A DNA stretch of 64,000 nucleotides, taken from positions 3,647 through 67,646 of the forward strand of contig CAWIVW010000010.1 of assembly GCA_963839695.1 (NCBI GenBank), written 5' to 3'. A program made the translations under genes and the position numbers. This DNA comes from an uncultured Acidimicrobiia bacterium. Its GTDB lineage: Bacteria > Actinomycetota > Acidimicrobiia > Acidimicrobiales > Ilumatobacteraceae. Below, one piece after another: positions 1-64,000 of this stretch. The notes below the pieces were generated by a model. It saw only the letters and a list, made by a program, of their open reading frames with translations. It was not told the DNA's origin and ran no database searches. Position 1 is the first letter of the stretch; every line of letters begins with the position of its first letter.

Positions 1-9
1 GCCCCAGCC

Positions 10-528
10 TTGGCCCAAACCAGCCCACCCGCAGGTTCCACGACAGCATCCCCGGCGCAGATGGGCGCGGGCAACTGGCTGACCCAGGAGCAGCCGGGGC
101 AGTGGCGGGCCTCCAAGCTTGAAGGCTTGGATGTCTACAACCAGAACAACGAGAAGATCGGCGACATCAGCGAACTGCTCGTGGACAGCAGCGGCAAGAT
201 CCAGGCCGTGGTCGTGGGCGTCGGCGGGTTCCTGGGCATCGGCGAGCGCGATGTGGCGATCCCGTTCGATCAGGTGAAATTCGTGAATGAGCCACGTGCT
301 GTGGCAACCACAGCCACCACGACCGATCCGAATGCCCCGGCACCACCGAGGGCCACAGCAACCGCTCCAGGGGCGGCCAGCCCGACTGCACCGACCACCA
401 CTGGCACCGTGGCTACGGATCGGCCTGCTGGTGCGGCTGCTCGCGCGACGCCGGATCATGCGATGCTGACGACGAACATGACCAAGGACCAGTTGAAGGC
501 GGCTCCCGAGTTCAAATACGCTCGGTAG
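10..528 (+). CDS. PRC-barrel domain protein (frame is open to nt 1, so the 5' end may lie outside the window)
   Basis: ORF 10..528. LEGLDVYNQNNEKIGDISELLVDSSGKIQAVVVGVGGFLGIGERDVAIPFDQVKF is a classic PRC-barrel core, followed by an Ala/Pro/Thr-rich tail. The region is visibly less GC-rich than the rest of the window. Confidence 0.75.
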   Translation: MAQTSPPAGSTTASPAQMGAGNWLTQEQPGQWRASKLEGLDVYNQNNEKIGDISELLVDSSGKIQAVVVGVGGFLGIGERDVAIPFDQVKFVNEPRAVATTATTTDPNAPAPPRATATAPGAASPTAPTTTGTVATDRPAGAAARATPDHAMLTTNMTKDQLKAAPEFKYAR

Positions 529-543
529 GAGCATGATCGTGAC

Positions 544-564
544 GGAGGGGCTTACGGCCCCTCC
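544..564 (+). terminator. Hairpin terminator after the PRC-barrel gene
   Basis: GGAGGGGC-TTACG-GCCCCTCC, a perfect 8-bp stem 16 nt after the stop at 526-528, followed by cttctgctgttg. Confidence 0.5.
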
Positions 565-999
565 AGGCTTCTGCTGTTGCCTCAGAGGCGCAAAAGACTC
601 TGTCCTGCTTGAGAGGATGGATACAGCTACCCATGGCGGATATGTCTTAGCGCTTCGGTACTGCCGCAGGGCCGGTTTTACAGCGATCACCCAGGCCCCT
701 GTCGCCACTCCCACCAGATGCGGCCCGTGCCGATATCGGTGACCCAGCAGGGCACTGAGTTGGACGTGATCTCGGGCATTCTCAGCCCTCCGCGTTCGAG
801 CATGGGCTCGGATCAGTCGCCGTCAGGGGTTCGGTCCGGTGCCGGAACATCGCCGTCACCATAGCCGCGCCGTCCGTGGAGCTTGACCTTCGTGGTCGGT
901 GCGGGACGGTCTTCCAGCATCCGCACGGCTTTCCAGACCGAGTTTACAACCCTCTGAATGGGGCTAAGCGGCGTCTTGCTCATGATCGGTTCGCCTTCC

Positions 1000-1215
1000 C
1001 TATAGGGTCGTCCGCTTGCGGGTAAAATACCAAACCGCAGCAGCGATCACGATGGCCAGCAGAATAACCCACCACCAAGTGGCGAGCCCGCCCGCAGGCG
1101 GTGCCGCCGCATCGCCAGGAGGCGTTGCTGGGGTGGATGTCTGAGCCAGAGCCAACGATGATGAGAGTGCAAGCAGGGCAGTCCCGGCGAGTGAGGCGGA
1201 TAGAACGTCGCGCAT
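1000..1215 (-). CDS. Small secreted, C-terminally membrane-anchored protein (71 aa)
   Basis: ATG at 1215 is preceded by AAGGAGG. Signal peptide MRDVLSASLAGTALLALSSSLALA, then a Pro/Ala linker, then the TM segment WWWVILLAIVIAAAVWYF. Confidence 0.5.
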   Translation of the reverse strand: MRDVLSASLAGTALLALSSSLALAQTSTPATPPGDAAAPPAGGLATWWWVILLAIVIAAAVWYFTRKRTTL

Positions 1216-1256
1216 GTGCTCCTCCTTGGTTTCCTCTCCCAATGAGCGTCGGAAGG

Positions 1257-1553
1257 TCACGGAGCTAATGATGGAACGCCATCCGATTCATCAGAAGCTG
1301 TAACTCGGTCAACCTCTGAACATAGGGAGTACGGCTCTCTCTGATAGCGCTCCGCAAGTTGGGCAGCGAACCGCGTCTTGATGGCCTCGGGGCCTGCCCA
1401 TCCCTGAAGCTGCTCCTGGTCACTTTGGTAGCGAAGCTCGATATCCGCCAGTGCCGCCAGGGTGCTCTGAAGCTGGGGCAGCAGGTCGGCTGGATACCAG
1501 GGGCATTGCATCGCCGAGGCGGAAGCCTGTCGCACGACAGAGGTACGCGGCAT
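1257..1553 (-). CDS. Hypothetical protein (98 aa)
   Basis: ORF only. It abuts the downstream small gene on the same strand. I recognise no domain. Confidence 0.3.
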   Translation of the reverse strand: MPRTSVVRQASASAMQCPWYPADLLPQLQSTLAALADIELRYQSDQEQLQGWAGPEAIKTRFAAQLAERYQREPYSLCSEVDRVTASDESDGVPSLAP

Positions 1554-1919
1554 TAAACACCCTCCCTCTTCTCAGAATGGAGGGGAGCATAGCAGCATTC
1601 GGGTCGGAGGTAACTCGGATATCGGATGAGGGGCCGAGAGTGATCAGTTTTTGAGGCTTTGACCGTTGGCTCGTCTGCGAGGAAACTGGAGTGGATTCCT
1701 GAGCCTCATGATCAACTCTCCATGATCGTCCACGCCTGCTGACGCTCATAGCTCCTGTTGGATGACATTCTGCCCATTAAAATACGCCTGGATGATCCCG
1801 CTATCCTCCTCGCGTGAGGAGACATTCAATGAGCTTGATGCGCCATCGGCAATGAGCTTTCCAGCCTCCAAAGAGACGCGACCGGCACTCACCACCGTGG
1901 CTGGAACAGAGTGGGCCAT

Positions 1920-2038
1920 GTGGGAGTGCTGTATGAACTCGGGTCGGGGCGGGATCCGTCGGGCGGTCCTCGGGTCGGTGTCGGATCACGTCGTGCGCAA
2001 CGCGCCCGTGCCCGGTCCTCACGACCGGGTCCAGTTGA
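1920..2038 (+). pseudogene. Universal stress protein (UspA-family) C-terminal remnant, 5'-truncated and frameshifted
   Basis: Across three frames it reads VGVLYELGSG / RGGIRRAVLGSVSDHVVRNAPVP / VLTTGSS*. This resembles the USP C-terminus G-x-RG...LGSVS..V...A.xPVL. There is no N-terminal part, and it sits exactly at the GC-content step. Confidence 0.4.
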
Positions 2039-2081
2039 TGGACGTCCGTGCCGATCGCGGCCCAGTCGGAACACGGGCAGC

Positions 2082-2798
2082 TCAATCGGGCTCGGGCGGG
2101 AGCCGGTCGAGTTGGTCGGCGGCGATCAGCCCGGAGTCGATGGCGTGGTCGACGAGGCGGCGGCGGCGGTCGGTGGCGAGCTGGTCGATCGACCCGCGGA
2201 GTCCGCCGACGCCGAGCTTGGCGAACCGGTTGCAGAGGTTGTCGAGCTTGCGGTTGAACTTGGTGATCGACCAGCCGAGCCGGCGGGCCACCGCCCGATT
2301 GGCGGGCAGGTCCTGCTTCATGTGCGGGTCGCGCAGCGTCGGTTCGGCGAGGGCGAGGAGCAACAGCCGCTGCTCGTCGGTGAGGACGATGTCGCCCAGG
2401 GCGATCGTGTCGGTGAACTCGTCGTCCCAGAGCTCCTCGCCCTCGTCGTCTCCTCCTCGTCCTCCCGGTCGGGCACGCGCAGGGTCAGCTCGTAGTCGGT
2501 GATGCCGGCGCGGAAGCGGACGATCGAGTTGGGGAACGACAGCGCGATCTCGCTGCCCGGCGCGAGCACGACGTTGGAGCGCGAGTCGGCGTCGGCGATC
2601 TGGATCGAGATGGAGCTGCCCTCGTTGCGTCAACCACCACTGCTCGTCCCGCGCCCAGAGCCGCCCGAGCACGCGGTGGAGGTGCCGGTTGTCGTCGATG
2701 CGCAGGTCGCCGGCCCGGCCGAACGTCAGCTCGTCGCTCGTCTCGATCGCCCTGACCTCGCCGCAGTACTCGACCCGGAGCCGGAGGTCGTCCTTCAC
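2082..2798 (-). CDS. FHA-like domain plus C-terminal HTH protein, frameshifted (2 single-base indels)
   Basis: GTG at 2798 overlaps the upstream stop (GTGA). VKDDLRLRVEYCGEVRAIETSDELTFGRAGDLRIDDNRHLHRVLGRLWARDEQWWL continues in another frame as NEGSSISIQIADADSRSNVVLAPGSEIALSFPNSIVRFRAGITDYELTLRV. An acidic linker follows, then LTDEQRLLLLALAEP...NRAVARRLGWSITKFNRKLDNLCNRFAKLG (HTH-like). Frame breaks are near 2625 and 2450. Confidence 0.6.
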   Translation of the reverse strand: MKDDLRLRVEYCGEVRAIETSDELTFGRAGDLRIDDNRHLHRVLGRLWARDEQWWLTQRGQLHLDPDRRRRLALQRRARAGQRDRAVVPQLDRPLPRRHHRLRADPARARPGGRGGDDEGEELWDDEFTDTIALGDIVLTDEQRLLLLALAEPTLRDPHMKQDLPANRAVARRLGWSITKFNRKLDNLCNRFAKLGVGGLRGSIDQLATDRRRRLVDHAIDSGLIAADQLDRLPPEPD

Positions 2799-4143
2799 CC
2801 GGCCTCCCTGTCGACGACGGTGAAGGAGCGCGAACCGAAGTACACCGTCGCCCCGGGCTCGAGCAGCTGCGCCCGACCGGCCTCGAGCGCGGTGACCTGG
2901 CCGCCGGGATGGGGCACCACGAACGTGCCGTTGGTGGACCCGCAGTCGGCGACGAGGACGTCCCAGCCTTGGTAGCGGATCTCCAGGTGGCTCCGCGAGA
3001 CCTTGTCGCCGATGACCTTGACTCGGCGTAGGCCGGCTCGTTCCGGATGGGTGTCGCGGTCGGGGTTGCGCCCGATGAGCAGCTCGTGATCGAGCTCCAC
3101 GATCGTGCCGTCGTCGAGCTCGAGGTGCCCGAGACTCGGCCGCGGCACGTGGACCACCGTCGCCGTGCCGGGCGTGAGGAACTGGCCGCACACCGCGCAC
3201 GAGGCGACGACCGGAGGATTGGCGTGACCGTTGGGGCAGAGCTTGGCGTCGACGAGCGCCCCGCGCCCGTCGTCGCCGGCGCCCGCGCCTCCGAGCCCGA
3301 ATCACGTCGCCGAGCAGCTCGCCCGGCGCGGGCGGGGGCAGGGTGATCTCGGCGTCGTGGAACTCGTCGCCGTCTCCGTCCTCGTCTTCGACCTCGTTCT
3401 CGTCCTTGTCGCCGGCCGCCTCGGCGGCGCGGCGCCGCCGGGGCGGCGTCGGCCGACGACTCGGCGTCGTAGACCGGCCGGCCGTCGGCGCCGGTCGCGG
3501 CGGCCTGGATCGCGGCGAGCGCGGCGGCCGGGTCGTCGGCTGAGACTGACGGCGCGGGAGGCGGCACCGGCGCGACCTCGGCGACGACGGCGTCGGCCTC
3601 CGCGGTTCGGCCTCCGCCGGGACGGGCGGTCGGGGGATGCTCTCGGTGGCGTCGGTGACCTTGTCGGCGGGTGCCGGCGCGTGTCTCGACCGCGGCGCCA
3701 CGATCGACGGGCGCGGCCAGTTCGAGCCGGAAGCCTCCGGCGAGCGCGACGCCCGACGTGAGGTCGGTGGCGGCGTCGACGGGCGGATCGCTCGCCCCCG
3801 ACTCGATCCGCGCGTCGGACTCGACCGCCATGGAGTGCTCGACCCACGTTCGCGATCCGGCACCGGACAGCATCGGCAGGCTCGGCTGGTCGGTCTCGAC
3901 CGCCGCCGCCCCGAACGCCATCACCCGGACCGTCGGGGTCCAGCCCACGCCGACGAAGGGCGCGACGTCGAACCCGGCGGCCACCGTCGCCGACGCCAAC
4001 GCCTGCAGCTCGCCGCCCTCCGGACTGCTCATGAACGCGTCGAGGAGGCGCTCGTCCCGCTCGGGCAGATAGAGCAACGCGTCGCGCCGACGCGCGACGT
4101 GCCCGCTTCCGGGGGCCAGGCGCAGCGTCGCGCGAAGCTCCAT
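2795..4143 (-). CDS. FHA-domain protein with a zinc-ribbon-like CPNGH...CAVCG motif and a long N-terminal domain, frameshifted
   Basis: ATG at 4143 lies 2 nt after the PP2C stop. The N-terminus MELRATLRLAPGSGH... is in one frame. The acidic/Pro middle (DKDENEVEDEDGDGDEFHDAEITLPPPAPGELLGDV) is in a second frame. The C-terminus LCPNGHANPPVVASCAVCGQF...LLIGRNPD...VSRSHLEIRYQGWDVLVADCGSTNGTFV is a canonical FHA in a third frame. There are at least 2 frame breaks (~3640, ~3300). Confidence 0.65.
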
Positions 4144-4144
4144 C

Positions 4145-4957
4145 TCAACTGACTCCCAGCCGGAGCACGACGGCGGTCGCGTTGTCGCGACCGCCGACCT
4201 GATCGGCCTGCTCGACGAGACGATCGGCGGCGCCTTGGCAGCTCGGCAGCGACAACGTCGCCCGGATCTGGTCGTCGTCGAGCTGGCGGTGGACTCCGTC
4301 GGTGCACAGCAGGAGGCGATCGCCGGCGCGCACCGGGATCGCCAGCACGTCGACCCGGAGCGCCTCGAGCTCGAGGCCGATGAAGGAGGTGAGCCCGTGC
4401 AAGGCCACGCCGCGCTCACGGTACTCGCCGATGTCGAGACCGGCCGCGAGGAGTTCCGCCCGCACGTTGTGGTCGTGCGTCAGCAGGTCCAGGCGCGGTC
4501 GGTCGTCGAGGTTGGCGAGGCGGTAGGCGCGGGAGTCGCCGAGATGGATCAACGTGATCAGCGGACCGCCGACGACCGCGACGAGGAGCGTCGTCCCGAG
4601 GCGATCGACGCCGCGCTCCCGGCCGGCGTGGATGACATCGGAGTTGACGGATTCGACGATCCGGCGCCAGTCGGGGTGTTCGCCCGCCTCGTCGAGCCGG
4701 GCGAGGAACCGGTCGATCGCGGTGCGGGCGGCGAGGGCGCCCCCGCCTCGGCCACCCATGCCGTCGGCGACGACGAACGTGTTGGCGCGCTGTCCCCACG
4801 CGTCCTCGTTGACCCGTCGCCGGACGCCCGCCGAACTCGCGCTCCCCCACTCCAACACCGTGAGGGGAGAAGCGATCAGGGTGGCGGTGAGATCGGCGAT
4901 CACCCCCGAGTTCTCGGTGGGGGTGGTGTCGTCGTCGTCGTCGAGTCGCAGGGACAT
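4145..4957 (-). CDS. PP2C-family Ser/Thr protein phosphatase (intact)
   Basis: ATG at 4957. RRVNEDAW, FVVADGMGGRGGG, DRLLLCTDGV and GGRDNATAVVLRL are PPM/PP2C motifs. Confidence 0.85.
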   Translation of the reverse strand: MSLRLDDDDDTTPTENSGVIADLTATLIASPLTVLEWGSASSAGVRRRVNEDAWGQRANTFVVADGMGGRGGGALAARTAIDRFLARLDEAGEHPDWRRIVESVNSDVIHAGRERGVDRLGTTLLVAVVGGPLITLIHLGDSRAYRLANLDDRPRLDLLTHDHNVRAELLAAGLDIGEYRERGVALHGLTSFIGLELEALRVDVLAIPVRAGDRLLLCTDGVHRQLDDDQIRATLSLPSCQGAADRLVEQADQVGGRDNATAVVLRLGVS

Positions 4958-4965
4958 GGCCGGTG

Positions 4966-5655
4966 TCACGGCGTCGTGGTGGCCGGGGCCGCGGTCGTCG
5001 GCACGGAGGTCGGCACCGCGGTCGGCACCGCGGAGTCGGCGGTGACCGGGGCGTTCGCCCCGACCGTGGTCGTCGCCGGGTCGTCCTCGCCGCCGTCGCC
5101 GGCGAGCAAGAACACCACGGCGGCCGCGGCCAGACCGAGCGCGACGCCACCGGCGATGATGGCGGGCAGAAGTCGGGACCGGGATGCGGCCGCTTCTTCC
5201 CGATCGGGTCGTTGCGCCGTCGGGAGACGGCCGGGTGGTCGCCATGGTTGGCGCGGCGAGCCGGCGGCCGCCGGAGCAGGATTCGGCCCCGGCGGCGGGG
5301 TCGGGGGGATCGGCGGGACGGGTGGCTCGGGCGGCGGAGGGGTTGGGGGGACCGGCGGCACGGGTGGTTCGGGTGGCGGCGGGGTTGGGGGGACCGGCGG
5401 GACGGGTGGCTCGGGTGGCGGCGGGGTTGGGGGGACCGGCGGCACGGGTGGCTCGGGTGGCGGCGGGGTTGGGGGGACCGGCGGGACGGGTGGCTCCGGG
5501 GTGGACGTCCCGGTGGCGGCCCGGATCGCGGCGATCAGGTCGTCACCCGCCTCGACCGTGACGTCGTCGTCATCGGACTCGTCGGAATCGCCCCAGTGGA
5601 GCTCCCAGATCCGTTCGTCGTCAGCGGTGGAAGCGTCGTCCTGTCGTTCGGTCAT
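4966..5655 (-). CDS. Acidic N-terminus / Pro-rich tandem-repeat / single-TM protein (229 aa)
   Basis: ORF 4966..5655. It contains about 4.8 copies of PPTPPPPEPPVPPV, then the TM segment LLPAIIAGGVALGLAAAAVVFLLAG and a Thr/Pro/Ala tail. It lies in operon orientation between the transglutaminase-like and PP2C genes. Confidence 0.55.
   Translation of the reverse strand: MTERQDDASTADDERIWELHWGDSDESDDDDVTVEAGDDLIAAIRAATGTSTPEPPVPPVPPTPPPPEPPVPPVPPTPPPPEPPVPPVPPTPPPPEPPVPPVPPTPPPPEPPVPPIPPTPPPGPNPAPAAAGSPRQPWRPPGRLPTAQRPDREEAAASRSRLLPAIIAGGVALGLAAAAVVFLLAGDGGEDDPATTTVGANAPVTADSAVPTAVPTSVPTTAAPATTTP
5297..5500. repeat. 42-bp tandem repeat (~4.8 copies) encoding the PPTPPPPEPPVPPV units
   Basis: The unit ggggttggggggaccggcgg[c/g]acgggtgg[c/t]tcgggtggcggc is repeated head-to-tail. 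Confidence 0.85.
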
Positions 5656-5676
5656 GGCGCGACCACCGCTCCATCC

Positions 5677-8033
5677 TCACGACCGCGAGCCCGCCTTGGC
5701 TTCGTCGCGCAGCAGCGGGCGGGGGTCGAGCCGCATCCGCATCCGCTGGGCGGCGTTCCGGCGGCGGCGGAGCTCGACGCTGACCCGGTCGCTGTACTGC
5801 CACGCCCGATCGACGTGCGGCGGGAGCGGGCGGCTGGGCGGCGAACGCCGCCCGGTCGACCTCGTCGGCGAGGTGGTGCAGCTCCGGCTCGAGTCCGGTG
5901 ACCGCAGCACCGCCGGCATACATCCCGACCGTCTCGTGGGGCGTGGTGCCGGCGGCTCTCGGCAGCCCTGACTCCGTGCAGCGGTCGATGGCCTCCGCCC
6001 AAGCCCCGGCGACGCGCCCGCCCGTCGTGCCGTGGAACCGCCGGCGCCGGCGGCGCAGCGCCTTCCATCCCACGACCACGGCGGCGAAGAGGGCGAACAG
6101 CAGGAGCGGGATGCCACCGGCGCCGATCGCGACCCACGTCGCGATGCCCGGCCCGCCGCCGCGCTCGAACTCGTGGGAGATCGGCTCGAACTTCTCCTCG
6201 TTCTCGACCTCGTCGTCCTCCTGGCGAGGTGGCTCCACCTCCGGTGGCGGTGGTGGCGGCGGCGGCGGGTTCGGGACGGCGATCTGCTCGGTCGTGCTGC
6301 CCTGGGTCTCGGGGTCCGGGGTGCGGGAACGGTCCGGGCTGACGTCGACCGGCACCCACCCGAGCTCGCCGGCGTCGAGCTCGACCCACGCCGAGATGTC
6401 CCCCGCCAGTCACCTCGGCCCGCCCGTTCTGCCACCGCTCGGCCGGGATCTTGTAGCCGACGACGACCCGCGCGGGCAGGCTGGCCGCCCGCGCCATCAC
6501 CCCGGCGGCGGCGGCGTACTGCTCCTCGTAGCCGACGATCCGGGTCGGATCCTCCAGCATCAGGTTGATGCGCCCGTACGAGTGGCCCGGCTGGGTGGCC
6601 TCCGGAGACGTCGTAGAAGCCCTCGTTGACGAACTTGTCCCGGATCGCGGCCATCATCTGCCAACGGGACTCCTGGCCCTGGGTGAGGTCCCCGGCGAGG
6701 TTCTCGACCTGGGGCGGGAGCAGCTTCAGTTCCTCGCTGCGATCGACCAGGGTGATCGTGGCCGCTTCGAGCTGGGCCTCGCTGACCTCCGGCACCACCT
6801 CCGAGGTCACGCGGTAGGAGAACTCGTTCGGCACTCCCCCCGGCAGGGCGACGGTGCCGGTGCCCATGTTCATCCGCGGGTCGGGATCGTCGTCGAACGT
6901 CGAGCCGGGTCGGCGTCCCGGCGGTGGGGAGGAAGAACCCACCGAGATCGTTGATCTCGACCCGGTGCTCGACGGTGCGCGCACCCTCGGGCAGCTCGTC
7001 GTCGAGCTCGGGGAGCTGCGTGTCGACGGGTACGAACTCGGCGGCGTCGGGGTGCCGGTCGGGATCGGCGACCGTCCACACCACGCCGTCGTAGTCCGTG
7101 AGCACGGCAACCGGCCACCGTTCGACCTCCGTGTCGCCCTCGACGGTGAACACGACGTCTTCCTTGCGCTCGTCCTTGAGCGAGGCCTTGAGCTGCACCA
7201 GCGGGCTCGGCACGGCGAGGGGATCGAACGGCGGGACTTGATACCGGCGCAGGTCGAAGCGCTCGTGGGCCTCGGCCAGCGGCAGGCGAGGCCCGACCAT
7301 CGGAGCGGCCACGACGGCTCCCACGACCAGCACGGCCCCGAGCATCAACCGGCGCCGGTTCGTCGACACCGCGGCGGCGTCGAACTCGTCGCCGACCGAG
7401 CCCGCCACGATCCGCCTGGCGAGACGCTGGGAGGCCGTGATCAACGCCAGGGTGCCGGCGAGGATGCCGGCGCCTTGGAGGAGGGCCAGCCAGCGCTCCT
7501 CGATGGTGAACAGCAGGCTCAACGCGAGGGCGAGGAGGGGACCGATCGCGGGCAGCCCGGGCCGGCGGCTGTGGCGGGCGATCTCGCCGCCGATCGCGGC
7601 GGCCAGCCAGGCGACGGTGAACGGCAGCGCCCGCAGCTCGACGGTGATGTCCGCCGGTGGGGCCGCCGAGAGGAGATCCGCCCATCCGTCGATCAGCCCG
7701 CGGGCGAAGTCGCCGTAGGCGCCGGGCAGTCGGGATGCCGCCGACCGCCACGCCGCCGAGCACCATGAAGGCACCGGCGGAGAGGGCGACGCTCTCGCCG
7801 AGCAGCAGCCGGCGAGAGCGGGCGAACAGGACGACCGCCGACGCCCCGGCGGTGCCGATCGCGGCGGCGCTGACGAAGCTCCAGCCCGACAGGGTGCTGC
7901 GGAAGCCGATCGCCGCGACCATCGACATCGCCGCGACGATGGCGACGGCGATCGCGACGTACGGCCCGATCGCGCGGCGAGGTCGGGCGTCGGGCTCGAC
8001 GGGTGACGAGGTCACGGGATCACCTGGTTCCAC
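5677..8033 (-). CDS. Transglutaminase-like multi-TM membrane protein (typical MoxR/DUF58 operon partner), frameshifted (~5 indels)
   Basis: GTG at 8033. The N-terminal TM bundle (IGPYVAIAVAIVAAMSMVAAIG...) and later fragments chain across frames near 7740, 6920, 6590, 6400 and 5830. The core reads RIVGYEEQYAAAAGVMARAASLPARVVVGYK ... DISAWVELDAGELGWVPVDVSPD, followed by poly-Pro and a TM segment (ATWVAIGAGGIPLLLFALFAAVVVGW). Confidence 0.7.
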
Positions 8034-9178
8034 GCGGCCTGGAACTGCTCGAGCGTGTCGACGTCGATCACCTTGCTGCCCGGGAGGTATCCGGGGATGC
8101 GGTCACCCTTCGGCCACACCCGGACGAGGATCACCCGGGCGGAACGGCGGGCGACCGTCGACATCGTGAGGAACCGATCCGTCGGCACGTTTCCCGTGAT
8201 CACGACGAGGGCCGACGTTCCGGCCTCACCGCGGAGGGCGTGGAGCGCGGCATCGGCGATGTCGGTGCCGGCGGCTTCCTCGGCCAGGGTGAGCCGGTCG
8301 AGCAGGTCGTTGCGCGCCGCCGGTCGGTTCTGCCCCATCAACGCCTCGCGGTCGAGCCACACCGCCACCGGCTGTTCGGCCATCAATGACGAGACGCCGA
8401 GCGACGCGGCGATCTCGATCGCGGTGTCGAAGCCGGCCGGATCGATGTACGACTCCACGTTGGTGTCGACCACCGCGGTGACGTTGGGGCGCCGGTTGTC
8501 GACGTAGTGGCGCACCATCAGCGTGCCGGTGCGCGCCGTCGACATCCAGTGGATGTGCCGGTGGTCGTCGCCGAGCTCGTACTCGCGCAGGGCGTGGAAG
8601 GCGACGTCGCCGGCCGGCGAGGCGTCCGACGTCGGGCCTTCGAGGTCCTTGGCGTAGCCGACGGGGAGCGGGCGCAAGGCGACGACCCGGGGGTGGACCC
8701 ACAAGGTCTGCGTCCCGGTCTGGACGATCTCGCGCCGCATCAGGTTGACGAGGTCGCTCTTCACGATCAGCGCCGGCCCGACGGTGACGATGCCGCGCCG
8801 GGCCGTGGGCAGCGGGTACACCGCTTCGGTGGCTCGGCCGGCGCCGAGTGGGGGGATGTCGAGGCGCAGCGGGCGCCCGCCCACGTGCTCCTCGATCGTG
8901 CGCGAGGCCACCGGCGTGCGGCGGGGGTTGGTGACGCGCATGACGGCGATGGCGCGGTCGCCGACCGTGACCCGCTCCGGGTCGAGGATCCGCTCGACGT
9001 CGAGGGTGAGGCGACCGACGACGAACGGGATCGCGGCGAGGAGCACGATCAGGCAGCCGGCGGCGACGACCATCAGCTCGACCCAACCGAGCTGCCACCC
9101 GGCGACGTACGCGGCGACTCCGAGCACGAGGACGGTCCACCCGCTCGCCGTCAAAGGGAGTCGCCGCAGCAGCTTCAA
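8012..9178 (-). CDS. DUF58 (vWA-like) domain protein, intact
   Basis: 388-aa ORF with a TTG start. It has two N-terminal TM segments and DVAFHALREYELGDDHRHIHWMSTARTGTLMVRHY, the DUF58 signature. It sits immediately downstream of MoxR. Confidence 0.85.
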   Translation of the reverse strand: MKLLRRLPLTASGWTVLVLGVAAYVAGWQLGWVELMVVAAGCLIVLLAAIPFVVGRLTLDVERILDPERVTVGDRAIAVMRVTNPRRTPVASRTIEEHVGGRPLRLDIPPLGAGRATEAVYPLPTARRGIVTVGPALIVKSDLVNLMRREIVQTGTQTLWVHPRVVALRPLPVGYAKDLEGPTSDASPAGDVAFHALREYELGDDHRHIHWMSTARTGTLMVRHYVDNRRPNVTAVVDTNVESYIDPAGFDTAIEIAASLGVSSLMAEQPVAVWLDREALMGQNRPAARNDLLDRLTLAEEAAGTDIADAALHALRGEAGTSALVVITGNVPTDRFLTMSTVARRSARVILVRVWPKGDRIPGYLPGSKVIDVDTLEQFQAAWNQVIP

Positions 9179-9188
9179 GACTTCGACC

Positions 9189-10163
9189 TCAGCTCGCTCT
9201 CATCGCGGCGGGGAGGTCGACGCGGTCGATGACCTGCTCGACGAGCTCGCCGGCGTCGACCTTGCCGAGCTCGGCCTCGGGGGTGAGCAGCATGCGATGG
9301 CCCATCACCGCCGGGGCGACGATGCGCACGTCGTCGGCGGTGACGAACGGGCGGCCCTGGGCGGCGGCGAGCGCCCGGGACGTGCGGATCATGCCGATCG
9401 CGCCGCGGGTCGAGACGCCCAGCCGCAGCTCGGGCAGGGTGCGGGTGGCGGCGCACAGGCGGACGACGTAGCTGCGGATCGAGTCCTCGACGTGGACGTG
9501 CTCGGCGACCTCGATCATGTTGCGCACGTCGGACGTCGACATCACCGGCGACAGCCCTTCCGGCCGCAGGCCGTCGGCGAGCATGCGCAGCACGTCGACC
9601 TCGTGGTCGTGGTCCGGGTAGCCGAGCGTCGTGCGCATCAGGAAGCGGTCGAGCTGCGCTTCGGGCAGCCGGTACGTGCCCTCCTGCTCGACCGGGTTCT
9701 GGGTGGCGAGGACCACGAACGGGCGGGGCACGTCGTAGCCGACGCCGTCGACCGTGACGTGACGCTCCTCCATCACCTCGAGCAGCGCCGCCTGCGTCTT
9801 CGGGGAGGCCCGGTTGATCTCGTCGGCGAGGACGACGTTGGCGAACACCGCGCCCCGGCGGAAGTCGAACGTCCCCTGGGACTGGTTGTAGACGAGCCCG
9901 CCAGTGACGTCCGACGGCAGCAGGTCCGGGGTGAACTGGATCCGGCTCCAGGTGCCCTTCACCGAGTGGGCGATCGCCTTCGCCAGCGACGTCTTGCCGG
10001 TGCCCGGGACGTCGTCGACGAGCAGGTGCCCCTCGCTGAACAGGCAGACCAGGGCGAGGGCGATCTGGTCGCGCTTGCCCTTGATGACCTGTTCGACGTT
10101 CTCGAGCAAGGCGTTGAACCAGTGGCTGAACCACTCGGCCTGTTGGTCGGTTGCGGGTTGCAT
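9189..10163 (-). CDS. moxR: MoxR-family AAA+ ATPase, intact
   Basis: 324 aa. Walker A is GTGKTS, Walker B is VVLADEINRASPKTQAALLEVMEE, and LATQNPVEQEGTYRLPEAQLDRF is a MoxR hallmark. Confidence 0.92.
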   Translation of the reverse strand: MQPATDQQAEWFSHWFNALLENVEQVIKGKRDQIALALVCLFSEGHLLVDDVPGTGKTSLAKAIAHSVKGTWSRIQFTPDLLPSDVTGGLVYNQSQGTFDFRRGAVFANVVLADEINRASPKTQAALLEVMEERHVTVDGVGYDVPRPFVVLATQNPVEQEGTYRLPEAQLDRFLMRTTLGYPDHDHEVDVLRMLADGLRPEGLSPVMSTSDVRNMIEVAEHVHVEDSIRSYVVRLCAATRTLPELRLGVSTRGAIGMIRTSRALAAAQGRPFVTADDVRIVAPAVMGHRMLLTPEAELGKVDAGELVEQVIDRVDLPAAMRAS

Positions 10164-10187
10164 GGTGCTCTCTCTCGGGGTTGATGT

Positions 10188-13100
10188 TCAGCTGACCGAA
10201 GGTGCGGTGTTCGCTCTCGTGGCCTCCCGGCTCGAGCCGCACCCAGAAGACGTCGTTGGGGTAACCGAAGTAGCAGACGTTGCCGGCGGAGAGGTCGCCG
10301 TTGCCGTTGGCGGTGGCGTTGTTCGCACCGCCCACCGCTCCCCAGTCGTTGCTGTAGCACTGCACCGAGTACGTGCGTCCGGGGGTGAGGCCACTGCCGC
10401 TCACGTTGATCCACCGGCAGTACGACGAACCGCAGTTGGGCTGCCCCTGGGCGGACGCGCCCTTGCTCCAGTTCACGTGCACCGGCGCCCGCGGCGTGGC
10501 GTACTGGAACCCGCTCCACGCGCCGCAGCCGACTGCGTTGCAGGCCTGGACCCGGATCCCGTACTGCTGGCCGTTGTTCAGCCCGCCGAACACGTAGGAG
10601 CGGTCGCCTGACGACGGGTCGCCGCCGGGATCGATGTCGAGGTGATAGCTCGGTGATCGGCTTGCCGTTCTCGGGCGGCGCCGACCACGAGGCGGAGATC
10701 GTCGCGTTGCCGGCGTTCAGGCTCAGCCCGCCCACCTGACCCGGTTCACCCGGGGTGCGGGCCCCGACGGAGTTGGCCGGCGCGCCCGGACCGACGTCGT
10801 TGACGGCGCGGACCTGGAACGTGTAGCTGGTGCTGTTGGCGAGTCCGCCCCGGGTCGTCGACAGGACGTTGCCGACGTTCTCCCAGCCGCCGCCGTTGAC
10901 GGAGAGCTCGTAGCGGACGATCGGGCTGCCGTTGTCGTTCGCCGCAGCCCATTCGACGTAGACCCGCCCGACGTCCGGCACCGCTCTCGTGATCGTCGTC
11001 GGGAACGGCGGCCCGGCCGGGCGTGACCGCGTTCGACGGGGCGCTGGCCGGGCTGTTGCCCTCCTCGTTGGTGGCGACGACGGTGAACGTGTACGGCGTG
11101 CCGTTGGTCAGGCCGGCGAACGTCGCCGACGTGACGTTGCCGCCGACCGTCATCGTCGCGCCCTGGCTGTTGGTGATCGTGTAGCCGCTGATCGCGCAGC
11201 CCTGCGGGTTGGGCGCGGTCCACGACACGGTGGCCGACTGGTCGCCGCGGACGGCCTGCACGGCCGGGACCTGATCGGGATACGGTGCACGGGATCACGG
11301 GGACCGAGGCGGCCGACGCTGGGCTCCACCCGCCCCGGTTGCGGGCCCTGACGGTGAAGCTCTGCGGCTCGCCGTTGGGCAGGTTCGACCACTGCAGCGA
11401 CGTCGCCGTCGTGAGGTTGGTGGCGCCGGTGCTCTGGATCTGCACCTCGTACTCGATGATCGAGTCACCGCCGTTGTCCGGCGGGGTCCAGGACACGAGG
11501 ATCGTCCGGTCGCCGCGCTGACCCACGGGCGCGGCGGGCGTCGAGGGCGCACGCAACGGGTGCTCGGGCGCGGAGGGGGAGCTCCACTGGCCCTCGCCCT
11601 TGGCGTTCACGGCCCGGACGAGGAACGTGTACTCGGTGCCGTTCTGCAGCCCCGTCCAGGTGAAGGACGTGCCGGCCCCGACCCGTTGGACGGCCGAGGC
11701 GCCACCGCCGATCTGGAGGTCGTAGTTGGTGATCGCGCTGCCTTCGTTCGCCGGCGGGTTCCACGACACGATGAGCGCGCTGTCGGCGAACTGGACCGTC
11801 GGCGCGGCCGGGCGACCGGGTTCGATGTCGGGGGTGACGACCGGTGACGGTCCGCTCCACGGGCCCCAACCGGCGACGTTGTGCGCCCGCACGCTGAACT
11901 GCACGCCCTCGCCGTTGGTGAGTCCCGTCCACGTGAACCCGGTCGTGTTGCCGATGGACTGGCCGCCGCCCTCGCCGATGCGGATCTCGTAGTCGTCGAT
12001 CGGCGCGCCGTTGGCGGCCGGGGCGGCCCAGTTGACCGTCGCCGTGGCGTTGCCGGCGACCGCCGTCGGCGAGCCAGGGGCCGAGGGACGACCGATGACG
12101 TTGACCGTGACCTGGGCCTCCGCTTCCCGCTGGGCGATGTTCGAGCCGTCGCGGATCCGGTACTGGAACGTCGTCGTCCCGAAGAAGTCGCTGCTCGGGC
12201 TGAACGTGACCCGGCGGCCGTCGGTGGTGGCGGTGCCGCCGTTCGACGCGCCCACCGACGTCACCGTGAGCCCTTGGGCGAGCGGGTCGATGTCGTTGGC
12301 CAGCACCGCCACCGTCACCGGCGTCGCCTGGTTCGTGGTGGCCGAGTCGGGTCGGGCCTGCGGCGGCGGCGCGTCCGGGCGCGGCGACGGTGAGGGTCAC
12401 GGTTGCCGTCGCCGATTCGCCGCCGGAGTCGGTGACGGTGTACTGGAACGAGTCGGTGCGGCCCGCCTGGTCGATGGCCGCGGTGGCCCGCACCGTCGCC
12501 CCGTCGGGGCGCAGCTGCACGACCCCGTCCGACGCCGGCGTCGTCGTGAACTGGAAGGTCTCGCCGGGGTCGGGATCCTTGACCAGGGCGGCGAGGTCGA
12601 CGTTCGTGGCCCGACCGGCCTGGACCTCGAGGTTGGCGTCGGCGGCCGTCGGCGGGCGGTTGCTCGGCGGGAGCACGTTCACGGTGACCGAGCCGGCGAC
12701 GATGTGCCCCTTCTGGTCGTCGGCGGTGTAGGAGAACGTCGCCCGGCCGGCGAACCGGTCGTCGGGGTTGAACCGCACGGTCAGCTCGTTCGGGCCGTTC
12801 ACCGACGTGCGGGCGGTGCCACCGCGCTGGCCGTCGCAGCAGACGAAGTACAGCGGGTCGCCGTCCGGATCGGACGCCTGGGCGGCGAGGTCGATGGCGA
12901 CGGTCTCGTTGGCCGGCGTCTCGACCTCGAGCGGCTCGACCGACGGCGCCCGGTTGTCGACGACGAGCACGGCGAGCTCGGAGGTGTCGCTGAGGCCGGC
13001 GGGGTCGGTGACCGTGTAGCGGTGCCGGCTGGACCGGTCGCCGGCGGTGAAGGTCAGCGTTCCGCCGTCGAGCTGCGCCAGCGCCGGGTCGCTGGACGAG

Positions 13101-16100
13101 ACCGTCAGCTCGGCCGGGTTGCCGTCGGGGTCGAGGTCGTTGGCGAGCAGGTCGATCTCCACCGTCTGCCCCGGTCCGACCGGCCCGATCCGGTCGTCGA
13201 CGGCGATCGGCGCGACCGGATCGGTCGACGGGATGACGATCACCTCGACCGTCGCCGACGCCGTGCCGCCCCGGCCGTCGTCGATCGAGTAGTTGAAGGC
13301 GAGCTCGGCCGGTCCGCCGTCGGCAGTGCCGGTGCGGTCGGGCGGCGTGAACTCCACCGCGCCGCCGCCCTCGACGACCGCGGTCTCGCCGCTCGACGGG
13401 GTACCGACCTGGGTGACCAGGATCCGGTCGCCGTCGGGGTCGGAGTCGTTGTCGAGGACGTCGAGGACGAGCGGGGCGCTGCCGGCGACGACCTCGATGG
13501 TGTCGTCGAACGCCTCGGGAGCACGGTTCTGGGCGGCGAGCGGCATCACCCCGACGAGCACCTCGCCGATCGCGATCTCACCGTTGGCGTCGACGAGGGC
13601 GTAGGAGAAGCGGTCGGTGCCGCTGAACGTCTCGCTGGGGGTGTAGACGATCGCGCCGTTGTCGACGCGGGCGGTCCCGCCGCCTGGTTGGGAGCGGATG
13701 TTCTGGACGGCGATGATGTCGCCGTCGGGATCGCTGTCGTTGGCGACCACCTCGACCGCGATCGGAACACCACTGCGGGTGCGGGCGAGATCGGTGCGGG
13801 CGATCGGTGGTCGGTTGACCTCGTCGGCGGGCACGATGCGCACCTCGATGAAGGCGCTCGCCTGGTTGCCCCCCTCGTCGGCGACGGTGTAGCTGAGCGT
13901 GAAGCTGGAGATCACGTCGGGCCCGACGTCGATGTCGACGGTCTGGCCGTTGAGCCCGGGCGCGCTCTCGGCCGCCGGGTTGGTGGTGACCGACGCGACC
14001 TCGAGCGCGCCGCCCTCCGGGTCGTAGTCGTTCGTCAGCACCGGCACCGCGACTCGGCCGCCGGCGCGGACCTCGACGACGTCGGTGCGGGCGACCGGCG
14101 GCTGGTCGATCACCTTGCTGTCGGTGACGGCGACGACCACGACCGCGGTGACGGGGTCGGACGTGCCGTCGGAGATCTGGTAGCGGAAGGTCGGCCGCTT
14201 GGGCGCGTTGGGGGCGACGGTGACCAGGTACCCGACCCCGTCGACCTCCTTCACGGTGAGGCCGGTCGTCCGTGGTGTGACCGACGAGTGCGACGATGTC
14301 GCCGTCGGGGTCGCCGTCGTTGGCGAGCACGTAGACGAGGCGGGACCCGCCGGCGGGGATGACCACGTCGTCGCGGACCGCCGTCGGGGGCCGGTTCGAG
14401 CCGGGCTCGGTGACCTCGACGCGGATCTGGGCGACGTCGGACTCCTCGCCGTCGGTCGCCGAGTAGTTGAACGCGTAGGTGCCCGCGGCGGTCGGGTTGA
14501 AGAAGAACTCGCCGTCGGGCGTGAGCGACAGGTCGAGCGACTCGGCGGTCTGGTTCTCGGGACGGACGAGCGTCGGGAGTTGGGCGATGAAGAGCGGGTC
14601 GTTGTCGGGATCGGTGTCGTTGTGCAGGACGTCGAGGCGCACCGGCTTGCCGACGACCGTGACGCCGGCGTCGTTGCGGGCGTCGGGCTCGTTGTTGGCG
14701 TCCTTCAGGCGGACCGACACGACGACCTTGCCCTCAGCGGTTGCGGCGAAGTCGTCGCTCACGACATAGGTCAGCTCGATCCGGTCCGACGGCTGTTGAC
14801 GTCCGGCGTGAACACCACACGGCCCGAGGGATCGGACACGATCGTGCCGGCGGTGGTGGCCGGGTCGGACAGCGCGATCGACTCGAGGACGAGCGCGTCA
14901 CCGTCGGGATCGACGTCGTTGGCGAGCACGTCGAACGTCGTCGAGCGCCCCTTGCGGGTCGAGGCGATGTCGGCGTGCGCCTCCGGCGGGCGGTTGCCCG
15001 TGCCGTTGGACGCCGTGACCTCGACGGTGACGACGGCGGAGGCGCTCTCGCCGCGCCCGTCGCTGATCGTGTAGCCGAACGTGACGACGCCGGTGTACCC
15101 GGCGGCGGGCGAGACCTGTACGCCGCGTGCGTCGGGGTTGATCGCGATCACGGCATCGCCGCCGGTCGGCTCGATCTCGGTGACGAGCAACACGTCGCCG
15201 TTCGGGTCGGTGTCGTTGGCGAGCACGTCGACGTCGATCGGGCGGTCGACGCGGGTCTGGGTCTGGTCGTCGCGGGCGACAGGAGGCCGGTTCGGGCCTT
15301 CCTCGTCGATCTCGTCCGACTCGACGATCTCGGCGTTCGGGTCGTCGGGGTTGATCTCCTCGATCACCTCGCCGCCCTCGTCCTCGGTGTTGTTCTCGTC
15401 CGACTCGTCGGCGGACTGGGCCAGGATCGCACCCCAGTCCTCGACGCGGTCGAGGCGTCGCTGCGGGCTGGTGACCCAGGCCGCGCCGGTGTCGACGTCG
15501 TTGACCCACACCCAGCCGTTGACCAGCCGGAGGCGGAGCTCGGAGCCGGCGCCTTCGAGCGGCGTGGACTGGACCTGCTGGTCACCACACCACTGGGCGA
15601 ACGTCGCCGGCGCCGTCGACACGGCGAACAGGCAGCCCCCGAAGACGATCGGGGCGACCGGCGAACCGCCGGCGAGCTGGCCGATCTGGGTGCTCTCGAC
15701 GCGCTCGCCTTCGCCGACGGTGAGGGGGATCGCGAAGATGCGGCCGTCGGCGGTGGCGGCGACGACGTGGTCCGCCTGCCCGCCGGGCTGCTGCAGGATC
15801 AAGGGAGCCGGCCGGCCGTCGGGATCGGTGACGCCGGTGTCGAGCGGCGTGACCCGGTCGGGGGTGGCCACGAAGACGTCGCCGTCGGGATCGGCGAGGA
15901 CGGCGGTGTCCTCGCCGAGGAAGGTGAGCGAGACGGCGTCGTCGGTGAGGTTGAGCTTGGGGCTGGTCTCGGTCGAGCCGTCGGGGCGCAGGAAGATGAC
16001 GTTGTCGGCGCCCTGGTCGACGATCACGGCGTGGCCGTCGGGCGTCGCCGCGGAGAGCGCGGCGCCTTCGCCGCGCAGGGTCGGCTCGACCTCGTCGAGG

Positions 16101-16550
16101 CTCTTCACCGAGGCGAGGGCGTCACGGCTCAGCTTCCACACGCCCATCGAGTCCCGTTTGACGATGAGCGCCCCACCGTCGACGGCGTGGACGGTGACGT
16201 CGGGGTCGACCTGGATCTTCTCGAGCACGGGTCTGGGTCCGGTCGTCGACCAGCCGCAGGGTGCCGGCCGTGCGGTCGTGCACGACGATGACCCCTTTCG
16301 CCTGGTCGATGTCGTAGTCGGACCCCGGCTCGGAGGTGCTGACGGCCGCGGTGACCTCGCCGACGACGCGGTTCACGTGGCCGACGTAGCCGACGTCCCG
16401 CTTGAGCAGCCAGGCGCCGCCGTCGTTGGTGTTGGCCTCGGAGCGCTCGCGCCCTTCCGCCTGCAGGGCGGTGACGACGACGGCGCCGATGACCAGCCCG
16501 AGCACGACGAGCACGCTGCCGGCGATCCCGCGCCGGGCTCGCTTCGTCAT
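10188..16550 (-). CDS. Giant (~2,100 aa) membrane-anchored surface protein: N-terminal TM, beta-rich domain, ~11 cadherin-like repeats, 6 FN3 domains and a Cys-containing C-terminal domain. Frameshifted (~8 indels).
   Basis: ATG at 16550 (MTKRARRGIAGSVLVVLGLVIGAVVV). Fragments chain across frames near 16240, 14790, 14270, 12370, 11280, 10990 and 10640. Recurrent ~100-aa units carry NRPP-x-A-x-DD ... V-x-VLANDxDPDGD. The FN3 units look like ATVSWTAP...YTFTVVATN. The final stop is unclear: the TGA at 10188 needs one more indel, otherwise the frame runs through moxR. Confidence 0.8.
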
Positions 16551-16862
16551 GTTGGGTCCTCGACGGCTCGCTTCAACCTTCTGCTCCCTGACACCTTGTT
16601 CCGACGATCCGACCTGCCGTTCGGTTCGCGGGGACGCGACACGGGTCGCGAACGGAGCAGCTGGTCGTGTTCCATCCGCCCTTCGATTTGAGGCCTTCCA
16701 CGGCAGGTGGGAGGCCGAATCGTTCGTAGGCTACTCCTCGGTACGGGGCGATGCGACGGGGACCGCTCCCCTCCCGCGACCCTCGTGCTGCCGCCTCGAC
16801 CTGCGCCTTCCACCCGAGCCGCCCACCGCCTCCCAACCGTGCCCCGTAGCCCTGACCCCACC

Positions 16863-18415
16863 GTGCCCAACGTCCAGATCGACGGGTTCGACCAGCTCGA
16901 GCTCGTCGGCAAGGGCGGGTTCAGCTACGTCTTCAGCGCGCGCCAGAAGGACTTCAACCGGCGGGTCGCGCTCAAGGTGCTGACGTTCGGGCTCGTCGAC
17001 GAGCGCGAGCGGCGGAGCTTCGAGCGCGAGTGCCGGGCGATGGGCCTCGTGTCCCAGCACCCGCACATCGTCACCGTGTTCAACGCCGCGTTCACGGCCA
17101 CCAAGCAGCCGGTGATCGTGATGGAGCTGTACAGCGGCGGGACGATGGGCGACCGCCAGAAGCGGGAGGGTCGGCTCCCCGTGGCCGTCGTCCTCGATAC
17201 CGGGGTCAAGATCGCCGGCGCCCTGCAGACCGCCCACGACCGCGGATTGCTGCACCGCGACATCAAGCCGCAGAACCTGTTCATCTCCGAGTTCGGGGAA
17301 CCGGCGCTCGGCGACTTCGGGATCTCCACGCTCGACGACGAGCGGTCGATCTCCGGCGGCGGCGGGCTCACCGTCCACTACGCCCCGCCGGAGGTGCTGG
17401 AGGGGGCCAAGGCCACGGCGATCTCCGACGTGTACTCGTTCGCGGCCACGCTCTACACCCTGCTCGAGGGGGCCCGGCCGTTCGCCCCCACCCGTGGGTC
17501 GCGGCAGCCGATCGCCGAGCTGGCCCGGCGGATCATGCTCGAGGCGCCGCCGCGGATGAGGCGCGACGACGCGCCGCGAGGGCTGAGCGAGCTGCTCGCC
17601 CGGACGATGAGCAAGTCACCGGACGAGCGCCCGGCGTCGGCGGCGGCGTTCGGCCGGGAGTTGCAGCGGATCCAGGGCGAGCTCGGCCTGCCGGTGACGG
17701 CGCTCCCCCTCGTCGCCGCCGCGCCACCGACGTCCGCCACTCCCGCCCCGCCGGCCTCCGAGCAGGGCCAGGCGGACGCACCGCGTGCCGCCCCTGCCCC
17801 CGCCTCCGGCGCCGGCCGCTGAGGTACCGGCGGCTCAGCCGGCCGAGGGCGGGGATGTCCCCGTCGAGATCCGGCCGGTCGGCGCGGACGGTGACGCCGA
17901 CGTGGACGGCCACACGATCACGGTCGGGCGGCCGGTGGTGCCGCCGGACGACGGCCACGACACCCGGACCGGAGCCGCGGTGAGCGAGGCGAGCACTCGG
18001 CGGATCGTGATCGGCACCGCGGCCGGCGTCATCTGCCTGCTCGCCGTGGCGGCGTCGTTGTTCTTCTTCGGCCGGGGTGGCGGTGGGAGTACCGAGACGA
18101 CGCTGTCCGGTCCGACGACCACCCAGGACCTCGGGTTTCCGCCGCCGACGACCGCAGGGGGTGACGGTGGTCGCGCGGGGCCGGAGACAGCGAAGCAGGT
18201 CATGGTCGCCTGGCAGGCCGTCGGCGAGCCGGACAGCGGCATCGCGCTACCAGGTCCGCCAGCAGAACCCGAGCGGACAGGTGGTCAACACCGACGACCT
18301 CTCGGTGACGATCGACGGCGTCAGCCGCGCCGAGCGACCGTGCTTCGTCGTCATCGCGATCACCGAGGCCGGCCAGACCTCCAACGAGAGCGACCTCGCC
18401 TGCCTCCTCCCGTGA
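16863..18415 (+). CDS. Receptor-type Ser/Thr protein kinase (kinase domain, linker, TM, small FN3-like ectodomain), frameshifted (2 indels)
   Basis: GTG at 16863. Kinase motifs present: GKGGFSYVF, ALKV, HRDIKPQNLF, DFGIS, YAPPE. After breaks near 17790 and 18240 it continues as RRIVIGTAAGVICLLAVAASLFFF (TM), then YQVRQQNPSGQVVNTDDLSVTIDGVSRAERPCFVVIAITEAGQTSNESDLACLLP*. Confidence 0.8.
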
Positions 18416-18421
18416 CCGCCC

Positions 18422-18468
18422 GTTCTTGCATCTAGGTCGCGCGCCCTGCGCGTGACCTAACTTAGAAC
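18422..18468. terminator. Long imperfect hairpin between convergent genes (candidate bidirectional terminator) that carries the TTGCATCT core motif
   Basis: GTTCTTGCATCTAGGTCGCGCG-CCCTG-CGCGTGACCTAACTTAGAAC. The core stem TAGGTCGCGCG/CGCGTGACCTA pairs 10 of 11. It lies 7 nt after the kinase stop and overlaps the stop of the minus-strand gene. Confidence 0.5.
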
Positions 18469-18720
18469 GTTTCTACGTTGAGCACCTCGAAGATCTCTGG
18501 CTCACCGGCGAGTTGAATTCCTGCTGCTGCCAGCTTCGGTTGCAGCGTCTCGCCGAACGCCTGAAGCTGCTCCTGCGATTCCCAGATTTCGCTGACGCGG
18601 ACGTTCTGCTCGTCACCAAAGGCGACGTGGATCAGGCATCCCGCTGCAGGCCAATCACCGGGATCTGCTCGAGCGCAGCGTGAACGGAGTCGTACTGCCC
18701 GCTATCGGTTCGAACACCAT
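18462..18720 (-). CDS. Small ABM/EthD-like protein (~85 aa), frameshifted (2 indels)
   Basis: MVFEPIAG / QYDSVHAALEQI / DPGDWPAAGCLIHVAFGDEQNVRVSEIWESQEQLQAFGETLQPKLAAAGIQLAGEPEIFEVLNVETF* is read across three frames. The pattern P-x-G-x-L-x-H-x-A...V-x-E-x-WES is typical of this small family (from memory). Confidence 0.45.
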
Positions 18721-19117
18721 CCCATTTGCTTGCCCTGCGCGGTTGCTCACCGCCGCTGCTCCCGCCGGCCCCGCCACCGTGATCGAGTACGCGCTGATGA
18801 TGTAGCGGTGGCCGCCGCGCCACCGCCGTAGGTGCGGCCCACGGAGTACCGCCCGTTCGCCGGACGCAATGTCCCCATCAATGCGATGGCCAGCCCTGCC
18901 GATGAGCCGCCGAGGTCCCCGAGCGTCACGTTGCCGGGCTGAGACGCACATCAGGGCACCTCGCTAGTCATGACAACCTGATGACAGCCCGTCCGCCTCG
19001 TATACCATTCCGCAATTGAGGGACTTGAAGTGCCACACTAAGGGTGAAGCACGCACATGCGGGCAAGACGTCGACTCGGGCGACGAGACGTCGATCCTGT
19101 AAAGAAAGGCGGAATCG

Positions 19118-19879
19118 ATGATTATCGCATTGCGGTCTCGGGGGCACGCAGTCGCGCTCACGCTGGCGCTTGTCGCCGGGGCCGGCACGCTTGTCGGAGC
19201 GACTCCCGCGAAAGCCCAAGAGCCGGGGACTGGCGCGTCGGCGTTCAAGAACTGTCCAGGTGCGACGGCGGACCTCGGCGAGACCGTCACCTGTAACTTC
19301 GCCGTTGCGAACACCGGTGATTTTCCCGCCCAGGTCACGACCCTGACGGAGACGAGTCCAGTGGGTTCGACGCCCGTTGACATCACCTGCACGGCTGGTG
19401 GAGTGGCCATCAACACTGGTGACACCCTGCCGCAAAACGTCCTATGTACAGGGACTTTCCAGGTCACCGTCGGGAACGATCCGGCGCTCTGCGGCACGAA
19501 TGTGGCCGACAGAGTGGATATCCGGCTCCTGTACACCGATTTCGAGGAGCCGTTGACCGCCGGCGCGTTCGCCACGCATGTCACGCTCATCGTGTGCCCG
19601 CCGGAGACCACCCTCCCGCCGGAGACCACGCTCCCGCCTGAGACCACACTCCCGCCGGAGACCACACTCCCGCCTGAGACCACCCTCCCGCCTGAGACCA
19701 CCCTCCCGCCTGAGACCACCCTCCCGCCTGAGACCACCCCGCCGACAACGACGCCGCCGACAACGACCATCGGACTGCCAGTAACCGGATCGTCGTCGGG
19801 AGGCACCCTCGCGGTGGCTGTCGGCATGATCGCCCTCGGCGCCGCGGCCTTGTTGCTCAGCCGCCGCCGAGCCTCGTAG
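19118..19879 (+). CDS. LPXTG cell-wall-anchored surface protein with a DUF11-like domain and (PPETTL)x8 stalk
   Basis: Signal peptide MIIALRSRGHAVALTLALVAGAGTLVGATPAKA, then a Cys-containing beta domain and 8 PPETTL repeats. The C-terminus LPVTG + hydrophobic stretch + RRRAS is a sortase sorting signal. Confidence 0.85.
   Translation: MIIALRSRGHAVALTLALVAGAGTLVGATPAKAQEPGTGASAFKNCPGATADLGETVTCNFAVANTGDFPAQVTTLTETSPVGSTPVDITCTAGGVAINTGDTLPQNVLCTGTFQVTVGNDPALCGTNVADRVDIRLLYTDFEEPLTAGAFATHVTLIVCPPETTLPPETTLPPETTLPPETTLPPETTLPPETTLPPETTLPPETTPPTTTPPTTTIGLPVTGSSSGGTLAVAVGMIALGAAALLLSRRRAS
19598..19741. repeat. 18-bp tandem repeat x8 (ccgcc[g/t]gagaccac[c/g/a]ctc) encoding PPETTL
   Basis: Read directly from the sequence. 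It is in-frame within the LPXTG gene. Confidence 0.9.
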
Positions 19880-19953
19880 CCTCGCGACGGCGCCGCAACC
19901 CCCCCGAACGCACCGATTGCGCACGGAGTTTGACTCCACTCGGCGAGGCTTGT

Positions 19954-19980
19954 GTTGGCGCCGGTCCGTCCGGCGCCAAC
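19954..19980 (+). terminator. Perfect hairpin downstream of the LPXTG gene
   Basis: GTTGGCGCCGG-TCCGT-CCGGCGCCAAC, an 11-bp stem ~75 nt after the stop. Confidence 0.5.
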
Positions 19981-20386
19981 GCGACCGCTCGACGACGGCG
20001 GCAACGTTTCGGGAGTCGGCGCTGGACGAGACGGTCGAGGCAGGGCCGGGTCGAGCGCGACGTTCGCCGCGACCGCGACGGACTAGGCCGGGGTGATTGA
20101 CGAAGTGCGTCGACGGTACCCGATGTGCTCAGCTCACCACGCCCGCAGCCGCTGCCCCGGAGTCGTCGGAGATCGTCCATCGTCACCGCGAAATGCGAGT
20201 CGGCACGTGCTGGTCGACTCGAACACGGAGCAGACTGATGATGACGTGACCCGGGACATCGAAGGAGGTCCACCTTCGGTGCATCGCCTCGAACCCCCAG
20301 GTCGCCCCACCCGACCAGAGCTACCGCGACGTGGCGGTCCTCGTCGGTATCTACGTGTTCGTCAATCGATGTTGGCTGCGGACGCG

Positions 20387-20414
20387 GAGAGGAGGGGCCG
20401 AAGCCCCTCCTCTC
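20387..20414 (-). terminator. Perfect hairpin downstream of the minus-strand surface-protein gene
   Basis: GAGAGGAGGGGC-CGAA-GCCCCTCCTCTC, a 12-bp stem 24 nt beyond the stop at 20438. Confidence 0.55.
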
Positions 20415-20437
20415 ATGAACTCACCGAATGGAGTGCA

Positions 20438-21963
20438 TCAGCTCAGCGGGCAGCCGTCCTCGTTGGACTCTGCGAGCAGGTTCTTCGCCTGCTCAATGGT
20501 CAGCCCGACCGGGGTTCACCCCGGACTGGACGATGGCGATGACCTGGGCGACGGTGAAGTCGCTGTCCACGTCGGGGCTGGACGCGTTGAGCAGCGCCGC
20601 GACGGCGTGGCGGGCCAGCGCGTTGACGCCGCCGCCCTGCGCCGGAGGGCTTGCAGCAGCGTCGGGTTGGTCACTCGGACGCCGCCGACCGTCAGGGTCA
20701 CGTCGACGCCGAACACGGTGTCGAACGGTTGCGTCGTCAGGAACCCGACCCACGAGTCGAAGTGCTGGGGCTGCTTCCAGAAACCGGGGGTGCAGCCTTC
20801 GCCGCCGACGGGCTGGATGATCACCGAATCCGTCGGCGGTGTCCCTGATGTTGTTCGGGAAGCCGGTCGGGTTGTAGTTGACGGTGACCGTGTTGACCAG
20901 CGGCGACGGGTCCGAGCTGAGGACGGTGCGGGTCGTGTTGATCACACAGGTGGCCCCGTTGGCGAGGGTGGTGCCGCAGGTCGAGTTGACGACGGCGGGG
21001 TTGCCGGCGAGGAGCAGGTTCCCGGTCAGCGTGTCGGTGATGGTGCCGTTGATGAGCAGCGGCGTGTCAGTGGACGACGTGTTCCTCACCGTGATGGTGC
21101 AGAGTTCGTTCTGGCCGACCTGGATCGGATCCGGCGAGCATGACTTGGTCACGTCCACCGACGGCTGGAACAGGTTCGTGCTGGCACTAGCCGTGGCCGT
21201 GTCCGACGAGCCGACCGCCGAATAGGTGGCGGTCACGGTGTTCACGAGCGGGTCAAGGTCACCGGCTGCCACAGTCCGTTCCCGCACGACCCTTGAACAC
21301 GCCCCCGGCGCCAAGGTGGCCGCGAACGACGCACTGATGTTGCCGAGCAGCGTATCGATGACGGAGACACGGTTCACCGTGGCGAGGCCGGCGTTGCAGA
21401 CCTCGATCGTGTAGGTCACCGAGTCGCCCAGCTTGGAGAGCGCATCGGCCATCTTGGTGACCGTGATGTCAGCCGGCGGGCACACGATGCGCGTGATGTG
21501 CGTGGCGAACGCGCCGGCGGTCAACGGCTCCGGGAAACCGGTGGTGTACAGGAGCTCGATATCCACTCTGTCGACCACATTCGTGCCGCAGAGCGCCGGA
21601 TTGTTCGCGATGGTGACCTGGAATGTCCCTGTACATGGGACGTCCTGCGGCAGGGTGTCACCTTCGTTGATGGCCACTCCACCGGCCGTGCAGGTGATGT
21701 CAACGGCCGTCGAACCCTCTGGACTCGTCTCCGTCAGCAACGTGACCTCGGCAGGAAAGTCACCGGTGTTCGCAACGGCGAAGTTGCAGGTGATGGTCTG
21801 GCCGGGTTGCGCCGTCGCACCTGGACAGTTCTTGAACGCCGACGTGCCAGTCCCTGGATCTTGGGCCTGGACAGGATTCGATGCGACGAGCGTGCCGACG
21901 CCGGCCACAAGGGCAAGCGTGAGCGCGTATCGCGTGCCGCCGAGACCGCAATGCGATAGTCAT
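20438..21963 (-). CDS. Secreted multi-domain surface protein: paralog of the 19118 gene N-domain, plus two further DUF11-like repeats and a C-terminal GCTPGFWKQ domain. Frameshifted (~4 indels).
   Basis: ATG at 21963 (MTIALRSRRH...). SAFKNCPGATAQPGQTITCNFAVANTGDFPAEVTLLTETSPEGSTAVDITCTAGGVAINEGDTLPQDVPCTGTFQV parallels the plus-strand paralog. Frame breaks are near 21925, 20830, 20640 and 20500. The reconstructed end is ...GVNPVGLTIEQAKNLLAESNEDGCPLS*. Confidence 0.7.
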
Positions 21964-22206
21964 GGATAAATGCGCCTTCCATTCGAATTTCGGGAATCAA
22001 TCATTTCCTAAAGCTGTGACCTCGTTTTGACGGACCCGGCTCCTCCTCACTGTGAACGGGGAACGCGCCGACAAGAGGGACCCCAACCCGCCCGGCAGCA
22101 CCACGCGTGTGGACCGTGACATCCCGTTCCCCGGAGCCGACAGAGGCGATCACACAGCCGGGGTCACCCCAACGAGCCGCTCTCACCTTCTGCCCCCAGG
22201 AACGAT

Positions 22207-22635
22207 TCATGTCCACTGCCCACTACTGAAGGCGGCGGCGCCGCCTCGACCTGTCGATCTAAGACCTCGACCCGGGGGGGATGTCAACGTCCCAACCGGC
22301 GGCTGACAAGTCCCTCGTGTGGAGCAGCGGGTCGGACCACCCATCGGTGCCGCCACGGCGGAGACCGCGACCGACACCGCCCCGGGGGGAGCTGCGCCGA
22401 CACTTCGTCGGCCGCGCCGACCGCCACGATCGTCACCGAGTCGGCCCGCTTCCATCGCCGCCGCCTGCCCGACCAGATTGTTGGGGGTAGGACGGGTGCG
22501 GAGGTGGACGCCGGCGGCGGCGAGTTGCTGTCCCCAGCGGTCACCGAGTGTGCGCAAGGATTTGAGCAGCTCCACGTCGGAGAAGGTGGCGCCGTCGAAG
22601 CCACACGCGGTGCAGTGCTCCTGCAGCCGAGACAC
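22207..22635 (-). CDS. Hypothetical protein with an N-terminal HCTACGFDG motif, probably frameshifted or degraded
   Basis: ORF only. MSRLQEHCTACGFDGATFSDVELLKSLRTLGDRWGQQLAAAG looks protein-like, but the remainder degenerates into Arg/Gly-rich sequence. Confidence 0.25.
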   Translation of the reverse strand: MSRLQEHCTACGFDGATFSDVELLKSLRTLGDRWGQQLAAAGVHLRTRPTPNNLVGQAAAMEAGRLGDDRGGRRGRRSVGAAPPGAVSVAVSAVAAPMGGPTRCSTRGTCQPPVGTLTSPPGRGLRSTGRGGAAAFSSGQWT

Positions 22636-22675
22636 CGTACGAGTCTGCTCCGTCAGCGTGCCGGGCGCTCCGAAT

Positions 22676-22691
22676 TAACTTAGATGCAAGT
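22676..22691. promoter_or_regulatory. Palindromic AACTTAGATGCAAGTT element in a divergent promoter region
   Basis: Arms AACTT/AAGTT flank the AGATGC core. It lies between the divergent starts at 22635 (-) and 22757 (+) and shares the AACTTGCATCT core with the sites at 18.4 and 30.7 kb. Confidence 0.3.
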
Positions 22692-22756
22692 TCCGGTGAG
22701 AGAGAGGGGAGCGATCCCGATTCACCGCCGCCTGAGCGAGGCGTACCGTTCCGCCG

Positions 22757-24028
22757 ATGGCGCAGCTCGGGGCCGACGACGTCCAGCTCGACGAGCTCGC
22801 GCACGGGATCGTCAAGCACGCGGCCTCGCTGCGGTCGGCCCGTGGGGCGATCGACGGCGCGGTGCGGTCGCTGTGGTGGCAGGGCGGCGACGCCGACGGG
22901 TTCCGCCAGCAGTGGAATGGCACCCACGGTCCCCGCCTCGGCGCGATCGCCGACCGGCTCGACGAGGTCGGACGCGAGCTGCGCCGGCAGGCCTCCGACC
23001 AGCGCGCCGCGAGCGCGGCCGCATCCGGTGCCGCGGCGGCGCCCGCCGCGTTCGCTGCCGGTCGGCCGGCCGATCCGGCCACTGATCCCGAGCGGAGCGC
23101 GCAACTGCGCGACTTCGACCGCCGGATCGAGCGCCAGGCTGAGGTGATCGACGCCGAGCTCGTCGCCGTCCGCAGCCGGCTCGCCGAGCTGCGGGCCGAA
23201 CCGGATCACGATGGGTTCCTCGAGTGGGTGGGCGACCAGGTACCCATCATCGACTCGCGGGATGAAGCCATCGCCGGCGAGATCGAGCGGCTCGAACAAC
23301 TCGAGCGTCAGCTCGTCGGTTTGCGCGGCGACTCGGCAGCCACGGGAGACCCGCGCCAGTTCCTCGCCTTCTCGGCCGCGTCGGGCGACCACCGCCTCGT
23401 CGAGGTGGTCGGCGATCTCGAGTCCGCCGACCGCGTCGTCATCCACGTCCCCGGGATGAACACCGACCTCGGCGAGTACGCCGACGGTGGCCACGGCAAC
23501 GCGACCAACCTCTACCGCGAGCTGCAGGCCGTGTCCGGCGAGAACGTCGCGGTGATCTCGTTCATGAACTACAACGTCCCGGACGACGTGCTCGAGGCGG
23601 CCGGAGGGGGCGGCGCGGATTCCGGGGTCGACCCGCTGCAGGCGCTCGTCGCCGATCTCCACGACCTCGGCCTGCCCAGCGATCAGCTCGCCGTCGTCGC
23701 CCACAGCTACGGATCGGTAGTGACCGGGCACACCATGCAGGACGGCCTCGACGTCGGCACCGTTGTCACCGTCGGGAGCCCTGGCATGGCCGCTGGTGCG
23801 GACGACCGGAGCGACCTCGGCAGCCCGGGGGTGACGTTGTGGTCCGCCGCCGCCGACAACGACGCGGTCGCATGGGCGCCGTTCCACGGCGAGGACCCGT
23901 CGGACGACGGGTTCGGCGCCAACGGCTTCGACATCGGTGGCGCCAGTGGGCACAGCGAGTACTTCGAAGGGGAGGGACGGTCGCTCACCAATGTCGCCCG
24001 CATCGCCGCCGGGCTACCGCCGCTGTGA
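22757..24028 (+). CDS. WXG100-like N-terminal helical domain fused to a DUF1023-type alpha/beta hydrolase (intact, 423 aa)
   Basis: The N-terminus LWWQGGDADGFRQQWNG is a W-x-G motif within a helical region, followed by a coiled-coil segment. The hydrolase part has VVIHVPGMNT and the nucleophile elbow AHSYGS. Confidence 0.75.
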   Translation: MAQLGADDVQLDELAHGIVKHAASLRSARGAIDGAVRSLWWQGGDADGFRQQWNGTHGPRLGAIADRLDEVGRELRRQASDQRAASAAASGAAAAPAAFAAGRPADPATDPERSAQLRDFDRRIERQAEVIDAELVAVRSRLAELRAEPDHDGFLEWVGDQVPIIDSRDEAIAGEIERLEQLERQLVGLRGDSAATGDPRQFLAFSAASGDHRLVEVVGDLESADRVVIHVPGMNTDLGEYADGGHGNATNLYRELQAVSGENVAVISFMNYNVPDDVLEAAGGGGADSGVDPLQALVADLHDLGLPSDQLAVVAHSYGSVVTGHTMQDGLDVGTVVTVGSPGMAAGADDRSDLGSPGVTLWSAAADNDAVAWAPFHGEDPSDDGFGANGFDIGGASGHSEYFEGEGRSLTNVARIAAGLPPL

Positions 24029-24564
24029 TTCGACCGCGGCGCCTCGCCCGCTGGCGCGTCGGGCTCACCGTTGCGATGCTGGTGGCCGCGTGTGACGGGG
24101 GCGCCGACGACAGGTCGGCCACGACCGGACAAGGAGACGACATGGACCTTGCCACTGCCACGAGCACGACACGGAGCGACGTCGACGCCGCTGTTGTTGC
24201 AGCCGCGTCGGCGGGCACCGACGCGGGACTGGCGCCGGACGCGTTCGCCGTCGAGGAGCGAACCGATCCGTGCTTTGCCGAGATGGGCGGCCTGAGCGGC
24301 GAGGTGCAGGCCGTGGTCGAGGCCTCCGCCGACGCCGGCGACGGCTCCGGCCTGGCTCCGGTGGTCAGCGCCGTCGCGGTGGCCTGGGAGAGCCTGGGCT
24401 ACACGGTCGAACAGGCCGAGCCACCCGAGGGCCCGGCGCCGCTGCTGTTCGCGACCGCCGCTGACGGACGCAAGGCCTCGCTGCGCTACGCCGTGCCCAG
24501 GGCGGACCGTCCGTGGCGGCTGCGCATCGGGGCCAGCTCGCCCTGCGTCGAACCCGACGCCTGA
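24025..24564 (+). CDS. Lipoprotein (180 aa), translationally coupled to the upstream hydrolase
   Basis: GTG at 24025 overlaps the upstream stop (GTGA). The lipobox is LTVAMLVAAC-DGG. No recognisable domain. Confidence 0.6.
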   Translation: MIRPRRLARWRVGLTVAMLVAACDGGADDRSATTGQGDDMDLATATSTTRSDVDAAVVAAASAGTDAGLAPDAFAVEERTDPCFAEMGGLSGEVQAVVEASADAGDGSGLAPVVSAVAVAWESLGYTVEQAEPPEGPAPLLFATAADGRKASLRYAVPRADRPWRLRIGASSPCVEPDA

Positions 24565-24988
24565 CTCGGCTGCAGCGGGCCGCCGGCAGGGCGTAGGTGC
24601 CCTGGGCGACGGCGGTCGGCTTGTGCTGGTGGTCGTCGGCCCAGATCCGCACCGTGCCGACCACGTTGCGGCGGCCGGCGGCATCGATCGTCGCCCGCGC
24701 CCAGAGCACGTCGGCGACCGCGGGGCGGAGGAACCGGATCGACAGCTCCGCGGTCAGCGCCATCGGCTCGATCCGCCCGGTCACGGCGAAGACGAGGTAC
24801 CAGAGGGCGGCGTCGGCGAGGGCGAACTGCGTCGGCCCGGAGACGAAGCCGCCCGGGCGCAGCTCCGCAGCGTCCACGACGCGCGAGGCGACCGCGAACC
24901 CGTCGCCGAGCTCCGTGCAGAGGTTCACGCTGCTCGGGAACGCCTCGCGAACCATCGCGTTGACGTCCTCGGGCGTGGGACGGGACAC
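24365..24988 (-). CDS. PaaI/hotdog-fold thioesterase (the domain ends ~24583; the 3' ORF extension is probably an artefact)
   Basis: MSRPTPEDVNAMVREAF...GGFVSGPTQFALADAALWYLVFA...LSIRFLRPA...GTVRIWADD...AQGTYALP fits a ~135-aa PaaI domain. The open frame then continues ~70 codons into the convergent lipoprotein gene. Confidence 0.65.
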   Translation of the reverse strand: MSRPTPEDVNAMVREAFPSSVNLCTELGDGFAVASRVVDAAELRPGGFVSGPTQFALADAALWYLVFAVTGRIEPMALTAELSIRFLRPAVADVLWARATIDAAGRRNVVGTVRIWADDHQHKPTAVAQGTYALPAARCSRVRRRVRRRASWPRCAAATDGPPWARRSAARPCVRQRRSRTAAAPGPRVARPVRPCSPGSPRPPRRR

Positions 24989-25111
24989 GATCGGGACGGT
25001 AAGGCATCGTCACCGCCGGGCTCCACCCGGACCGATGCGGCCAGAATCTCCGTGCTCTACAATGCAGAGCAAGATGGCTCTGATTCTTAGAGCAGGGCGT
25101 AGACTCCACCT

Positions 25112-26212
25112 GTGATCAATCCGTTCCGGTACACCGAGCCGGTACCCCGCGAGGAGCTCATCGACCGCGATTCGGAGGCGGCCCGGCTCGTGGCGACGGC
25201 GGTCGAAGGGAACAACAGCCGGCTCGTCGCCCCCCGCCGGTACGGCAAGACCTCGCTGTTGCGTCGCGTGGCGAGGGAGCTGCCGAAAGGCTGGGTGAGC
25301 GTCTACATCGACTTCTTCGGCGTGCTCACCGTGGACGACGTCGCCGAGCGGATCGAACGGGCCTACGCGTCACAGCTCACCGGCCGCTTGCGATCGTGGT
25401 TCACCGGCCTGCGGCGACAGCTGCGGCCCACCGTGCGAATCGGCGGTGGCCCGGTCCCAGCCGGCTTGGAGATCGACCTGCAACCGGCGACTGCGTCGCT
25501 CGTCGACCGCCTCGCCCTTCCTCGTCGACTGCACGAGCGTCATGGGCGCCGCGTCTTCGTGATCTTCGACGAGTTCCAGGACGTGCTCGCCGCCGAGCAA
25601 CGGATCGATGCCGTGATCCGGAGTGAGATCCAGCACCACGCGGAGGCGGCGAGCTATGCCTTCGCCGGCTCGCATGTCGGCATGATGAGTCAGCTCTTCG
25701 GCGACCGCCGCCGTGCCTTCTACGGCCAGGCGCGTCCGATCGACCTGACTCCGCTCGCCGACGTCGAGCTCGCCGAGTTCATCGCCGATCGGTTCGAGCG
25801 CAGCGGGAAGCGGATCGGTCAGGCGCTCGAGCCGCTGCTCGCCCTCGTGGAGGGTCATCCCCAGCGGGCGATGCTCGCGGCGCACGCCGTGTGGGAAGCG
25901 ACCCCCGCCGGGAGCGAGGCCAACGAGGAGACCTGGTCGGCCGCGTACGACCGGATCGTGGCCGACACGCGCCCTGAGCTGCGGGCGATCTGGACGGGGC
26001 TGCCGACCGGGCAGCGACGGGTCCTGGCTGCTCTCGCGGTCGGGCAGAGCTTGTACTCGACACGGCGCGAGCACGGCGGCTCCCGCGGGGGAGCGACGAA
26101 GGGCGCGCTCGACGCACTGGTCGACCGCGGGGAAGTCGACCTGACCCGCCCACCGCGGATCGTGGATCCTCTCTTCGCGGCCTGGATCCGGGCCGGTACG
26201 CCCGGTGCCTGA
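25112..26212 (+). CDS. Orphan P-loop ATPase of the Arch_ATPase/ORC-like type with a C-terminal wHTH-like region (intact, 366 aa)
   Basis: GTG start. Walker A is APRRYGKTSL and Walker B is VFVIFDEFQD. The N-terminal FRYTEPVPREELIDRDSE is typical of the PF01637-like family (from memory). Confidence 0.7.
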   Translation: MINPFRYTEPVPREELIDRDSEAARLVATAVEGNNSRLVAPRRYGKTSLLRRVARELPKGWVSVYIDFFGVLTVDDVAERIERAYASQLTGRLRSWFTGLRRQLRPTVRIGGGPVPAGLEIDLQPATASLVDRLALPRRLHERHGRRVFVIFDEFQDVLAAEQRIDAVIRSEIQHHAEAASYAFAGSHVGMMSQLFGDRRRAFYGQARPIDLTPLADVELAEFIADRFERSGKRIGQALEPLLALVEGHPQRAMLAAHAVWEATPAGSEANEETWSAAYDRIVADTRPELRAIWTGLPTGQRRVLAALAVGQSLYSTRREHGGSRGGATKGALDALVDRGEVDLTRPPRIVDPLFAAWIRAGTPGA

Positions 26213-26216
26213 CGTG

Positions 26217-27432
26217 ATGACCCTCGAGCGCGTCGCGGTGGTCGGGGCATCGCTCGCCGGGCTACGAGCGTGCGAGACCCTGCGCACCGAGGGGTTCACC
26301 GGCTCGATCACCCTGATCGGCGAGGAGGAGCACCTGCCGTACGACCGGCCGCCACTGTCGAAGAAGCTGCTCGCCGGCGAGTGGGAGCCCGACCGCATCG
26401 TGCTCCGCAAGCCGGAGGCCATCGATGAGCTCGGTCTCGACCTGCGACTCGGCTGCCGGGCCGTCAGCCTCGACCTCGACGGCCGCGCCATACACCTCGC
26501 CGACGACTCGGTGGTGCCGTTCGACGGCCTCGTCCTCGCCACCGGCTCGCGGCCCCGCCGGCTCCCCGGCCAGGACGCCGTGCCGGGAGTGCGCGAGCTG
26601 CGCACGCTCGGCGACTCGCTCGCCCTGCGCGAGGTGATCGCCGACGGCACGGCGCGGCTGGTGGTCGTCGGCGCGGGCTTCATCGGCCTCGAGGTCGCGG
26701 CCACCGCGCACGCTCTCGGCTGCACCGTGACCGTGCTGGAGGCCGCCGAGGCGCCGTTGATCCGCGGGCTCGGGAGCGCGATGGGCCGGGCCACGACATC
26801 GCTCCACGACGGGATCGCGATCCGGTGCGGGGTGGCGGTCGAGCGCCTGCAGGCTGACGGCGTCCTGCTCGCGGGCGGTGAACGGGTGCCCGCCGACGTC
26901 GTCGTCGTCGGCGTCGGCGTCGCCCCGACGACGGACTGGCTCGAGGGCAGTGGGCTCGAGCTTCGCGACGGGGTGGTCTGCGACCCGACGCTCTGTGCCG
27001 GCGTGGCCGGGGTGTACGCAGCCGGGGATCTGGCCCGCTGGCCGAACGACGCTGTACGGGGAGGAGATGCGGGTCGAGCACTGGACCAACGCCGCCGAGC
27101 AGGGAGCAGCGGCCGCCCACAACCTGCTCGTCACCGCGTCGGGCGGCGACGCCACGGCGTACGCGCCGGTGCCGTTCTTCTGGAGCGACCAGGCTCCCCA
27201 CCGGATCCAGCTGCTCGGCCGCGGTGGCGATGACGACGACGTCGAGGTGCAGGTGGCCGTCGGCTCGCCCGCCGACGGCCGGTTCCTGGCCCTCTACGGT
27301 CGGCGCGGCCGCCTCCTCGGCGCCCTCGGGGTCAACGCCCCTCGGCTGGTGATGCCCTACCGGCCCCTCCTGGCGACGGGCGCGACCTGGGACGACGCGC
27401 TGGCGCTGGCACGTGAACAACGACACACGTAG
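26217..27432 (+). CDS. FAD/NAD(P)-dependent ferredoxin reductase-type oxidoreductase, frameshifted (1 indel near 27055)
   Basis: VAVVGASLAGLRACE (FAD), LPYDRPPLSK, VVVGAGFIGLEVAA (NAD) and YAAGDLARWPN. It continues in another frame as MRVEHWTNAAEQGAAAAHNLL...FFWSDQ. Confidence 0.85.
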
Positions 27433-27538
27433 GAAAGCTGAGTCGCATTCGCCGCAAGGCTTGCCGATCAATCGATAGCCTTCGATACATGAGTGATGGC
27501 GCTGCCTCCACTGACTTCGCATCCGACCCGCCACCCCC

Positions 27539-29854
27539 GTGGGCACCCTCGTCCGCCTGCCGCTGGCGGACCTTCCGGCCACCGTCCTGCCCGGCGCGGT
27601 GATCACCCTCGCGCTCGGCAGCGACCAGCTCCGCCGGGCCATCGAGACCGGGCGCGCCTCGGCCGACGGGCGGGTCGTGCTGCGCGCCGACGACAGCTCG
27701 CTCGGGGTCGTCGCCCAGGTGCCCGACATCGGCGCCCTGCCGACCGGCGAGCCGGTGGCCATCGTGCGCGTCGAGACGCGAGCGCGGATCTCCGCGGTCC
27801 ATGCGTCGGAGCGGGGAGCGACGTACGCCGACGTCGAGATCATCCGCGACCCTCGGCCGACGCCGCGTGTCGAGGCGCTCGGCCGCGAGCTGCGCGCCGT
27901 GCTCGAGTCGATCGCCGAGCTGCGCCGCTCGCGCCGGCTGCCCGAGCTGCTGCGCTCGGCACCAGAGCCGGGCGCGCTCGCCGACGGGGTCGTCACGTGG
28001 GCCGACCTCGACGAAGACCGCCGGCGCGAGGTCCTGGCCGCGATCCCGGTGGCCGACCGCGTCGAGCTCGTCCTGAGCTGGGCGCGCGAGCACCTCGCCG
28101 AGCTGCAGGTCGCCGAGTCGATCCGCAACGACGTCACCGAGGGGGTCGACCGTCAGCAGCGCGAGTACCTGCTGCGGCAGCAGTTGGCCGCGATCCGCAA
28201 GGAGCTGGGCGAGGACGACGGCGACGTCGTCGGCGAGTACCGCACCCGACTCGAATCGCTCGACGTCCCGGAGTCCGCCCACAACTTCATCGCCAAGGAG
28301 ATCGACCGCCTCGAGCGCACCAGTGCGCAGTCGCCCGAGCAGAGCTGGATCCGCACCTGGCTGGACCGGGTGTTCGAGCTGCCGTGGGGCGTGCGCAGCG
28401 ACGACACCATCGACCTCGCCGCGGCCCAGCAGATCCTCGACGAGGACCATTACGGACTCGCCGACGTCAAGTCGCGCATCGTCGAGTTCCTCGCCGTGCG
28501 CAAGCTGCGCGACGAGCGCAACATCGACGCGGACGAGAACCTGCCCAAGCCGGCGCGCGGGCACGGCGCCATCGTCACCCTCGTCGGCCCTCCCGGCGTC
28601 GGCAAGACCAGCCTCGGTGAGTCCATCGCCAGGGCGATGGGCCGCAAGTTCGTCCGCGTCGCCCTCGGCGGCATTCGCGACGAGGCGGAGATCCGCGGCC
28701 ACCGCCGCACCTACGTCGGGTCCCAGCCCGGGCGCATCGTGAAGGCGATCACCGAGGCAGGCACGATGAACCCGGTCGTCCTGCTCGACGAGGTCGACAA
28801 GCTCGGCATGGGCGCCTGGTCGGGCGACCCGACCGCGGCGCTGCTCGAGGTGCTCGACCCGGCGCAGAACCACACGTTCCGCGACCACTACCTCGAGCTC
28901 GACCTCGACCTGTCCGAGGTCGTGTTCATCGCCACCGCCAACCTCCTCGACACCGTGCCCGCGCCGCTGCTCGACCGGATGGACGTCGTCCGTCTCGACG
29001 GCTACACCGACGACGAGAAGGTGTTCATCGCCCGGCGCTACCTGCTGCCCCGGCAGCTGCGGCGAGCCGGGCTCGCCGACGCCGAGCTGCCCGTCGACGA
29101 CGAGACGATCGTGGCGATCGTGCGCGGCTACACGCGGGAAGCGGGTGTCCGCTCGCTGGAGCGTGAGCTCGGTCGCTTGGCGAGCAAGGCCGCGGCGAAG
29201 GTCGCGGCCGGCGAGCCGTTGCCCGCGCTCGATCGGGAGCACCTGACCGAGTGGCTCGGCCGGGTGAAGGTCGTCGACGACGTGCCCGAGCGCACCGAGC
29301 TCCCGGGAGTCGCCACCGGACTCGCCGTCACCGGCCACGGCGGCGACGTGCTCTTCATCGAGACCACCGCGTTCCCGACGAGTGCCGAGGGGGAGCCCGG
29401 ACTGACGCTCACCGGTCAGCTCGGTGACGTGATGAAGGAGTCGGCGCAGATCGCCCTCAACTACGTGCGGTCCGCACGCGGCGAGCTCGGCATCGAGCCG
29501 TCGAGCGTCCAGCGCCGGTTCCACGTCCACGTGCCGGCCGGGGCGGTGCCCAAGGACGGCCCCTCGGCGGGGATCACGATGACCACCGCGCTCGTCAGCC
29601 TGCTGCGCGACCAGCCGGTGAAGGACACCGTCGGCATGACCGGCGAGATCACGTTGCAGGGCGCCGTGCTCCCCATCGGCGGGGTCAAGCAGAAGGTGCT
29701 GGCCGCCCACCGGGCGGGGCTGCGCGAGGTGGTGCTGCCCAAGCGCAACGCCGCCGACCTCGACGACGTCCCCGAGGCGGTGCGCGACGAGATGACCTTC
29801 CACCTCGCCAACACCTACACCGACGTCCTCGCCGCCGCCTTCGCCGCCGCCTGA
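27539..29854 (+). CDS. lon: ATP-dependent Lon protease (intact, 771 aa)
   Basis: Lon N-domain, Walker A GPPGVGKTSLGESIA, LLDEVDKL, and the protease Ser motif PKDGPSAGITMTTALVS. Confidence 0.95.
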   Translation: MGTLVRLPLADLPATVLPGAVITLALGSDQLRRAIETGRASADGRVVLRADDSSLGVVAQVPDIGALPTGEPVAIVRVETRARISAVHASERGATYADVEIIRDPRPTPRVEALGRELRAVLESIAELRRSRRLPELLRSAPEPGALADGVVTWADLDEDRRREVLAAIPVADRVELVLSWAREHLAELQVAESIRNDVTEGVDRQQREYLLRQQLAAIRKELGEDDGDVVGEYRTRLESLDVPESAHNFIAKEIDRLERTSAQSPEQSWIRTWLDRVFELPWGVRSDDTIDLAAAQQILDEDHYGLADVKSRIVEFLAVRKLRDERNIDADENLPKPARGHGAIVTLVGPPGVGKTSLGESIARAMGRKFVRVALGGIRDEAEIRGHRRTYVGSQPGRIVKAITEAGTMNPVVLLDEVDKLGMGAWSGDPTAALLEVLDPAQNHTFRDHYLELDLDLSEVVFIATANLLDTVPAPLLDRMDVVRLDGYTDDEKVFIARRYLLPRQLRRAGLADAELPVDDETIVAIVRGYTREAGVRSLERELGRLASKAAAKVAAGEPLPALDREHLTEWLGRVKVVDDVPERTELPGVATGLAVTGHGGDVLFIETTAFPTSAEGEPGLTLTGQLGDVMKESAQIALNYVRSARGELGIEPSSVQRRFHVHVPAGAVPKDGPSAGITMTTALVSLLRDQPVKDTVGMTGEITLQGAVLPIGGVKQKVLAAHRAGLREVVLPKRNAADLDDVPEAVRDEMTFHLANTYTDVLAAAFAAA

Positions 29855-29915
29855 GCCGCGACAGGGGGACACGTCCCCGGTGACAGCGGGCGGCCGTCGG
29901 CATCAGCCTGGCCCC

Positions 29916-30675
29916 ATGACACGTACTACGCGCCCACGCTTCCGCCGTCTCGCCGTGGCCGCCGTGCTCGCCCTCACCGGTGTGGTCGGTGCCGCCGTGG
30001 CCGCACCGGCGCCGGCGGCTCACGCCGACGGCTGCTACACGTGGGGGCGCACGCTGCGCCGGGGCATGAGCGGCAGCGACGTCACCCGGCTCCAGATCCG
30101 CATCGCCGGATATCCCGGTTCGGGCGGGGTGCTGGCGATCGACGGGGCGTTCGGTCCGGCGACCGAAGCCGCGCTGCGCCGCTTCCAGGCGGGCCTACGG
30201 CCTCGCGGCCGACGGCATCGCCGGCCCGGCCACCTACTCCCGGCTCTACGCGTTGCAGGACAACGACTGCACCCCCGCCCACTTCAGCTACAGCGAGATG
30301 GACGACGGCTGCGGCGGCAGCGGCTTCGACGGTGGGAACGTCTCGGAGGCGACGGCCCGCTCGAACGCGCTGCGCGCGATGTGGAAGCTCGAGGCGATGC
30401 GTCATGCGCTCGGCGACCGCCCGCTCCGCGTCACCAGCGCGTTCCGCAGCCGCTCGTGCAACGCCGCCGTCGGTGGGGCCAGCAACAGCCGCCACCTCTA
30501 CGGCGATGCCGCCGACCTCGTGTCGAGCTACTACTCGTTGTGCACGCTGGCCCGCCAGGCCCGCAACCACGGGTTCCGCGGGATCCTCGGACCCGGCTAC
30601 CCGGGTCACAACGACCACACCCACATCGACCATCGCTCCTCCCGCTTCTGGAGCGCGCCCAGCTGCGGCATCTGA
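29916..30675 (+). CDS. Secreted zinc D-Ala-D-Ala carboxypeptidase (peptidase M15) with an N-terminal peptidoglycan-binding domain, frameshifted (1 indel near 30195)
   Basis: Signal peptide, then PG_binding_1 (GSDVTRLQIRIAG...IDGAFGPATEAALRRFQA / YGLAADGIAGPATY). The catalytic part VTSAFRSRSCNAAVGGASNSRHLYGDAADL...HNDHTHIDH resembles the Streptomyces albus G enzyme. Confidence 0.85.
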
Positions 30676-30680
30676 CCCGC

Positions 30681-30736
30681 CCCGAACTTGCATCTATCGG
30701 TGGGCCTCTGGCACCGCGATCAGATGCAAGTTCGGG
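30681..30736. repeat. Inverted repeat / long hairpin built from two copies of CCCGAACTTGCATCT
   Basis: CCCGAACTTGCATCT (30681-30695) and AGATGCAAGTTCGGG (30722-30736) form a perfect 15-bp pair. The inner ATCG/CGAT extends the stem with one bulge. It lies 6 nt after the M15 stop and may act as a terminator. Confidence 0.6.
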
Positions 30737-30755
30737 CAGTAGGGTCCGCGGCGTC

Positions 30756-32767
30756 GTGCGCGCCTCTCGCCGATCTGGTCTCGCGCTGCGGGAGCAGCTC
30801 GTCCTCACCGCCTTCCTGATGTTGTTCGTCGAGCTGGCGTTGATCCGCTGGCTCGGCGCCAACGTCCTCTACCTCGCCTACTTCTCCAACGTGGTGCTGT
30901 TGGGCAGCTTCCTCGGCATCGGGTTGGGGTTCTTGTGGACGAGCCGTGGCCGGCGCTCTTTGTTCCCGCTCGCTCCGACTGCGCTGGCTGCCCTGATCAT
31001 CCTCGTCCGCATCCTCGAAGTGAGGGTCGGCATTGCCGGTTCGGGCTTGATCTTCTTCGGCCTCGACACGTCCGGCCCGCCGCGATGGATCGTTCTGCCG
31101 GCGGTGTTCGTCGTCGTCGCCGGGGTGATGACGTGCATCGGCGACGGAGTCGCCAGGGCCTTCCGCCGGCTCGACAACCTCGACGCCTACCAGCTCGACA
31201 TCACCGGCAGCCTGCTCGGCATCGGCGTGTTCTCGCTGCTCGCGTTCGTGAACGCGGATCCCGTCGTGTGGGGCACGATCGCCGCTCTCGGCTTCGTCGT
31301 GGCGCTCCGGCCGAGGCGGTTGCAGTTCCGTGCTCGCCGTCGCGGTCCCGCTGACCGTCGCGGTCGGGTTCCTCGTCGCCGAGTCGGCCGAAGCGGACGC
31401 GACGTGGACGCCGTACTACAAGGTTCACACGTTCCCCATCGGGGGCACGGGCGGTCTCGTCGCCGAGGTCAACGGCATCCCGACCTGGTTGCAGATCCCC
31501 GCCGTCGGCAATCCGATCTACGAGACGGTGTACGAGCGCATCAGCCGCCCGGACCCCGGTGACGTGCTGATCGTCGGAGCCGGCTCGGGGAACGACGTCG
31601 CCGTCGCTACCGCACGGGGCGCGAGTCGCGTCGACGCCGTTGAGATCGACGCGCATCTTCTCGAACTCGGGCGTCGTCACCCGGACCGTCCGTACGACGA
31701 CCCGCGGGTCATCGCCCATGTCGCGGACGGCCGGGCGTTCCTCGAGGCGACCGATCGCCAGTGGGACACGATCCTGCTCGCCCTGCCCGACTCGCTCACC
31801 CTGCTCCCCGGTCAGTCGTCGCTGCGGTTGGAGAGCTACCTCTTCACCGAAGAGGCAGTGGAGTCGTATCGCGACCACCTCGCCCCCGGCGGCGTGCTGG
31901 CGATGTACAACTACTACCGCGAGCGCTGGCTCGTCGATCGTTACGCCGGCACGCTCGACGACGTTTTCGCTCAGCGGCCGTGCGTGAGCCCGGGTGGACC
32001 GACGCTGTCGGTGCTCGTCGTCAGCGACGACCCGGCCGCGGTGCGCTGCCCCGCTGAGGAGGTGTTCAGGCGCCCTGCCTCGACACCCCGCCCGGCGACC
32101 GACGACCACCCGTTTCCGTACCTGCGCACGCCGGGCATCCCCGGCTTCTATCTCGCCTCCATCGCCGTCATGCTGGCGATCTCGCTGTTCGTCGTTCGGG
32201 CCGTCGGTGGTCCGCTTCGTTCGATGGCCCCGTTCGCCGACCTGTTCTTGATGGGCGTCGCCTTCCTGCTCCTCGAGACGAAGAACGTCGTGCAGTTCGC
32301 GCTCTTGTTCGGCACGACCTGGTTCGTCAACGCGCTCGTCTTCGCCGGAGTGCTCGGGTCGGTGCTGCTGGCGATCGTGGTGAGCAAGCGGATGACGATC
32401 AGCCGGCCGGCATGGCTCTATGGGGCTCTCCTCGCCTCGATCGCGTTCGAACTGGCTCGTCCCCGGCCGGGCCCTGCTGGCGTTGCCGTTCCTGCCGCGT
32501 CTGCTCGCCGCGGTGGTGCTCGCCTTCCTGCCGATCTTCACCGCCAACCTCGTGTTCGCCAACCGGTTCCGCTCGACGGTCGACTCGACCGCGGCGTTCG
32601 CCGCCAATCTCCTCGGCGCGATGGTCGGTGGGCTGCTCGAGTACACGTCGCTCGTGATCGGCTATCGCAACTTGCTGCTCGTCGTCGCCGCGGTGTACAC
32701 GGCCGCCTTCGTCCTGCGTCCCCGCCACGCGGTGGTGCCGACCGCGGCATCGCGCGCGGCGGCGTGA
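30756..32767 (+). CDS. Spermidine-synthase-like (SpeE fold) domain flanked by N- and C-terminal multi-TM regions, frameshifted (2 indels near 31325 and 32455)
   Basis: GTG at 30756. N-terminal TM helices, then VLIVGAGSGNDVAVATARGASRVDAVEIDAHLLELG...ILLALPDS (SAM/aminopropyltransferase fold), then a C-terminal TM bundle ending at 32767. Confidence 0.75.
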
Positions 32768-32909
32768 CGATCGGCCGCTCGGATCGGGATCGTTAGGCTC
32801 GCTCCATGACCGCTCATTGCGTTCCCCGGCCACGCCACTTGCCGCCTGCGCAGCCGGTGGCCGCTCGTTCGCTTGCGCTCACTCGCTCGCATCGGAATCG
32901 GGCGCTTCC

Positions 32910-34141
32910 ATGACCCACCTGTCGAATGTGTGGTTCAAGGTCACCGACCTGGAGGTCGTGAGCGGTCGGGGCTGCCGGGTGACGACGGTCGGCGGCGACG
33001 AGTACCTCGACTTCGCCGCCGGGATCGCCGTCAACAGCACCGGCCACAGCCATCCGCACGTCGTCGACGCGATCTCCCGCCAGGCCGGGCGCTTCATCCA
33101 CGCCCAGGTCAACGTGTTCACCCACGACCTGCTCGAGCCGCTCGCCGCCCGGCTCGCCGAGCTCGCGCCGGGCGCGATCGACACCTTCTTCTTCGCCAAC
33201 TCGGGCGCCGAGATCACCGAGGCGGCGGTGAAGCTCGCCAAGCAGGTCACCGGACGGCCCAACATCGTCGTGTTCGACGGCTCGTTCCACGGGCGCACCC
33301 ACCTGACGATGGCGATGACCACGTCCAAGACCGGTGTACCGGGCCGGCCACGCGCCGCTGCCGTCGGGCATCTTCGTCGCCCCGTTCCCCGATCCGCTCG
33401 CGGCCGACGAGACCGCCGAGGTGCGCCGGGCGCTCGCCGGCGTCGACCGGGTGCTCGCGACGCTCACCGCGCCCGGCGAGACGGCGGCGATGATCCTCGA
33501 GCCGGTCCTCGGCGAGGGTGGCTACGCACCGGCGCCGCCGGCGTTCGTCACCGGGCTCGTCGACCGCTGCCGCGAGCACGGGATCCTCTTCGTCGCCGAC
33601 GAGGTGCAGAGCGGCTTCGGGCGGACGGGGAAGATGTTCGCCGTCGAGCACCTCGGCGTCGAGCCCGACGTGATCTGCATGGCCAAGGGGATCGCCTCGG
33701 GCTTCCCGTTCGCCGCCCTCGGCACCCGCCGCGAGCTCGACGACCGGTGGCCACGCGGCAGTCACGGCGGCACCTACGGCGGCAACCCGATCGGCTGCGC
33801 CGCGGCGCTGGCGACGATCGAGGTGATGACCGAGCCGGGGTTCCTGGACAACGTCGACGCGCGCGGCCGGCAGCTGATGGACGGCCTCGGCGAGCTGCAG
33901 CGATCCGAACCCGGCCTGCGTCAGGTCCGCGGCGTGGGCCTGATGGTGGCGACCGTGTTCGACGATCCCGCCCGCGTCGGCCGCGGTGATGCGGCACTGC
34001 CTGCACGAGGGCCGGCTGATCCTGATGAGCGCCGGCACCGACGGCACGGTGCTGCGCTGGATGCCGCCGCTCGTCGTCACCGCGGCCGAGATCGACGAGG
34101 CGCTGCACGCCTTCGGCGCGGCCTTGAAGGCGACGGCCTGA
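32910..34141 (+). CDS. Class-III PLP aminotransferase (4-aminobutyrate/omega-aminotransferase-like), frameshifted (2 indels near 33340 and 33975)
   Basis: STGHSHPHVV, FFANSGAEITEAAVKLA, FVADEVQSGFGRTGKMFA, CMAKGIASGFP and HGGTYGGNP. The C-terminus RLILMSAGTDGTVLRWMPPLVVT is in a third frame. Confidence 0.85.
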
Positions 34142-34171
34142 CCGTCGTCGTCCGGACGAAGCGCCGCAGAC

Positions 34172-34623
34172 ATGCCTCGGCTCGATGCCAGCCGGGTCGC
34201 GGCGTGGCGCGAGCTGCAGTCGGTCGCCGCCGAGCTCGAGCGACTGATCGACGAGGACGTGACCGCCGAGTGGGACGTCCCGCTCGGCTGGTTCGACGTG
34301 TTGGCCGGCCTGCAACGGATGGGCGGCCGGGCCCGCCCGAGCGACCTGGCCGTCGAGCTGCGCCTCGTCCGGTCGAGCCTGAGCCGGCGCCTCGACCGGC
34401 TGGAGGAGGAAGGGTGGGTCGCCCGACACCAGCCCGGCCGCGTCGACGACCACCGGGCCGTCGTCGTCGTGCTCACGCGGCGCGGCCGGACGTTGTGGCG
34501 GGAGATGAACCTCACCTACCGGCGGGCCGTGCAGACCGCGTGTCGTCGCTGCTCACCGACGCCGACGTGGCCGACCTGCGTCGCATCCTCGCCGCCATCG
34601 CCCGAGTGAGGCCCCCGGTTTGA
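34172..34623 (+). CDS. MarR-family transcriptional regulator, frameshifted (1 indel near 34540)
   Basis: PLGWFDVLAGLQRMGGRARPSDLAVELRLVRSSLSRRLDRLEEEGWVAR is a wHTH. The tail LLTDADVADLRRILAAIARV is in another frame. Confidence 0.8.
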
Positions 34624-34719
34624 GCGCAGGGCCCGTCCCGAGCGACCGACTCGTCCGTCGCGTTTCGGAGCAGCGTACGCCGCGTCGCTGGCGCTCCTCG
34701 CGCAGCACTCGGAGCGTCC

Positions 34720-35887
34720 ATGACCACTGCTGTGATCGTCGAAGCCGTCCGCACCCCGTTGGGGAAGCGCAACGGGAAGCTCAAGGACTGGCACCCGGTC
34801 GATCTCGCGGCCGAAACCCTCAACGCGCTGACCGAACGAACCGGGATCGACCCCGGCGTCGTCGACGACGTGGTGATGGGGTGCGTGATGCAGGTCGGGG
34901 AGCAGGGCGTCAACATCGCCCGCAACGCCGTGCTCGCCGCCGGCTGGCCGGAGAGCGTCCCCGGCACGACGATCGACCGGCAGTGTGGATCCAGTCAGCA
35001 GGCCGCCCACTTCGCCGCCCAGGGGGTGATCGCCGGCGCCTACGACGTCGTCGTCGCGGCCGGGGTCGAGGTGATGACGAGGGTGCCGATGGGCGCGTCG
35101 ATGGCCGACGGCAAGTTCGGGTACCCGTTCGGCCCCAAGGTCGGGGCCCGCTACATCGAGCACGGCGGGCTCGTGCCGCAGGGCATCTCGGCCGAGCTGA
35201 TCGCCGACAAGTGGGACATCTCGCGCGACGACATGGACCGGTTCGGCGCCCGCAGCCAGCAGCTCGCCGCCACCGCCACCGCCGAGGGACGGTTCGAGCG
35301 CGAGATCCTGCCGGTGCTCGGGGCCGACGGCGAGCTGGTCACCACCGACGAGGGGCTGCGCGAGACGACGGTCGAGTCGCTGGCCAAGCTCAAGCCGTCG
35401 TTCCGGCCCGAGGAGGAAGGCGGCAAGGTCACGGCCGGCAACTCGTCGCAGATCACCGACGGCGCCGCGGCGCTGCTGATCATGAGCGAGGAGCGGGCGG
35501 CCGGGCTCGGGCGTGACGCCGCGGGCCCGGTTCGTCGACTTCGCCCTCGCCGCCGACGATCCGCGGCTGATGCTCACCGCGCCGATCCCGGCGACGCACA
35601 AGCTGCTCGAGCGGAGCAAGCTGACGATCGAGGACTTCGACCTGATCGAGATCAACGAGGCCTTCGCCTCGGTCGTGCTCGCGTGGGAGCAGGAGCTGCA
35701 CCCGGACATGGACCGGGTCAACGTCAACGGCGGGGCGATCGCCCTCGGCCACCCCCTCGGCTGCTCCGGCGCCCGGCTGATGACCACGCTCGTCCACGAG
35801 CTCGAACGCACCGGCGGCCGCTACGGCCTGCAGACGATGTGCGAGGGCGGCGGGATGGCCAACGCCGCGATCATCGAACGCCTCTGA
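34720..35887 (+). CDS. Acetyl-CoA acetyltransferase (thiolase), frameshifted (1 indel near 35510)
   Basis: [21 protein letters not shown] (active Cys), [17 protein letters not shown] and CEGGGMANA. Confidence 0.9.
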
Positions 35888-35892
35888 TCCAT

Positions 35893-35967
35893 CCGAGGTT
35901 TTCGTCGCACCGGAGGGTTTGCCGCACCGCTTCCGGCACGAAACCCTCCGGTGACCCGAAACCTCGG
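35893..35967 (+). terminator. Nested long hairpin after the thiolase gene
   Basis: The outer arms CCGAGGTTT/AAACCTCGG enclose the inner perfect 13-bp arms CACCGGAGGGTTT/AAACCCTCCGGTG. It starts 6 nt after the stop. Confidence 0.55.
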
Positions 35968-36015
35968 GTGCGGAAGGCCGGGCAGCCTGTGTATATCTCT
36001 GGGTAGGTTGACCTG

Positions 36016-36282
36016 GTGCCGAGCGTGGCGACGGTGCTGTGGATCGCCGGAGGCCTGGTCCTGGCCTACGTGGTGTGGAAAACCGGGATCGCCATGCTCC
36101 GTTCACTCACCCGACCCCTCCCGCCACCGCCGCCGCCGGGGGAGATGCGCAAGGTGAACCTGCGTTATCGCTGCAGCGTCTGTGGGGTGGAGGTGAGGTT
36201 GACGCTGGCCCCCGACGAGGATCCGCCGCCGCCCCGACATTGCCTGGAGGACATGGTGATCGTCGCTCCGATCACCGATTGA
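36016..36282 (+). CDS. Small membrane protein with a C-terminal zinc-ribbon-like motif (88 aa)
   Basis: GTG start. TM segment VLWIAGGLVLAYVVW, a PPPPPP linker, and RYRCSVCGVEVRLTLAPDEDPPPPRHC (CxxC...HC). Confidence 0.5.
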   Translation: MPSVATVLWIAGGLVLAYVVWKTGIAMLRSLTRPLPPPPPPGEMRKVNLRYRCSVCGVEVRLTLAPDEDPPPPRHCLEDMVIVAPITD

Positions 36283-36289
36283 CGCCGAG

Positions 36290-36321
36290 TTGTCCACAGC
36301 CTGTGGACAAGCTGCGGACAA
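36290..36321. promoter_or_regulatory. Cluster of DnaA boxes: two perfect TTGTCCACA boxes in inverted orientation plus one 8/9 box
   Basis: TTGTCCACA (36290-36298), TGTGGACAA (36302-36310, a perfect box on the minus strand) and TGCGGACAA (36313-36321, read as TTGTCCGCA on the minus strand). An AATGAC-ACAC-GTCATT palindrome follows. The cluster lies between two convergent stops. Confidence 0.55.
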
Positions 36322-36346
36322 ATGACACACGTCATTCCGGTGACGG

Positions 36347-36668
36347 TCAGCGCCACTTGGTGGCGGTGTACAGACCGCCGAGCAGGCAGGCGAGGCCGAC
36401 GATCATCGGCCAGTTGCTGTCGGGGAAGACGAGGTACCGCAGCATGATCGCGAGCGCCGCCGACGGCGAACAGCACGAGCATCAGCACCGGGACCCACGG
36501 CGGGCTCTCCTTGGCCGACTGCGGGCACCGGCGGCGTGTAGCGCGACGACGCGCCGACCGTCGTCGCCCGGTCACCGGCGGCGCGAGCCGTCGCGGGCGC
36601 GGCGATCCGGGCCGGGTGCCGGCCGGCGTCACCCGGCCACCGCCGGTCTTGCGCTTCGGAGGAGCCAC
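36347..36668 (-). CDS. crgA: Cell division protein CrgA, frameshifted (~3 indels)
   Basis: GTG at 36668. Across frames it reads VAPPKRKTGGGRVTPAG... / SSRYTPPVP / QSAKESPPWVPVLMLVLFAVGG / LAIMLRYLVFPDSNWPMIVGLACLLGGLYTATKWR*. This gives two TM helices, a YTPP motif and the conserved position next to trpG/pknB. Confidence 0.7.
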
Positions 36669-36747
36669 GGCCGCGCGAGTTTACGGTTTGTGTCACCGAC
36701 ATACGCGTTCGACGACCGATCCGGTGACAGCAGCATAGCTTGCGCGG

Positions 36748-37352
36748 CCGTGTGCCGGCCGCGGGTGCTCGTCATCGACAGCTACGACAGCTTCGTCTAC
36801 AACCTCGTCCAGTACCTCGGCGAGCTCGGGGCGCAGCCGATCGTGCACCGCAACGACGAGCTCGACGTCGCCGGCGCGCTCGCCCTCGAGCCCGACGGCG
36901 TGCTGCTGTCGCCCGGCCCGGGTCGGCCGGAGGACGCCGGCATCGTCTGCGCCGCGGTGCCCGAGTTCGCCGACCGCGGCATCCCCGTCCTCGGCGTGTG
37001 CCTCGGCCACCAGGCCATCGCCCACGCCTACGGCGCGACGCATCGTCGGCGCGGCCGAGCTGATGCACGGCAAGACGTCGACGATCGACCACGACGGCGC
37101 GGGCGTCTTCACCGGCCTGCCGTCGCCGCTCACCGCGACCCGCTACCACTCCCTCACCGTCGCGCCCGACAGCGTCCCCGACTGCCTCGAGGTCACGGCG
37201 ACGACGGGCGACGGCACGATCATGGGCGCTCCGCCACCGCGAGCACGCCGTCGAGGGCGTGCAGTTCCATCCCGAGAGCGTGCTCACCGCGTCCGGCCAC
37301 GACCTGCTGCGCCAACTTCCTCTCCCGCCTCGGGGCGCCGGCCACGCGCTGA
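36748..37352 (+). CDS. trpG: Glutamine amidotransferase, anthranilate/aminodeoxychorismate synthase component II, frameshifted (~3 indels)
   Basis: [48 protein letters not shown] (Cys), [11 protein letters not shown] and [11 protein letters not shown] (His). Frame breaks are near 37040, 37225 and 37310. Confidence 0.85.
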
Positions 37353-37363
37353 CGTCGCGCGCG

Positions 37364-39397
37364 CTACGGCGTGGTCGTCGGGTGGCGTCGTCGTGGTGGT
37401 GGTCGTCGTCGTCGTGGTCGGCGGCGCCGTCGTGGTCGGCGCCGCGGTGGTGGTCGGCGCGGCCGGCGCGCCCGACGACGAGCTCGATGTTCGAGCCCGC
37501 CGGCGCGACGGTGTCGGGGGCGAGGCTCTGCGAGATGACGAGACCGTCGTTGGCGTCGCCGGCCGGCAGGTCCTGGACGCTCACGCTGACGTTGAACTGC
37601 GCCAGCTGCTCCCGGGCCGCCGCCTCGCTGGAGCCGACCACGTTCGGCACCGTCACCCCCGGCGGACCGCCGGAGACGACGAGTTGGACCTCACCGCCCC
37701 GGTCGACGAGCTCGCCGGCCGCCGGGTCGGTGCGGATCACGAGCCCGGCCTGGACGGTGTCGCTCTCCTCGGTCACCGTCGTGACGGTGAAGTCGTAGGG
37801 CGGGCTCTCCAGCACCTGGCGGGCCTCGGCCTCCGGGCGGCCGATGACGGTCGACGGCATCGCGACCTGCTCGCGGCCGCCCGACACGACGATGTCGATC
37901 CGCGTGTCCTGCTCGACCTGGGCGCCGGCGGCAGGGTCGGTGCGGATGACCGAGCCCTCGTCGATGTCGTCGCTCGGCTCGGTCGTCTCCTGCCCGACGC
38001 GGAAGCCGGCCGCGGCGAGGATCTGCCGGGCCTCGTCGAGCGGCCGACCCTCGACGTTGGGCACCTCCTGCAGCTCCGGATCCGGGTTGTAGAAGAGCCT
38101 GATCACCTGGGACTCGACGACCACCGTTCCGGCCTCGGGGTCGGTGCGGTGGACGGTCTCGCACCGGCACCGTCGAGTTCTCCTCGGCGATCGGCTCGTA
38201 GTTGAGGTTCAGGTCGTCGAGCTCCTGGGTGACCTCCGCCAGCGGGCGGCCGACGTAGTCGTCGAGGGCGAAGCTCGACGGCTCGTCGTCGCCGGACAGG
38301 GCCTGGAACAGCAGGATCCCGCCGATGCCGAGGGCGATGAGGGCGAAGAAGGCGGCGAGCGCGTACCACCCGGTGCGCGACGGCGGCGGCTCGTAGTACC
38401 GCGCCTCCGGCGACGCACCGGTCGGGAGCCGATCGGCGGTCGTGCCCTGGGCGACGGTGGGAGCGAGCAGTCGCCGAGCGTCGACGGTCGGCGGCACCGC
38501 GCCGGGGCGACGGACGGCCCGCGCCGCGTTGGCGGCGGCGGCCAGCGCCAGCACCTGGTCGCCGTTGCGGAAACGACGCAGGTCGTCGCGGAGCGCGGCG
38601 GCGCTCGGGTAGCGGATCTTGGGATCCTTGGCGAGCAGCTTGGCGACGATCGCCTCGTAGGAGCGGGGGATGTCGACGACCAGTTGGTTGAGCGGCTGGG
38701 GGTTGTCGTGCACCTGCTTGTAGGCGATGCTGACCGGGTTCTCGCCCGTGAACGGCGGCCGGCCGGACACCATCTCGTACATCACGACGCCGAGCGAGTA
38801 GAGGTCGCTGCGCGGGTCGGGCTGGGCGCCCTGGGCCTGCTCGGGCGAGAAGTACGTGGCCGTGCCCATCACCGCGCCAGCCTGGGTGAGGTTGGACTCG
38901 GTCGGCGCGTTCATCGCCCTGGCGATGCCGAAGTCGGCCACCTTCACCTGGCCGTTGGACCCGATCAGGATGTTCGCCGGTTTGACGTCACGGTGCACCA
39001 GCCCCGCCTCGTGGGCGAAGCCGAGCGCGGCGGCCACCTCGCTGGCGATCTCGGCGGCCTGCTTGGCCGTGACGTGGCCGTTCGTGCGCAGGATCTCGGC
39101 CAGCGTGCGCCCCTCGACGTACTCCATGCAGATGTAGTAGGTGCCCGAGTGGCGGCCCCAGTCGTAGACGTTGACGATGTTCGGGTGGCTCAGGTTGGCC
39201 GCCGCCTGGGCCTCCCGGCGGAAGCGCTCGACGAAGTTGGGGTCGGTGGCGAACTCGGGGAACAGCACCTTGATCGCGACCTGGCGGTCGAGCAGGCGGT
39301 CTCGGCCGAGGAACACGTCGGCCATGCCGCCGCGCCCGATGCGCCTGGTCAACTCGTATCGGTCGTTGATGATCGCGTGTCGATCGCTGGTGGTCAC
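37364..39397 (-). CDS. pknB: Ser/Thr protein kinase PknB (kinase, TM, PASTA repeats, Thr/Pro tail), frameshifted (at least 2-3 indels)
   Basis: GTG at 39397. [38 protein letters not shown] and the TM segment [21 protein letters not shown]. After a break near 38150 come the PASTA units ([21 protein letters not shown]..., [21 protein letters not shown]...). The 3' end at 37364 is inferred via a Thr/Pro-rich frame. Confidence 0.85.
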
Positions 39398-39429
39398 TGG
39401 TACCTGCTTCTGCGGGCCGCCCGGCCCGG

Positions 39430-41024
39430 ATCGCCCGCCGAGGCTACCCAGCGGCCGACGTGTGCACGCTGCGGGCGTTCTGTCGTTCGGAATCGGCCCG
39501 ATCCGGTCGATCCCAAACGACAGTTCGTGCGCGACATCGTCAGCCTCCGCCTCGAGGGCTGCGTCCAGCACGGTCTTGGCGATCGGGCCGGCCAGCTGAC
39601 CGCCCGTGCTCGCCGAGATCTCGGCGTTGGTGCCTTCGAGCATCACCGCCACCGCGTACTGGGGGTCGTCGGCCGGGCGCGAAGGCGACGATCCACGCGT
39701 GCGACCGCTCGGGCTCGCCGGGCTGGTTGAGCTGGGCGGTCCCGGTCTTCGCGGCGACCGGGATGCCGCCGTCGAGGGCGATGCAGCAGCTCGCCGTGCC
39801 GCTGGTGGCGACGCTCTGCATCAACGTGTTGAGGGTGCTCGCGATCTGCGGCGAGATCGGGGTCTTCCAGACCTCGGGCTCGGTGCGGTCGAGGACCCGC
39901 CCGGAATGGTCGTAGCGTGCTGTCGACCACGTACGGCTTCATCATCACGCCATCGTTGGCCACGGTCGCCGCGACCATCGCCATGTGCAGCGGGCACCAT
40001 CTGCACCTCGTTGCCGCCGAAGCCCCGCATCGCCAGGAGCGGCAACTTCTGATCGAGGTCGGTGGTGTCACCGAACGTGCTCGCCGCCGGTCGGGGCAGG
40101 TCGATCGGGAGGGTCTCCCCGACGCCCCACTCGCCGACCCCGTCGATCATCGCCTCCGGGCCGAGGTCGACGGCGGTCTTGGCGAAGGGGATGTTGCAGC
40201 TGCGCGTGAACACCTCGGTGAGGTCGCCGCCGCAGGTCGTGCCCTCGAAGTTCTCGATCGGGTTGTCCGTCTGAGGGGGCACCCACGAGCTCTCGTCGGG
40301 GAACGTGGTCTGCAGGTCGAGCACGCCGTTCTGCAGCCCGATGCTGGTGGTGAGGATCTTGAACGTCGAGCCCGGCATGTACCGCTGCTGGTACGCGTTC
40401 CCGAGCAGGGGATCGCCCGGCGACGCGTTGTAGAAGGTGAGCACGGCGCGGGCGGCCTCGAAGTCCGGGTCGGCGACGAGGTTGGGGTCGTAGCTGGGGT
40501 AGCTCCACATCGCCTGCACCGCTCCGGTGGACGGCTCGATCACGACCACCGACCCCTCGCGCTCGCCCAGCGCGTCGCGGGCGACCTGCTGCAGGTCGTC
40601 GCGGACCGTCATCCGCACCGTGCCGGAAGCGTCGGCCCCGGTGATGATGCCGGTGAGGTTGCGGAGTCGCTGCTCGCCCGTGCTGCCGGTGAGCACCGCG
40701 TTCTGCGTCCGCTCGAGCCCGGTCGATCCGAAGGCGAACGTGTAGTAGCCGGTGAGGTGGGCGTAGAGCTCACCCGTCGGGTACTCGCGCTGATAGGTGA
40801 ACTCGCTGCCGGGCGGGTTCGGCACCGACCGGGCGGCGACGACGCGGTCGACCGTCTCGATCGGCCCGCGCGGCTGCTCGTACTCGCGGCGGATCGCCCT
40901 GGTGTTGTCGAAGTTGGCGTTGAGGTCCTCCTGGCGCCCCACCTGCCAGTAGTTGAGGGCGACGAACAGCAGCCACGTAGCACGCCATCAGACCCCCGGC
41001 GAGCTGGCGGATCTGGCGGTTCAC
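39430..41024 (-). CDS. pbpA: Class B penicillin-binding protein PbpA (transpeptidase), frameshifted (at least 4 indels); 3' end approximate
   Basis: The GTG at 41024 overlaps the rodA stop. MNRQIRQLAGGLMACYVA / dimerisation domain / YMPGSTFKILT (SxxK) / LHMAMVAATVANDGVMMKPYVV / AAKTGTAQ (KTG) / AVMLEGTNAEISASTGGQLAGPIAK are spread over several frames, with breaks near 40950, 40000, 39900 and 39680. Confidence 0.85.
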
Positions 41025-42421
41025 GAGACACCCGCCGGTTCGCCGGCCGCGTTCGGACCGCGTCCGGCGGCGCAGGCGGCGGGCGGCCCAGCGCTCGGCG
41101 GGGGTGGGGTCGTCGGGAAGCTCGTGGAGCCGCCGCGCCCCGAGTCGCTGAGTCGGATCAGCAGCGCCAGCAGGATGTAGTTGGAGACCAACGACGACCC
41201 GCCGTAGCTGACGAACGGGAGCGTGATGCCCGTGAGGGGGACGACCTTGATCACGCCGGCCACGATGATGAACGCCTGCACCCCGATGATCGTGGTGAGG
41301 CCGACCGCGAGCAGCTTCTCGAACGTGTTGTCAGTGCGCAACGCCGTGCGCAGACCGGCCCCGATCAGGAGCAGGTACGCCATCAGCACGGCCGCCGCGC
41401 CGAACAGGCCGAGCTCCTCGCCGATCGCGGTGAAGATGAAGTCGTTCTGCGCTTCGGGCACCTGGTTCGGGCTGCCCCGCCCGAGTCCGGTGCCGGCGAT
41501 CCCGCCGTCGGTGAGCCCGTACAGGGCCTGCACGATCTGGTAGCCCTCGTCGAGCGAGCGCGACCACGGGTCGAGCCAGATGTCGACGCGGGTCTGCACG
41601 TGCCCGAACATCCGCCAGGCGAGATAGGCGGCCGAACCGAAGAGGACGAGCCCGATCACGAGGAACGCGGCGCGCTCCGTGGCGACCCACATCATCACGA
41701 CGAAGAGGGCGAAGAACAGCAGCGACGAGCCGAGGTCGCGCTGGCCGACCATCACCAGCACGGCGAACGCCCAGGCCAGCAGGATCGGGAGCAGGTGCCG
41801 TGGTTCGGGCAACCGGAGCGGGCCGACCTTCCACGTGCCCGTCGCGATCAGCTCGCGTGTCTCGGCGAGGTAACCGGCGAAGAAGATCGCCAGGGCGAGC
41901 TTGGCGAACTCGCCGGGCTGGAAGTTGATCGGCCCGAGGTTCACCCAGATGCGGGCGCCGCCCGAGCTGTAGCCGACCCCCGGGACCATCGGGAGCAGGA
42001 GGAGGACGATGCCGGCGAGCAGGAAGCTCCAGCGATAGCGGGCGAGGTCGGGCGCCCGCTGCACGACGAGCAACGTCGCCACGAAGACGACGACGGCGAC
42101 GATGCTCCACGTCGCCTGGAGGCCGGCGAGCCGGTCGTCGAGGCGGGTGATCATCACGTACCCGATGCCGTGGAGCAGTGCGGCGAGCGGGAGCATCGTG
42201 GCGTCGGCGCCGCGGGCGAACCAGCGCACGGCGAGATGGGCGACGACCAGCATCGCCAGCAGCACGGCGAGGAAGGGCACGATGCGGGCCGGGATCCTGG
42301 CGTAGGACCCGAGCGAGGCCAGGGTGTAGCCGCCGGCGGTGATCAACGCCGCCATGACGACGAGGGACAGCTCCGTCGAGCGACGGCTGCTGGCGATGGG
42401 GGACGCCGAGGCCATGCGCAA
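41021..42421 (-). CDS. rodA: SEDS-family peptidoglycan glycosyltransferase RodA/FtsW (intact)
   Basis: 466-aa ORF (TTG at 42421, or ATG at 42415). About 10 TM helices, with NLGPINFQPGEFAKLAL, QRDLGSSLLFF and LPFVSYGGSSL. Confidence 0.9.
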   Translation of the reverse strand: MRMASASPIASSRRSTELSLVVMAALITAGGYTLASLGSYARIPARIVPFLAVLLAMLVVAHLAVRWFARGADATMLPLAALLHGIGYVMITRLDDRLAGLQATWSIVAVVVFVATLLVVQRAPDLARYRWSFLLAGIVLLLLPMVPGVGYSSGGARIWVNLGPINFQPGEFAKLALAIFFAGYLAETRELIATGTWKVGPLRLPEPRHLLPILLAWAFAVLVMVGQRDLGSSLLFFALFVVMMWVATERAAFLVIGLVLFGSAAYLAWRMFGHVQTRVDIWLDPWSRSLDEGYQIVQALYGLTDGGIAGTGLGRGSPNQVPEAQNDFIFTAIGEELGLFGAAAVLMAYLLLIGAGLRTALRTDNTFEKLLAVGLTTIIGVQAFIIVAGVIKVVPLTGITLPFVSYGGSSLVSNYILLALLIRLSDSGRGGSTSFPTTPPPPSAGPPAACAAGRGPNAAGEPAGVS

Positions 42422-42428
42422 CCGGGCG

Positions 42429-43902
42429 CTAGGGCCCGGTGGTCGTCGTGCGCGGGACCGTCGTCGTGGTCGCCGGCACCGTCGTCGTGGTCGTCGACGT
42501 GGTGGTCGTGGTGGTCTGGAGCTGCCCGGCGACGAACTCGTCCGCGTTGCTGCGGGAGCTGAACTCCGGCTGGCGTTCGATGCGGGCGATCGAGTCGTCG
42601 TCGAGCTGGATGCGCGCGAACACCGTCGGCGCCTCCTCGGTCGGCTCGAACCACAGGAATCCGTCCGGCTGTCCCCGGTAGATCACCACTGCATCTTCGT
42701 CGTTGAAGGCGACGAAGTAGCCGCGGCGGGCCCAGGCGGCGGTGATCACGAAGGCGAGCATCAGCACGGCGAGCACACCGAGCCCGCCGAGGAACCCGGC
42801 GAGCCGGCGCTTGCGCCGCGGGCTTGGTTCGGTCGGCGACCGCGGCCGCAACGTCGGTGTCCGGCGCCGGCGCAGTCGTCGAGGCCGGCGCGCGGCGGTG
42901 CGCGTGACGAGCTCGGCGAGGTCCTCGAACTCCGTCGCCTGGACCTCAGGGTCGTCGACCGCCCAGGTGCTGGCGCTCGCACCCGGTTGCCAGGCCGGCT
43001 CGAGATCCAGCTCGGTCTCCGGGTCGGGCGGCTCGGCTCCGTCGAGGACGTCGACGACAACGACCGTCACGTTGTCCCGTCCGCCCTCCCGGTTGGCGAG
43101 GGCGACCAGCTCGTCAGCCGCGCGTTGGGCGTCGGAGATGGTGGTGAGCACGTCGCTGATGGCGTCGTCGCGCACCTCGTCGACGAGCCCGTCGCTGCAC
43201 AGCAGGAACCGGTCGCCGCGGACGATCGGCAGCGTCCACGCGTCGACGCGCACCGAGGGATCGATGCCGAGCGCTCGCGTGACGATGTTGCGGCGAGGAT
43301 GGGTGCGGGCCTCGTCGTCGGTGATGTGTCCGGTCGTGACGAGCTCCTGGACGTAGCTGTGGTCGACCGTGACGCGGCGCAAGCGGTCGTGACGCAGGAG
43401 GTAGGTCCGCGAGTCGCCGACGTTGATGAGGGCGAAGAGTTCTGCGTCCGCGCTGTCGGTCTCCCTCGACGTCTCCTCCGCTGTGTTCTCGCTCGGCTGG
43501 GCATTGGCGCTGGCGCTTCCCTCGGCGCCTGCACCTTCGGCCGCCGACGGGTCGCCATCCGGAGCTTCGGTTGTCAGACCGTTGGTTTCGCCGTCGGAGA
43601 TCACGATCAGGGCGGTGACCGTCGTGCCCATCCCCTGTTGGGCGGGATTGTCGAGGGCGGCGCGGTAGATGTCGCCGTTGGCCTCGGCGATCGCGGCGAG
43701 GACGTCGTCGAGGCCCGCTCCCGGTTCGCTCAGGCGCGACCGAAGCAGCTCGACGGCCAGAGCACTCGCCACCTCGCCGGCACGGTGGCCGCCCATCCCG
43801 TCGGCCACCGCGAACACGCGCTGGCGCAACGAGCATGTTGTCCTCGTTGTCGGGACGGATACGACCCGCATCGGTCGCCGAACCCCATCGCAAGGTCACC
43901 AC
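42429..43902 (-). CDS. pstP: Membrane-anchored PP2C phosphatase PstP, frameshifted (1 extra C near 43835)
   Basis: MVTLRWGSATDAGRIRPDNEDNMLVA continues in the next frame as QRVFAVADGMGGHRAGE. Also DRFLLCSDGL, GGRDNVTVVVVDV, the TM segment FLGGLGVLAVLMLAFVI and a poly-Thr tail. Confidence 0.9.
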
Positions 43903-44393
43903 TACTGAGCCTCCAACACGGTGTAGCCGACCTGGATGCGATCGCCGGGATGGAGCAGGCGGGCGCCGACCAGGCGGTTGCCGTTGTGGAACGAGCCGTT
44001 CGTCGAGCCGAGGTCCTCGACCATCGGCTGGCCCTCGACGTCGTACACCTTGGCGTGGTGCTGCGACACGAAGGTGTCGCTGTCGATGACGACCGTCGAC
44101 GCCGGGTCGCGCCCGATCGTGATCACCCCGCCGAGGGGAAACGTCGCGCCCTTACGGGCCTTGGGCTCGACGACCACGAGCCGGGCGACCCGGCCACCTC
44201 GACCCTTGGGCGCCCGCCGGGGCCGCGGCGTGGCAGCGGCGACGGTGGCGGCCTGATCGTCGACCGGCGCCTGGGTCACGACCCGCTGGCCGCGTCGGAC
44301 CTCGCTCCACACCGCCCACAGGACGCGAGCGAAGAAGAGGTAGAGCAACCCCAACAGGACGAGCTTGAGGATGTCGAGTGCCTGGTCGGTCAT
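43902..44393 (-). CDS. fhaB: FHA-domain protein FhaB/FipA (N-terminal TM plus C-terminal FHA), intact
   Basis: ILKLVLLGLLYLFFARVLWAV is the TM segment. ITIGRDPASTVVIDSDTFVSQHHAKV...VEDLGSTNGSFHNG is the FHA domain. Confidence 0.9.
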   Translation of the reverse strand: MTDQALDILKLVLLGLLYLFFARVLWAVWSEVRRGQRVVTQAPVDDQAATVAAATPRPRRAPKGRGGRVARLVVVEPKARKGATFPLGGVITIGRDPASTVVIDSDTFVSQHHAKVYDVEGQPMVEDLGSTNGSFHNGNRLVGARLLHPGDRIQVGYTVLEAQ

Positions 44394-44417
44394 GTCGGAG
44401 GGCGCCCGCCTGGTCAG

Positions 44418-45077
44418 CTAGGACGCCTCGAATCGTACGTAGGTGGACCCGAAGCTCAGGATGTCCCCGTCGACGAGCCGTTGCTCGCCGTTGATGCGGG
44501 TGCCGTTCACCATCGTGCCGTTGGTCGATCCGAGATCGGCGACGACGTAGGCCCCTTGGCCGGGGCTGATCTGGGCGTGGCGGCGGCTGACGTTGTGGTC
44601 GCTGAGCGGCACGGTGCAGTCGGCGAGCCGGCCGATCGTGACCGGGCGGTCGCCGAGGGGGACGCGCTGGCCCGAGGGCAGCACGAGCGAGCCCGCACCC
44701 ACACCGCCGGTCGCCTGCCGCAGCGTGGCCAGGACCCCGAACCGGCCGCCCTTCAGGCTCTCGTCGACGGCGAGCTCGACGCGGACCGGGCCCATGAAGT
44801 GGTAGCCCTCCTCACGGGCGTACTCGCGAGCCGCCTCGACGAGCTCGGACTGGAGGACGTCGTGAATGTCCTGGAAGCCGTCGAAGTCGCGCTGGCTGAG
44901 CTTGATCTGGAAGTCGTTCGGCACGACCCGCCGGCCCTTGACGTCGACCGAGCGCTGGTCGTCCATCTCCCGCACCAACCGGCGACCGAGCTCGATCGGG
45001 CGGATGGTGCTGCGCGAACCACGGAACACGCCCTCGACCATACGCTCCAGCCGGCGCTCGAGTGATTGCAGGCCCAT
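44418..45077 (-). CDS. fhaA: FhaA (DUF3662 N-domain plus C-terminal FHA), intact
   Basis: ATG at 45077. MGLQSLERRLERMVEGVFRGSRSTIRPIELGRRLVREMDD is the DUF3662 signature. VTIGRLADCTVPLSDHNVSRRHAQI...DLGSTNGTMVNG is the FHA domain. Confidence 0.9.
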   Translation of the reverse strand: MGLQSLERRLERMVEGVFRGSRSTIRPIELGRRLVREMDDQRSVDVKGRRVVPNDFQIKLSQRDFDGFQDIHDVLQSELVEAAREYAREEGYHFMGPVRVELAVDESLKGGRFGVLATLRQATGGVGAGSLVLPSGQRVPLGDRPVTIGRLADCTVPLSDHNVSRRHAQISPGQGAYVVADLGSTNGTMVNGTRINGEQRLVDGDILSFGSTYVRFEAS

Positions 45078-45195
45078 GGTGGCCGACGATGCTACCGGCG
45101 GCCCTCCGCGACCCTTCCGGGCCCCCGGCGAACCCATCTCCCAAATCTTGAAGTACAGGCGATGCGGGCGCGTTGGTAGCCTTGCCGTGCTACTC

Positions 45196-45278
45196 GGGCG
45201 AGTGGCGGAATGGCAGACGCGCTGGCTTCAGGTGCCAGTGAGGGTTTCCTCGTGGGGGTTCAAGTCCCCCCTCGCCCA
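45196..45278 (+). tRNA. tRNA-Leu (anticodon CAG), class II with a long variable arm
   Basis: Acceptor stem GGGCGAG/CTCGCCC, anticodon stem-loop CTGGC-TTCAGGT-GCCAG, variable arm TGAGGGTTTCCTCGT, T-arm GGGGG-TTCAAGT-CCCCC, discriminator A. It is in the same position as leuT next to fhaA in mycobacteria. Confidence 0.93.
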
Positions 45279-45537
45279 CTGTAAAGCCGCTGCCGCCCGC
45301 CGAGATGCGTCTGAGGCGGGTACGCCACGTCGGTTGACGTCAGCGAGACGCCAAAGTGCTTGATCCCTGAGGGCCCGGGCCCCCTTGCATTTCTCGTGGA
45401 GGGTCGGACACCCGCATCTCCGGCGCACCCCGGTTGTCACCCGCCCGCGAGCTGAGCTTCGCGGACCAGCCTCTGCTGGCGGTATGGTCGAGCGCCAGTA
45501 TCGTCGTCATTCCGGCGGTCGCTCGGGGGGCTTCATC

Positions 45538-46464
45538 ATGATGCGCAAACGTTCTCAACTCGTCCTCGCCGGCATCGTCGGTGCCGGATCACTCGTCGCC
45601 GCGACGCAGCCCGTAGGGGCGATCACGGGCGGCACCGAAGACACGGCGAACAAGTACAGCAACGTCGGGCAACTCGTCTTCTACCAACCCGATGGGCGTT
45701 TCCGGTGCTCAGGCACACTGATCGCGCCCCGGGTCCTTCTCACTGCCGCCCACTGCACCTTCCAGGACATCGGCCAGGTCGTGGTCTCGTTCGACCCGGT
45801 GATCGCGCGAACGGAGCAGGAGGCGGAACGTGACATCCCGCGCGCCGCCGACGACACCGGTCCCGACGACGCCATCTCCGCGGTCGGCTTCACGGAAGCC
45901 GACATCACCGCGCCGGGCTACGAGGGCGAGCAGACGTGGTTCCTCGGAACGCCGGTGACGCACCCCGACTACAGCGACTTCACCGACCTCCGCAATTGGA
46001 ACGACACGGGCGTGGTCATCCTCGACGAGGCGCCCGGGCTGCCGACCACGCCGTTGGCGCCGGCGAACTACCTCAACCGGTTTGCCCAGCCGCGCCTCAA
46101 CAAGACCGAGTTCCTCACGATCGGCTACGGCACCGAAGTTCGCAAAGCCGACTCGGGCCCGCAGACGCCGACGCCGATGCGCCAGCCGATCGTCCGGCGG
46201 TACACGACCGAGATCGGCCAGAAGCTGACCGCCCAGATCCTCCAGATGAACGGCAACGAGAAAGATCCTCGCGCCGGCGGAGGCACCTGTTTCGGTGACT
46301 CGGGTGGCCCGGCGCTTCACGGTGGCTTCGTCGTCGCTGACACGAGCTACGGCTACACGAACAACTGTCGTTACCTCGGTGGCTACCAACGCGTCGACGT
46401 TCCGGTGGTCCGCAACTGGCTGCTCGACTGCACGACCGACTTGAGTTGTCCGACGAAGGAGTAG
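45538..46464 (+). CDS. Secreted trypsin-like (S1 family) serine protease, intact
   Basis: Signal peptide MMRKRSQLVLAGIVGAGSLVAA, then LTAAHC (His), DTGVVIL (Asp) and CFGDSGGP (Ser). Confidence 0.85.
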   Translation: MMRKRSQLVLAGIVGAGSLVAATQPVGAITGGTEDTANKYSNVGQLVFYQPDGRFRCSGTLIAPRVLLTAAHCTFQDIGQVVVSFDPVIARTEQEAERDIPRAADDTGPDDAISAVGFTEADITAPGYEGEQTWFLGTPVTHPDYSDFTDLRNWNDTGVVILDEAPGLPTTPLAPANYLNRFAQPRLNKTEFLTIGYGTEVRKADSGPQTPTPMRQPIVRRYTTEIGQKLTAQILQMNGNEKDPRAGGGTCFGDSGGPALHGGFVVADTSYGYTNNCRYLGGYQRVDVPVVRNWLLDCTTDLSCPTKE

Positions 46465-47058
46465 CAGCCCGGTTCCGTGAGCCGGCCTCCTGAACCGGAC
46501 CCACTGACAGCAACATCGCCTACTCCTCCGTGCCGCCCCCCGCATCAGCAGCATCCTGGCCCAGGCCCCACCAGACCGCAGCCGTGACCTCGACGCCCTC
46601 ACCAAGGTTCGGCGAGTGGCCGTCAGTGAGCTGAAGCAGGCCAACTTCGACGTAGCCCGGCTCGAATGCCGCAAGCGGCCGCTCGGGGAGCGCCGCAATC
46701 CCGACATCGAACTGATCCACGCGCAGCCGCGTGAGCACCACTCATGGGGACCGACAGGGCACCGGGTTCTCTGCTTCGGGGCGAGGAGGGGCTCACGCAG
46801 GTCGGACCGGTGGCGTCGCACGCGGGCTAGATGACAATTGGCTGATTGACTGATCACCGCCGCCCTGGCCCCCGGTCTTCGTCCGCCGCTGACCGGTCGA
46901 GCCGGGGCGACGGCACTCTCTACGGCGGCGTGTCCCGTCTCGTGGGGGCGCAGTCCGGGCACCGCCAGCGCGGGGGACGTTCGTGTCGAGGTAGACCACC
47001 GCCGGCAACACGCTCGGCGTTCAACTGGGGGCCTACTCCCAACGGACATCGCGTGTAT

Positions 47059-47300
47059 ATGAGCGACGCCCAGTGGACTGAGCTGGAGCCTTTGGCCCCT
47101 GCCGTCAGGTGAACGGCGCCGAGCCGTTCATTTCGTGCGGGACAGCTGGGTCACCGCGAACGGCGACCCGAGCCCGAAGGGACCGCGAAGACCGTGTGGG
47201 GACCTACGCGCTGCCGCGAGTTGTACCGGCAATCACCGTCGCCTACTGTGCCCGCCACGCCGGCAGACGGGGACCGGCTCGAGGGAGGGGACGGTGAGCG
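47059..47300 (+). mobile_element. Possible degraded IS5/DUF4096-type transposase N-terminal remnant
   Basis: MSDAQWTELEPLAPAVR* resembles the L/M-[ST]-D-x-x-W-x-x-[IL]-EPLLP start of IS5-family transposases. Downstream frames show only vague similarity. I did not see inverted repeats. Confidence 0.2.
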
Positions 47301-47377
47301 GGAGTCAGGGAAAGGTACGGTCGCCGGAACGCGGCCAAGGTCTGGATGTGGGGTCGCATGCTCGGCACGAAGTGCAG

Positions 47378-48961
47378 GTGCGAGGACGTCACCACCTGGG
47401 TTTGTGGATGGCACTGATGATTGCGGCGGCCGCGCTGGCGTCACCGCTTGTGGCGCCGAACCCACCGGCGGCGGACGCGGCTGGTCCGTTCACGGTGACC
47501 CGCTTGCTCAACCAGCTGACCGTCCGTCGGGAGAACAACCGGGGATACGACCGAGACAAGTTCGCGGGCTGGCTCGATCGGGACCACGATGGGTGCAACA
47601 CCCGGGCCGAGGTGCTGATGCAGGAAAGCCGGCGCCGGGTGCGCAGGACCGCCTCGTGCAGGGTGACGAGGGGGCGATGGTTCTCGACGTACGACGGTGT
47701 GACGATCTACCGGCCACGCCGGATCCGCATCGATCACGTTGTGGCGCTCGCCGAGGCATGGGGCTCAGGCGCCCGCCGTTGGAACCGGGACACCCGGAAG
47801 CGGTACGCCAACGACTTGGTGTTCGCCGGATCGTTGCGGGCGGTGTCGACAGGCTCGGACGTGCGCAAAGGCAACAAGGATCCCGCCGACTGGTTGCCGC
47901 CCCGGGCGGCCGCCCGCTGCCGCTACGTCCGTGACTGGGTGGCGATCAAGTGGCGTTGGGGGCTGTCAATCAATGTTGCCGAGCGCAAGGCGATCGGCAA
48001 CGTGCTTCGGCGGTGCCCCGCCATGACGGTGCGGGTATCCAGAGCCAGAGTCACCGTGGGCCCCGTCGACACGAGGTTCTCGTTCGTCGTCATGCCCGAC
48101 ACGCAGAACGAGGTATACGCCGGGGAGGTGCGCATGCAGGAGCGCGTCGACTGGCTGCTGGCCCACCGACGTCGCCTTGACATGCGGTGGGTGCTGCACA
48201 GCGGCGACGTCCACAACTGGGACACCGCCGACCACGCGCAGTTCGCGGCGATGAGCTCGTGGTTGCGCCCGCTGGAGACTGCCGGAGTGCCGATGGTGTT
48301 GACCACCGGCAACCACGACACCGCAGCGGTGTGTCCGGGCGGGAGCGCCTGCCCCGGTCAGGACACGAGCGTCGCGCTCCGCAACACGTCGACGTGGAAC
48401 TACTACTACCCGCCGGCCCGGTTCAGGCTCAACGGGGTGTACCAAGCCGGCAAGTCCGAAAACGGGTGGCGGGCGTTCAGCGCCGGTGGCAAGCGATGGC
48501 TCGCGCTCAGCCTGGAGCTGTATCCGCGCACGGCGGTCATCAAGTGGGCCAAGCAGGTGGTGGCGAACCATCCCCACCACAACGTGATCGTGGTGACGCA
48601 CCACTTCCTCGACCACCCCGGTCACGTGTCGACGAGCAACGGTGGGTACGGGGCGAACAGTCCGGCGACGTTGTGGAACGCGCTCGACGACTACCGCAAC
48701 GTGGTGATGACGTTCTCAGGTCACATGGGTCAGGCGGCCAACGGCACCCTGACCGCACCCGACGGGCATCGAGTGGCGACGTTCCTGCAGACCTTCCACG
48801 ACCCGACCTACAACCCGACGCGCATCGTCACCGTCGACACCGCCGCCCGCACGATCTCGACGAAGATCGTCGCCAACTGGAACCGGACCCTCCGCCAGAA
48901 CGTCAACTACGAGTACACCGCCTACCGGACGACGATCACCGGCATGCGCTACGTCAACTGA
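47378..48961 (+). CDS. Secreted DUF1524-type HNH nuclease domain fused to a calcineurin-like metallophosphoesterase (paralog 1, intact)
   Basis: Signal peptide ...LWMALMIAAAALASPLVA. DUF1524 part: GYDRDKFAGWLDRDHDGCNTRAEVL...IDHVVALAEAWGSGARRW...YANDL...RKGNKDPADWLPP. MPE part: FSFVVMPDTQNE, VLHSGDVHNW, TTGNHDT, VVTHHF and FSGHMG. The start codon (GTG 47378 or ATG 47408) is uncertain. Confidence 0.8.
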   Translation: MRGRHHLGLWMALMIAAAALASPLVAPNPPAADAAGPFTVTRLLNQLTVRRENNRGYDRDKFAGWLDRDHDGCNTRAEVLMQESRRRVRRTASCRVTRGRWFSTYDGVTIYRPRRIRIDHVVALAEAWGSGARRWNRDTRKRYANDLVFAGSLRAVSTGSDVRKGNKDPADWLPPRAAARCRYVRDWVAIKWRWGLSINVAERKAIGNVLRRCPAMTVRVSRARVTVGPVDTRFSFVVMPDTQNEVYAGEVRMQERVDWLLAHRRRLDMRWVLHSGDVHNWDTADHAQFAAMSSWLRPLETAGVPMVLTTGNHDTAAVCPGGSACPGQDTSVALRNTSTWNYYYPPARFRLNGVYQAGKSENGWRAFSAGGKRWLALSLELYPRTAVIKWAKQVVANHPHHNVIVVTHHFLDHPGHVSTSNGGYGANSPATLWNALDDYRNVVMTFSGHMGQAANGTLTAPDGHRVATFLQTFHDPTYNPTRIVTVDTAARTISTKIVANWNRTLRQNVNYEYTAYRTTITGMRYVN

Positions 48962-48963
48962 TC

Positions 48964-48989
48964 GGAGGTCGTACTCAGCCACGACCTCC
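48964..48989 (+). terminator. Hairpin after paralog 1
   Basis: GGAGGTCGT-ACTCAGCC-ACGACCTCC, a 9-bp stem starting 3 nt after the stop. Confidence 0.5.
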
Positions 48990-49280
48990 CCGCCGCGGAG
49001 CCCGCGCTCTCGACGAGGGCGGAGTACTCCTCGCACCATTCCGGGCGAGATTCAACGACGAGCAGTCAGCGGGGGGAGGCACTCCCCCGGCCCGCTCCCG
49101 ACCTTGGCGGTCCGAGGCTGGCCTCATTGGAGCGCGGGGACCGTCGACATCCTCGCTCGGATCGGCGATCAGGTGTTCCCGCGGTATTGCTGGTACGGCG
49201 AGAGAACGCATGTGACCAATGTCACGGTGGTTCGAGCGGGCGATAGTCGAGATCGCGCCTTTCGATGTCGATAGCAGACT

Positions 49281-50627
49281 GTGGCTCGTCTGTCTCGACT
49301 CGTCGTCACCGTAGTGTCGGTGGCGGTCGCGTCTGTAGCCGCGCCAGCAGTCGCATACGGCGCGGACTCCGACGGGTATGTGGTCAAGCCCGGCGATTCA
49401 CTCGTCGGCATCGCCGGAAGGATTGGTGTCCGCCTGGCGGACCTGCTCGCCGTCAATCACCTCACCGTGACCAGTCTGATCGTGCCCGGACAGCGGCTGG
49501 CGCTTCCGGCCACGACGGCGAGTGGGTCCTCGACGGTGCCGGGTGGGCCGGGTCACACGGTGCGCGCGGGTGACACGTTGGTTGGCATCGCCGCCCGCTA
49601 TCACGTCACCCTGGCCTCACTGCTCGCCGTCAATCACCTCACCGTGACCAGTCTGATCGTGCCCGGACAGCGGCTGGCGCTTCCGGCCACGACGGCGAGT
49701 GGTTCCTCGACGGTGTCGGGTGGGCCGGGTTACACGGTGCGCGCGGGTGACACGTTGGTTGGCATCGCCGCCCGCTATCACGTCACCCTGGCCTCACTGC
49801 TCGCCGTCAATCACCTCACCGTGACCAGTCTGATCGTGCCCGGACAGCGGCTGGCGCTTCCGGCCACGACGGCGAGTGGTTCCTCGACGGTGTCGGGTGG
49901 GCCGGGTTACACGGTGCGCGCGGGTGACACGTTGGTTGGCATCGCCGCCCGCTATCACGTCACCCTGGCCTCACTGCTCGCCGTCAATCACCTCACCGTG
50001 ACCAGTCTGATCGTGCCCGGACAGCGGCTGGCGCTTCCGGCCACGACGGCGAGTGGTTCCTCGACGGTGTCGGGTGGGCCGGGTTACACGGTGCGCGCGG
50101 GTGACACGTTGGTTGGCATCGCCGCGCGCTATGACGTCACACTCGGCTCACTCCTGGCCGTCAATCACCTCACCGTGACCAGTCTGATCGTGCCCGGACA
50201 GCGGCTGACCCTGCCCGCAGGAGCTGTCGCATCCTCGGCCACCACGGGCTCCGCGATCGACAGCGTGCTCACCTACGCCGTTGCTCAATTGGGCAAGCCG
50301 TACCGGTTCTTCGCCGCCGGGCCCCACGCCTTCGATTGCTCAGGCCTGACGTTGGCCGCCTACGCCCAGATCGGAGTCAGGCTCGTCCACTACAGCGCCT
50401 CCCAGGCCCAGCAGGGCAGCGCCGTCGATCTCACCGACGAAGCGATCCGACCAGGCGACCTGGTGTTCATGGACACTGACCACGACGGCAGCATCAACCA
50501 CGTCGGAATCGCGACCGACTCAACCACGTGGATCCAGGCGGCGCGACCGGGCGACGTCGTACGCATGGGACCGATGCCACCGAGGAGCACGATCGAGGCC
50601 GTTCGCCGTTTCGCATCGAACAATTGA
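49281..50627 (+). CDS. Secreted 5x LysM plus NlpC/P60 peptidoglycan endopeptidase (intact)
   Basis: Signal peptide, then five LysM units (Y.V..GD.L.GIA.R..V.L..LLAVN.L....I.PGQ.L.LP). The C-terminal part FDCSGLTLAAYAQIG...GDLVFM...INHVGIA is the NlpC/P60 Cys-His core. Confidence 0.9.
   Translation: MARLSRLVVTVVSVAVASVAAPAVAYGADSDGYVVKPGDSLVGIAGRIGVRLADLLAVNHLTVTSLIVPGQRLALPATTASGSSTVPGGPGHTVRAGDTLVGIAARYHVTLASLLAVNHLTVTSLIVPGQRLALPATTASGSSTVSGGPGYTVRAGDTLVGIAARYHVTLASLLAVNHLTVTSLIVPGQRLALPATTASGSSTVSGGPGYTVRAGDTLVGIAARYHVTLASLLAVNHLTVTSLIVPGQRLALPATTASGSSTVSGGPGYTVRAGDTLVGIAARYDVTLGSLLAVNHLTVTSLIVPGQRLTLPAGAVASSATTGSAIDSVLTYAVAQLGKPYRFFAAGPHAFDCSGLTLAAYAQIGVRLVHYSASQAQQGSAVDLTDEAIRPGDLVFMDTDHDGSINHVGIATDSTTWIQAARPGDVVRMGPMPPRSTIEAVRRFASNN
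49377..50215. repeat. 180-bp tandem repeat (~4.7 copies; copies 2-4 are almost identical at nucleotide level) encoding the LysM modules
   Basis: For example, the 49,56x, 49,74x and 49,92x kb copies differ by only a few bases. Confidence 0.9.
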
Positions 50628-50745
50628 CACCGGCCGTCACGCCGACTTGCGCTGCGGGCATTCTGCGAATACTGGGAACGGCCCACCTGGTCGTGCCGCC
50701 CCAAGCGCACCGGCCCTTCCGAGGGGCTCCTTTAGACCGAGTGGA

Positions 50746-51400
50746 TCAGACGGTAGGCCCGGCGGCGATGGTGTCGATGATGCTGACGACGGGGCCGTTG
50801 GTGGAGCTGCTGGACTGGTAGTGCTCGATGGCGACGCCGCCGGCAACCTGCAGCGCGGCGGTGGAGTCGGTCTGCTCGAGCAGCCACGCGGCCGGCTCGG
50901 CGGCGCCGTTGGCCCACACCTTGGCTGCCAACGACGTCGGATTGGTTCCGGCGACGCGGAGCTTCACCCGTACGAACTGGCCCGGCCCGAACCCGATGCT
51001 GTTCGCCCAGGCCAACGTCGTCTCCGCACCGTTCAGCCGGCGCACCAGATAGACGGCGATCATCCCGTTGGACTGGAAGCGCAGCTTCAACCGGTAGTCG
51101 GTGCTGGCGTTGACTCGCCGTCCGATCACCGAGACGTAAGCCCCGCCGCCGGTCTGCGCCTTGTCGACGGCCACGGCGGTCTCGACGACGCGCGTCCGTC
51201 GAGGACACCCCCAGGCTGGCGATTCGGCCAGAGCCGACGGGAACCGAGATCCGCCCGGCGCCACCGGACACGGAGTAGCTGCTCGCCACTCCACTCAGCG
51301 CCCAGGGCCCGCCGATGTCGGCGGCGCCCCACCCGTTCGACACCGCCCGCGAGAACGCATCCGACACGAACAGCGTCACCGGCGGCGGAGGCGGCGGAGG
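50746..51400. repeat. Direct repeat copy A (~650 bp, ~98-99% identical by eye to 51683-52337)
   Basis: Aligned by eye at a 937-bp offset with only scattered substitutions. It encodes the C-terminal lectin-like domain. Confidence 0.85.
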
Positions 51401-53477
51401 CGGCGGAGCAGTAACCGTCACCTGCTGCGTCGACGAACCGGTCGCACCGTCGTCATCGGTGACTGTCAGGGTGACGGTGTAGGTCCCGCCGGCGGCGTAG
51501 GTGTGCGTCGTGGTCGATCCCGAGCCGTTCGTTCCGTCGCCGAAGTTCCACGTCCACGTCCTGACAACGCCGTCGGAGTCACTGGACGAGCGGCCATCGA
51601 ACGCGACGTCCAAGCCGTCGGCGGTGGCTGTGAATGCGGCGACCGGGACGTTGTTCGGTGGCGGTGGTGGTGGCGGTGGTGGTGCACTGGTGGACCCGGC
51701 GGTGATGGTGTCGATGATGCTGACGACGGGGCCGTTGGTGGAGCTGCTGGACTGGTAGTGCTCGATGGCGACGCCGCCGGCAACCTGCAGAGCGGCGGTG
51801 GAGTCGGTCTGCTCGAGCAGCCACGCGGCCGGCTCGGCGGCGCCGTTGGCCCAGACCTTGGCTGCCAACGACGTCGGATTGGTTCCGGCGACGCGGAGCT
51901 TCACCCGTACGAACTGGCCCGGCCCGAACCCGATGCTGTTCGCCCAGGCCAACGTCGTCTCCGCGCCGTTCAGCCGACGCACCAGATAGACGGCGACCAT
52001 CCCGTTGGACTGGAAGCGCACCTTCAACCGGTAGTCGGTGCTGGCGTTGACTCGCCGTCCGATCACCGAGACGTAAGCCCCGCCGCCGGTCTGCGCCTTG
52101 TCGACGGCCACGGCGGTCTCGACGACGGCGTCCGTCGAGGACACCCCCAGGCTGGCGATTCGCCCAGAGCCGACGGGAACCGAGATCCGCCCGGCGCCAC
52201 CGGACACGGAGTAGCTGCTCGCCACTCCACTCAGCGCCCAGGGCCCGCCGATGTCGGCGGCGCCCCACCCGTTCGACACCGCCCGCGAGAACGCATCCGA
52301 CACGAACAGCGTCACCGGCGGCGGCGGAGGCGGAGGCGGCGGAGGTCCTCCTCCTTGCCGGAAAGGCCCGGTGATCTCGTACGTGTATCCCGTCGACCCG
52401 TCCGGGGCCACGCTGGGACGAGAGGTACAGCCGACTGCCGTCCGGGCTGAACGCGGGGCCGGCGACCTCGGAGCCCCCGTGGTTGACGATGCGACAGAAG
52501 GCGGTGACGTCGGTGGTGCCGCCGACGTCGGCAAGGATCCCGAGCTCCATGTTCCCTCCGTCCTCGGCGACGAAGATGTCCCCGGACGGTGCATGGATGG
52601 TGATGTTGTCGACGGCGTCGAGCGCGCTCGGGACGGCCACGCAGTCGTGGAAGACCGCGATCGAGCTGGCGACAGGGTCGAACCGCCAGACGCGCTTGTC
52701 ACCCTTGGTCGTGAAGTACACGGCATCATCGCCGGCCCAGATCCCCTCGCCACCGTTGAAGGCGGTCGTCGTCGCCTGTCGATCGGGTCCGTTCGGCGAC
52801 GTGGGGATCCACGTCACGACCGACCCCGACACGGACGCCGCGTAGAGGGACCCGCTGCCGAGGACGCCGGGGGCGGCGGGGACGAACTTGTACAGCCGTC
52901 CTGCGGGGTCGTCCTCGGTGAGGTAGAGATGACCCGTCGTAGCGTCGACCGCCACGGCCTCGTGGTTGAACGCACCGAGCGCCGGACGCTGCACGCCTTC
53001 CCCAGGACTGAGCGGTTGGCATTCGTACACTCGCCCGACCCCGCCGTTCTCCTCACACGACAACCAAGTCCCCCAGGGAGTGGGACCTCCCGAGCAATTG
53101 CGAGTCGTGTTGGAGAGAATCCGATAGGCGTCGACGATCGAGCCGTCGGACGCGAACTTCACGGCTGACGCCCCGCCGCCGCGGACGTCGAGCTCGGAGT
53201 TCGAGACGTAGACCCAGCCTCCGTTACCGGCCGAGAAGCACGCCCCGCCGTCCGGTGCGCCGTGCCAGAGGTACGTGGTCGGCCCGACGGGCATCCCAGT
53301 GCGGGCGATCAGACGGCTGGAGAAGCCCGCCGGGAGTTGGATGCCGTTGGCATCGGCCGGTCCCAGCGGTCCGTACGGCCCGGGTCCCGGCGTTGCCGCC
53401 ATAAGCCGGCCGAGGCGGGTCGACGACCATGCCAATGCGACGCCGCCCGCGATAAGTGCCCGCCTGTTGATCAACAC
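50746..53477 (-). CDS. Tat-secreted PhoX-like (DUF839) beta-propeller, then poly-Pro, lectin-like domain, poly-Pro, PKD domain, poly-Pro and a second lectin-like domain. Frameshifted (2 indels near 52390 and 51195).
   Basis: [17 protein letters not shown] is the twin-Arg signal. [19 protein letters not shown] is the DUF839/PhoX hallmark. [35 protein letters not shown] is the PKD domain. There are two ~190-aa copies of [30 protein letters not shown]... Confidence 0.8.
51683..52337. repeat. Direct repeat copy B (partner of 50746-51400)
   Basis: Same evidence as copy A. It encodes the internal lectin-like domain. Confidence 0.85.
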
Positions 53478-53560
53478 TGCAACCGCCCCTACGTATTACC
53501 CGTCCGAATTGCCCGTCCGACGGCGATGTTACCACCATCACTCAACCGGTACACGTGAGA

Positions 53561-54946
53561 TCACGTTCCGGCGCGGGGAACCGGCGAGGAGTGCGGCGCC
53601 GTTCGCGACGGCAGGGCGGCAAGCCGCTCGCGGCCGGCGGGCGACAGCAGGTCGATCACGTCGAAGCACAATGCCGTGCCGGCGGCGCGGAGCGCGAGGT
53701 CGCCGTCGCTTCGCGGGGCGGGCAGGTCGGCGGCGAGCAGAACCACCCGCGCCTCGGGGCATCGTCCGCGGAGCGCACCCGCCCGACCGAGCGCCCGCCA
53801 CACCTCGTCGATCCGCGTCAACCCTCCTCGCCGGCTGGTGTGGGCGCCGCACACCAGGAAGAACCACGACGTCCCGTCGTCGTCGGCGGCTACGAGGTCG
53901 ACGGTGACCCCGGTGCCGCTGATCCGTCGCTTGCGGCCCGCGATCCGGAACCCGGCTGCCGCGACTACGTCCTCGGCGAGCGTTGCTGCGGACTTGCCGT
54001 CGCCAGCGGCGTCGGTTCCGCCCAAGGAAAGCATCGCCAGCACCTCGTCCACCCGACGGCGGGCGATTTCGACGTAGCTCGCGTCGGTGTCGTAGCCGGC
54101 GAAGCGCCGGCAGAGCCGGGCCGCCGCGACGAGAGACGAGCCGCTGCCCATGAACGGGTCGAGAACCAGGTCGTCGCGATACGTGTAGAGGCGGATGAGC
54201 TGTTCGGGTAGCTCGACGGGGAACGGGGCGGGATGGCCGACGCGGCGAGCGCGTTCGGGCGGGATCGACCACACGTCGAGGGTCAGCCCCATGAACTCGT
54301 CGGACAGCAGCGTGCTCTCGTGCGGCAAACCTTCCGCGGCCCGCTGCTTCACTGAGCGGGCCCGGTCGAAGCGGCCTTTGCTGGCCACGACCACGCGTTC
54401 GGTGATGTCGCGGAGCACCGGATTCGTCGGGCTGCGGAACGATCCCCACGCGCACGACCCGTTGGCGCCCTCCGCCTTCTGCCAGATCAGCTCGCCCCGC
54501 AGCAGCAGGCCGAGATCGTGCTCGAGGATACGGATGACGTCGGCGGACAGGCTGCGGTACGGCCGGCGCCCGAGGTTGGCGACGTTGACCGCGATCCGCC
54601 CGCCAGGCTCCAGCTTGCGCGCACACTCGGCGAAGACCTCAGTGAGCATCGCGAGGTACTCGAGGTAGGAGGAGGGCACACCATCGCGTTCGAGCTCCTC
54701 TTCGTACTGCTTGCCGGCGAAGTACGGCGGCGACGTGACCACCAGCGCCACCGAACCGTCCTCGATCGCATCCATTCGGCGGGCGTCACCGTGGATGAAC
54801 GGGTCGGCGACCGGCACGGGTGCGCGCACCTCGTCGTCGGTGGAGAGCTCCGGGCTGCGAAAGCGCTCGTAGAACGCGGAAGCGTCGTGATTCTCGCGCC
54901 GGCCGACACCGAAGTTCGACGTGGCTGTCGGTCGTCTGGCTCCCAC
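53561..54946 (-). CDS. Beta-class N4/N6 DNA methyltransferase (SPPY then FxGxG order) with an extra ~150-aa C-terminal domain (intact, 461 aa)
   Basis: VVTSPPYFAGKQYEE (motif IV) precedes VLDPFMGSGSSLVAAARL (motif I). The C-terminal region GFRIAGRKRRISGTGVTVDLVAADDDGTSWFFLVCGAHTSRRGGLTRIDEVWRALG is of unknown function. No adjacent restriction gene is seen. Confidence 0.8.
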   Translation of the reverse strand: MGARRPTATSNFGVGRRENHDASAFYERFRSPELSTDDEVRAPVPVADPFIHGDARRMDAIEDGSVALVVTSPPYFAGKQYEEELERDGVPSSYLEYLAMLTEVFAECARKLEPGGRIAVNVANLGRRPYRSLSADVIRILEHDLGLLLRGELIWQKAEGANGSCAWGSFRSPTNPVLRDITERVVVASKGRFDRARSVKQRAAEGLPHESTLLSDEFMGLTLDVWSIPPERARRVGHPAPFPVELPEQLIRLYTYRDDLVLDPFMGSGSSLVAAARLCRRFAGYDTDASYVEIARRRVDEVLAMLSLGGTDAAGDGKSAATLAEDVVAAAGFRIAGRKRRISGTGVTVDLVAADDDGTSWFFLVCGAHTSRRGGLTRIDEVWRALGRAGALRGRCPEARVVLLAADLPAPRSDGDLALRAAGTALCFDVIDLLSPAGRERLAALPSRTAPHSSPVPRAGT

Positions 54947-54993
54947 GCGTACCGGAGCCTAGATGCCGGTCGCGCGGCCGAGCTGGATGAGGC

Positions 54994-55998
54994 TCAGCCT
55001 CCCGCGGATGCGAGCACTGGAGCCGGCGCGACCGCGTTGCCATCGCCGAACTTGAGCGGTTCCCACCAATGGCGGTGCGTGCGGTACCAGTCGACGGTGC
55101 GAGCGAGCGACTCTTCGAGGTCGTGTTGGGTGTGCCAACCCAAGGCGCTGATCTTGTCGGTCGTGATCGAGTAGCGCCGGTCGTGGCCGAGGCGGTCGGC
55201 GACGGGTTGGATGTAGGTGTCGTCGCGGCCGCACAGCTCGAGCAGCTTGTGGGTGAGGTCGACGTTGGGCAGCTCGTTGTGGGCGCCGATGTTGTAGATC
55301 TCGCCGACCGCGCCCTCGCGGAGGACGAGATCGAGAGCGCGCACGTTGTCCTCGACGTAGAGCCAGTCGCGCACGTTGAGGCCGTCGCCGTAGAGCGGGA
55401 CCTTCTGACCGTCGAGAAGGTTGGTCACGAAGAGGGGGATGACCTTCTCGGGGAACTGATAGGGCCCGAACTGGTTGCTGGAGCGGGTCACGATCACCGG
55501 TAGGTCATGCGTAGTGAGGTACGAGAGCGCGATCAGATCGCTGCCCGCCTTAGCCGCCGAGTACGGCGACCGGGGCGACAACGGGTCGGTCTCGCGGAAC
55601 GATCCCTCGGCGATCGAGCCGTAGACCTCGTCGGTGGAGATGTGCACGAAGCGCTCCACCCCCGCCTTGTGGGCGACGTCGCACAGCACGTTCGTGCCGT
55701 GACAGTTGGTCCGGACGAAGGCGTAGGGATCCGTGATCGATCGGTCGACATGGCTCTCGGCGGCGAAGTGGACGACCGCGTCGTGGCCGGGCAGGTGGGC
55801 GGTGACGTCGGCCAGGTCGCAGATGTCGGCGTGCACGAATCGGCACCGCTTGTCGTCGACCAGGTCTCTGATGTTCTCTGGGTTGCCGGCGTACGTCAAC
55901 GCGTCATAGATCGTGACCTCGTCGTCGGATGTCGCCAGCACGTGACGCACATAGTTGGAACCGATGAACCCGGCCGCGCCGGTGACGAACAATTTCAC
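54994..55998 (-). CDS. rmlB: dTDP-glucose 4,6-dehydratase
   Basis: GTG at 55998 follows AGGGAG. VTGAAGFIGSNYV, YSAAKAGSD (YxxxK), and an end in ...WWEPLK. Confidence 0.92.
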   Translation of the reverse strand: MKLFVTGAAGFIGSNYVRHVLATSDDEVTIYDALTYAGNPENIRDLVDDKRCRFVHADICDLADVTAHLPGHDAVVHFAAESHVDRSITDPYAFVRTNCHGTNVLCDVAHKAGVERFVHISTDEVYGSIAEGSFRETDPLSPRSPYSAAKAGSDLIALSYLTTHDLPVIVTRSSNQFGPYQFPEKVIPLFVTNLLDGQKVPLYGDGLNVRDWLYVEDNVRALDLVLREGAVGEIYNIGAHNELPNVDLTHKLLELCGRDDTYIQPVADRLGHDRRYSITTDKISALGWHTQHDLEESLARTVDWYRTHRHWWEPLKFGDGNAVAPAPVLASAGG

Positions 55999-56027
55999 GG
56001 AATGCTCCCTCTTACTCTTCAACTGAT

Positions 56028-57107
56028 CTATTCGACGTCGACCTGGCAGTGGTCACCGATCATCAACCGCAAGGCCCGCGGTCGGCGCTGCGTGCGGCTG
56101 ACCACCGTCTCCCGCCCGATCAAACTGTCTTCCAGGCGGGCGATGTCGAGCACCCGCGAGTCGTCCATCACGACCGAGTGCTCGATCTCCGAGTTGACGA
56201 TCTCACAGCCGGACCCGATTGCGGAGAAGGGACCGATGAAGCTGTCGACCACCCGCGTGTTGGAGCCGATCGCCACGGGCCCACGCAGCGTCGACTTGAT
56301 CACCTCGGCGCCCGCCTCGACGACGACCCGGCCGTCGATCGACGACTCCGCATCCACCCGACCATCGACGCGATGGGGCAACCGCTCCAAGAGCAGTCGA
56401 TTCGCCTCCAACAGCGGCGTCAGCTTGCCGGTGTCGATCCACCAGCCGGTCAACAGCTCCGTGCGCACGCGCCGCCCTTGATCGATCAACCACTGGATGG
56501 CATCGGTGATCTCCAGCTCGCCCCGCGCTGACGGTTTGATCGCCCGAACCGCCTCGTGGATGGTCGGGTCGAACAGGTAGACCCCGACCAGAGCGAGGTC
56601 CGAGGGCGGGTTCTCGGGCTTCTCGACCAATGCCACGACGTGACCGTCGCGATCCAGCTCGGCGATCCCGAACCGATGCGGGTCCGTGACCTGCTTCAGC
56701 AGGATCTGCGCCGCGGGGGGATCGGCACCGGCCCGGGCGGCCTCGAACGCCGCGATGAACGCCCCCAGGTCCTGTTCCAGCAGGTTGTCGCCCAGGTACA
56801 TGACGAAGTCGGAATCGCCGAGGAAGTCGCGGGCGATCAGCACGCAGTGCGCCAGACCGAGCGGCGCGTCCTGCGGCAAGTAGGTGATCGACGCCCCGAA
56901 CCGCGAGCCGTCGCCCAACGCGTCCTGCACCTCCGCCGCGGTGTCGCCGACGATGACCCCGATCTCCTTGATTCCCGCCTGAACCATGGCCTCGATCCCA
57001 TAGAAGAGGATCGGTGTGTTCGCCACGGGCACCAGCTGCTTCGCCCGGGTATGGGTGATCGGACGCAGCCGGGTGCCGGCGCCACCAGCCAGGATGAGGG
57101 CTTTCAT
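56028..57107 (-). CDS. rmlA: Glucose-1-phosphate thymidylyltransferase, long form with a C-terminal left-handed beta-helix
   Basis: MKALILAGGAGTRLRPITHTRAKQLVPV, YLPQDAPLGLAH and LEITDAIQ, followed by hexapeptide-repeat-like sequence. Confidence 0.9.
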   Translation of the reverse strand: MKALILAGGAGTRLRPITHTRAKQLVPVANTPILFYGIEAMVQAGIKEIGVIVGDTAAEVQDALGDGSRFGASITYLPQDAPLGLAHCVLIARDFLGDSDFVMYLGDNLLEQDLGAFIAAFEAARAGADPPAAQILLKQVTDPHRFGIAELDRDGHVVALVEKPENPPSDLALVGVYLFDPTIHEAVRAIKPSARGELEITDAIQWLIDQGRRVRTELLTGWWIDTGKLTPLLEANRLLLERLPHRVDGRVDAESSIDGRVVVEAGAEVIKSTLRGPVAIGSNTRVVDSFIGPFSAIGSGCEIVNSEIEHSVVMDDSRVLDIARLEDSLIGRETVVSRTQRRPRALRLMIGDHCQVDVE

Positions 57108-57257
57108 AGGGACCGGCAGTGTACGGGCGACCGTGCCCAAGGCGGCGGGTCGGCGTGGTGACGACACTTCGGTGACAGGTCGATGACGATCGTGTGACAG
57201 CGACGCCGTCGAACCTGTTACCGTCCGCCGAGCGGGCTACACGAATGGGGGAATTTG

Positions 57258-58763
57258 ATGCGAGTCCGCCGGTCTCTGGTAGCTCTCGCCGCCGTTGCTG
57301 CCGTGGCCGTCACGGTGACGGCTCCAACCGTCCTCACTCCCGCGGTCACGGCGCAAGCCGACCCGCGGTGCGACGCGATGGATGCGCCCGCCTACGTGCG
57401 CGTCAACCCGACGACCGGCGTCATGCTGGTGACGCCGTGGCAGTCGGAGGCCAACGGGGCCGCGGCCAACTTCGGATTCACGGTCAACCTCGGGACGCCG
57501 TTCCGAGTGAGCACGAAGCCGGCGGCGGGCTTGGTGGGCGTCCATCGCCTGTATCACCCCGTGACGAAGAACTTCGTCTACGTCAGGTATGCCGCCGAGA
57601 TCGCCACCGCCGTGCAGGCGTTCGGGTACGAGGACGACGGCACGGTGTTCTACGCCGGTACGGAGGATCTCGGATGCACTGTGCCGCTCCATCGCTTCCG
57701 GCGCGGAGCGGTCCATCGGCTGGCCCTCGATAACGAGCGCGCCGCGCTGGAGGCGGACGGATGGGTGTACGAACACATCGCCTTCTACGTGGTTCCGGCG
57801 GGCGGCGGGGCACCACCGACCGCACCACCGACCACGGCCGCACCGCCCCCGGCTCCGCCTCCCGATACGGACACGACCTTTTCGTTCGCCGTGGTGCCGG
57901 ACACGCAGAACGAGACGTACGCGGGTGAGGTGCGCACGCAGGAGCGGGTGGAGTGGCTGCTGGCCAACCGGGGGAGCTTGGATCTGCGGTGGGTGTTGCA
58001 CAGTGGTGACGTCCACAACTGGGACACCCCCGATCACGACCAGTACGTGGCGATGAGTTCATGGTTGCGACCGTTGGACACGGCCGGGATGCCGTGGGTG
58101 TTCACTCCCGGTAACCACGACACGGCGGCGGTGTGTCCGGGGGGGAGTGCCTGTCCGGGCCAGGACGCGAGCGTCGCGCTGCGCAACACGGCCACGTGGA
58201 ATGCGTATTACCCGCCGGCGCGGTTCGGGCTGCAGGGGGTGTTCGAGGCCGGCAAGTCCGACAATGGATGGCGGGCGTTCAGCGCCGGGGGCAAGCAGTG
58301 GCTGGTGCTCAGCCTCGAGCTGTGGCCGCGCACGGCGGTGATCAACTGGGCCAAGACGGTGGTGGCGAACCATCCCCACCACAACGTGATCGTCGTGACG
58401 CACATGTTCCTCGAGCCGGGGGGTTACGTGTCGACGAGCAATGGTGGGTACGGGGCGAACAGCCCGGCGACGTTGTGGAACGCGCTCGACGACTATCCGA
58501 ACGTGGTGATGACGTTCTCCGGACACGTCGGGCAGGCCGCCAACACCTCGGTCACCGCGCCGGACGGGCATCGCGTCGCGATGTACCTCCAGGCCTTCCA
58601 CGACTCCACGTACAACCCGACGCGCATCGTCACCGTCGACACCGCGGCGGGGACCGTCTCGACGCGGATCGTCGCCAACTGGGACCGGATCCTGCGCCAG
58701 AACGTCAACTATGAATACACCGCCTACCGGGCGACGCTCACCGGCATGCGCTTTGTCAACTAA
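57258..58763 (+). CDS. Secreted metallophosphoesterase with an N-terminal repeat (putative binding) module in place of the HNH domain (paralog 2, intact)
   Basis: ATG at 57258 follows GGGGGAA. After the signal peptide come N-terminal units such as VGVHRLYHPVTKNFVYV...GYEDDGTVFYA and VPLHRFRRGAVHRLAL...GWVYEHIAFYV. A Pro-rich linker leads to an MPE domain nearly identical to paralog 3. Confidence 0.8.
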   Translation: MRVRRSLVALAAVAAVAVTVTAPTVLTPAVTAQADPRCDAMDAPAYVRVNPTTGVMLVTPWQSEANGAAANFGFTVNLGTPFRVSTKPAAGLVGVHRLYHPVTKNFVYVRYAAEIATAVQAFGYEDDGTVFYAGTEDLGCTVPLHRFRRGAVHRLALDNERAALEADGWVYEHIAFYVVPAGGGAPPTAPPTTAAPPPAPPPDTDTTFSFAVVPDTQNETYAGEVRTQERVEWLLANRGSLDLRWVLHSGDVHNWDTPDHDQYVAMSSWLRPLDTAGMPWVFTPGNHDTAAVCPGGSACPGQDASVALRNTATWNAYYPPARFGLQGVFEAGKSDNGWRAFSAGGKQWLVLSLELWPRTAVINWAKTVVANHPHHNVIVVTHMFLEPGGYVSTSNGGYGANSPATLWNALDDYPNVVMTFSGHVGQAANTSVTAPDGHRVAMYLQAFHDSTYNPTRIVTVDTAAGTVSTRIVANWDRILRQNVNYEYTAYRATLTGMRFVN

Positions 58764-58800
58764 CCCGAAGTTTCCTTCGCCTGACCGCCGGCGGGAAGTC
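57868..58800. repeat. Dispersed direct repeat copy 1 (MPE domain plus ~35 nt of 3' flank; the first ~530 bp are >99% identical by eye to 59522-60050)
   Basis: Aligned by eye at an offset of 1654 bp. There are 4-5 substitutions in the first ~530 bp, then a divergent patch (EPGGYVSTSNGG versus DGTGQISGGNGG). Confidence 0.85.
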
Positions 58801-58863
58801 GGTGGAACGTCGTCGGTCCACCCTCCGCGGGAACGAAGCCGCCTGAGGCAGTGGGCAGCTCTG

Positions 58864-60416
58864 ATGATGGCAGCGGCCGCGCTCGTGATGTCGCTTGTTG
58901 CGGCGCGCCCACCGGTTGCGGACGCTGCCGGCCCGTTCACCATGACCAGGCTGCTCAACCAGCTCACGGTCCGTAGGGAGAACAACCGGGGATACAACCG
59001 AGACAGGTTCACGGGCTGGCTGGATCGGGATCACGACGGGTGCAACACCCGGGCCGAGGTTCTGATGCAGGAAAGCCGGCGCCGGGTCCGCCGGACGGCC
59101 TCGTGCATCGTCACCCGGGGGCGTTGGTTCTCGACCTACGACGGCCGGATGATCAGCCGGCCCCGCCGGATCCGCGTCGATCACGTCGTACCGTTGGCCG
59201 AGGCGTGGGGGTCAGGTGCCCGCCGTTGGAGCGCGGGCACTCGTCATCGGTACGCCAACGACTTGCGATTCGCCGGATCGTTGCGCGCGGTATCCCAGAG
59301 CTCGAACCGGAGCAAGCGCGACGACGATCCCGCCGCTTGGCTGCCGCCTCGGGCGGCGGCCCGCTGCGCCTACGTCCGTGACTGGGTGGCGATCAAGTGG
59401 CGGTGGGGGCTGTCGATCAATGTTGCCGAGCGAGCGGCGATCAGGAAGGTGCTCAGGCAGTGCCCCACGATGAGGGTCTGGGTGTCCAAAGCGAAAGTCA
59501 CCGTGACTCCGTCGCCGGGTGCGGACACGACCTTTTCGTTCGCCGTGGTGCCGGACACGCAGAACGAGACGTACGCGGGTGAGGTCCGCACGCAGGAGCG
59601 GGTGGAGTGGCTGCTGGCCAACCGGGGGAGTTTGGATCTGCGGTGGGTGTTGCACAGTGGTGACGTCCACAACTGGGACACCCCTGATCACGACCAGTAC
59701 GTGGCGATGAGTTCATGGTTGCGACCGTTGGACACGGCCGGGATGCCGTGGGTGTTCACTCCCGGTAACCACGACACCGCGGCGGTGTGTCCGGGGGGGA
59801 GTGCCTGTCCGGGCCAGGACGCGAGCGTCGCGCTGCGCAACACGGCCACGTGGAATGCGTATTACCCGCCGGCGCGGTTCGGGCTGCAGGGGGTGTTCGA
59901 GGCCGGCAAGTCCGACAATGGATGGCGGGCGTTCAGCGCCGGGGGCAAGCAGTGGCTGGTGCTCAGCCTCGAGCTGTGGCCGCGCACGGCGGTGATCAAC
60001 TGGGCCAAGACGGTGGTGGCGAACCATCCCCACCACAACGTCATCGTCGTGACGCACATGTTCCTCGACGGCACTGGTCAAATATCGGGGGGCAATGGTG
60101 GGTATGGGGCGAACAGCCCGGCGACGTTGTGGAACGCGCTCGACGACTATCCGAACGTGGTGATGACGTTCTCCGGGCACGTCGGGCGGGCCGCCAACAC
60201 TTCGCGGACGGCGCCGGACGGGCATCGCGTCGCGATGTACCTCAGGCCTTCCACGACTCCACGTACAACCCGACGCGCATCGTCACCGTCGACACCACAC
60301 GGGGAACGATCTCGACGTGGATCGTCGCCAACTGGGACCGGATCCTCCGCCGGAACGTCACCTACGAGTACACCGCCTACCGGGCGACCATCACCGGCAT
60401 GCGCTTCCTCAACTGA
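58864..60416 (+). CDS. Secreted DUF1524 HNH nuclease plus metallophosphoesterase fusion (paralog 3), frameshifted (1 missing C near 60243)
   Basis: MMAAAALVMSLVAARPPVADA..., GYNRDRFTGWLDRDHDGCNTRAEVL, VDHVVPLAEAWGSGARRW and NRSKRDDDPAAWLPP, followed by the MPE motifs. The tail QAFHDSTYNPTRIVTVD...GMRFLN* is in the next frame. The start codon is uncertain. Confidence 0.75.
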
Positions 60417-60455
60417 CCCGAAGTTGCCTTCGGCCTGGTTGACAGCGCCGCCGGT
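59522..60455. repeat. Dispersed direct repeat copy 2 (partner of 57868-58800)
   Basis: Same evidence as copy 1. Confidence 0.85.
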
Positions 60456-60625
60456 GGCGATCGGTGGCCTGTGCGCACTGCGAACTAACGCTTGCACTGC
60501 GCACACAGACCTATTACGGTTCCGTGTCGGTTAGAACGATATTGTGTCGTTCTCGCCACCGTGTCGTGTCAGCCCATACCACGTAGTCACGCCTGGACGG
60601 GTGCGTCGACGGTCAGGACTTTGCC

Positions 60626-62899
60626 ATGCCTGCTGCCTCGCTCCCGTCTCAGTACGGTCGCGCCCGCCACCACCTCAAGGTGAGCTTGACGGTGAGTCTC
60701 CTGGTGGGTGCGATCACCGTCGCGATCGGCCCGTCGCCGGCTGTCCACGCCGCCTCACCGTGCCCGAATGCACCGATCCCGATCTACCACGTCGTGCGTC
60801 CGGCGGATGGTGTCAGCCTCTATACGCTCGAACCTCCAGGAGGTGAGCAGCGCCGCGAGCTACGGGTTCACCGACAATCGCGGAATCGCCTTCCACGCCG
60901 CGCAGCAGGCCCAGGGCACGATGGTCGCGATCCACCGGCTCCACAATCCAGCGAGCGGTGACTTCGTCTGGGTCGTGAACGGCCCCGAAGTTCAGGCCGC
61001 CGTCCCAGTACGGATACATCAATCAGGGCCCGTTTTTCGCTGCTTCGTCCGTCGACGATGCCTGCCTCGTCCCGGTCCGCCGGTACGTGCGGGGGGCGGT
61101 TCACCGCTTCGCGGTCACTGCCGCCGACCAGCAGGCGCTGGCGTCCGCTGGATGGGCCGACGAAGGGGTTCGCTTCTACGCCGCGCCATCGACGGGCACA
61201 TCGCCTCCGCCACCTCCACCACCCCGCCCTCGGGCGGGCCGGGATCGCTGCCGGTCGGCGCGGCGAGCTACCCGGTACCCGCCGGCGCCGTCTACGTGTC
61301 ACCGAGCGGCAATGACGCCAGCACCGGCACCGCGGCGGCCCCCGTGCGTACGCTCGCGCGAGCGGTCGCGTTGGCTCCCGCAGGCGGGACGGTCGTGCTA
61401 CGCGCCGGTCGATATCGGGAAACGGTCACGATCACAAAGCGCGTCACCATTCAGAACGCGCCCGGTGAGGCGGCCTGGCTGGACGCCAGCACGCCCGCTC
61501 ACCGGCTGGGTCCGTACCGCCACGGGATGGCGGAAGGACGGGTGGGCGACCCGCTTCGACCACAGCCCGACGTACACCCAAGGCGCCCCGGACGGGGCAG
61601 CGCCCTACTGGCAGTTCGTGAATCCGTCTTTCCCCATGGCCGCCCACCCGGACCAGGTGTGGATCAACGGCGTCGCCCAGACCCAGGTGGCGTCGCTGTC
61701 CCAGTTGCGCGCCGGCGCCTTCTTCTTCGACGAAGCGCGGTCGCAGTTGCACATCGGCAGCGACCCGACCGGGCGGACGGTCGAGGCGAGCAGCCTGGCC
61801 AAGGCGCTGTCGGTCCGGGCGAGCGGAACGGTGATCCGGGGCATCGGGATCCGCCGGTACGCCCCCTCGGTGTGGATGGTGGCGGCGGTGACGCTCGAGG
61901 CAACCGTCGATCCGGGTCGAGAACGTCGTCATCGACGGAATGGCGACGACCGGCATCAGCGCCCTCGCGGCGGACATCGTGCTCGACCGGTGACCGTGCT
62001 GAACAGCGGCATGCTCGGAATCCACGTCCGCTTCGCCGATCGCCTGCAGCTCACATCGGTGCTCGTCGCAAGGCAACAACGCCGAACGATTCAACATCGC
62101 CCCGGTGGCGGGGGGAATCAAGGTCGGCGCAGACCCGCGGCGTGACCGTGCGTGACAGCAGCTTCTCCGGAAACCTCGGTCACGGGTTCTGGATCGACAT
62201 GTCCGTCTACAACACGACGTACGCCAACACCACGTTCCGGGACAACGCCGGAACGGGGCTCTTCCTGGAGATCTCGGGCCGGGCCACCGTCGTCGACAAC
62301 CTGTTCTCGGGCAACGGCGAGTTCGGCATCAAGGTCAACAACACGAGTGACGTGAAGATCTGGAACAACACGTTCGTCGGCAACGGCCGTCCGCTCAATC
62401 TCGTCCAGGACTCGCGTCGCAACACGAATCCGAACGACCCCGCCGTCGACCCGCGAGTTCCGTGGCCGGACCCGGCCATGCCCTGGACGCTCGGTCCGGT
62501 CACGGTGGCCAACAACGTGGTGGGCAACGCTCGAGCGAGCGCCAACTGCCTCCTCTGCGTCGAGGACTACAGCCAGCAGAAGACCGCCGAGCAGATGGGC
62601 ATCACCGCCAACAGCGACGTGTATCACCGCCCGACCGCCAGCCAACCGAGCTGGCTCGTGGTGTGGTCCCGAGGACCGGGCTAGCCCGGCCGTCTACACG
62701 ACCCTCGCGGCGTTCACCGCGGCGACCGGGCAGGAGCGCGCTGGGACGCGAGTTCATCGGAGCTCCGATCGTCGACGCCAACGGCACCTTGACTGCGGCA
62801 GTGGCGTCCCTGGCGCCCACGGTTGCATCACCGTTGCCGGCCGATGTCGCCGCCTTGGCGGCTCGTGCGAGCGGAGAGCGGCACCTCGGCATCTGGTAA
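60626..62899 (+). CDS. Secreted right-handed parallel beta-helix protein (polysaccharide lyase/depolymerase-like) with the same N-terminal repeat module as paralog 2. Heavily frameshifted (at least 8 indels).
   Basis: Signal peptide, then three units (IPIYHVVRPADGVSLYTLE..., VAIHRLHNPASGDFVWVV..., VRRYVRGAVHRFAV...GWADEGVRFYAA) and poly-Pro. The beta-helix part includes YVSPSGNDASTGTAAAPVRTLARAV and VRDSSFSGNLGHGFWIDMSVYNTTYANTTFRDNAGTGLFLEISGRATVVDNLFSGNGEFGIKVNNTSDVKIWNNTFVGN. The tail ends at GERHLGIW* (62899). Confidence 0.7.
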
Positions 62900-62994
62900 A
62901 TCAGCGCCGGTCTACCGCGGACGGCTGACGTTCGCGGGTGACGGGTAGATGATCCGTCGGTGAACGGCCGGCGGCGTCTTTCGAGGTTTTTGGC

Positions 62995-63022
62995 TTGCAG
63001 TTCGCGGATGCCCCTGTATCAT
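62995..63022 (+). promoter_or_regulatory. Candidate sigma-70-type promoter for the sugar-transferase gene
   Basis: TTGCAG-N16-TATCAT in a locally AT-richer intergenic stretch, ~90 nt upstream of the GTG at 63114. Confidence 0.3.
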
Positions 63023-63113
63023 CCGGCGCTCGCGGACGAGTAGGCACGGTTGCGGACGCCGTGTAGGAGAGGGACAATTGCGGGCGGAATCAGAAGCGCG
63101 GGAGCAGGAGGTT

Positions 63114-64000
63114 GTGCTGGGCGGCGTGGCGTCGCCCTCGGCCTCCTTCTGGCCGATCACCGAAACTCTCGACAACCGCGTGGCCAGCGGCCGCCCACCG
63201 GCGACTACGAGAGCGTTCGAGTCCGGACGGCCAACGACGGCGACGACCAAGTCGACGCGCGCTGCGCGTGCGCTCACGGCCGGGCACGTCGCGGCTGATG
63301 CGGTTGCGATCGTTCTCGGGTTGGCGATCAGCCTGGTCTGGCTCAGCGCTGGCGACGTGGCCGGCCACGTCCGCCTCGGCCTCGCGTCCCTGCCGATCTG
63401 GCTGACCGCGCTCTCCCTCAACCATCTCTACTCCCCTCGGGCAGCCGCGCTGGCAGGCGAGGCCGGATCACGAATCGCCCGGGCCGCCGCCCTGGCCGTG
63501 ACAACCACGATCGTCCTTGCGTTCGCCGTGCAGTCCGCCGACGTGTCCCGGAGCGTGGGTGCTCTCAGTGGCGGTGCTTGTGCCGGCACTCCTCGTATTC
63601 GAGCGCTCGATCGCCGGTCGCGTGATCGCTCGCCTGCGAAGACGGTCGGCTCGTCCGGCGGGTGGTGGTCGTCGGCACGGACCGGGATGCTCTCGGACTG
63701 CTGCAATCGCTCCAACGAGAGCGCGGCCAGGACGTCGTCGGCGTCGTCAGTCCGGATCGGGCAGCCGTCCGTGACGGCTATCCGGTGCTCGGCGGGTTGG
63801 ACGACGTCGAGCAGGTGCTCTTGGACGTCGGCGTGCAACGACGTGATCATCTCCACCGCCTCGGTGCACGGCGAGCGCCTGAACCGCATGACGCGGGATC
63901 TGACCGATGCCGGGTATCACGTCAGCCTGTACTCGGGGCTCCGCGACATCGACGTCGCGCGTCTGCGGCCCCACGAGCTCGGCGGGCGGACGATGGTCCA
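63114..64000 (+). CDS. Exopolysaccharide/cell-wall polyprenyl-phosphate sugar transferase (WbaP/CpsE-like N-terminal part), frameshifted (at least 3 indels), 3' end outside the window
   Basis: GTG at 63114 follows GGAGCAGGAGG. TM helices AADAVAIVLGLAISLVW, LGLASLPIWLTALSLNHLY and WVLSVAVLVPALLVFE. Then RRVVVVGTDRDALGLLQSL...YPVLGGLDDVEQVLLD...VIISTASVHGERLNRMTRDLTDAGYHVSL (the CoA-binding-like linker typical of this family), read over three frames. Confidence 0.65.
   Translation, partial: MLGGVASPSASFWPITETLDNRVASGRPPATTRAFESGRPTTATTKSTRAARALTAGHVAADAVAIVLGLAISLVWLSAGDVAGHVRLGLASLPIWLTALSLNHLYSPRAAALAGEAGSRIARAAALAVTTTIVLAFAVQSADVSRSVGALSGGACAGTPRIRALDRRSRDRSPAKTVGSSGGWWSSARTGMLSDCCNRSNESAARTSSASSVRIGQPSVTAIRCSAGWTTSSRCSWTSACNDVIISTASVHGERLNRMTRDLTDAGYHVSLYSGLRDIDVARLRPHELGGRTMV

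Follow-up and report, generated by a model that had tools for sequence, protein, structure and literature searches.

The window (the whole stretch of DNA analysed, 64,000 nucleotides) carries eight tightly packed genes on the minus strand (16550 to 2082). Together with a receptor kinase in divergent orientation (~16863-18415) they form a nine-gene block with the following features.

16863..18415, plus: divergent receptor Ser/Thr kinase, EsrE/Pkb2-like; cytoplasmic kinase domain, one TM helix, single extracellular FN3 domain
16551..16862, no strand: divergent intergenic region between kinase and sensor genes, 234-312 nt long according to which kinase start is used
10188..16550, minus: giant surface protein of ~2,120 aa, EsrA/FN3-like sensor (Pfam on window pieces, intact orthologue), with a hydrophobic signal or anchor helix at its N-terminus
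~15299-16460, minus: its beta-propeller domain (profile comparison with PDB)
~12320-15290, minus: its Big_9/cadherin-like repeats (Pfam)
~10640-12320, minus: its FN3 repeats (Pfam)
10188 to ~10640, minus: its Cys-rich C-terminal domain, ~150 aa, fast-evolving
9189..10163, minus: cytoplasmic MoxR-family AAA+ ATPase, intact (AAA_3 E=6.7e-61, AAA_lid_2)
8012..9178, minus: DUF58 (vWA-like) protein, intact (DUF58 E=5.6e-13)
5677..8033, minus: polytopic TgpA-like membrane protein, EsrD/Tgm-like (Pfam pieces, intact orthologue)
4966..5655, minus: small acidic Pro-rich single-pass membrane protein (ORF and translation)
4145..4957, minus: PP2C Ser/Thr phosphatase, EsrF/PrpC-like, intact (PP2C_2 E=7.7e-13)
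2795..4143, minus: EsrG-like output protein; predicted pseudo-PP2C, disordered linker, zinc ribbon, FHA
3709-4143, minus: its predicted pseudo-PP2C N-domain (AlphaFold2 pLDDT 96.9)
2795 to ~3250, minus: its zinc ribbon and canonical FHA, preceded by a Pro/Ala-rich disordered linker
2082..2798, minus: last gene, 238 aa after repair; predicted divergent FHA-fold N-domain, acidic linker, C-terminal five-helix domain (candidate HTH)

An earlier, sequence-only reading had named this gene order and its domains. Pfam confirms both on the window's own sequence, and the names MoxR, DUF58, TGase-like fold, PP2C, FHA, kinase and fn3/cadherin are upheld by Pfam/NCBIfam. The close packing also stands, the measured junctions being 1-24 nt or overlaps. 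The giant gene's stop TGA (10190-10188, in frame only once one inserted base is removed) is 24 nt from the MoxR ATG at 10163; the MoxR-DUF58 gap is 10 nt; the DUF58 and TGase-like genes share 22 nt if the latter starts at 8033, or 4 nt with a GTG start at 8015; 21 nt separate the TGase-like and small genes. The small gene is followed by PP2C after 8 nt (ATG 4957) or through a GTGA overlap (GTG 4969). A single nucleotide lies between the PP2C stop (4147-4145) and the ATG of the EsrG-like gene (4143-4141), which overlaps the last gene by GTGA at 2795-2798. The divergent kinase, said to start 312 nt upstream, is there; the distance holds for the start at 16863 only, and the start is ambiguous (GTG 16785, 16839 or 16863). 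The region 16551..16862 presumably holds promoters; it contains no sigma-70-type consensus, which is uninformative for a high-GC phylum.

State of the reading frames

The advice to “repair frames first” was apt: the block as given has about 20 or more frame-breaking indels in 16 kb. Compared with an intact relative (L001, 84% identical), the giant gene falls into eight frame segments (about eight breaks) and the TGase-like gene into six (five breaks); the kinase gene has at least two breaks (near 17783-17885 and 18151-18286) and the EsrG-like Zn-ribbon/FHA gene at least one, its breaks sitting in the linker. The last gene contains two compensating frameshifts, near 2627 and 2450. A DNA alignment to a further locus (L004) gives 91.2% identity over exactly 2082-18415 with 57 gaps. 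In 44 of these the length is not divisible by three, and 30 measure one base.

If the frameshifts were real, the system would be dead in this genome. We consider such a decaying, non-functional pseudogene cluster improbable. It would agree with the number of indels and with their absence from the MoxR, DUF58 and PP2C genes (roughly 1 kb each). However, the segments that lie out of frame still match intact homologues at up to 100% amino-acid identity (in the last gene, the whole stretch 2450-2626 is identical to the intact metagenomic protein P0229), the aligned segments show neither premature in-frame stops nor large deletions, and the genes are intact in close relatives. Frame changes are also found elsewhere in the window, e.g., at 30-36 kb, and the Transpeptidase match of a conserved pbpA-like ORF is shortened too, ending at profile position 142 of 299. 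Since out-of-frame identity is kept and the frame changes are window-wide, the breaks are most likely sequence or assembly errors rather than decay.

Proteins of the block and their conservation

In the giant protein, Pfam matches to Big_9, Cadherin_4, Cadherin_5 and fn3 lie in window pieces between 10191 and 16228, and the intact orthologue has 11 Big_9 and 6 fn3 stretches. The profile of the sensor N-domain (A6) matches PDB beta-propellers (Pizza6 1.3e-5, BamB 9e-5, PknD sensor 1.8e-3); PQQ_2 matches occur in 6/40 of its members. The N-terminal helix may be an uncleaved anchor; the propeller would then sit beside the membrane and the tip would be formed by the variable C-terminal domain, in contrast to the published drawing. 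The kinase (Pkinase E=1.9e-39 on 16863-17822) has intact HRD and DFG motifs; the place of its TM helix comes from the L001 orthologue, and the ectodomain profile (A9) matches fibronectin FN3 with E=1.3e-11.

The DUF58 protein has an N-terminal two-helix membrane hairpin, seen in the orthologue, and then a cytoplasmic domain; it shares 84-97% identity with Acidimicrobiia homologues and 30-40% with those of Bifidobacterium, Nostocoides and Isoptericola. Pfam pieces of TgpA_N, Transglut_core and DUF4129 between 5621 and 7774 give the TgpA-like protein the order TgpA_N TM region, extracytoplasmic transglutaminase-like core, Pro-rich linker, TM helix, cytoplasmic DUF4129. A transglutaminase function is not supported: the residue columns show Glu in place of the catalytic Cys and Ser in place of the His (IVGYEEQYA and DISAWVEL in the window vs GYCEQFA and HAHAWPEV in L078). 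With both residues lost, a non-catalytic scaffold is more likely than a cross-linking enzyme. The small acidic protein is without known domain (zero Pfam/NCBIfam matches); its gene includes a 42-nt tandem repeat (4.9 copies, 5291-5496). No other member of the block is conserved less well; its model matches only about half of the Acidimicrobiia-type loci.

The PP2C_2 match lies within 4145-5245; the metal-binding motifs ADGMGG, TDGV and RDN are present, and the phosphatase looks active. Its orthologue matches Stp1_PP2C_phos at 6e-37, under that model's curated cut-off. The EsrG-like protein has a Pfam FHA match at 2798-3193 (E=1.7e-9), and the proposed zinc ribbon is borne out by a C-x3-H...C-x2-C motif with Cys and His invariant in alignment A4. 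The architecture is the same in all seven representatives inspected, from 183 with an N-domain match. For the modelled pseudo-PP2C domain, the best PDB matches in Foldseek are PP2C phosphatases (PppA 4e-4, tPphA, PstP, RssB); the DGxGG metal motif is absent from its alignments A3 and A8. The last gene reaches no Pfam family at threshold. The AlphaFold2 model of P0229, equal to the repaired window protein, has a pLDDT of 76.7, and its N-domain matches FHA structures (Rv1747 FHA-1 E=1.3e-5, ArnA, APLF, OdhI, GarA), in favour of the second FHA reader that had been proposed; this domain is without the canonical Ser. The pseudo-PP2C fold and this FHA fold are thus predictions from structure models, hhalign giving no link from the former to PP2C nor from the last gene to FHA. 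As for the HTH suggested earlier for the last gene, five predicted helices and sub-threshold matches to HTH_24 (8/37 members) and HTH_36 (6/37) hint at it weakly.

The arrangement is not a chance one: dozens of species-level genomes carry the same block. We counted components in 57 Acidimicrobiia-type loci, which include the cultured Ilumatobacter nonamiensis YM16-303 (L053) and Salsipaludibacter albus (class Nitriliruptoria, L027). Where assessable, the main components are present in 90-100%: MoxR 55/55, sensor N-domain 41/41, TGase-like 57/57, kinase 40/43, PP2C 46/51, FHA 44/49 and last gene 44-45/48. The same nine genes occur in L001 (DUF58 identity 84%) and in L002 (51%) with differing flanking genes, and the minimal variants L037, L041 and L048 retain the last gene in the absence of PP2C and the EsrG-like gene. 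These counts support the earlier claim of one conserved functional unit; conservation extends beyond close relatives. Among the latter, mean pairwise identity is 0.90 for MoxR, 0.83 for DUF58 and 0.79 for the kinase domain, and 0.60 for the propeller, 0.56 for the kinase ectodomain and 0.36 for the sensor C-terminal domain. The extracellular parts, the kinase ectodomain included, thus evolve fastest, as expected for a sensor recognizing a ligand.

Relation to known systems and proposed function

The sequence-only reading was unaware of an “experimental description” of this combination; two reported systems carry the same gene set, and the block matches both gene for gene. One is the Bifidobacterium PFNA operon, pkb2-fn3-aaa-atp-duf58-tgm-prpC-hyp-fha (PMC8430577, PMC6803598; gene list and operon evidence in PMC8430577). 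The other is Esr, the epibiont-sensing pathway of oral Actinomycetes, with experiments in Schaalia odontolytica (preprint, Sept 2026; PMC13622651). The matching parts of the block are a sensor with N-terminal beta-propeller and Ig-like repeats, MoxR, DUF58, a TgpA-like protein, an FN3-ectodomain kinase, PP2C and an output protein with pseudo-PP2C, disordered linker, zinc ribbon and FHA. The kinase, propeller sensor, MoxR, DUF58 and TGase-like genes stand in the same order in Bifidobacterium (6 species), Nostocoides, Isoptericola and Phycicoccus, and profile matches to these loci are full-length, with E=1e-36 to 1e-81 (sensor N-domain) and 1e-170 to 1e-205 (TGase-like). By sequence comparison, the Bifidobacterium and Nostocoides clusters contain homologues of the DUF58, TGase-like and sensor N-domains; orthology to Schaalia Esr would follow from architecture and from homology to the other Actinomycetales clusters. 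The block is the form taken in Acidimicrobiia by an actinobacterial system that has two earlier descriptions. It differs in its host class (Esr is reported to be all but restricted to class Actinomycetes; PMC13622651), in the extra conserved protein with a predicted FHA fold and helical, possibly HTH, domain, and in the “transglutaminase” catalytic Cys, replaced in 65/65 sensor-linked homologues.

We believe, with a probability of roughly 0.6, that the block is an Ilumatobacteraceae-like PFNA/Esr variant, a device that senses at the cell surface and is linked to a Ser/Thr phospho-relay. By analogy, the giant surface protein most likely signals inward via the kinase to the FHA-domain proteins. 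The earlier model ran the opposite way: the kinase/PP2C pair and two FHA readers would govern how MoxR matures, exports or anchors a giant adhesin. MoxR ATPases are chaperone-like, and adhesin-type domains do make up the giant protein. In Bifidobacterium longum, moreover, the PFNA kinase Pkb2 phosphorylates the operon's MoxR ATPase (PMC8430577). Nevertheless, this control direction appears unlikely to us. Esr deletion mutants that lack the surface protein show neither the transcriptional response nor Thr phosphorylation of the FHA protein (PMC13622651), which makes the giant protein an input upstream of the kinase rather than a maturation product. The divergence of the extracellular parts speaks for ligand recognition, and the zinc ribbon and possible HTH of the output proteins point to gene regulation.

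The ligand may be an epibiont, a phage, another cell or damage to the envelope. With this architecture the block could respond to signals other than epibionts, be it phage, envelope stress or predatory or competing cells, as a general MoxR-vWA conflict/stress sensor, a concept reportedly due to Kaur et al. 2020; we regard this as possible, though doubtful. The window MoxR scores 36.9 bits (cut-off 27) on the bpMoxR model of MoxR-vWA-beta-propeller ternary systems; the flanks vary by genome, here with lower GC and a 6.6 kb insertion, as in variable islands; and our literature search found no Patescibacteria host link to Acidimicrobiia. On the other hand, the block contains no toxin/effector domain and no specific PADLOC match, and the sole experimental data on this architecture concern Saccharibacteria (PMC13622651). 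A host-communication operon with an adhesin and cytokine binding, as proposed for bifidobacterial PFNA, is hardly credible here. The homology to the Bifidobacterium clusters and the reported TNF-alpha binding of their FN3 protein (PMC8430577, PMC10688814) would suit it; yet the nearest relatives are all metagenomic, none with a host-associated label, and the block is common to non-animal-associated classes, so an animal-specific role is not ancestral.

For the PFNA/Esr variant we presume the following steps, mostly transferred from Esr, where EsrA retention depends on EsrD, EsrG is Thr-phosphorylated, and Zn-finger EsrG variants and esx linkage are described (PMC13622651). The giant protein would be the sensor, with the TgpA-like protein keeping it at the surface; ligand or contact would act through MoxR and DUF58 remodelling on the kinase, which would phosphorylate the EsrG-like protein on Thr of its disordered linker. 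FHA domains would read the mark and PP2C would reset it. The additional FHA-plus-helical protein of Acidimicrobiia is, in our own view, a candidate DNA-binding output whose targets likely include adjoining WXG100 (Esx substrate) genes. Such a gene is absent from this 64-kb window; within the fetched flanks they occur in 15/50 loci (~30%), usually immediately after the last gene and in its orientation, often paired.

The nine-gene block and its broken reading frames

The eight minus-strand genes running from 16550 to 2082, with a ninth, a kinase at about 16863-18415, on the opposite strand, are a real and non-random arrangement, as the sequence-only reading held. The tight junctions that it described stand as well (gaps of 24, 10, 21, 8 and 1 nt, two overlaps, and a GTGA at 2795-2798), and all the domains that it named are confirmed by Pfam on the window's own translations.

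Features of the block (domains from Pfam)
2082-2798, minus strand: last gene
2795-4143, minus strand: EsrG-like gene (pseudo-PP2C, linker, zinc ribbon, FHA)
2798-3193, minus strand: FHA domain
5677-8033, minus strand: TgpA-like (TGase-like) gene
6404-6602 and 6200-6409, minus strand: TGase-like catalytic sites
10188-16550, minus strand: giant surface protein gene, with Big_9, Cadherin_4, Cadherin_5 and fn3
16863-17822, plus strand: Pkinase domain (1.9e-39)
in the block, minus strand: AAA_3/MoxR, DUF58, TgpA_N, Transglut_core, DUF4129 and PP2C_2

The G+C content is about 72% across the block versus 59-67% in its flanks. The best protein matches come from metagenomic Acidimicrobiia, mostly Ilumatobacteraceae, with DUF58 84-97% identical; no exact match to the window DUF58 protein is on record. 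Promoter and terminator scans gave no signal above shuffles, Rfam had no match in the block, and PADLOC returned generic kinase and AAA similarity only, with no defence-system match there.

Set against the intact relative L001 (GCA_040507575.1), the giant gene breaks up into 8 frame segments, the TGase-like gene is in 6, and interruptions are likewise seen in the kinase, the zinc-ribbon/FHA and the last gene. The DNA alignment with another relative, L004, spans exactly 2082-18415 at 91.2% identity and contains 57 gaps, 30 of them single-base. Single-base indels occur about once per 0.8 kb across the window; they are mostly an extra G or C, some outside homopolymers.

Example indels and further frame changes (window positions)
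Example indels: 2450, 2627, 5818, 6409, 6603, 6898, 7727, 10192
Example indels, continued: 10651, 11019, 11286, 12380, 14264, 14789, 16229
Further frame changes: 30-36 kb and about 39.8 kb

The breaks look like sequence or assembly error of the uncorrected long-read type rather than gene decay, because over its out-of-frame stretch the last gene shares 100% of its amino acids with an intact metagenomic protein (P0229), the frame changes extend over the whole window, the Transpeptidase match of the conserved pbpA-like ORF ends at position 142 of the 299 in the profile, and the relatives have their genes intact. Protein-level work was done on intact orthologues; the nearest relatives are MAGs carrying MFD isolate names.

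Recurrence of the block and its place among described systems

One genome per species was scanned with a DUF58 profile, which yielded 79 loci with 10-kb flanks, and profiles built from the L001 proteins were searched against the six-frame ORFs of these loci. Two DUF58 homologue loci have the same nine genes among different flanking genes. The counts refer to the 57 Acidimicrobiia-type loci.

Presence of components, over assessable loci
MoxR: 55/55
Sensor N-domain: 41/41
Kinase: 40/43
TGase-like: 57/57
PP2C: 46/51
EsrG-like N-domain: 44/48
FHA: 44/49
Last gene: 44-45/48 (0/18 in Actinomycetes loci, within the DNA fetched)

Among the carriers are a cultured strain, Ilumatobacter nonamiensis YM16-303 (L053), which has the complete block and offers a tractable organism, and Salsipaludibacter albus of the class Nitriliruptoria (L027), whose block is without the last gene. 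Given the nine-gene recurrence, the counts in the 57 loci and these two carriers, conservation reaches beyond close relatives, and the proposal of a conserved unit is retained. In six Bifidobacterium species, Nostocoides, Isoptericola, Phycicoccus and others, the order of the kinase, propeller sensor, MoxR, DUF58 and TGase-like genes is conserved, and these loci match the profiles full-length. An apparent absence of the EsrG-like N-domain from the Actinomycetes loci was discounted as evidence: the FHA gene there lies at the cut edge of the fetched DNA.

The layout varies. Loci L037, L041 and L048 run MoxR, DUF58, TGase-like, last gene, sensor and lack both PP2C and the EsrG-like gene; in L066 the sensor is flanked by two EsrG-like copies and the last gene; in L043 and L045 the kinase stands immediately before MoxR, and in L045 an FHA gene precedes the kinase.

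The combination had been considered undescribed, which is wrong: the gene set is found both in the PFNA operon (PMC8430577, PMC6803598) and in Esr (PMC13622651). The Bifidobacterium PFNA operon of Nezametdinova, Danilenko et al. comprises pkb2, fn3, aaa-atp (MoxR), duf58 and tgm, to which prpC, a hypothetical gene and fha are added in some species; these papers treat it as specific to bifidobacteria and read it as a means of communication with the host and its cytokines (PMC8430577, PMC6803598). That the genes form an operon was demonstrated in B. longum GT15, and the MoxR ATPase is a substrate of Pkb2 (PMC8430577). All five core genes and prpC have homologues here, and the order sensor, MoxR, DUF58, TGase-like, PP2C is shared; the Bifidobacterium DUF58 is 30-35% identical, the TGase-like protein matches full-length, and E values of 1e-36 to 1e-40 are obtained for the sensor N-domain. 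The kinase ectodomain is FN3-like in both. The PFNA kinase, however, is the first gene on the same strand, whereas here it is divergent and on the opposite strand; the sensor here has cadherin/Big_9 repeats besides FN3, and its N-terminal beta-propeller has no mention in PMC6803598.

Esr, for epibiont sensing and response, is a pathway described from Schaalia odontolytica and further Actinomycetes (Wang et al., bioRxiv Sept 2026, PMC13622651). Its EsrA is secreted, has an N-terminal beta-propeller and 14 Ig-like repeats without LPXTG, and is accompanied by a MoxR and a vWA protein; EsrD is transglutaminase-like, and when it is lost EsrA is released to the supernatant; the kinase is EsrE and the phosphatase EsrF (PMC13622651). 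EsrG, of which zinc-finger variants are also reported, begins with a pseudophosphatase, continues as a disordered region and ends in FHA; it is Thr-phosphorylated on epibiont infection, for which EsrA is required (PMC13622651). In domain architecture, all seven component types are common to Esr and the Acidimicrobiia block. In addition, the block has a conserved gene for an FHA-fold and helical protein and a small Pro-rich membrane protein, and its kinase is divergent from the operon. At the level of sequence, homology was shown to other Actinomycetes clusters of the same architecture, and orthology with the Esr1/Esr2 proteins of S. odontolytica F0309 is putative.

The PFNA operon and the Esr pathway appear to be one ancient actinobacterial module, which joins two separate literatures, that on bifidobacterial "host communication" and that on epibiont defence. 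Esr was reported to be "effectively confined" to the class Actinomycetes (PMC13622651), whereas the module extends past it to Acidimicrobiia and Nitriliruptoria.

A further comparison is with MoxR-vWA-centric ternary conflict systems (Kaur, Burroughs, Iyer and Aravind 2020, eLife, PMC7159879); the Esr authors state that Esr clusters went undetected in that study (PMC13622651), and an InterPro link of DUF58 to vWA has been noted (PMC12067865). As in those systems, a MoxR and vWA-type pair is coupled to a variable sensing component; the window MoxR scores 36.9 bits on Pfam bpMoxR against a cut-off of 27, and FHA and kinase domains are among their signalling parts. The block, in contrast, is without a VMAP, iSTAND or FtsH third component, and in none of its nine proteins was an effector or toxin domain found; its propeller belongs to a giant extracellular protein.

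DUF58 has a vWA-like fold, and plain MoxR-DUF58-TgpA operons exist, e.g., with TgpA of Pseudomonas aeruginosa; a MoxR "proper" subfamily is reportedly due to Snider and Houry in 2006. These operons share with the block the trio MoxR, DUF58 and TgpA_N/Transglut_core in the same order. In the fetched DNA of the plain trios L078 and L080, genes for a sensor, kinase, PP2C and FHA are all absent.

The sensor, the transglutaminase-like protein and the kinase

The giant protein is predicted to have a long N-terminal hydrophobic helix. Its 390-aa N-terminal domain has no Pfam match above threshold; however, a profile of 40 sequences matches beta-propellers in the PDB (Pizza6 1.3e-5, BamB 9e-5, the PknD sensor 1.8e-3), and PQQ_2 is found in 6 of the 40 members. 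Then follow 11 Big_9 and 6 fn3 stretches and a Cys-rich C-terminal domain (10188-10640, about 150 aa) that fits no known family; its translation has no LPXTG motif. Iterated models for the cadherin, FN3 and C-terminal repeats proved promiscuous for Ig-like domains and were used for no claim.

Divergence is greatest in the extracellular parts of the block. Mean identity among close relatives is 0.90 for MoxR, 0.83 for DUF58 and 0.79 for both the kinase domain and the last gene, versus 0.60 for the propeller, 0.56 for the kinase ectodomain, 0.55 for the FN3 region and 0.36 for the C-terminal 150 residues of the sensor. Thus the C-terminal domain diverges fastest, rather than the propeller, which is a difference from Esr. 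The N-terminal helix could be an uncleaved anchor, and with the helix so placed the hypervariable C-terminal domain may form the distal tip of the protein.

The TGase-like protein has the architecture TgpA_N, Transglut_core, DUF4129. The PFNA papers take the tgm product as a cysteine protease (PMC8430577, PMC6803598), and the Esr preprint takes EsrD as a cross-linking enzyme (PMC13622651). Both readings are questioned by the catalytic columns of Transglut_core (Cys-His-Asp), which in the window are Glu, Ser and Asp (GYEEQYA ... DISAWVEL, versus GYCEQFA ... HAHAWPEV in the plain loci L078 and L080, which keep the Cys and His). Not one of the sensor-linked homologues examined has the catalytic Cys (0/47 Acidimicrobiia-type and 0/18 Actinomycetes, the Bifidobacterium PFNA Tgm included); in all 65 it is replaced by Glu, Ala, Gly, Ser or Asp. 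Judging by these residues, the domain is probably not an enzyme.

The small membrane-protein gene contains a 42-nt tandem repeat (5291-5496, 4.9 copies, 93% matches) that encodes a 14-residue Pro-rich unit; its copy number probably varies between strains. The MoxR and DUF58 genes are adjacent (AAA_3 6.7e-61, DUF58 5.6e-13).

The kinase ectodomain is a single FN3 domain (fibronectin, 1.3e-11). Its profile also matches FN3 repeats in some sensors (L076, L077, L017 and L049), at E about 1e-11 to 1e-13 in L076 and L077; this profile similarity hints at one type of domain in both the ectodomain and the sensor stalk, and at a possible pairing of the two. PP2C (PP2C_2 7.7e-13) has its metal-binding motifs. 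The first 145 residues of the EsrG-like gene product, taken as its N-domain and searched against 1.84 billion representatives, matched 183 proteins, and all seven inspected consist of the N-domain, a Pro/Ala-rich linker, a zinc ribbon and FHA. The best PDB matches to the AlphaFold2 model of this domain (pLDDT 96.9) are PP2C phosphatases (PppA 4e-4, tPphA, PstP and the RssB pseudo-phosphatase); it has about 60% of the PP2C length and is without the DGxGG metal-binding motif. According to the model, it is a pseudophosphatase like that described for EsrG.

The last gene, the direction of signalling and the rest of the window

The last gene has no Pfam family; its own family has 811 members in the protein collection, and a second homologue search with its alignment gained five more distant proteins. 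In the AlphaFold2 model (pLDDT 76.7) the N-terminal part folds as FHA: FHA domains make up all of the top 20 Foldseek matches, the best being Rv1747 FHA-1 (1.3e-5, TM-score on target 0.70). As for the FHA signature, Gly27-Arg28, His41 and Asn58 are invariant and the Ser position is Arg; Pfam FHA matches 1 of 37 members (E=0.0012). The C-terminal domain has five predicted helices and weak HTH_24 and HTH_36 signals. Neither single-sequence nor profile searches against PDB sequences gave anything significant for the last gene or the EsrG-like N-domain, and hhalign against the cluster FHA and PP2C alignments, respectively, gave about 1% probability; it took AlphaFold2 and Foldseek to reveal the two folds. 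The minimal variants L037, L041 and L048 keep the last gene without PP2C and the EsrG-like gene, and this retention suggests that the last gene itself is an output.

WXG100 genes lie directly downstream of the last gene, or adjoin the kinase, in 15 of 50 related Acidimicrobiia-type loci, with no WXG100 match within the 64-kb window; esx genes adjoin 40% of Esr systems (PMC13622651). In both cases it is a fraction of the loci, and the linkage is a frequent, not an obligatory feature. In such relatives the last gene has one or two WXG100 genes behind it in the same orientation, and behind these a conserved protein of 500-600 aa without a Pfam family. In L051 and L025 an extra FHA-domain protein comes next, cut off by the contig end, and might be the beginning of an FHA-EccC fusion.

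Loci with the last gene followed by WXG100
L042: 8219-10379
L051: 7626-11924
L025: 6811-11765
Further such loci: L046, L054, L017, L020, L021, L024, L056

By transfer from the Esr experiments, the giant surface protein would be the input and would be retained by the TgpA-like protein; the kinase would phosphorylate the disordered linker of the EsrG-like protein, and PP2C would reverse the mark. To this we add that the retention is probably non-covalent, and that the FHA-plus-helical protein may be a phospho-dependent transcription factor, with WXG100 genes among its targets. The sequence-only reading proposed the reverse direction, namely that the phospho-relay controls maturation of the adhesin. 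This keeps some support from the phosphorylation of MoxR by Pkb2 (PMC8430577), but it runs against the Esr genetics (PMC13622651) and the divergence pattern, and is probably wrong. Thus the single unit and the domains of the earlier interpretation survive, while its novelty is lost and its direction of control is probably incorrect.

We tentatively propose an Acidimicrobiia subtype of Esr, in which three statements hold jointly: the FHA-plus-HTH last gene product reads the kinase's phospho-Thr and switches on the downstream WXG100/Esx genes directly; the "transglutaminase" is a dead scaffold across the PFNA/Esr family; and the tip that binds the ligand is the sensor's C-terminal domain instead of its propeller. 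We would give all three together a chance of about one in five. If this is true, the last gene supplies the step from EsrG phosphorylation to transcription change that the Esr authors call missing (PMC13622651), and the dead scaffold implies that retention of the sensor is non-covalent, as we would expect. By extension, Acidimicrobiia would be regular targets of epibionts or similar surface attackers; a literature search on Acidimicrobiia as hosts of Saccharibacteria found nothing relevant. Acidimicrobiia are widespread in environmental metagenomes.

The window alone is a modest result: its system is recognizable and of a type described before, and its frames need repair. The leads are the host class, the dead transglutaminase and the extra output gene, a candidate regulator often followed by WXG100 genes.

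A canonical actinobacterial cell-wall signalling cluster is found on the minus strand at 37694-45278, so the window has two separate sets of kinase, PP2C and double FHA. The region 18416-25051, about 6.6 kb, is absent at the same position in the 91%-identical L004, and the G+C content is lower over 18-22 kb (63-67%).

Features outside the block
37694-39820, minus strand: PknB-like kinase
39824-40987, minus strand: PbpA
41024-42682, minus strand: RodA/FtsW
42432-43895, minus strand: PstP-like PP2C
43905-44417, minus strand: FhaB-like FHA protein
44421-45227, minus strand: FhaA (FhaA_N and FHA)
45196-45278, plus strand: tRNA
19118-19879, plus strand: signal-peptide protein with an 18-nt x 7.9 repeat (ETTLPP) and an LPVTG sorting signal
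20496-21959, minus strand: DUF11/DUF7507 protein
22736-24025, plus strand: Abhydrolase_8 protein

The homology with L004 ends exactly at both edges of the nine-gene block.

Follow-up and report, generated by a model that had tools for sequence, protein, structure and literature searches.

A mosaic family of three predicted secreted metallophosphoesterases, two of them joined to DUF1524 nuclease domains, in an uncultured Acidimicrobiia bacterium

Three phosphoesterase genes with different N-terminal modules

The window analysed here, a stretch of 64,000 nucleotides from an uncultured soil actinobacterium (Acidimicrobiia, Ilumatobacteraceae), carries three genes, P1, P2 and P3, whose predicted secreted products end in a calcineurin-like metallophosphoesterase (MPE) domain (Table 1). 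P1 was taken to start at the GTG at 47378 (ATG at 47417 in the source gene call), and P3 has an alternative CTG start at 58843 that would add one Arg to the n-region. All Pfam matches were above the gathering cut-offs: GmrSD_C (aa 96-205) and Metallophos (aa 255-450) in P1, DUF5648 (aa 47-180) and Metallophos (aa 211-425) in P2, and GmrSD_C (aa 71-195) and Metallophos (aa 226-440) in P3 when read through its frameshift. PF07510 (GmrSD_C) scored 25.7 bits in P1 and 40.8 bits in P3 (cut-off 23), and PF00149 (Metallophos) 25.8-31.1 bits (cut-off 21.5). Judged by heuristic criteria only, the N-termini of all three proteins have Sec-type signal-peptide features, a trait shared by practically every homologue of the nuclease domain. 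The original prediction of signal peptide, DUF1524 and phosphoesterase in P1 and P3, and of a different N-terminal module on the same phosphoesterase in P2, is thus supported, the module in P2 being DUF5648.

In the earlier description of P3 a single-nucleotide frameshift was overlooked. One base is missing after 60242, where P3 reads CCT-CAGG compared with CCTCCAGG in P2 and CCTGCAGA in P1. P3 is therefore not a single open reading frame in the window: past this point the ORF 58711-60534 is out of frame, and the final 58 codons of the gene are read in another frame, which closes at 60416. The deletion is probably an assembly error, because a contig from an independent soil-metagenome run (X1), which covers 60157-60342 with one mismatch, has the missing C and restores the frame. 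Downstream of P3 lies a gene for a DUF5648 and beta-helix protein, which in the assembly is broken into three or more frames; its orthologue in a related contig, L007, stands immediately after the one MPE gene there. Other neighbouring genes encode a trypsin-like protease and a LysM-NlpC/P60 peptidoglycan hydrolase.

Table 1. Positions of the three genes, their parts and associated features in the window.
Feature	Position	Strand	Basis or remark
P1, DUF1524 nuclease-MPE fusion, predicted secreted	47378-48961	+	ORF list, Pfam GmrSD_C and Metallophos, signal-peptide heuristics
P1 predicted signal peptide	~47378-47479	+	cleavage between ADA and AG
P1 nuclease domain	~47480-48067	+	followed by 4-aa linker
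P1 MPE domain	48068-48958	+
PhoX-like beta-propeller protein, RR-containing N-terminus	51579-53477	-	Pfam PhoX (2.1e-31), PKD, repeats
P2, DUF5648-MPE, predicted secreted	57258-58763	+	Pfam DUF5648 (E 2.5e-14) and Metallophos
P2 predicted signal peptide	57258-57359	+	cleavage between AQA and DP
P2 DUF5648	~57396-57797	+	followed by Pro-rich linker
P2 MPE domain	57870-58760	+
P2 copy of recently homogenised tract	57868-58414	+	alignment, breakpoint test
P2 3' flank, duplicated after P3 (60417-60441)	58764-58787	+	blastn end points 58783/60437, flank sequences
P3, second nuclease-MPE fusion	58864-60416	+	100 nt downstream of P2; Pfam on read-through protein
P3 predicted signal peptide	to ~58926	+
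P3 nuclease domain	~58927-59523	+
P3 MPE domain	59524-60413	+
P3 copy of recently homogenised tract	59522-60068	+	alignment, breakpoint test
P3 frameshift site, missing C	60242-60243	+	alignment, repair, independent contig with the C
DUF5648 and right-handed beta-helix (DUF1565/NosD-like) secreted protein	60626-62896	+	Pfam, tblastn, synteny

Conserved motifs of the two domains

By sequence comparison, P1, P2 and P3 are paralogous, predicted exported MPEs of one 'PDTQ' subfamily. The PDTQ motif, singled out earlier as an unusual first motif, occurs in all three genes, and P12, D13, Q15 and E17 are invariant in 48 of 48 aligned family members. The active-site residues D13, D49, N84, H85, H180 and H221 are invariant in the same alignment. 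Mapped by motif position, five of the seven canonical metal ligands (DxH, GD, GNH, H, GHxH) are kept. Motif I reads D-T-Q for DxH and motif V G-H-x-G for GHxH, both invariant in the subfamily, and a near-invariant His246 may compensate for the altered ligands. A structural model of the domain (pLDDT 96) gave 82 PDB matches at E<=0.001, the best 50 of which all have the MPE fold. The best neighbours are the cyclic-nucleotide phosphodiesterase Lmo2642 (E 1.7e-11), purple acid phosphatases (PAP), GpdQ and Mre11. Purple acid phosphatases differ in their GDxxY tyrosine ligand and GHxH, where the present domain has GDVHNW as motif II and GHxG as motif V, and the fold similarity is only TM ~0.6. Pfam did not find 5_nucleotid_C, the C-terminal substrate-binding domain of UshA/YhcR-type 5'-nucleotidases, in P1, P2 or P3. 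DUF5648 with MPE is the commonest architecture of the family, and the usual partners of the MPE are glycan-binding, not nucleic-acid modules. Proteins from Pedococcus, Oryzobacter, Myxococcus, Corallococcus, Cystobacter, Dokdonella and Luteimonas belong to the same subfamily, have exactly the architecture of P2 and share with P1-P3 the invariant PDTQxE, GD, GNHD and SGHxG as well as a conserved Cys pair; unlike these proteins, P1 and P3 carry the nuclease in place of DUF5648.

Whether the HNH catalytic residues are present, as the original prediction presupposed, is answered differently for the two nuclease domains. P3 has the complete His-Me motif D-H / N / N-x-x-K, with all of D119-H120, N145-D146 and N161-x-S-K164, whereas P1 has N161D (Asp for a near-invariant Asn predicted to bind metal) and S163R. 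Across the family D119, H120, N145, D146 and K164 vary little or not at all. Of the four conserved Cys, C94, C181 and C213 show no variation and C73 is kept in at least 90% of the sequences (alignment A1); the four Cys, together with the pair in the MPE domain, fit export. Fold matches of the nuclease model (pLDDT 88.7) are weak and nearly all to His-Me nucleases, with Vibrio extracellular endonuclease I and Vvn at the top. The domain is also found in stand-alone secreted actinobacterial proteins of ~220 aa ('HNH endonuclease family protein') from Streptomyces, Nonomuraea, Promicromonospora and many MAGs, which share the signal peptide, D-H / N-D / N-x-S-K and the four Cys and are 41-51% identical to the N-domains of P1 and P3. 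They are single-domain or have Excalibur, LTD, HhH or SLH tails, with no MPE, and P1 differs from them by the Asp at Asn161. Relatives of the nuclease are fused to ComEA-type HhH (HhH_3) repeats, LTD (lamin-tail), Excalibur, SLH and cell-wall-binding domains; the HhH, lamin-tail and Excalibur fusions fit extracellular DNA as substrate. The literature searched contained no biochemically characterised member of either the nuclease or the MPE family.

Sequence exchange and origin of the fusions

The homogenised tracts of P2 and P3 show five differences over 547 nt, or over 545 nt as counted for the gene-conversion test, all synonymous (99.1% identity), compared with 39 in the next 346 nt (89%). 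At the breakpoint 58415/60069 the maximum chi-square was 48, and 0 of 2000 permutations reached the observed value (p<0.0005). Thus, the >99% identity first estimated by eye for the 5' halves of the two MPE domains is confirmed, and the proposed check for conversion tracts, run by maximum chi-square, gave a significant breakpoint. As far as the sequences tell, clustered identity, a sharp breakpoint and older divergence outside the tract mark the pair as a case of gene conversion. P2 and P3 are adjacent and share 3' flank as described, but the ~35 nt given for it was slightly generous, since the common flank is clear for ~20-24 nt past the stop codon and patchy to ~40 nt.

It could be argued that the near-identical tract, the tandem or the fusions are artefacts, produced by collapse or chimera formation in a long-read assembly. 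The window is indeed indel-prone (one frameshift in P3, at least three frame changes in the beta-helix gene relative to its orthologue, a frameshifted PhoX-like gene), and a sequencing run of the same strain that covers the junction between P2 and P3 was sought but not found. However, the nuclease-MPE fusion of P1 is real, because independent short-read soil-metagenome contigs from two other studies, X6 (47977-48222) and X8 (47989-48138), cross its domain junction. Independent contigs also match the DUF5648 region of P2 and the 3' part of P3 with its flank at >=99%. Domain insertions of 650 nt cannot be produced by indel errors, the differences within the tract are without exception synonymous and the flanks of P2-P3 are collinear with L007. 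An assembly artefact is therefore considered very improbable.

The nuclease domains of P1 and P3 have a nucleotide identity of 82.4% (80% in protein), within the 80-85% estimated beforehand. Since dS between P1 and P3 is equal in both domains (0.47-0.48), the fusion is older than the P1/P3 duplication. Against L007, dS is 0.70-0.86; dN/dS is 0.14-0.27, and both domains are under purifying selection. A neighbour-joining tree gave (P1,(P2,P3)) with 95% support. L007 has one DUF5648-MPE gene, collinear with P2, directly before the same beta-helix gene, and P3 is therefore a lineage-specific addition. By this collinearity and the frequency of the architecture in the family, DUF5648-MPE is the ancestral state. 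In the lineage of P1-P3 DUF5648 disappeared from one copy, and a stand-alone secreted DUF1524 His-Me nuclease contributed its signal peptide and catalytic domain instead, connected to the MPE through a linker of 4-7 residues. The closest free-standing relative, L008 (uncultured), is 72-74% identical to the N-domains of P1 and P3 and has an Excalibur-like tail. Duplication of the fusion then produced P1 and P3, and the MPE of P3, in tandem after P2, has been homogenised with that of P2 at least twice, once in the 3' part (dS 0.20) and more recently over the 547 nt. The original notion of a three-gene family with independent domain histories is confirmed by Pfam, breakpoint, tree, dS and synteny, and the locus offers a clean, datable case in which domains were swapped and tandem paralogues then evolved in concert.

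A search with full-length P1, covering both domains, returned ~12,000 representative hits. A survey of 1.84 billion representative proteins revealed just one further kind of fusion, in which the same nuclease family is combined with a different, PAP-like MPE. Like P1 and P3, the members of this second clade, P0348, P0389, P0391 and probably P0390 from metagenomic contigs, have a signal peptide, the DUF1524 domain and a C-terminal MPE; their nuclease is 40-48% identical (alignment A3; 49% for P0348 in the full-length P1 search). Their MPE has GDxxY, GNHE and GHNH and usually partners CBM96 and fn3. Because this MPE is of a different type and the linker is FN3-like, the second fusion has an independent origin. 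The architecture, for which no characterised member had been named, is thus very rare but not unique.

Proposed function and alternative readings

The most likely function of the nuclease-MPE fusions is extracellular nucleic-acid breakdown. After Sec export the His-Me domain would nick or cut extracellular DNA, perhaps RNA, and the tethered binuclear MPE would then hydrolyse the resulting phosphoester ends or oligonucleotides, turning nucleic acid locally towards nucleosides and phosphate, either to gain nutrients or to clear matrix. In P2, held on a glycan, the chemistry of the phosphoesterase would be the same. The same nuclease family has been fused independently to two MPE types, and by the Rosetta-stone argument this suggests that both activities cooperate. 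In Bacillus subtilis, YhcR unites an extracellular non-specific nuclease (OB-fold and SNase domains) and a 5'-nucleotidase-type MPE module with 5_nucleotid_C on one sortase-anchored polypeptide. YhcR is a functional analogue of P1 and P3, although its nuclease part has no homology to the His-Me finger found here. PMC4714964 and PMC6085458 both cite the YhcR study (Oussenko et al., 2004) by its title. Vibrio cholerae obtains phosphate from extracellular DNA (eDNA) by means of secreted nucleases (Dns, Xds) and the phosphatases UshA, CpdB and PhoX (PMC4714964). The logic is the same, a nuclease followed by MPE-type nucleotidases, and Dns/endonuclease I ranks first, though weakly, among the fold matches to the present N-domain, but the V. 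cholerae enzymes are separate, periplasmic or secreted, Pho-regulated proteins of a Gram-negative. P1 and P3 would represent a rare and evolutionarily young variant of the known enzymes that scavenge DNA. Soil eDNA is a large pool of phosphorus and nucleotides, and an exported enzyme with nucleic-acid cleavage and phosphate-ester removal combined in one polypeptide would make a compact device for scavenging. Current understanding is not overturned by P1-P3, and their value rests on biochemical follow-up. Two large, wholly uncharacterised secreted families come into view through this case: DUF1524 nucleases of actinobacteria, and 'PDTQ' phosphoesterases whose first metal site is altered.

The proposed link to phosphate regulation fared less well. 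The PhoX-like gene, which continues after a frameshift into a C-terminal extension with PKD and repeats (ORF 50732-52753), lies ~2.6 kb from P1 on the opposite strand; no operon link was found, it was rejected as an operon partner, and its proximity argues little for a phosphate role. No PHO box of the Streptomyces direct-repeat type, a consensus that may not be that of the host, lies near P1-P3; the window has five loose matches compared with six expected by chance. Of the earlier picture of secreted fusions degrading extracellular nucleic acid, the architecture and the predicted export remain, and the activity is a prediction. Taken as a whole, origin from DUF5648-MPE, fusion, duplication and exchange with a role in nucleic-acid breakdown is the explanation we favour, with slightly better than even confidence. 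Points that weigh against it are the two altered ligands at the first metal site of the MPE, N161D and S163R in P1, the negative PHO-box result and the frameshift of P3 in the assembly.

The Pfam domain name is the sole reason to regard P1 and P3 as cytoplasmic GmrSD-like nucleases that defend against modified phage DNA. The type IV restriction enzymes GmrSD, BrxU and SspE share the GmrSD_C/DUF1524 His-Me domain, but P1 and P3 are predicted to be exported and have neither a DUF262 NTPase (GmrS partner) domain in the Pfam search nor a PADLOC match. With the heuristic signal peptides, the conserved Cys and the extracellular domains of relatives, this leaves a defence role next to no probability. 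A more serious counterpoint is that the native substrate of the MPE may be a glycopolymer phosphodiester, because its usual partners are glycan-binding modules. The MPE would then act on envelope polymers (teichoic acids, phosphoglycans) within a secretome for lysis or antagonism, and the nuclease would add a second activity independent of it. The proposal of DUF5648 as a glycan-binding propeller (e.g. for O-antigen) and its presence in GH70 enzymes and in an endolysin (10.1101/2025.01.06.631476; 10.64898/2026.04.26.720912) fit this reading, as do the frequency of DUF5648-MPE in myxobacteria, Luteimonas and Dokdonella and the neighbouring protease, peptidoglycan hydrolase and beta-helix genes. 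However, no conserved gene neighbourhood and no conserved link to wall-polymer genes was found, and two independent nuclease fusions argue for a nucleic-acid-related role of the fused forms. We regard the envelope-polymer reading as rather unlikely.

It is equally doubtful, though conceivable, that DUF1524 is mainly a targeting module that replaced a glycan-binding head and holds the MPE on eDNA, e.g. in biofilm matrix, its cutting weakened or lost at least in P1. Both independent MPE fusions have the nuclease at the usual position of a carbohydrate-binding module, which is DUF5648 in the present family and CBM96 in the other clade. The H-N-N motif has Asn161 as its predicted metal ligand, and 150 of the 160 domains aligned retain it. 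Of the ten exceptions one, P0132, comes from a gene call with a frameshift and is uninformative; the other nine are P1, five second-clade MPE fusions (Asn161 is absent in all members), the GH12 fusion P0373, the heparinase-like fusion P0449 and one stand-alone protein. Fusions to non-catalytic domains keep Asn161. Against this, P3 retains the entire motif, the Asp of P1 could still bind metal, and the D-H dyad persists in 158 of 160 domains, including nearly all without Asn161, which would be unexpected for a dead domain; moreover, the losses amount to only ~4 independent events. Secreted DUF1524 domains are recruited to two unrelated MPE types, GH12 and a heparinase-like lyase, with the predicted metal-binding Asn lost in nearly all cases. 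It is tempting to speculate, at low probability, that they recurrently replace carbohydrate-binding modules on extracellular hydrolases, as nucleases turned 'eDNA-binding modules'. Matrix-degrading enzymes would then be targeted to DNA-rich biofilm or necromass, with P1 (N161D) as an intermediate and P3 as a still true nuclease.

Domain architecture and assembly of the three genes

P1 and P3 encode a GmrSD_C (DUF1524) domain followed by a Metallophos domain, and P2 encodes DUF5648 followed by Metallophos. These Pfam matches, all above gathering cut-offs, agree with the original prediction of a nuclease-phosphoesterase architecture for P1 and P3 and a different N-terminal module on P2; no NCBIfam family was matched. 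The metallophosphoesterase (MPE) domains of the three genes align gap-free over 891 nt, with differences at 143 sites between P1 and P2, 152 between P1 and P3, and 44 between P2 and P3. The P2-P3 differences are unevenly spread: the first 545 nt hold five, all synonymous, and the remaining 39 fall in the last 346 nt. By maximum chi-square the breakpoint lies at 58415/60069, and the observed value was reached in 0 of 2000 permutations. The near-identity of the 5' MPE halves, previously judged by eye, is thereby borne out and sharply bounded. Similarity also continues past the stop codons, as had been described, but over about 20-24 nt and not about 35 nt.

In this assembly P3 lacks one base after position 60242 and is split into two ORFs, a deletion that does not appear in the original prediction. 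X1, a contig from an independent soil run, spans 60157-60342 with one mismatch and has the C that is absent from P3. Because P2 and P3 differ at many sites within this interval, X1 is of the P3 type, which means that at least one natural population carries an intact P3. Two neighbouring genes are broken as well: the DUF5648-beta-helix gene shows three or more frame changes against its intact orthologue of 660 aa on the related contig L007, and a frameshift leads the PhoX-like gene into its PKD/repeat tail. Taken with the P3 deletion, these breaks speak for an assembly prone to indels (long-read) and not for pseudogenes; for P3, the reading as a true pseudogene was rejected in view of the frame-restoring contig and the other indels. 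The P1 fusion is no chimera, since contigs from two further studies, X6 (47977-48222) and X8 (47989-48138), cross its nuclease-MPE junction near 48067/48068, gap-free and with 95-96% identity. Searches for same-strain reads or runs over the P2-P3 spacer returned only relatives of about 90% identity; the evidence for the tandem arrangement thus comes from the assembly and from synteny. One 246-nt contig (X3, depth 9.5) matches the P3 nuclease domain at 59026-59271 with one mismatch; it comes from a wastewater run labelled metagenomic RNA-Seq and may be a hint of transcription, or DNA carry-over.

Features of the window discussed in the text
Feature	Position	Strand	Description
tRNA-Leu(CAG)	45196-45279		Rfam; directly after FhaA/FhaB-like genes
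Trypsin-like protease
Inverted repeat	47110-47130		TGAACGGC-GCCGA-GCCGTTCA; perfect, 8 bp; about 250 nt upstream of P1
P1	47378-48961		GmrSD_C-MPE
Peptidoglycan hydrolase	49281-50627		LysM x5-NlpC/P60
Tandem array	49443-50207		177-nt unit, 4.3 copies, 98% identity
PhoX-like gene	50732-53477	-	propeller with PKD/repeat tail
Direct repeat	50752-51408 and 51689-52344		about 650 nt, 98-99% identity, spacing 936-937
N6/N4 DNA methyltransferase	53561-54946	-	PF01555; C-terminal extension of about 160 aa
RmlB- and RmlA-like genes
P2	57258-58763		DUF5648-MPE
P3	58864-60416		GmrSD_C-MPE
Near-identical tract	P2 57868-58414; P3 59522-60068
Intergenic motif	60513-60560		ATTACGnTTCnGTGTCnGTTnGAnCGATnTnGTGTCG; L007 11560-11607; upstream of beta-helix gene
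DUF5648-beta-helix gene	60626-62896	+

Evolutionary history of the fusion

L007 (206 kb) carries one DUF5648-MPE gene with a DUF5648-beta-helix gene directly after it. P2 aligns with this MPE gene over its full length, and collinearity with its 3' part and the following sequence extends from the P3 MPE through the spacer to the beta-helix gene. Set against L007, the window thus has an extra MPE copy, together with about 650 nt that encode a signal peptide and a nuclease. In the MPE tree, (P1,(P2,P3)) forms a clade with 95% support beside L007 and the database proteins P0003 and P0008. Between P1 and P3, dS is 0.47 for the nuclease domain and 0.48 for the MPE; it is likewise 0.48 for the MPE of P1 and P2, 0.20 for the 3' part of the MPE of P2 and P3, and 0.70-0.86 for the MPE of P1, P2 or P3 against L007. 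Values of dN/dS (0.14-0.27 overall, 0.46 in the P2-P3 3' part) indicate that both the nuclease and the MPE domain are still under constraint. The closest free-standing nuclease, L008, is 72-74% identical and has a proline linker and a Cys-rich, Excalibur-like tail where P1 and P3 run into the MPE. The simplest reading of these comparisons would be a single origin of the fusion in this lineage after the split from L007, followed by its duplication into P1 and P3 and by homogenisation of the P3 MPE with that of neighbouring P2 at least twice, with constraint retained on both domains.

Fusions of this kind are rare. In a word-indexed search of 5.8 billion proteins, GmrSD_C+Metallophos proteins among the 120 best matches were confined to those of the window itself, and HMMER run exhaustively against 1.84 billion representatives added a single nuclease-MPE fusion, P0348. 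Used as a query, P0348 retrieved the relatives P0389, P0391 and probably P0390. This second clade resembles P1 and P3 in that its nuclease belongs to the same DUF1524 family, whereas its MPE is of a different, PAP-like type with CBM96 and fn3 as ordinary partners; the nuclease was therefore joined to a secreted phosphoesterase twice, independently. In both events it occupies the place of a carbohydrate-binding module. The two independent fusions are the best indirect evidence for a putative functional coupling of nuclease and phosphoesterase activities. A scan of GTDB species genomes gave neither a close genome nor a fusion; its matches were limited to distant nucleases, all stand-alone, from MAGs of Thermoleophilia and Gaiellales.

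Catalytic domains and proposed function

The nuclease domain belongs to a very large actinobacterial family of about 220 aa, annotated as 'HNH endonuclease family protein', whose members are at most 51% identical to P1 and all begin with a signal-like N-terminus. Common to them are Asp119-His120, Asn145-Asp146, Lys164 and four cysteines; Asn161 occurs in 150 of 160 sequences. From comparison with the classical HNH motif (H-H..P ... N-L ... C-H..K), we infer that His120 would act as the general base, with a structural role for Asn145 and metal binding by Asn161. The motif is complete in P3; P1 carries Asp161 and Arg163. The AlphaFold model is confident (pLDDT 88.7) and gave weak PDB fold matches (E>=0.2), almost all to His-Me nucleases and led by Vibrio extracellular endonuclease I and Vvn. 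At the sequence level, neither domain had a significant match in the PDB, whether the query was a single protein or a family profile; the fold search alone was informative. A literature search found no characterised secreted DUF1524 nuclease. Fusion partners among the relatives (ComEA-type HhH repeats, lamin-tail, Excalibur, SLH and cell-wall-binding domains) fit an extracellular DNA-acting enzyme. A GmrSD restriction or defence role is rejected, as P1 and P3 are exported and have neither a DUF262 domain in Pfam nor a PADLOC match.

Among the ten aligned domains without Asn161, P0132 can be set aside as an uninformative, frameshifted gene call. That leaves nine: P1, five MPE fusions of the second clade, P0373, P0449 and one stand-alone protein. 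The Asp-His dyad is retained almost everywhere. P0373 and P0449 carry the secreted DUF1524 domain N-terminal to a GH12 glycosidase and a heparinase II/III-like lyase, respectively. This pattern of Asn161 loss is a lead rather than a result, since no more than about four independent events underlie it. It leaves room for the idea that in such fusions the nuclease domain may serve as a DNA-binding targeting module.

The PDTQ subfamily of the MPE is uncharacterised and spread over Intrasporangiaceae, myxobacteria, Luteimonas and Dokdonella (Xanthomonadales) and many metagenomes, usually as MPE alone, DUF5648+MPE, MPE+DUF7910 or tandem MPE-MPE. Three tandem proteins vary further: P0241 and P0242 have lost GNHD and SGH from the first copy, P0242 also has cohesin and FIVAR domains, and P0243 has Big_7 and a degenerate second copy. 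Invariant in the subfamily are P-D-T-Q-x-E, G-D, G-N-H-D, His180 and S-G-H-x-G, with His246 and a Cys pair near-invariant; five of seven canonical metal ligands are thus kept, and those lost, both of the first metal site, are the His of DxH and the second His of GHxH. PDTQ does depart from DxH, as the original prediction remarked, but it is the signature of the whole family and not a defect of these genes. The nearest solved structures to the MPE model (pLDDT 96) are the cyclic-nucleotide phosphodiesterase Lmo2642 (Kim et al., 2011, cited in PMC4320098), purple acid phosphatases, YydB, GpdQ and Mre11, with a TM of ~0.6. The predicted fold and chemistry, as distinct from the substrate, are clear. 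DUF5648 has been described as a three-bladed propeller with proposed glycan binding (10.1101/2025.01.06.631476); a literature search found no characterised DUF5648-MPE protein.

The favoured reading is that P1 and P3 act in extracellular nucleic-acid breakdown. The exported His-Me domain would cut DNA or RNA, and the tethered binuclear phosphoesterase would next process ends or oligonucleotides. YhcR is a nuclease-nucleotidase polypeptide, and the proposal is analogous to it in placing both activities on one chain. It is also analogous to the Vibrio cholerae set of a nuclease and UshA/CpdB/PhoX enzymes, which are separate proteins (PMC4714964). Export signals, domain identities, conservation and evolutionary history are established by the analysis, whereas the substrates, the reaction order and any phosphate regulation are inferences. 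No PHO box and no conserved neighbourhood were found: the PHO-box search, which had been proposed as a check, gave matches at chance level, and the gene neighbourhoods of the MPE homologues P0003, P0062 and P0055 have nothing in common. The PhoX-like gene, put forward earlier as support, is near but on the other strand and therefore adds little. The observations of the original prediction are confirmed, with the P3 frameshift as a caveat, and its interpretation is supported in part. P1 and P3 represent a new, rare and recently evolved domain combination inside a known functional theme, and the locus draws attention to two large uncharacterised families of secreted enzymes.

The region beside the tRNA-Leu gene

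The window DNA is high-GC and actinobacterial, and near-identical sequence is present in independent soil metagenomes. The tRNA-Leu gene is the sole match of the Rfam scan. GC content after it (45300-64000) is 0.67-0.70, against mostly 0.70-0.74 in the preceding 25 kb, and by ORF list and Pfam this stretch encodes mostly exported enzymes. Lower GC, many secreted enzymes and one lone DNA methylase occur together here, and the region may be a variable island. No restriction partner of the methyltransferase was evident among the neighbouring ORFs, and scans for sigma-70 promoters and terminators found nothing.

The tandem array encodes the LysM repeats of the NlpC/P60 hydrolase, and the copies of the direct repeat lie on either side of a PKD domain in the PhoX-like protein's C-terminal extension. 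The direct repeat brings the number of near-identical repeats within 13 kb to three, and homogenisation thus seems common in the region. The inverted repeat upstream of P1 is not a PHO-box direct repeat, since its GTTCA half-sites are in inverted orientation. The intergenic motif, which contains repeated GTGTCG and is without an Rfam match, is common to the window and L007 although the surrounding spacer has diverged, and may be an operator or leader.
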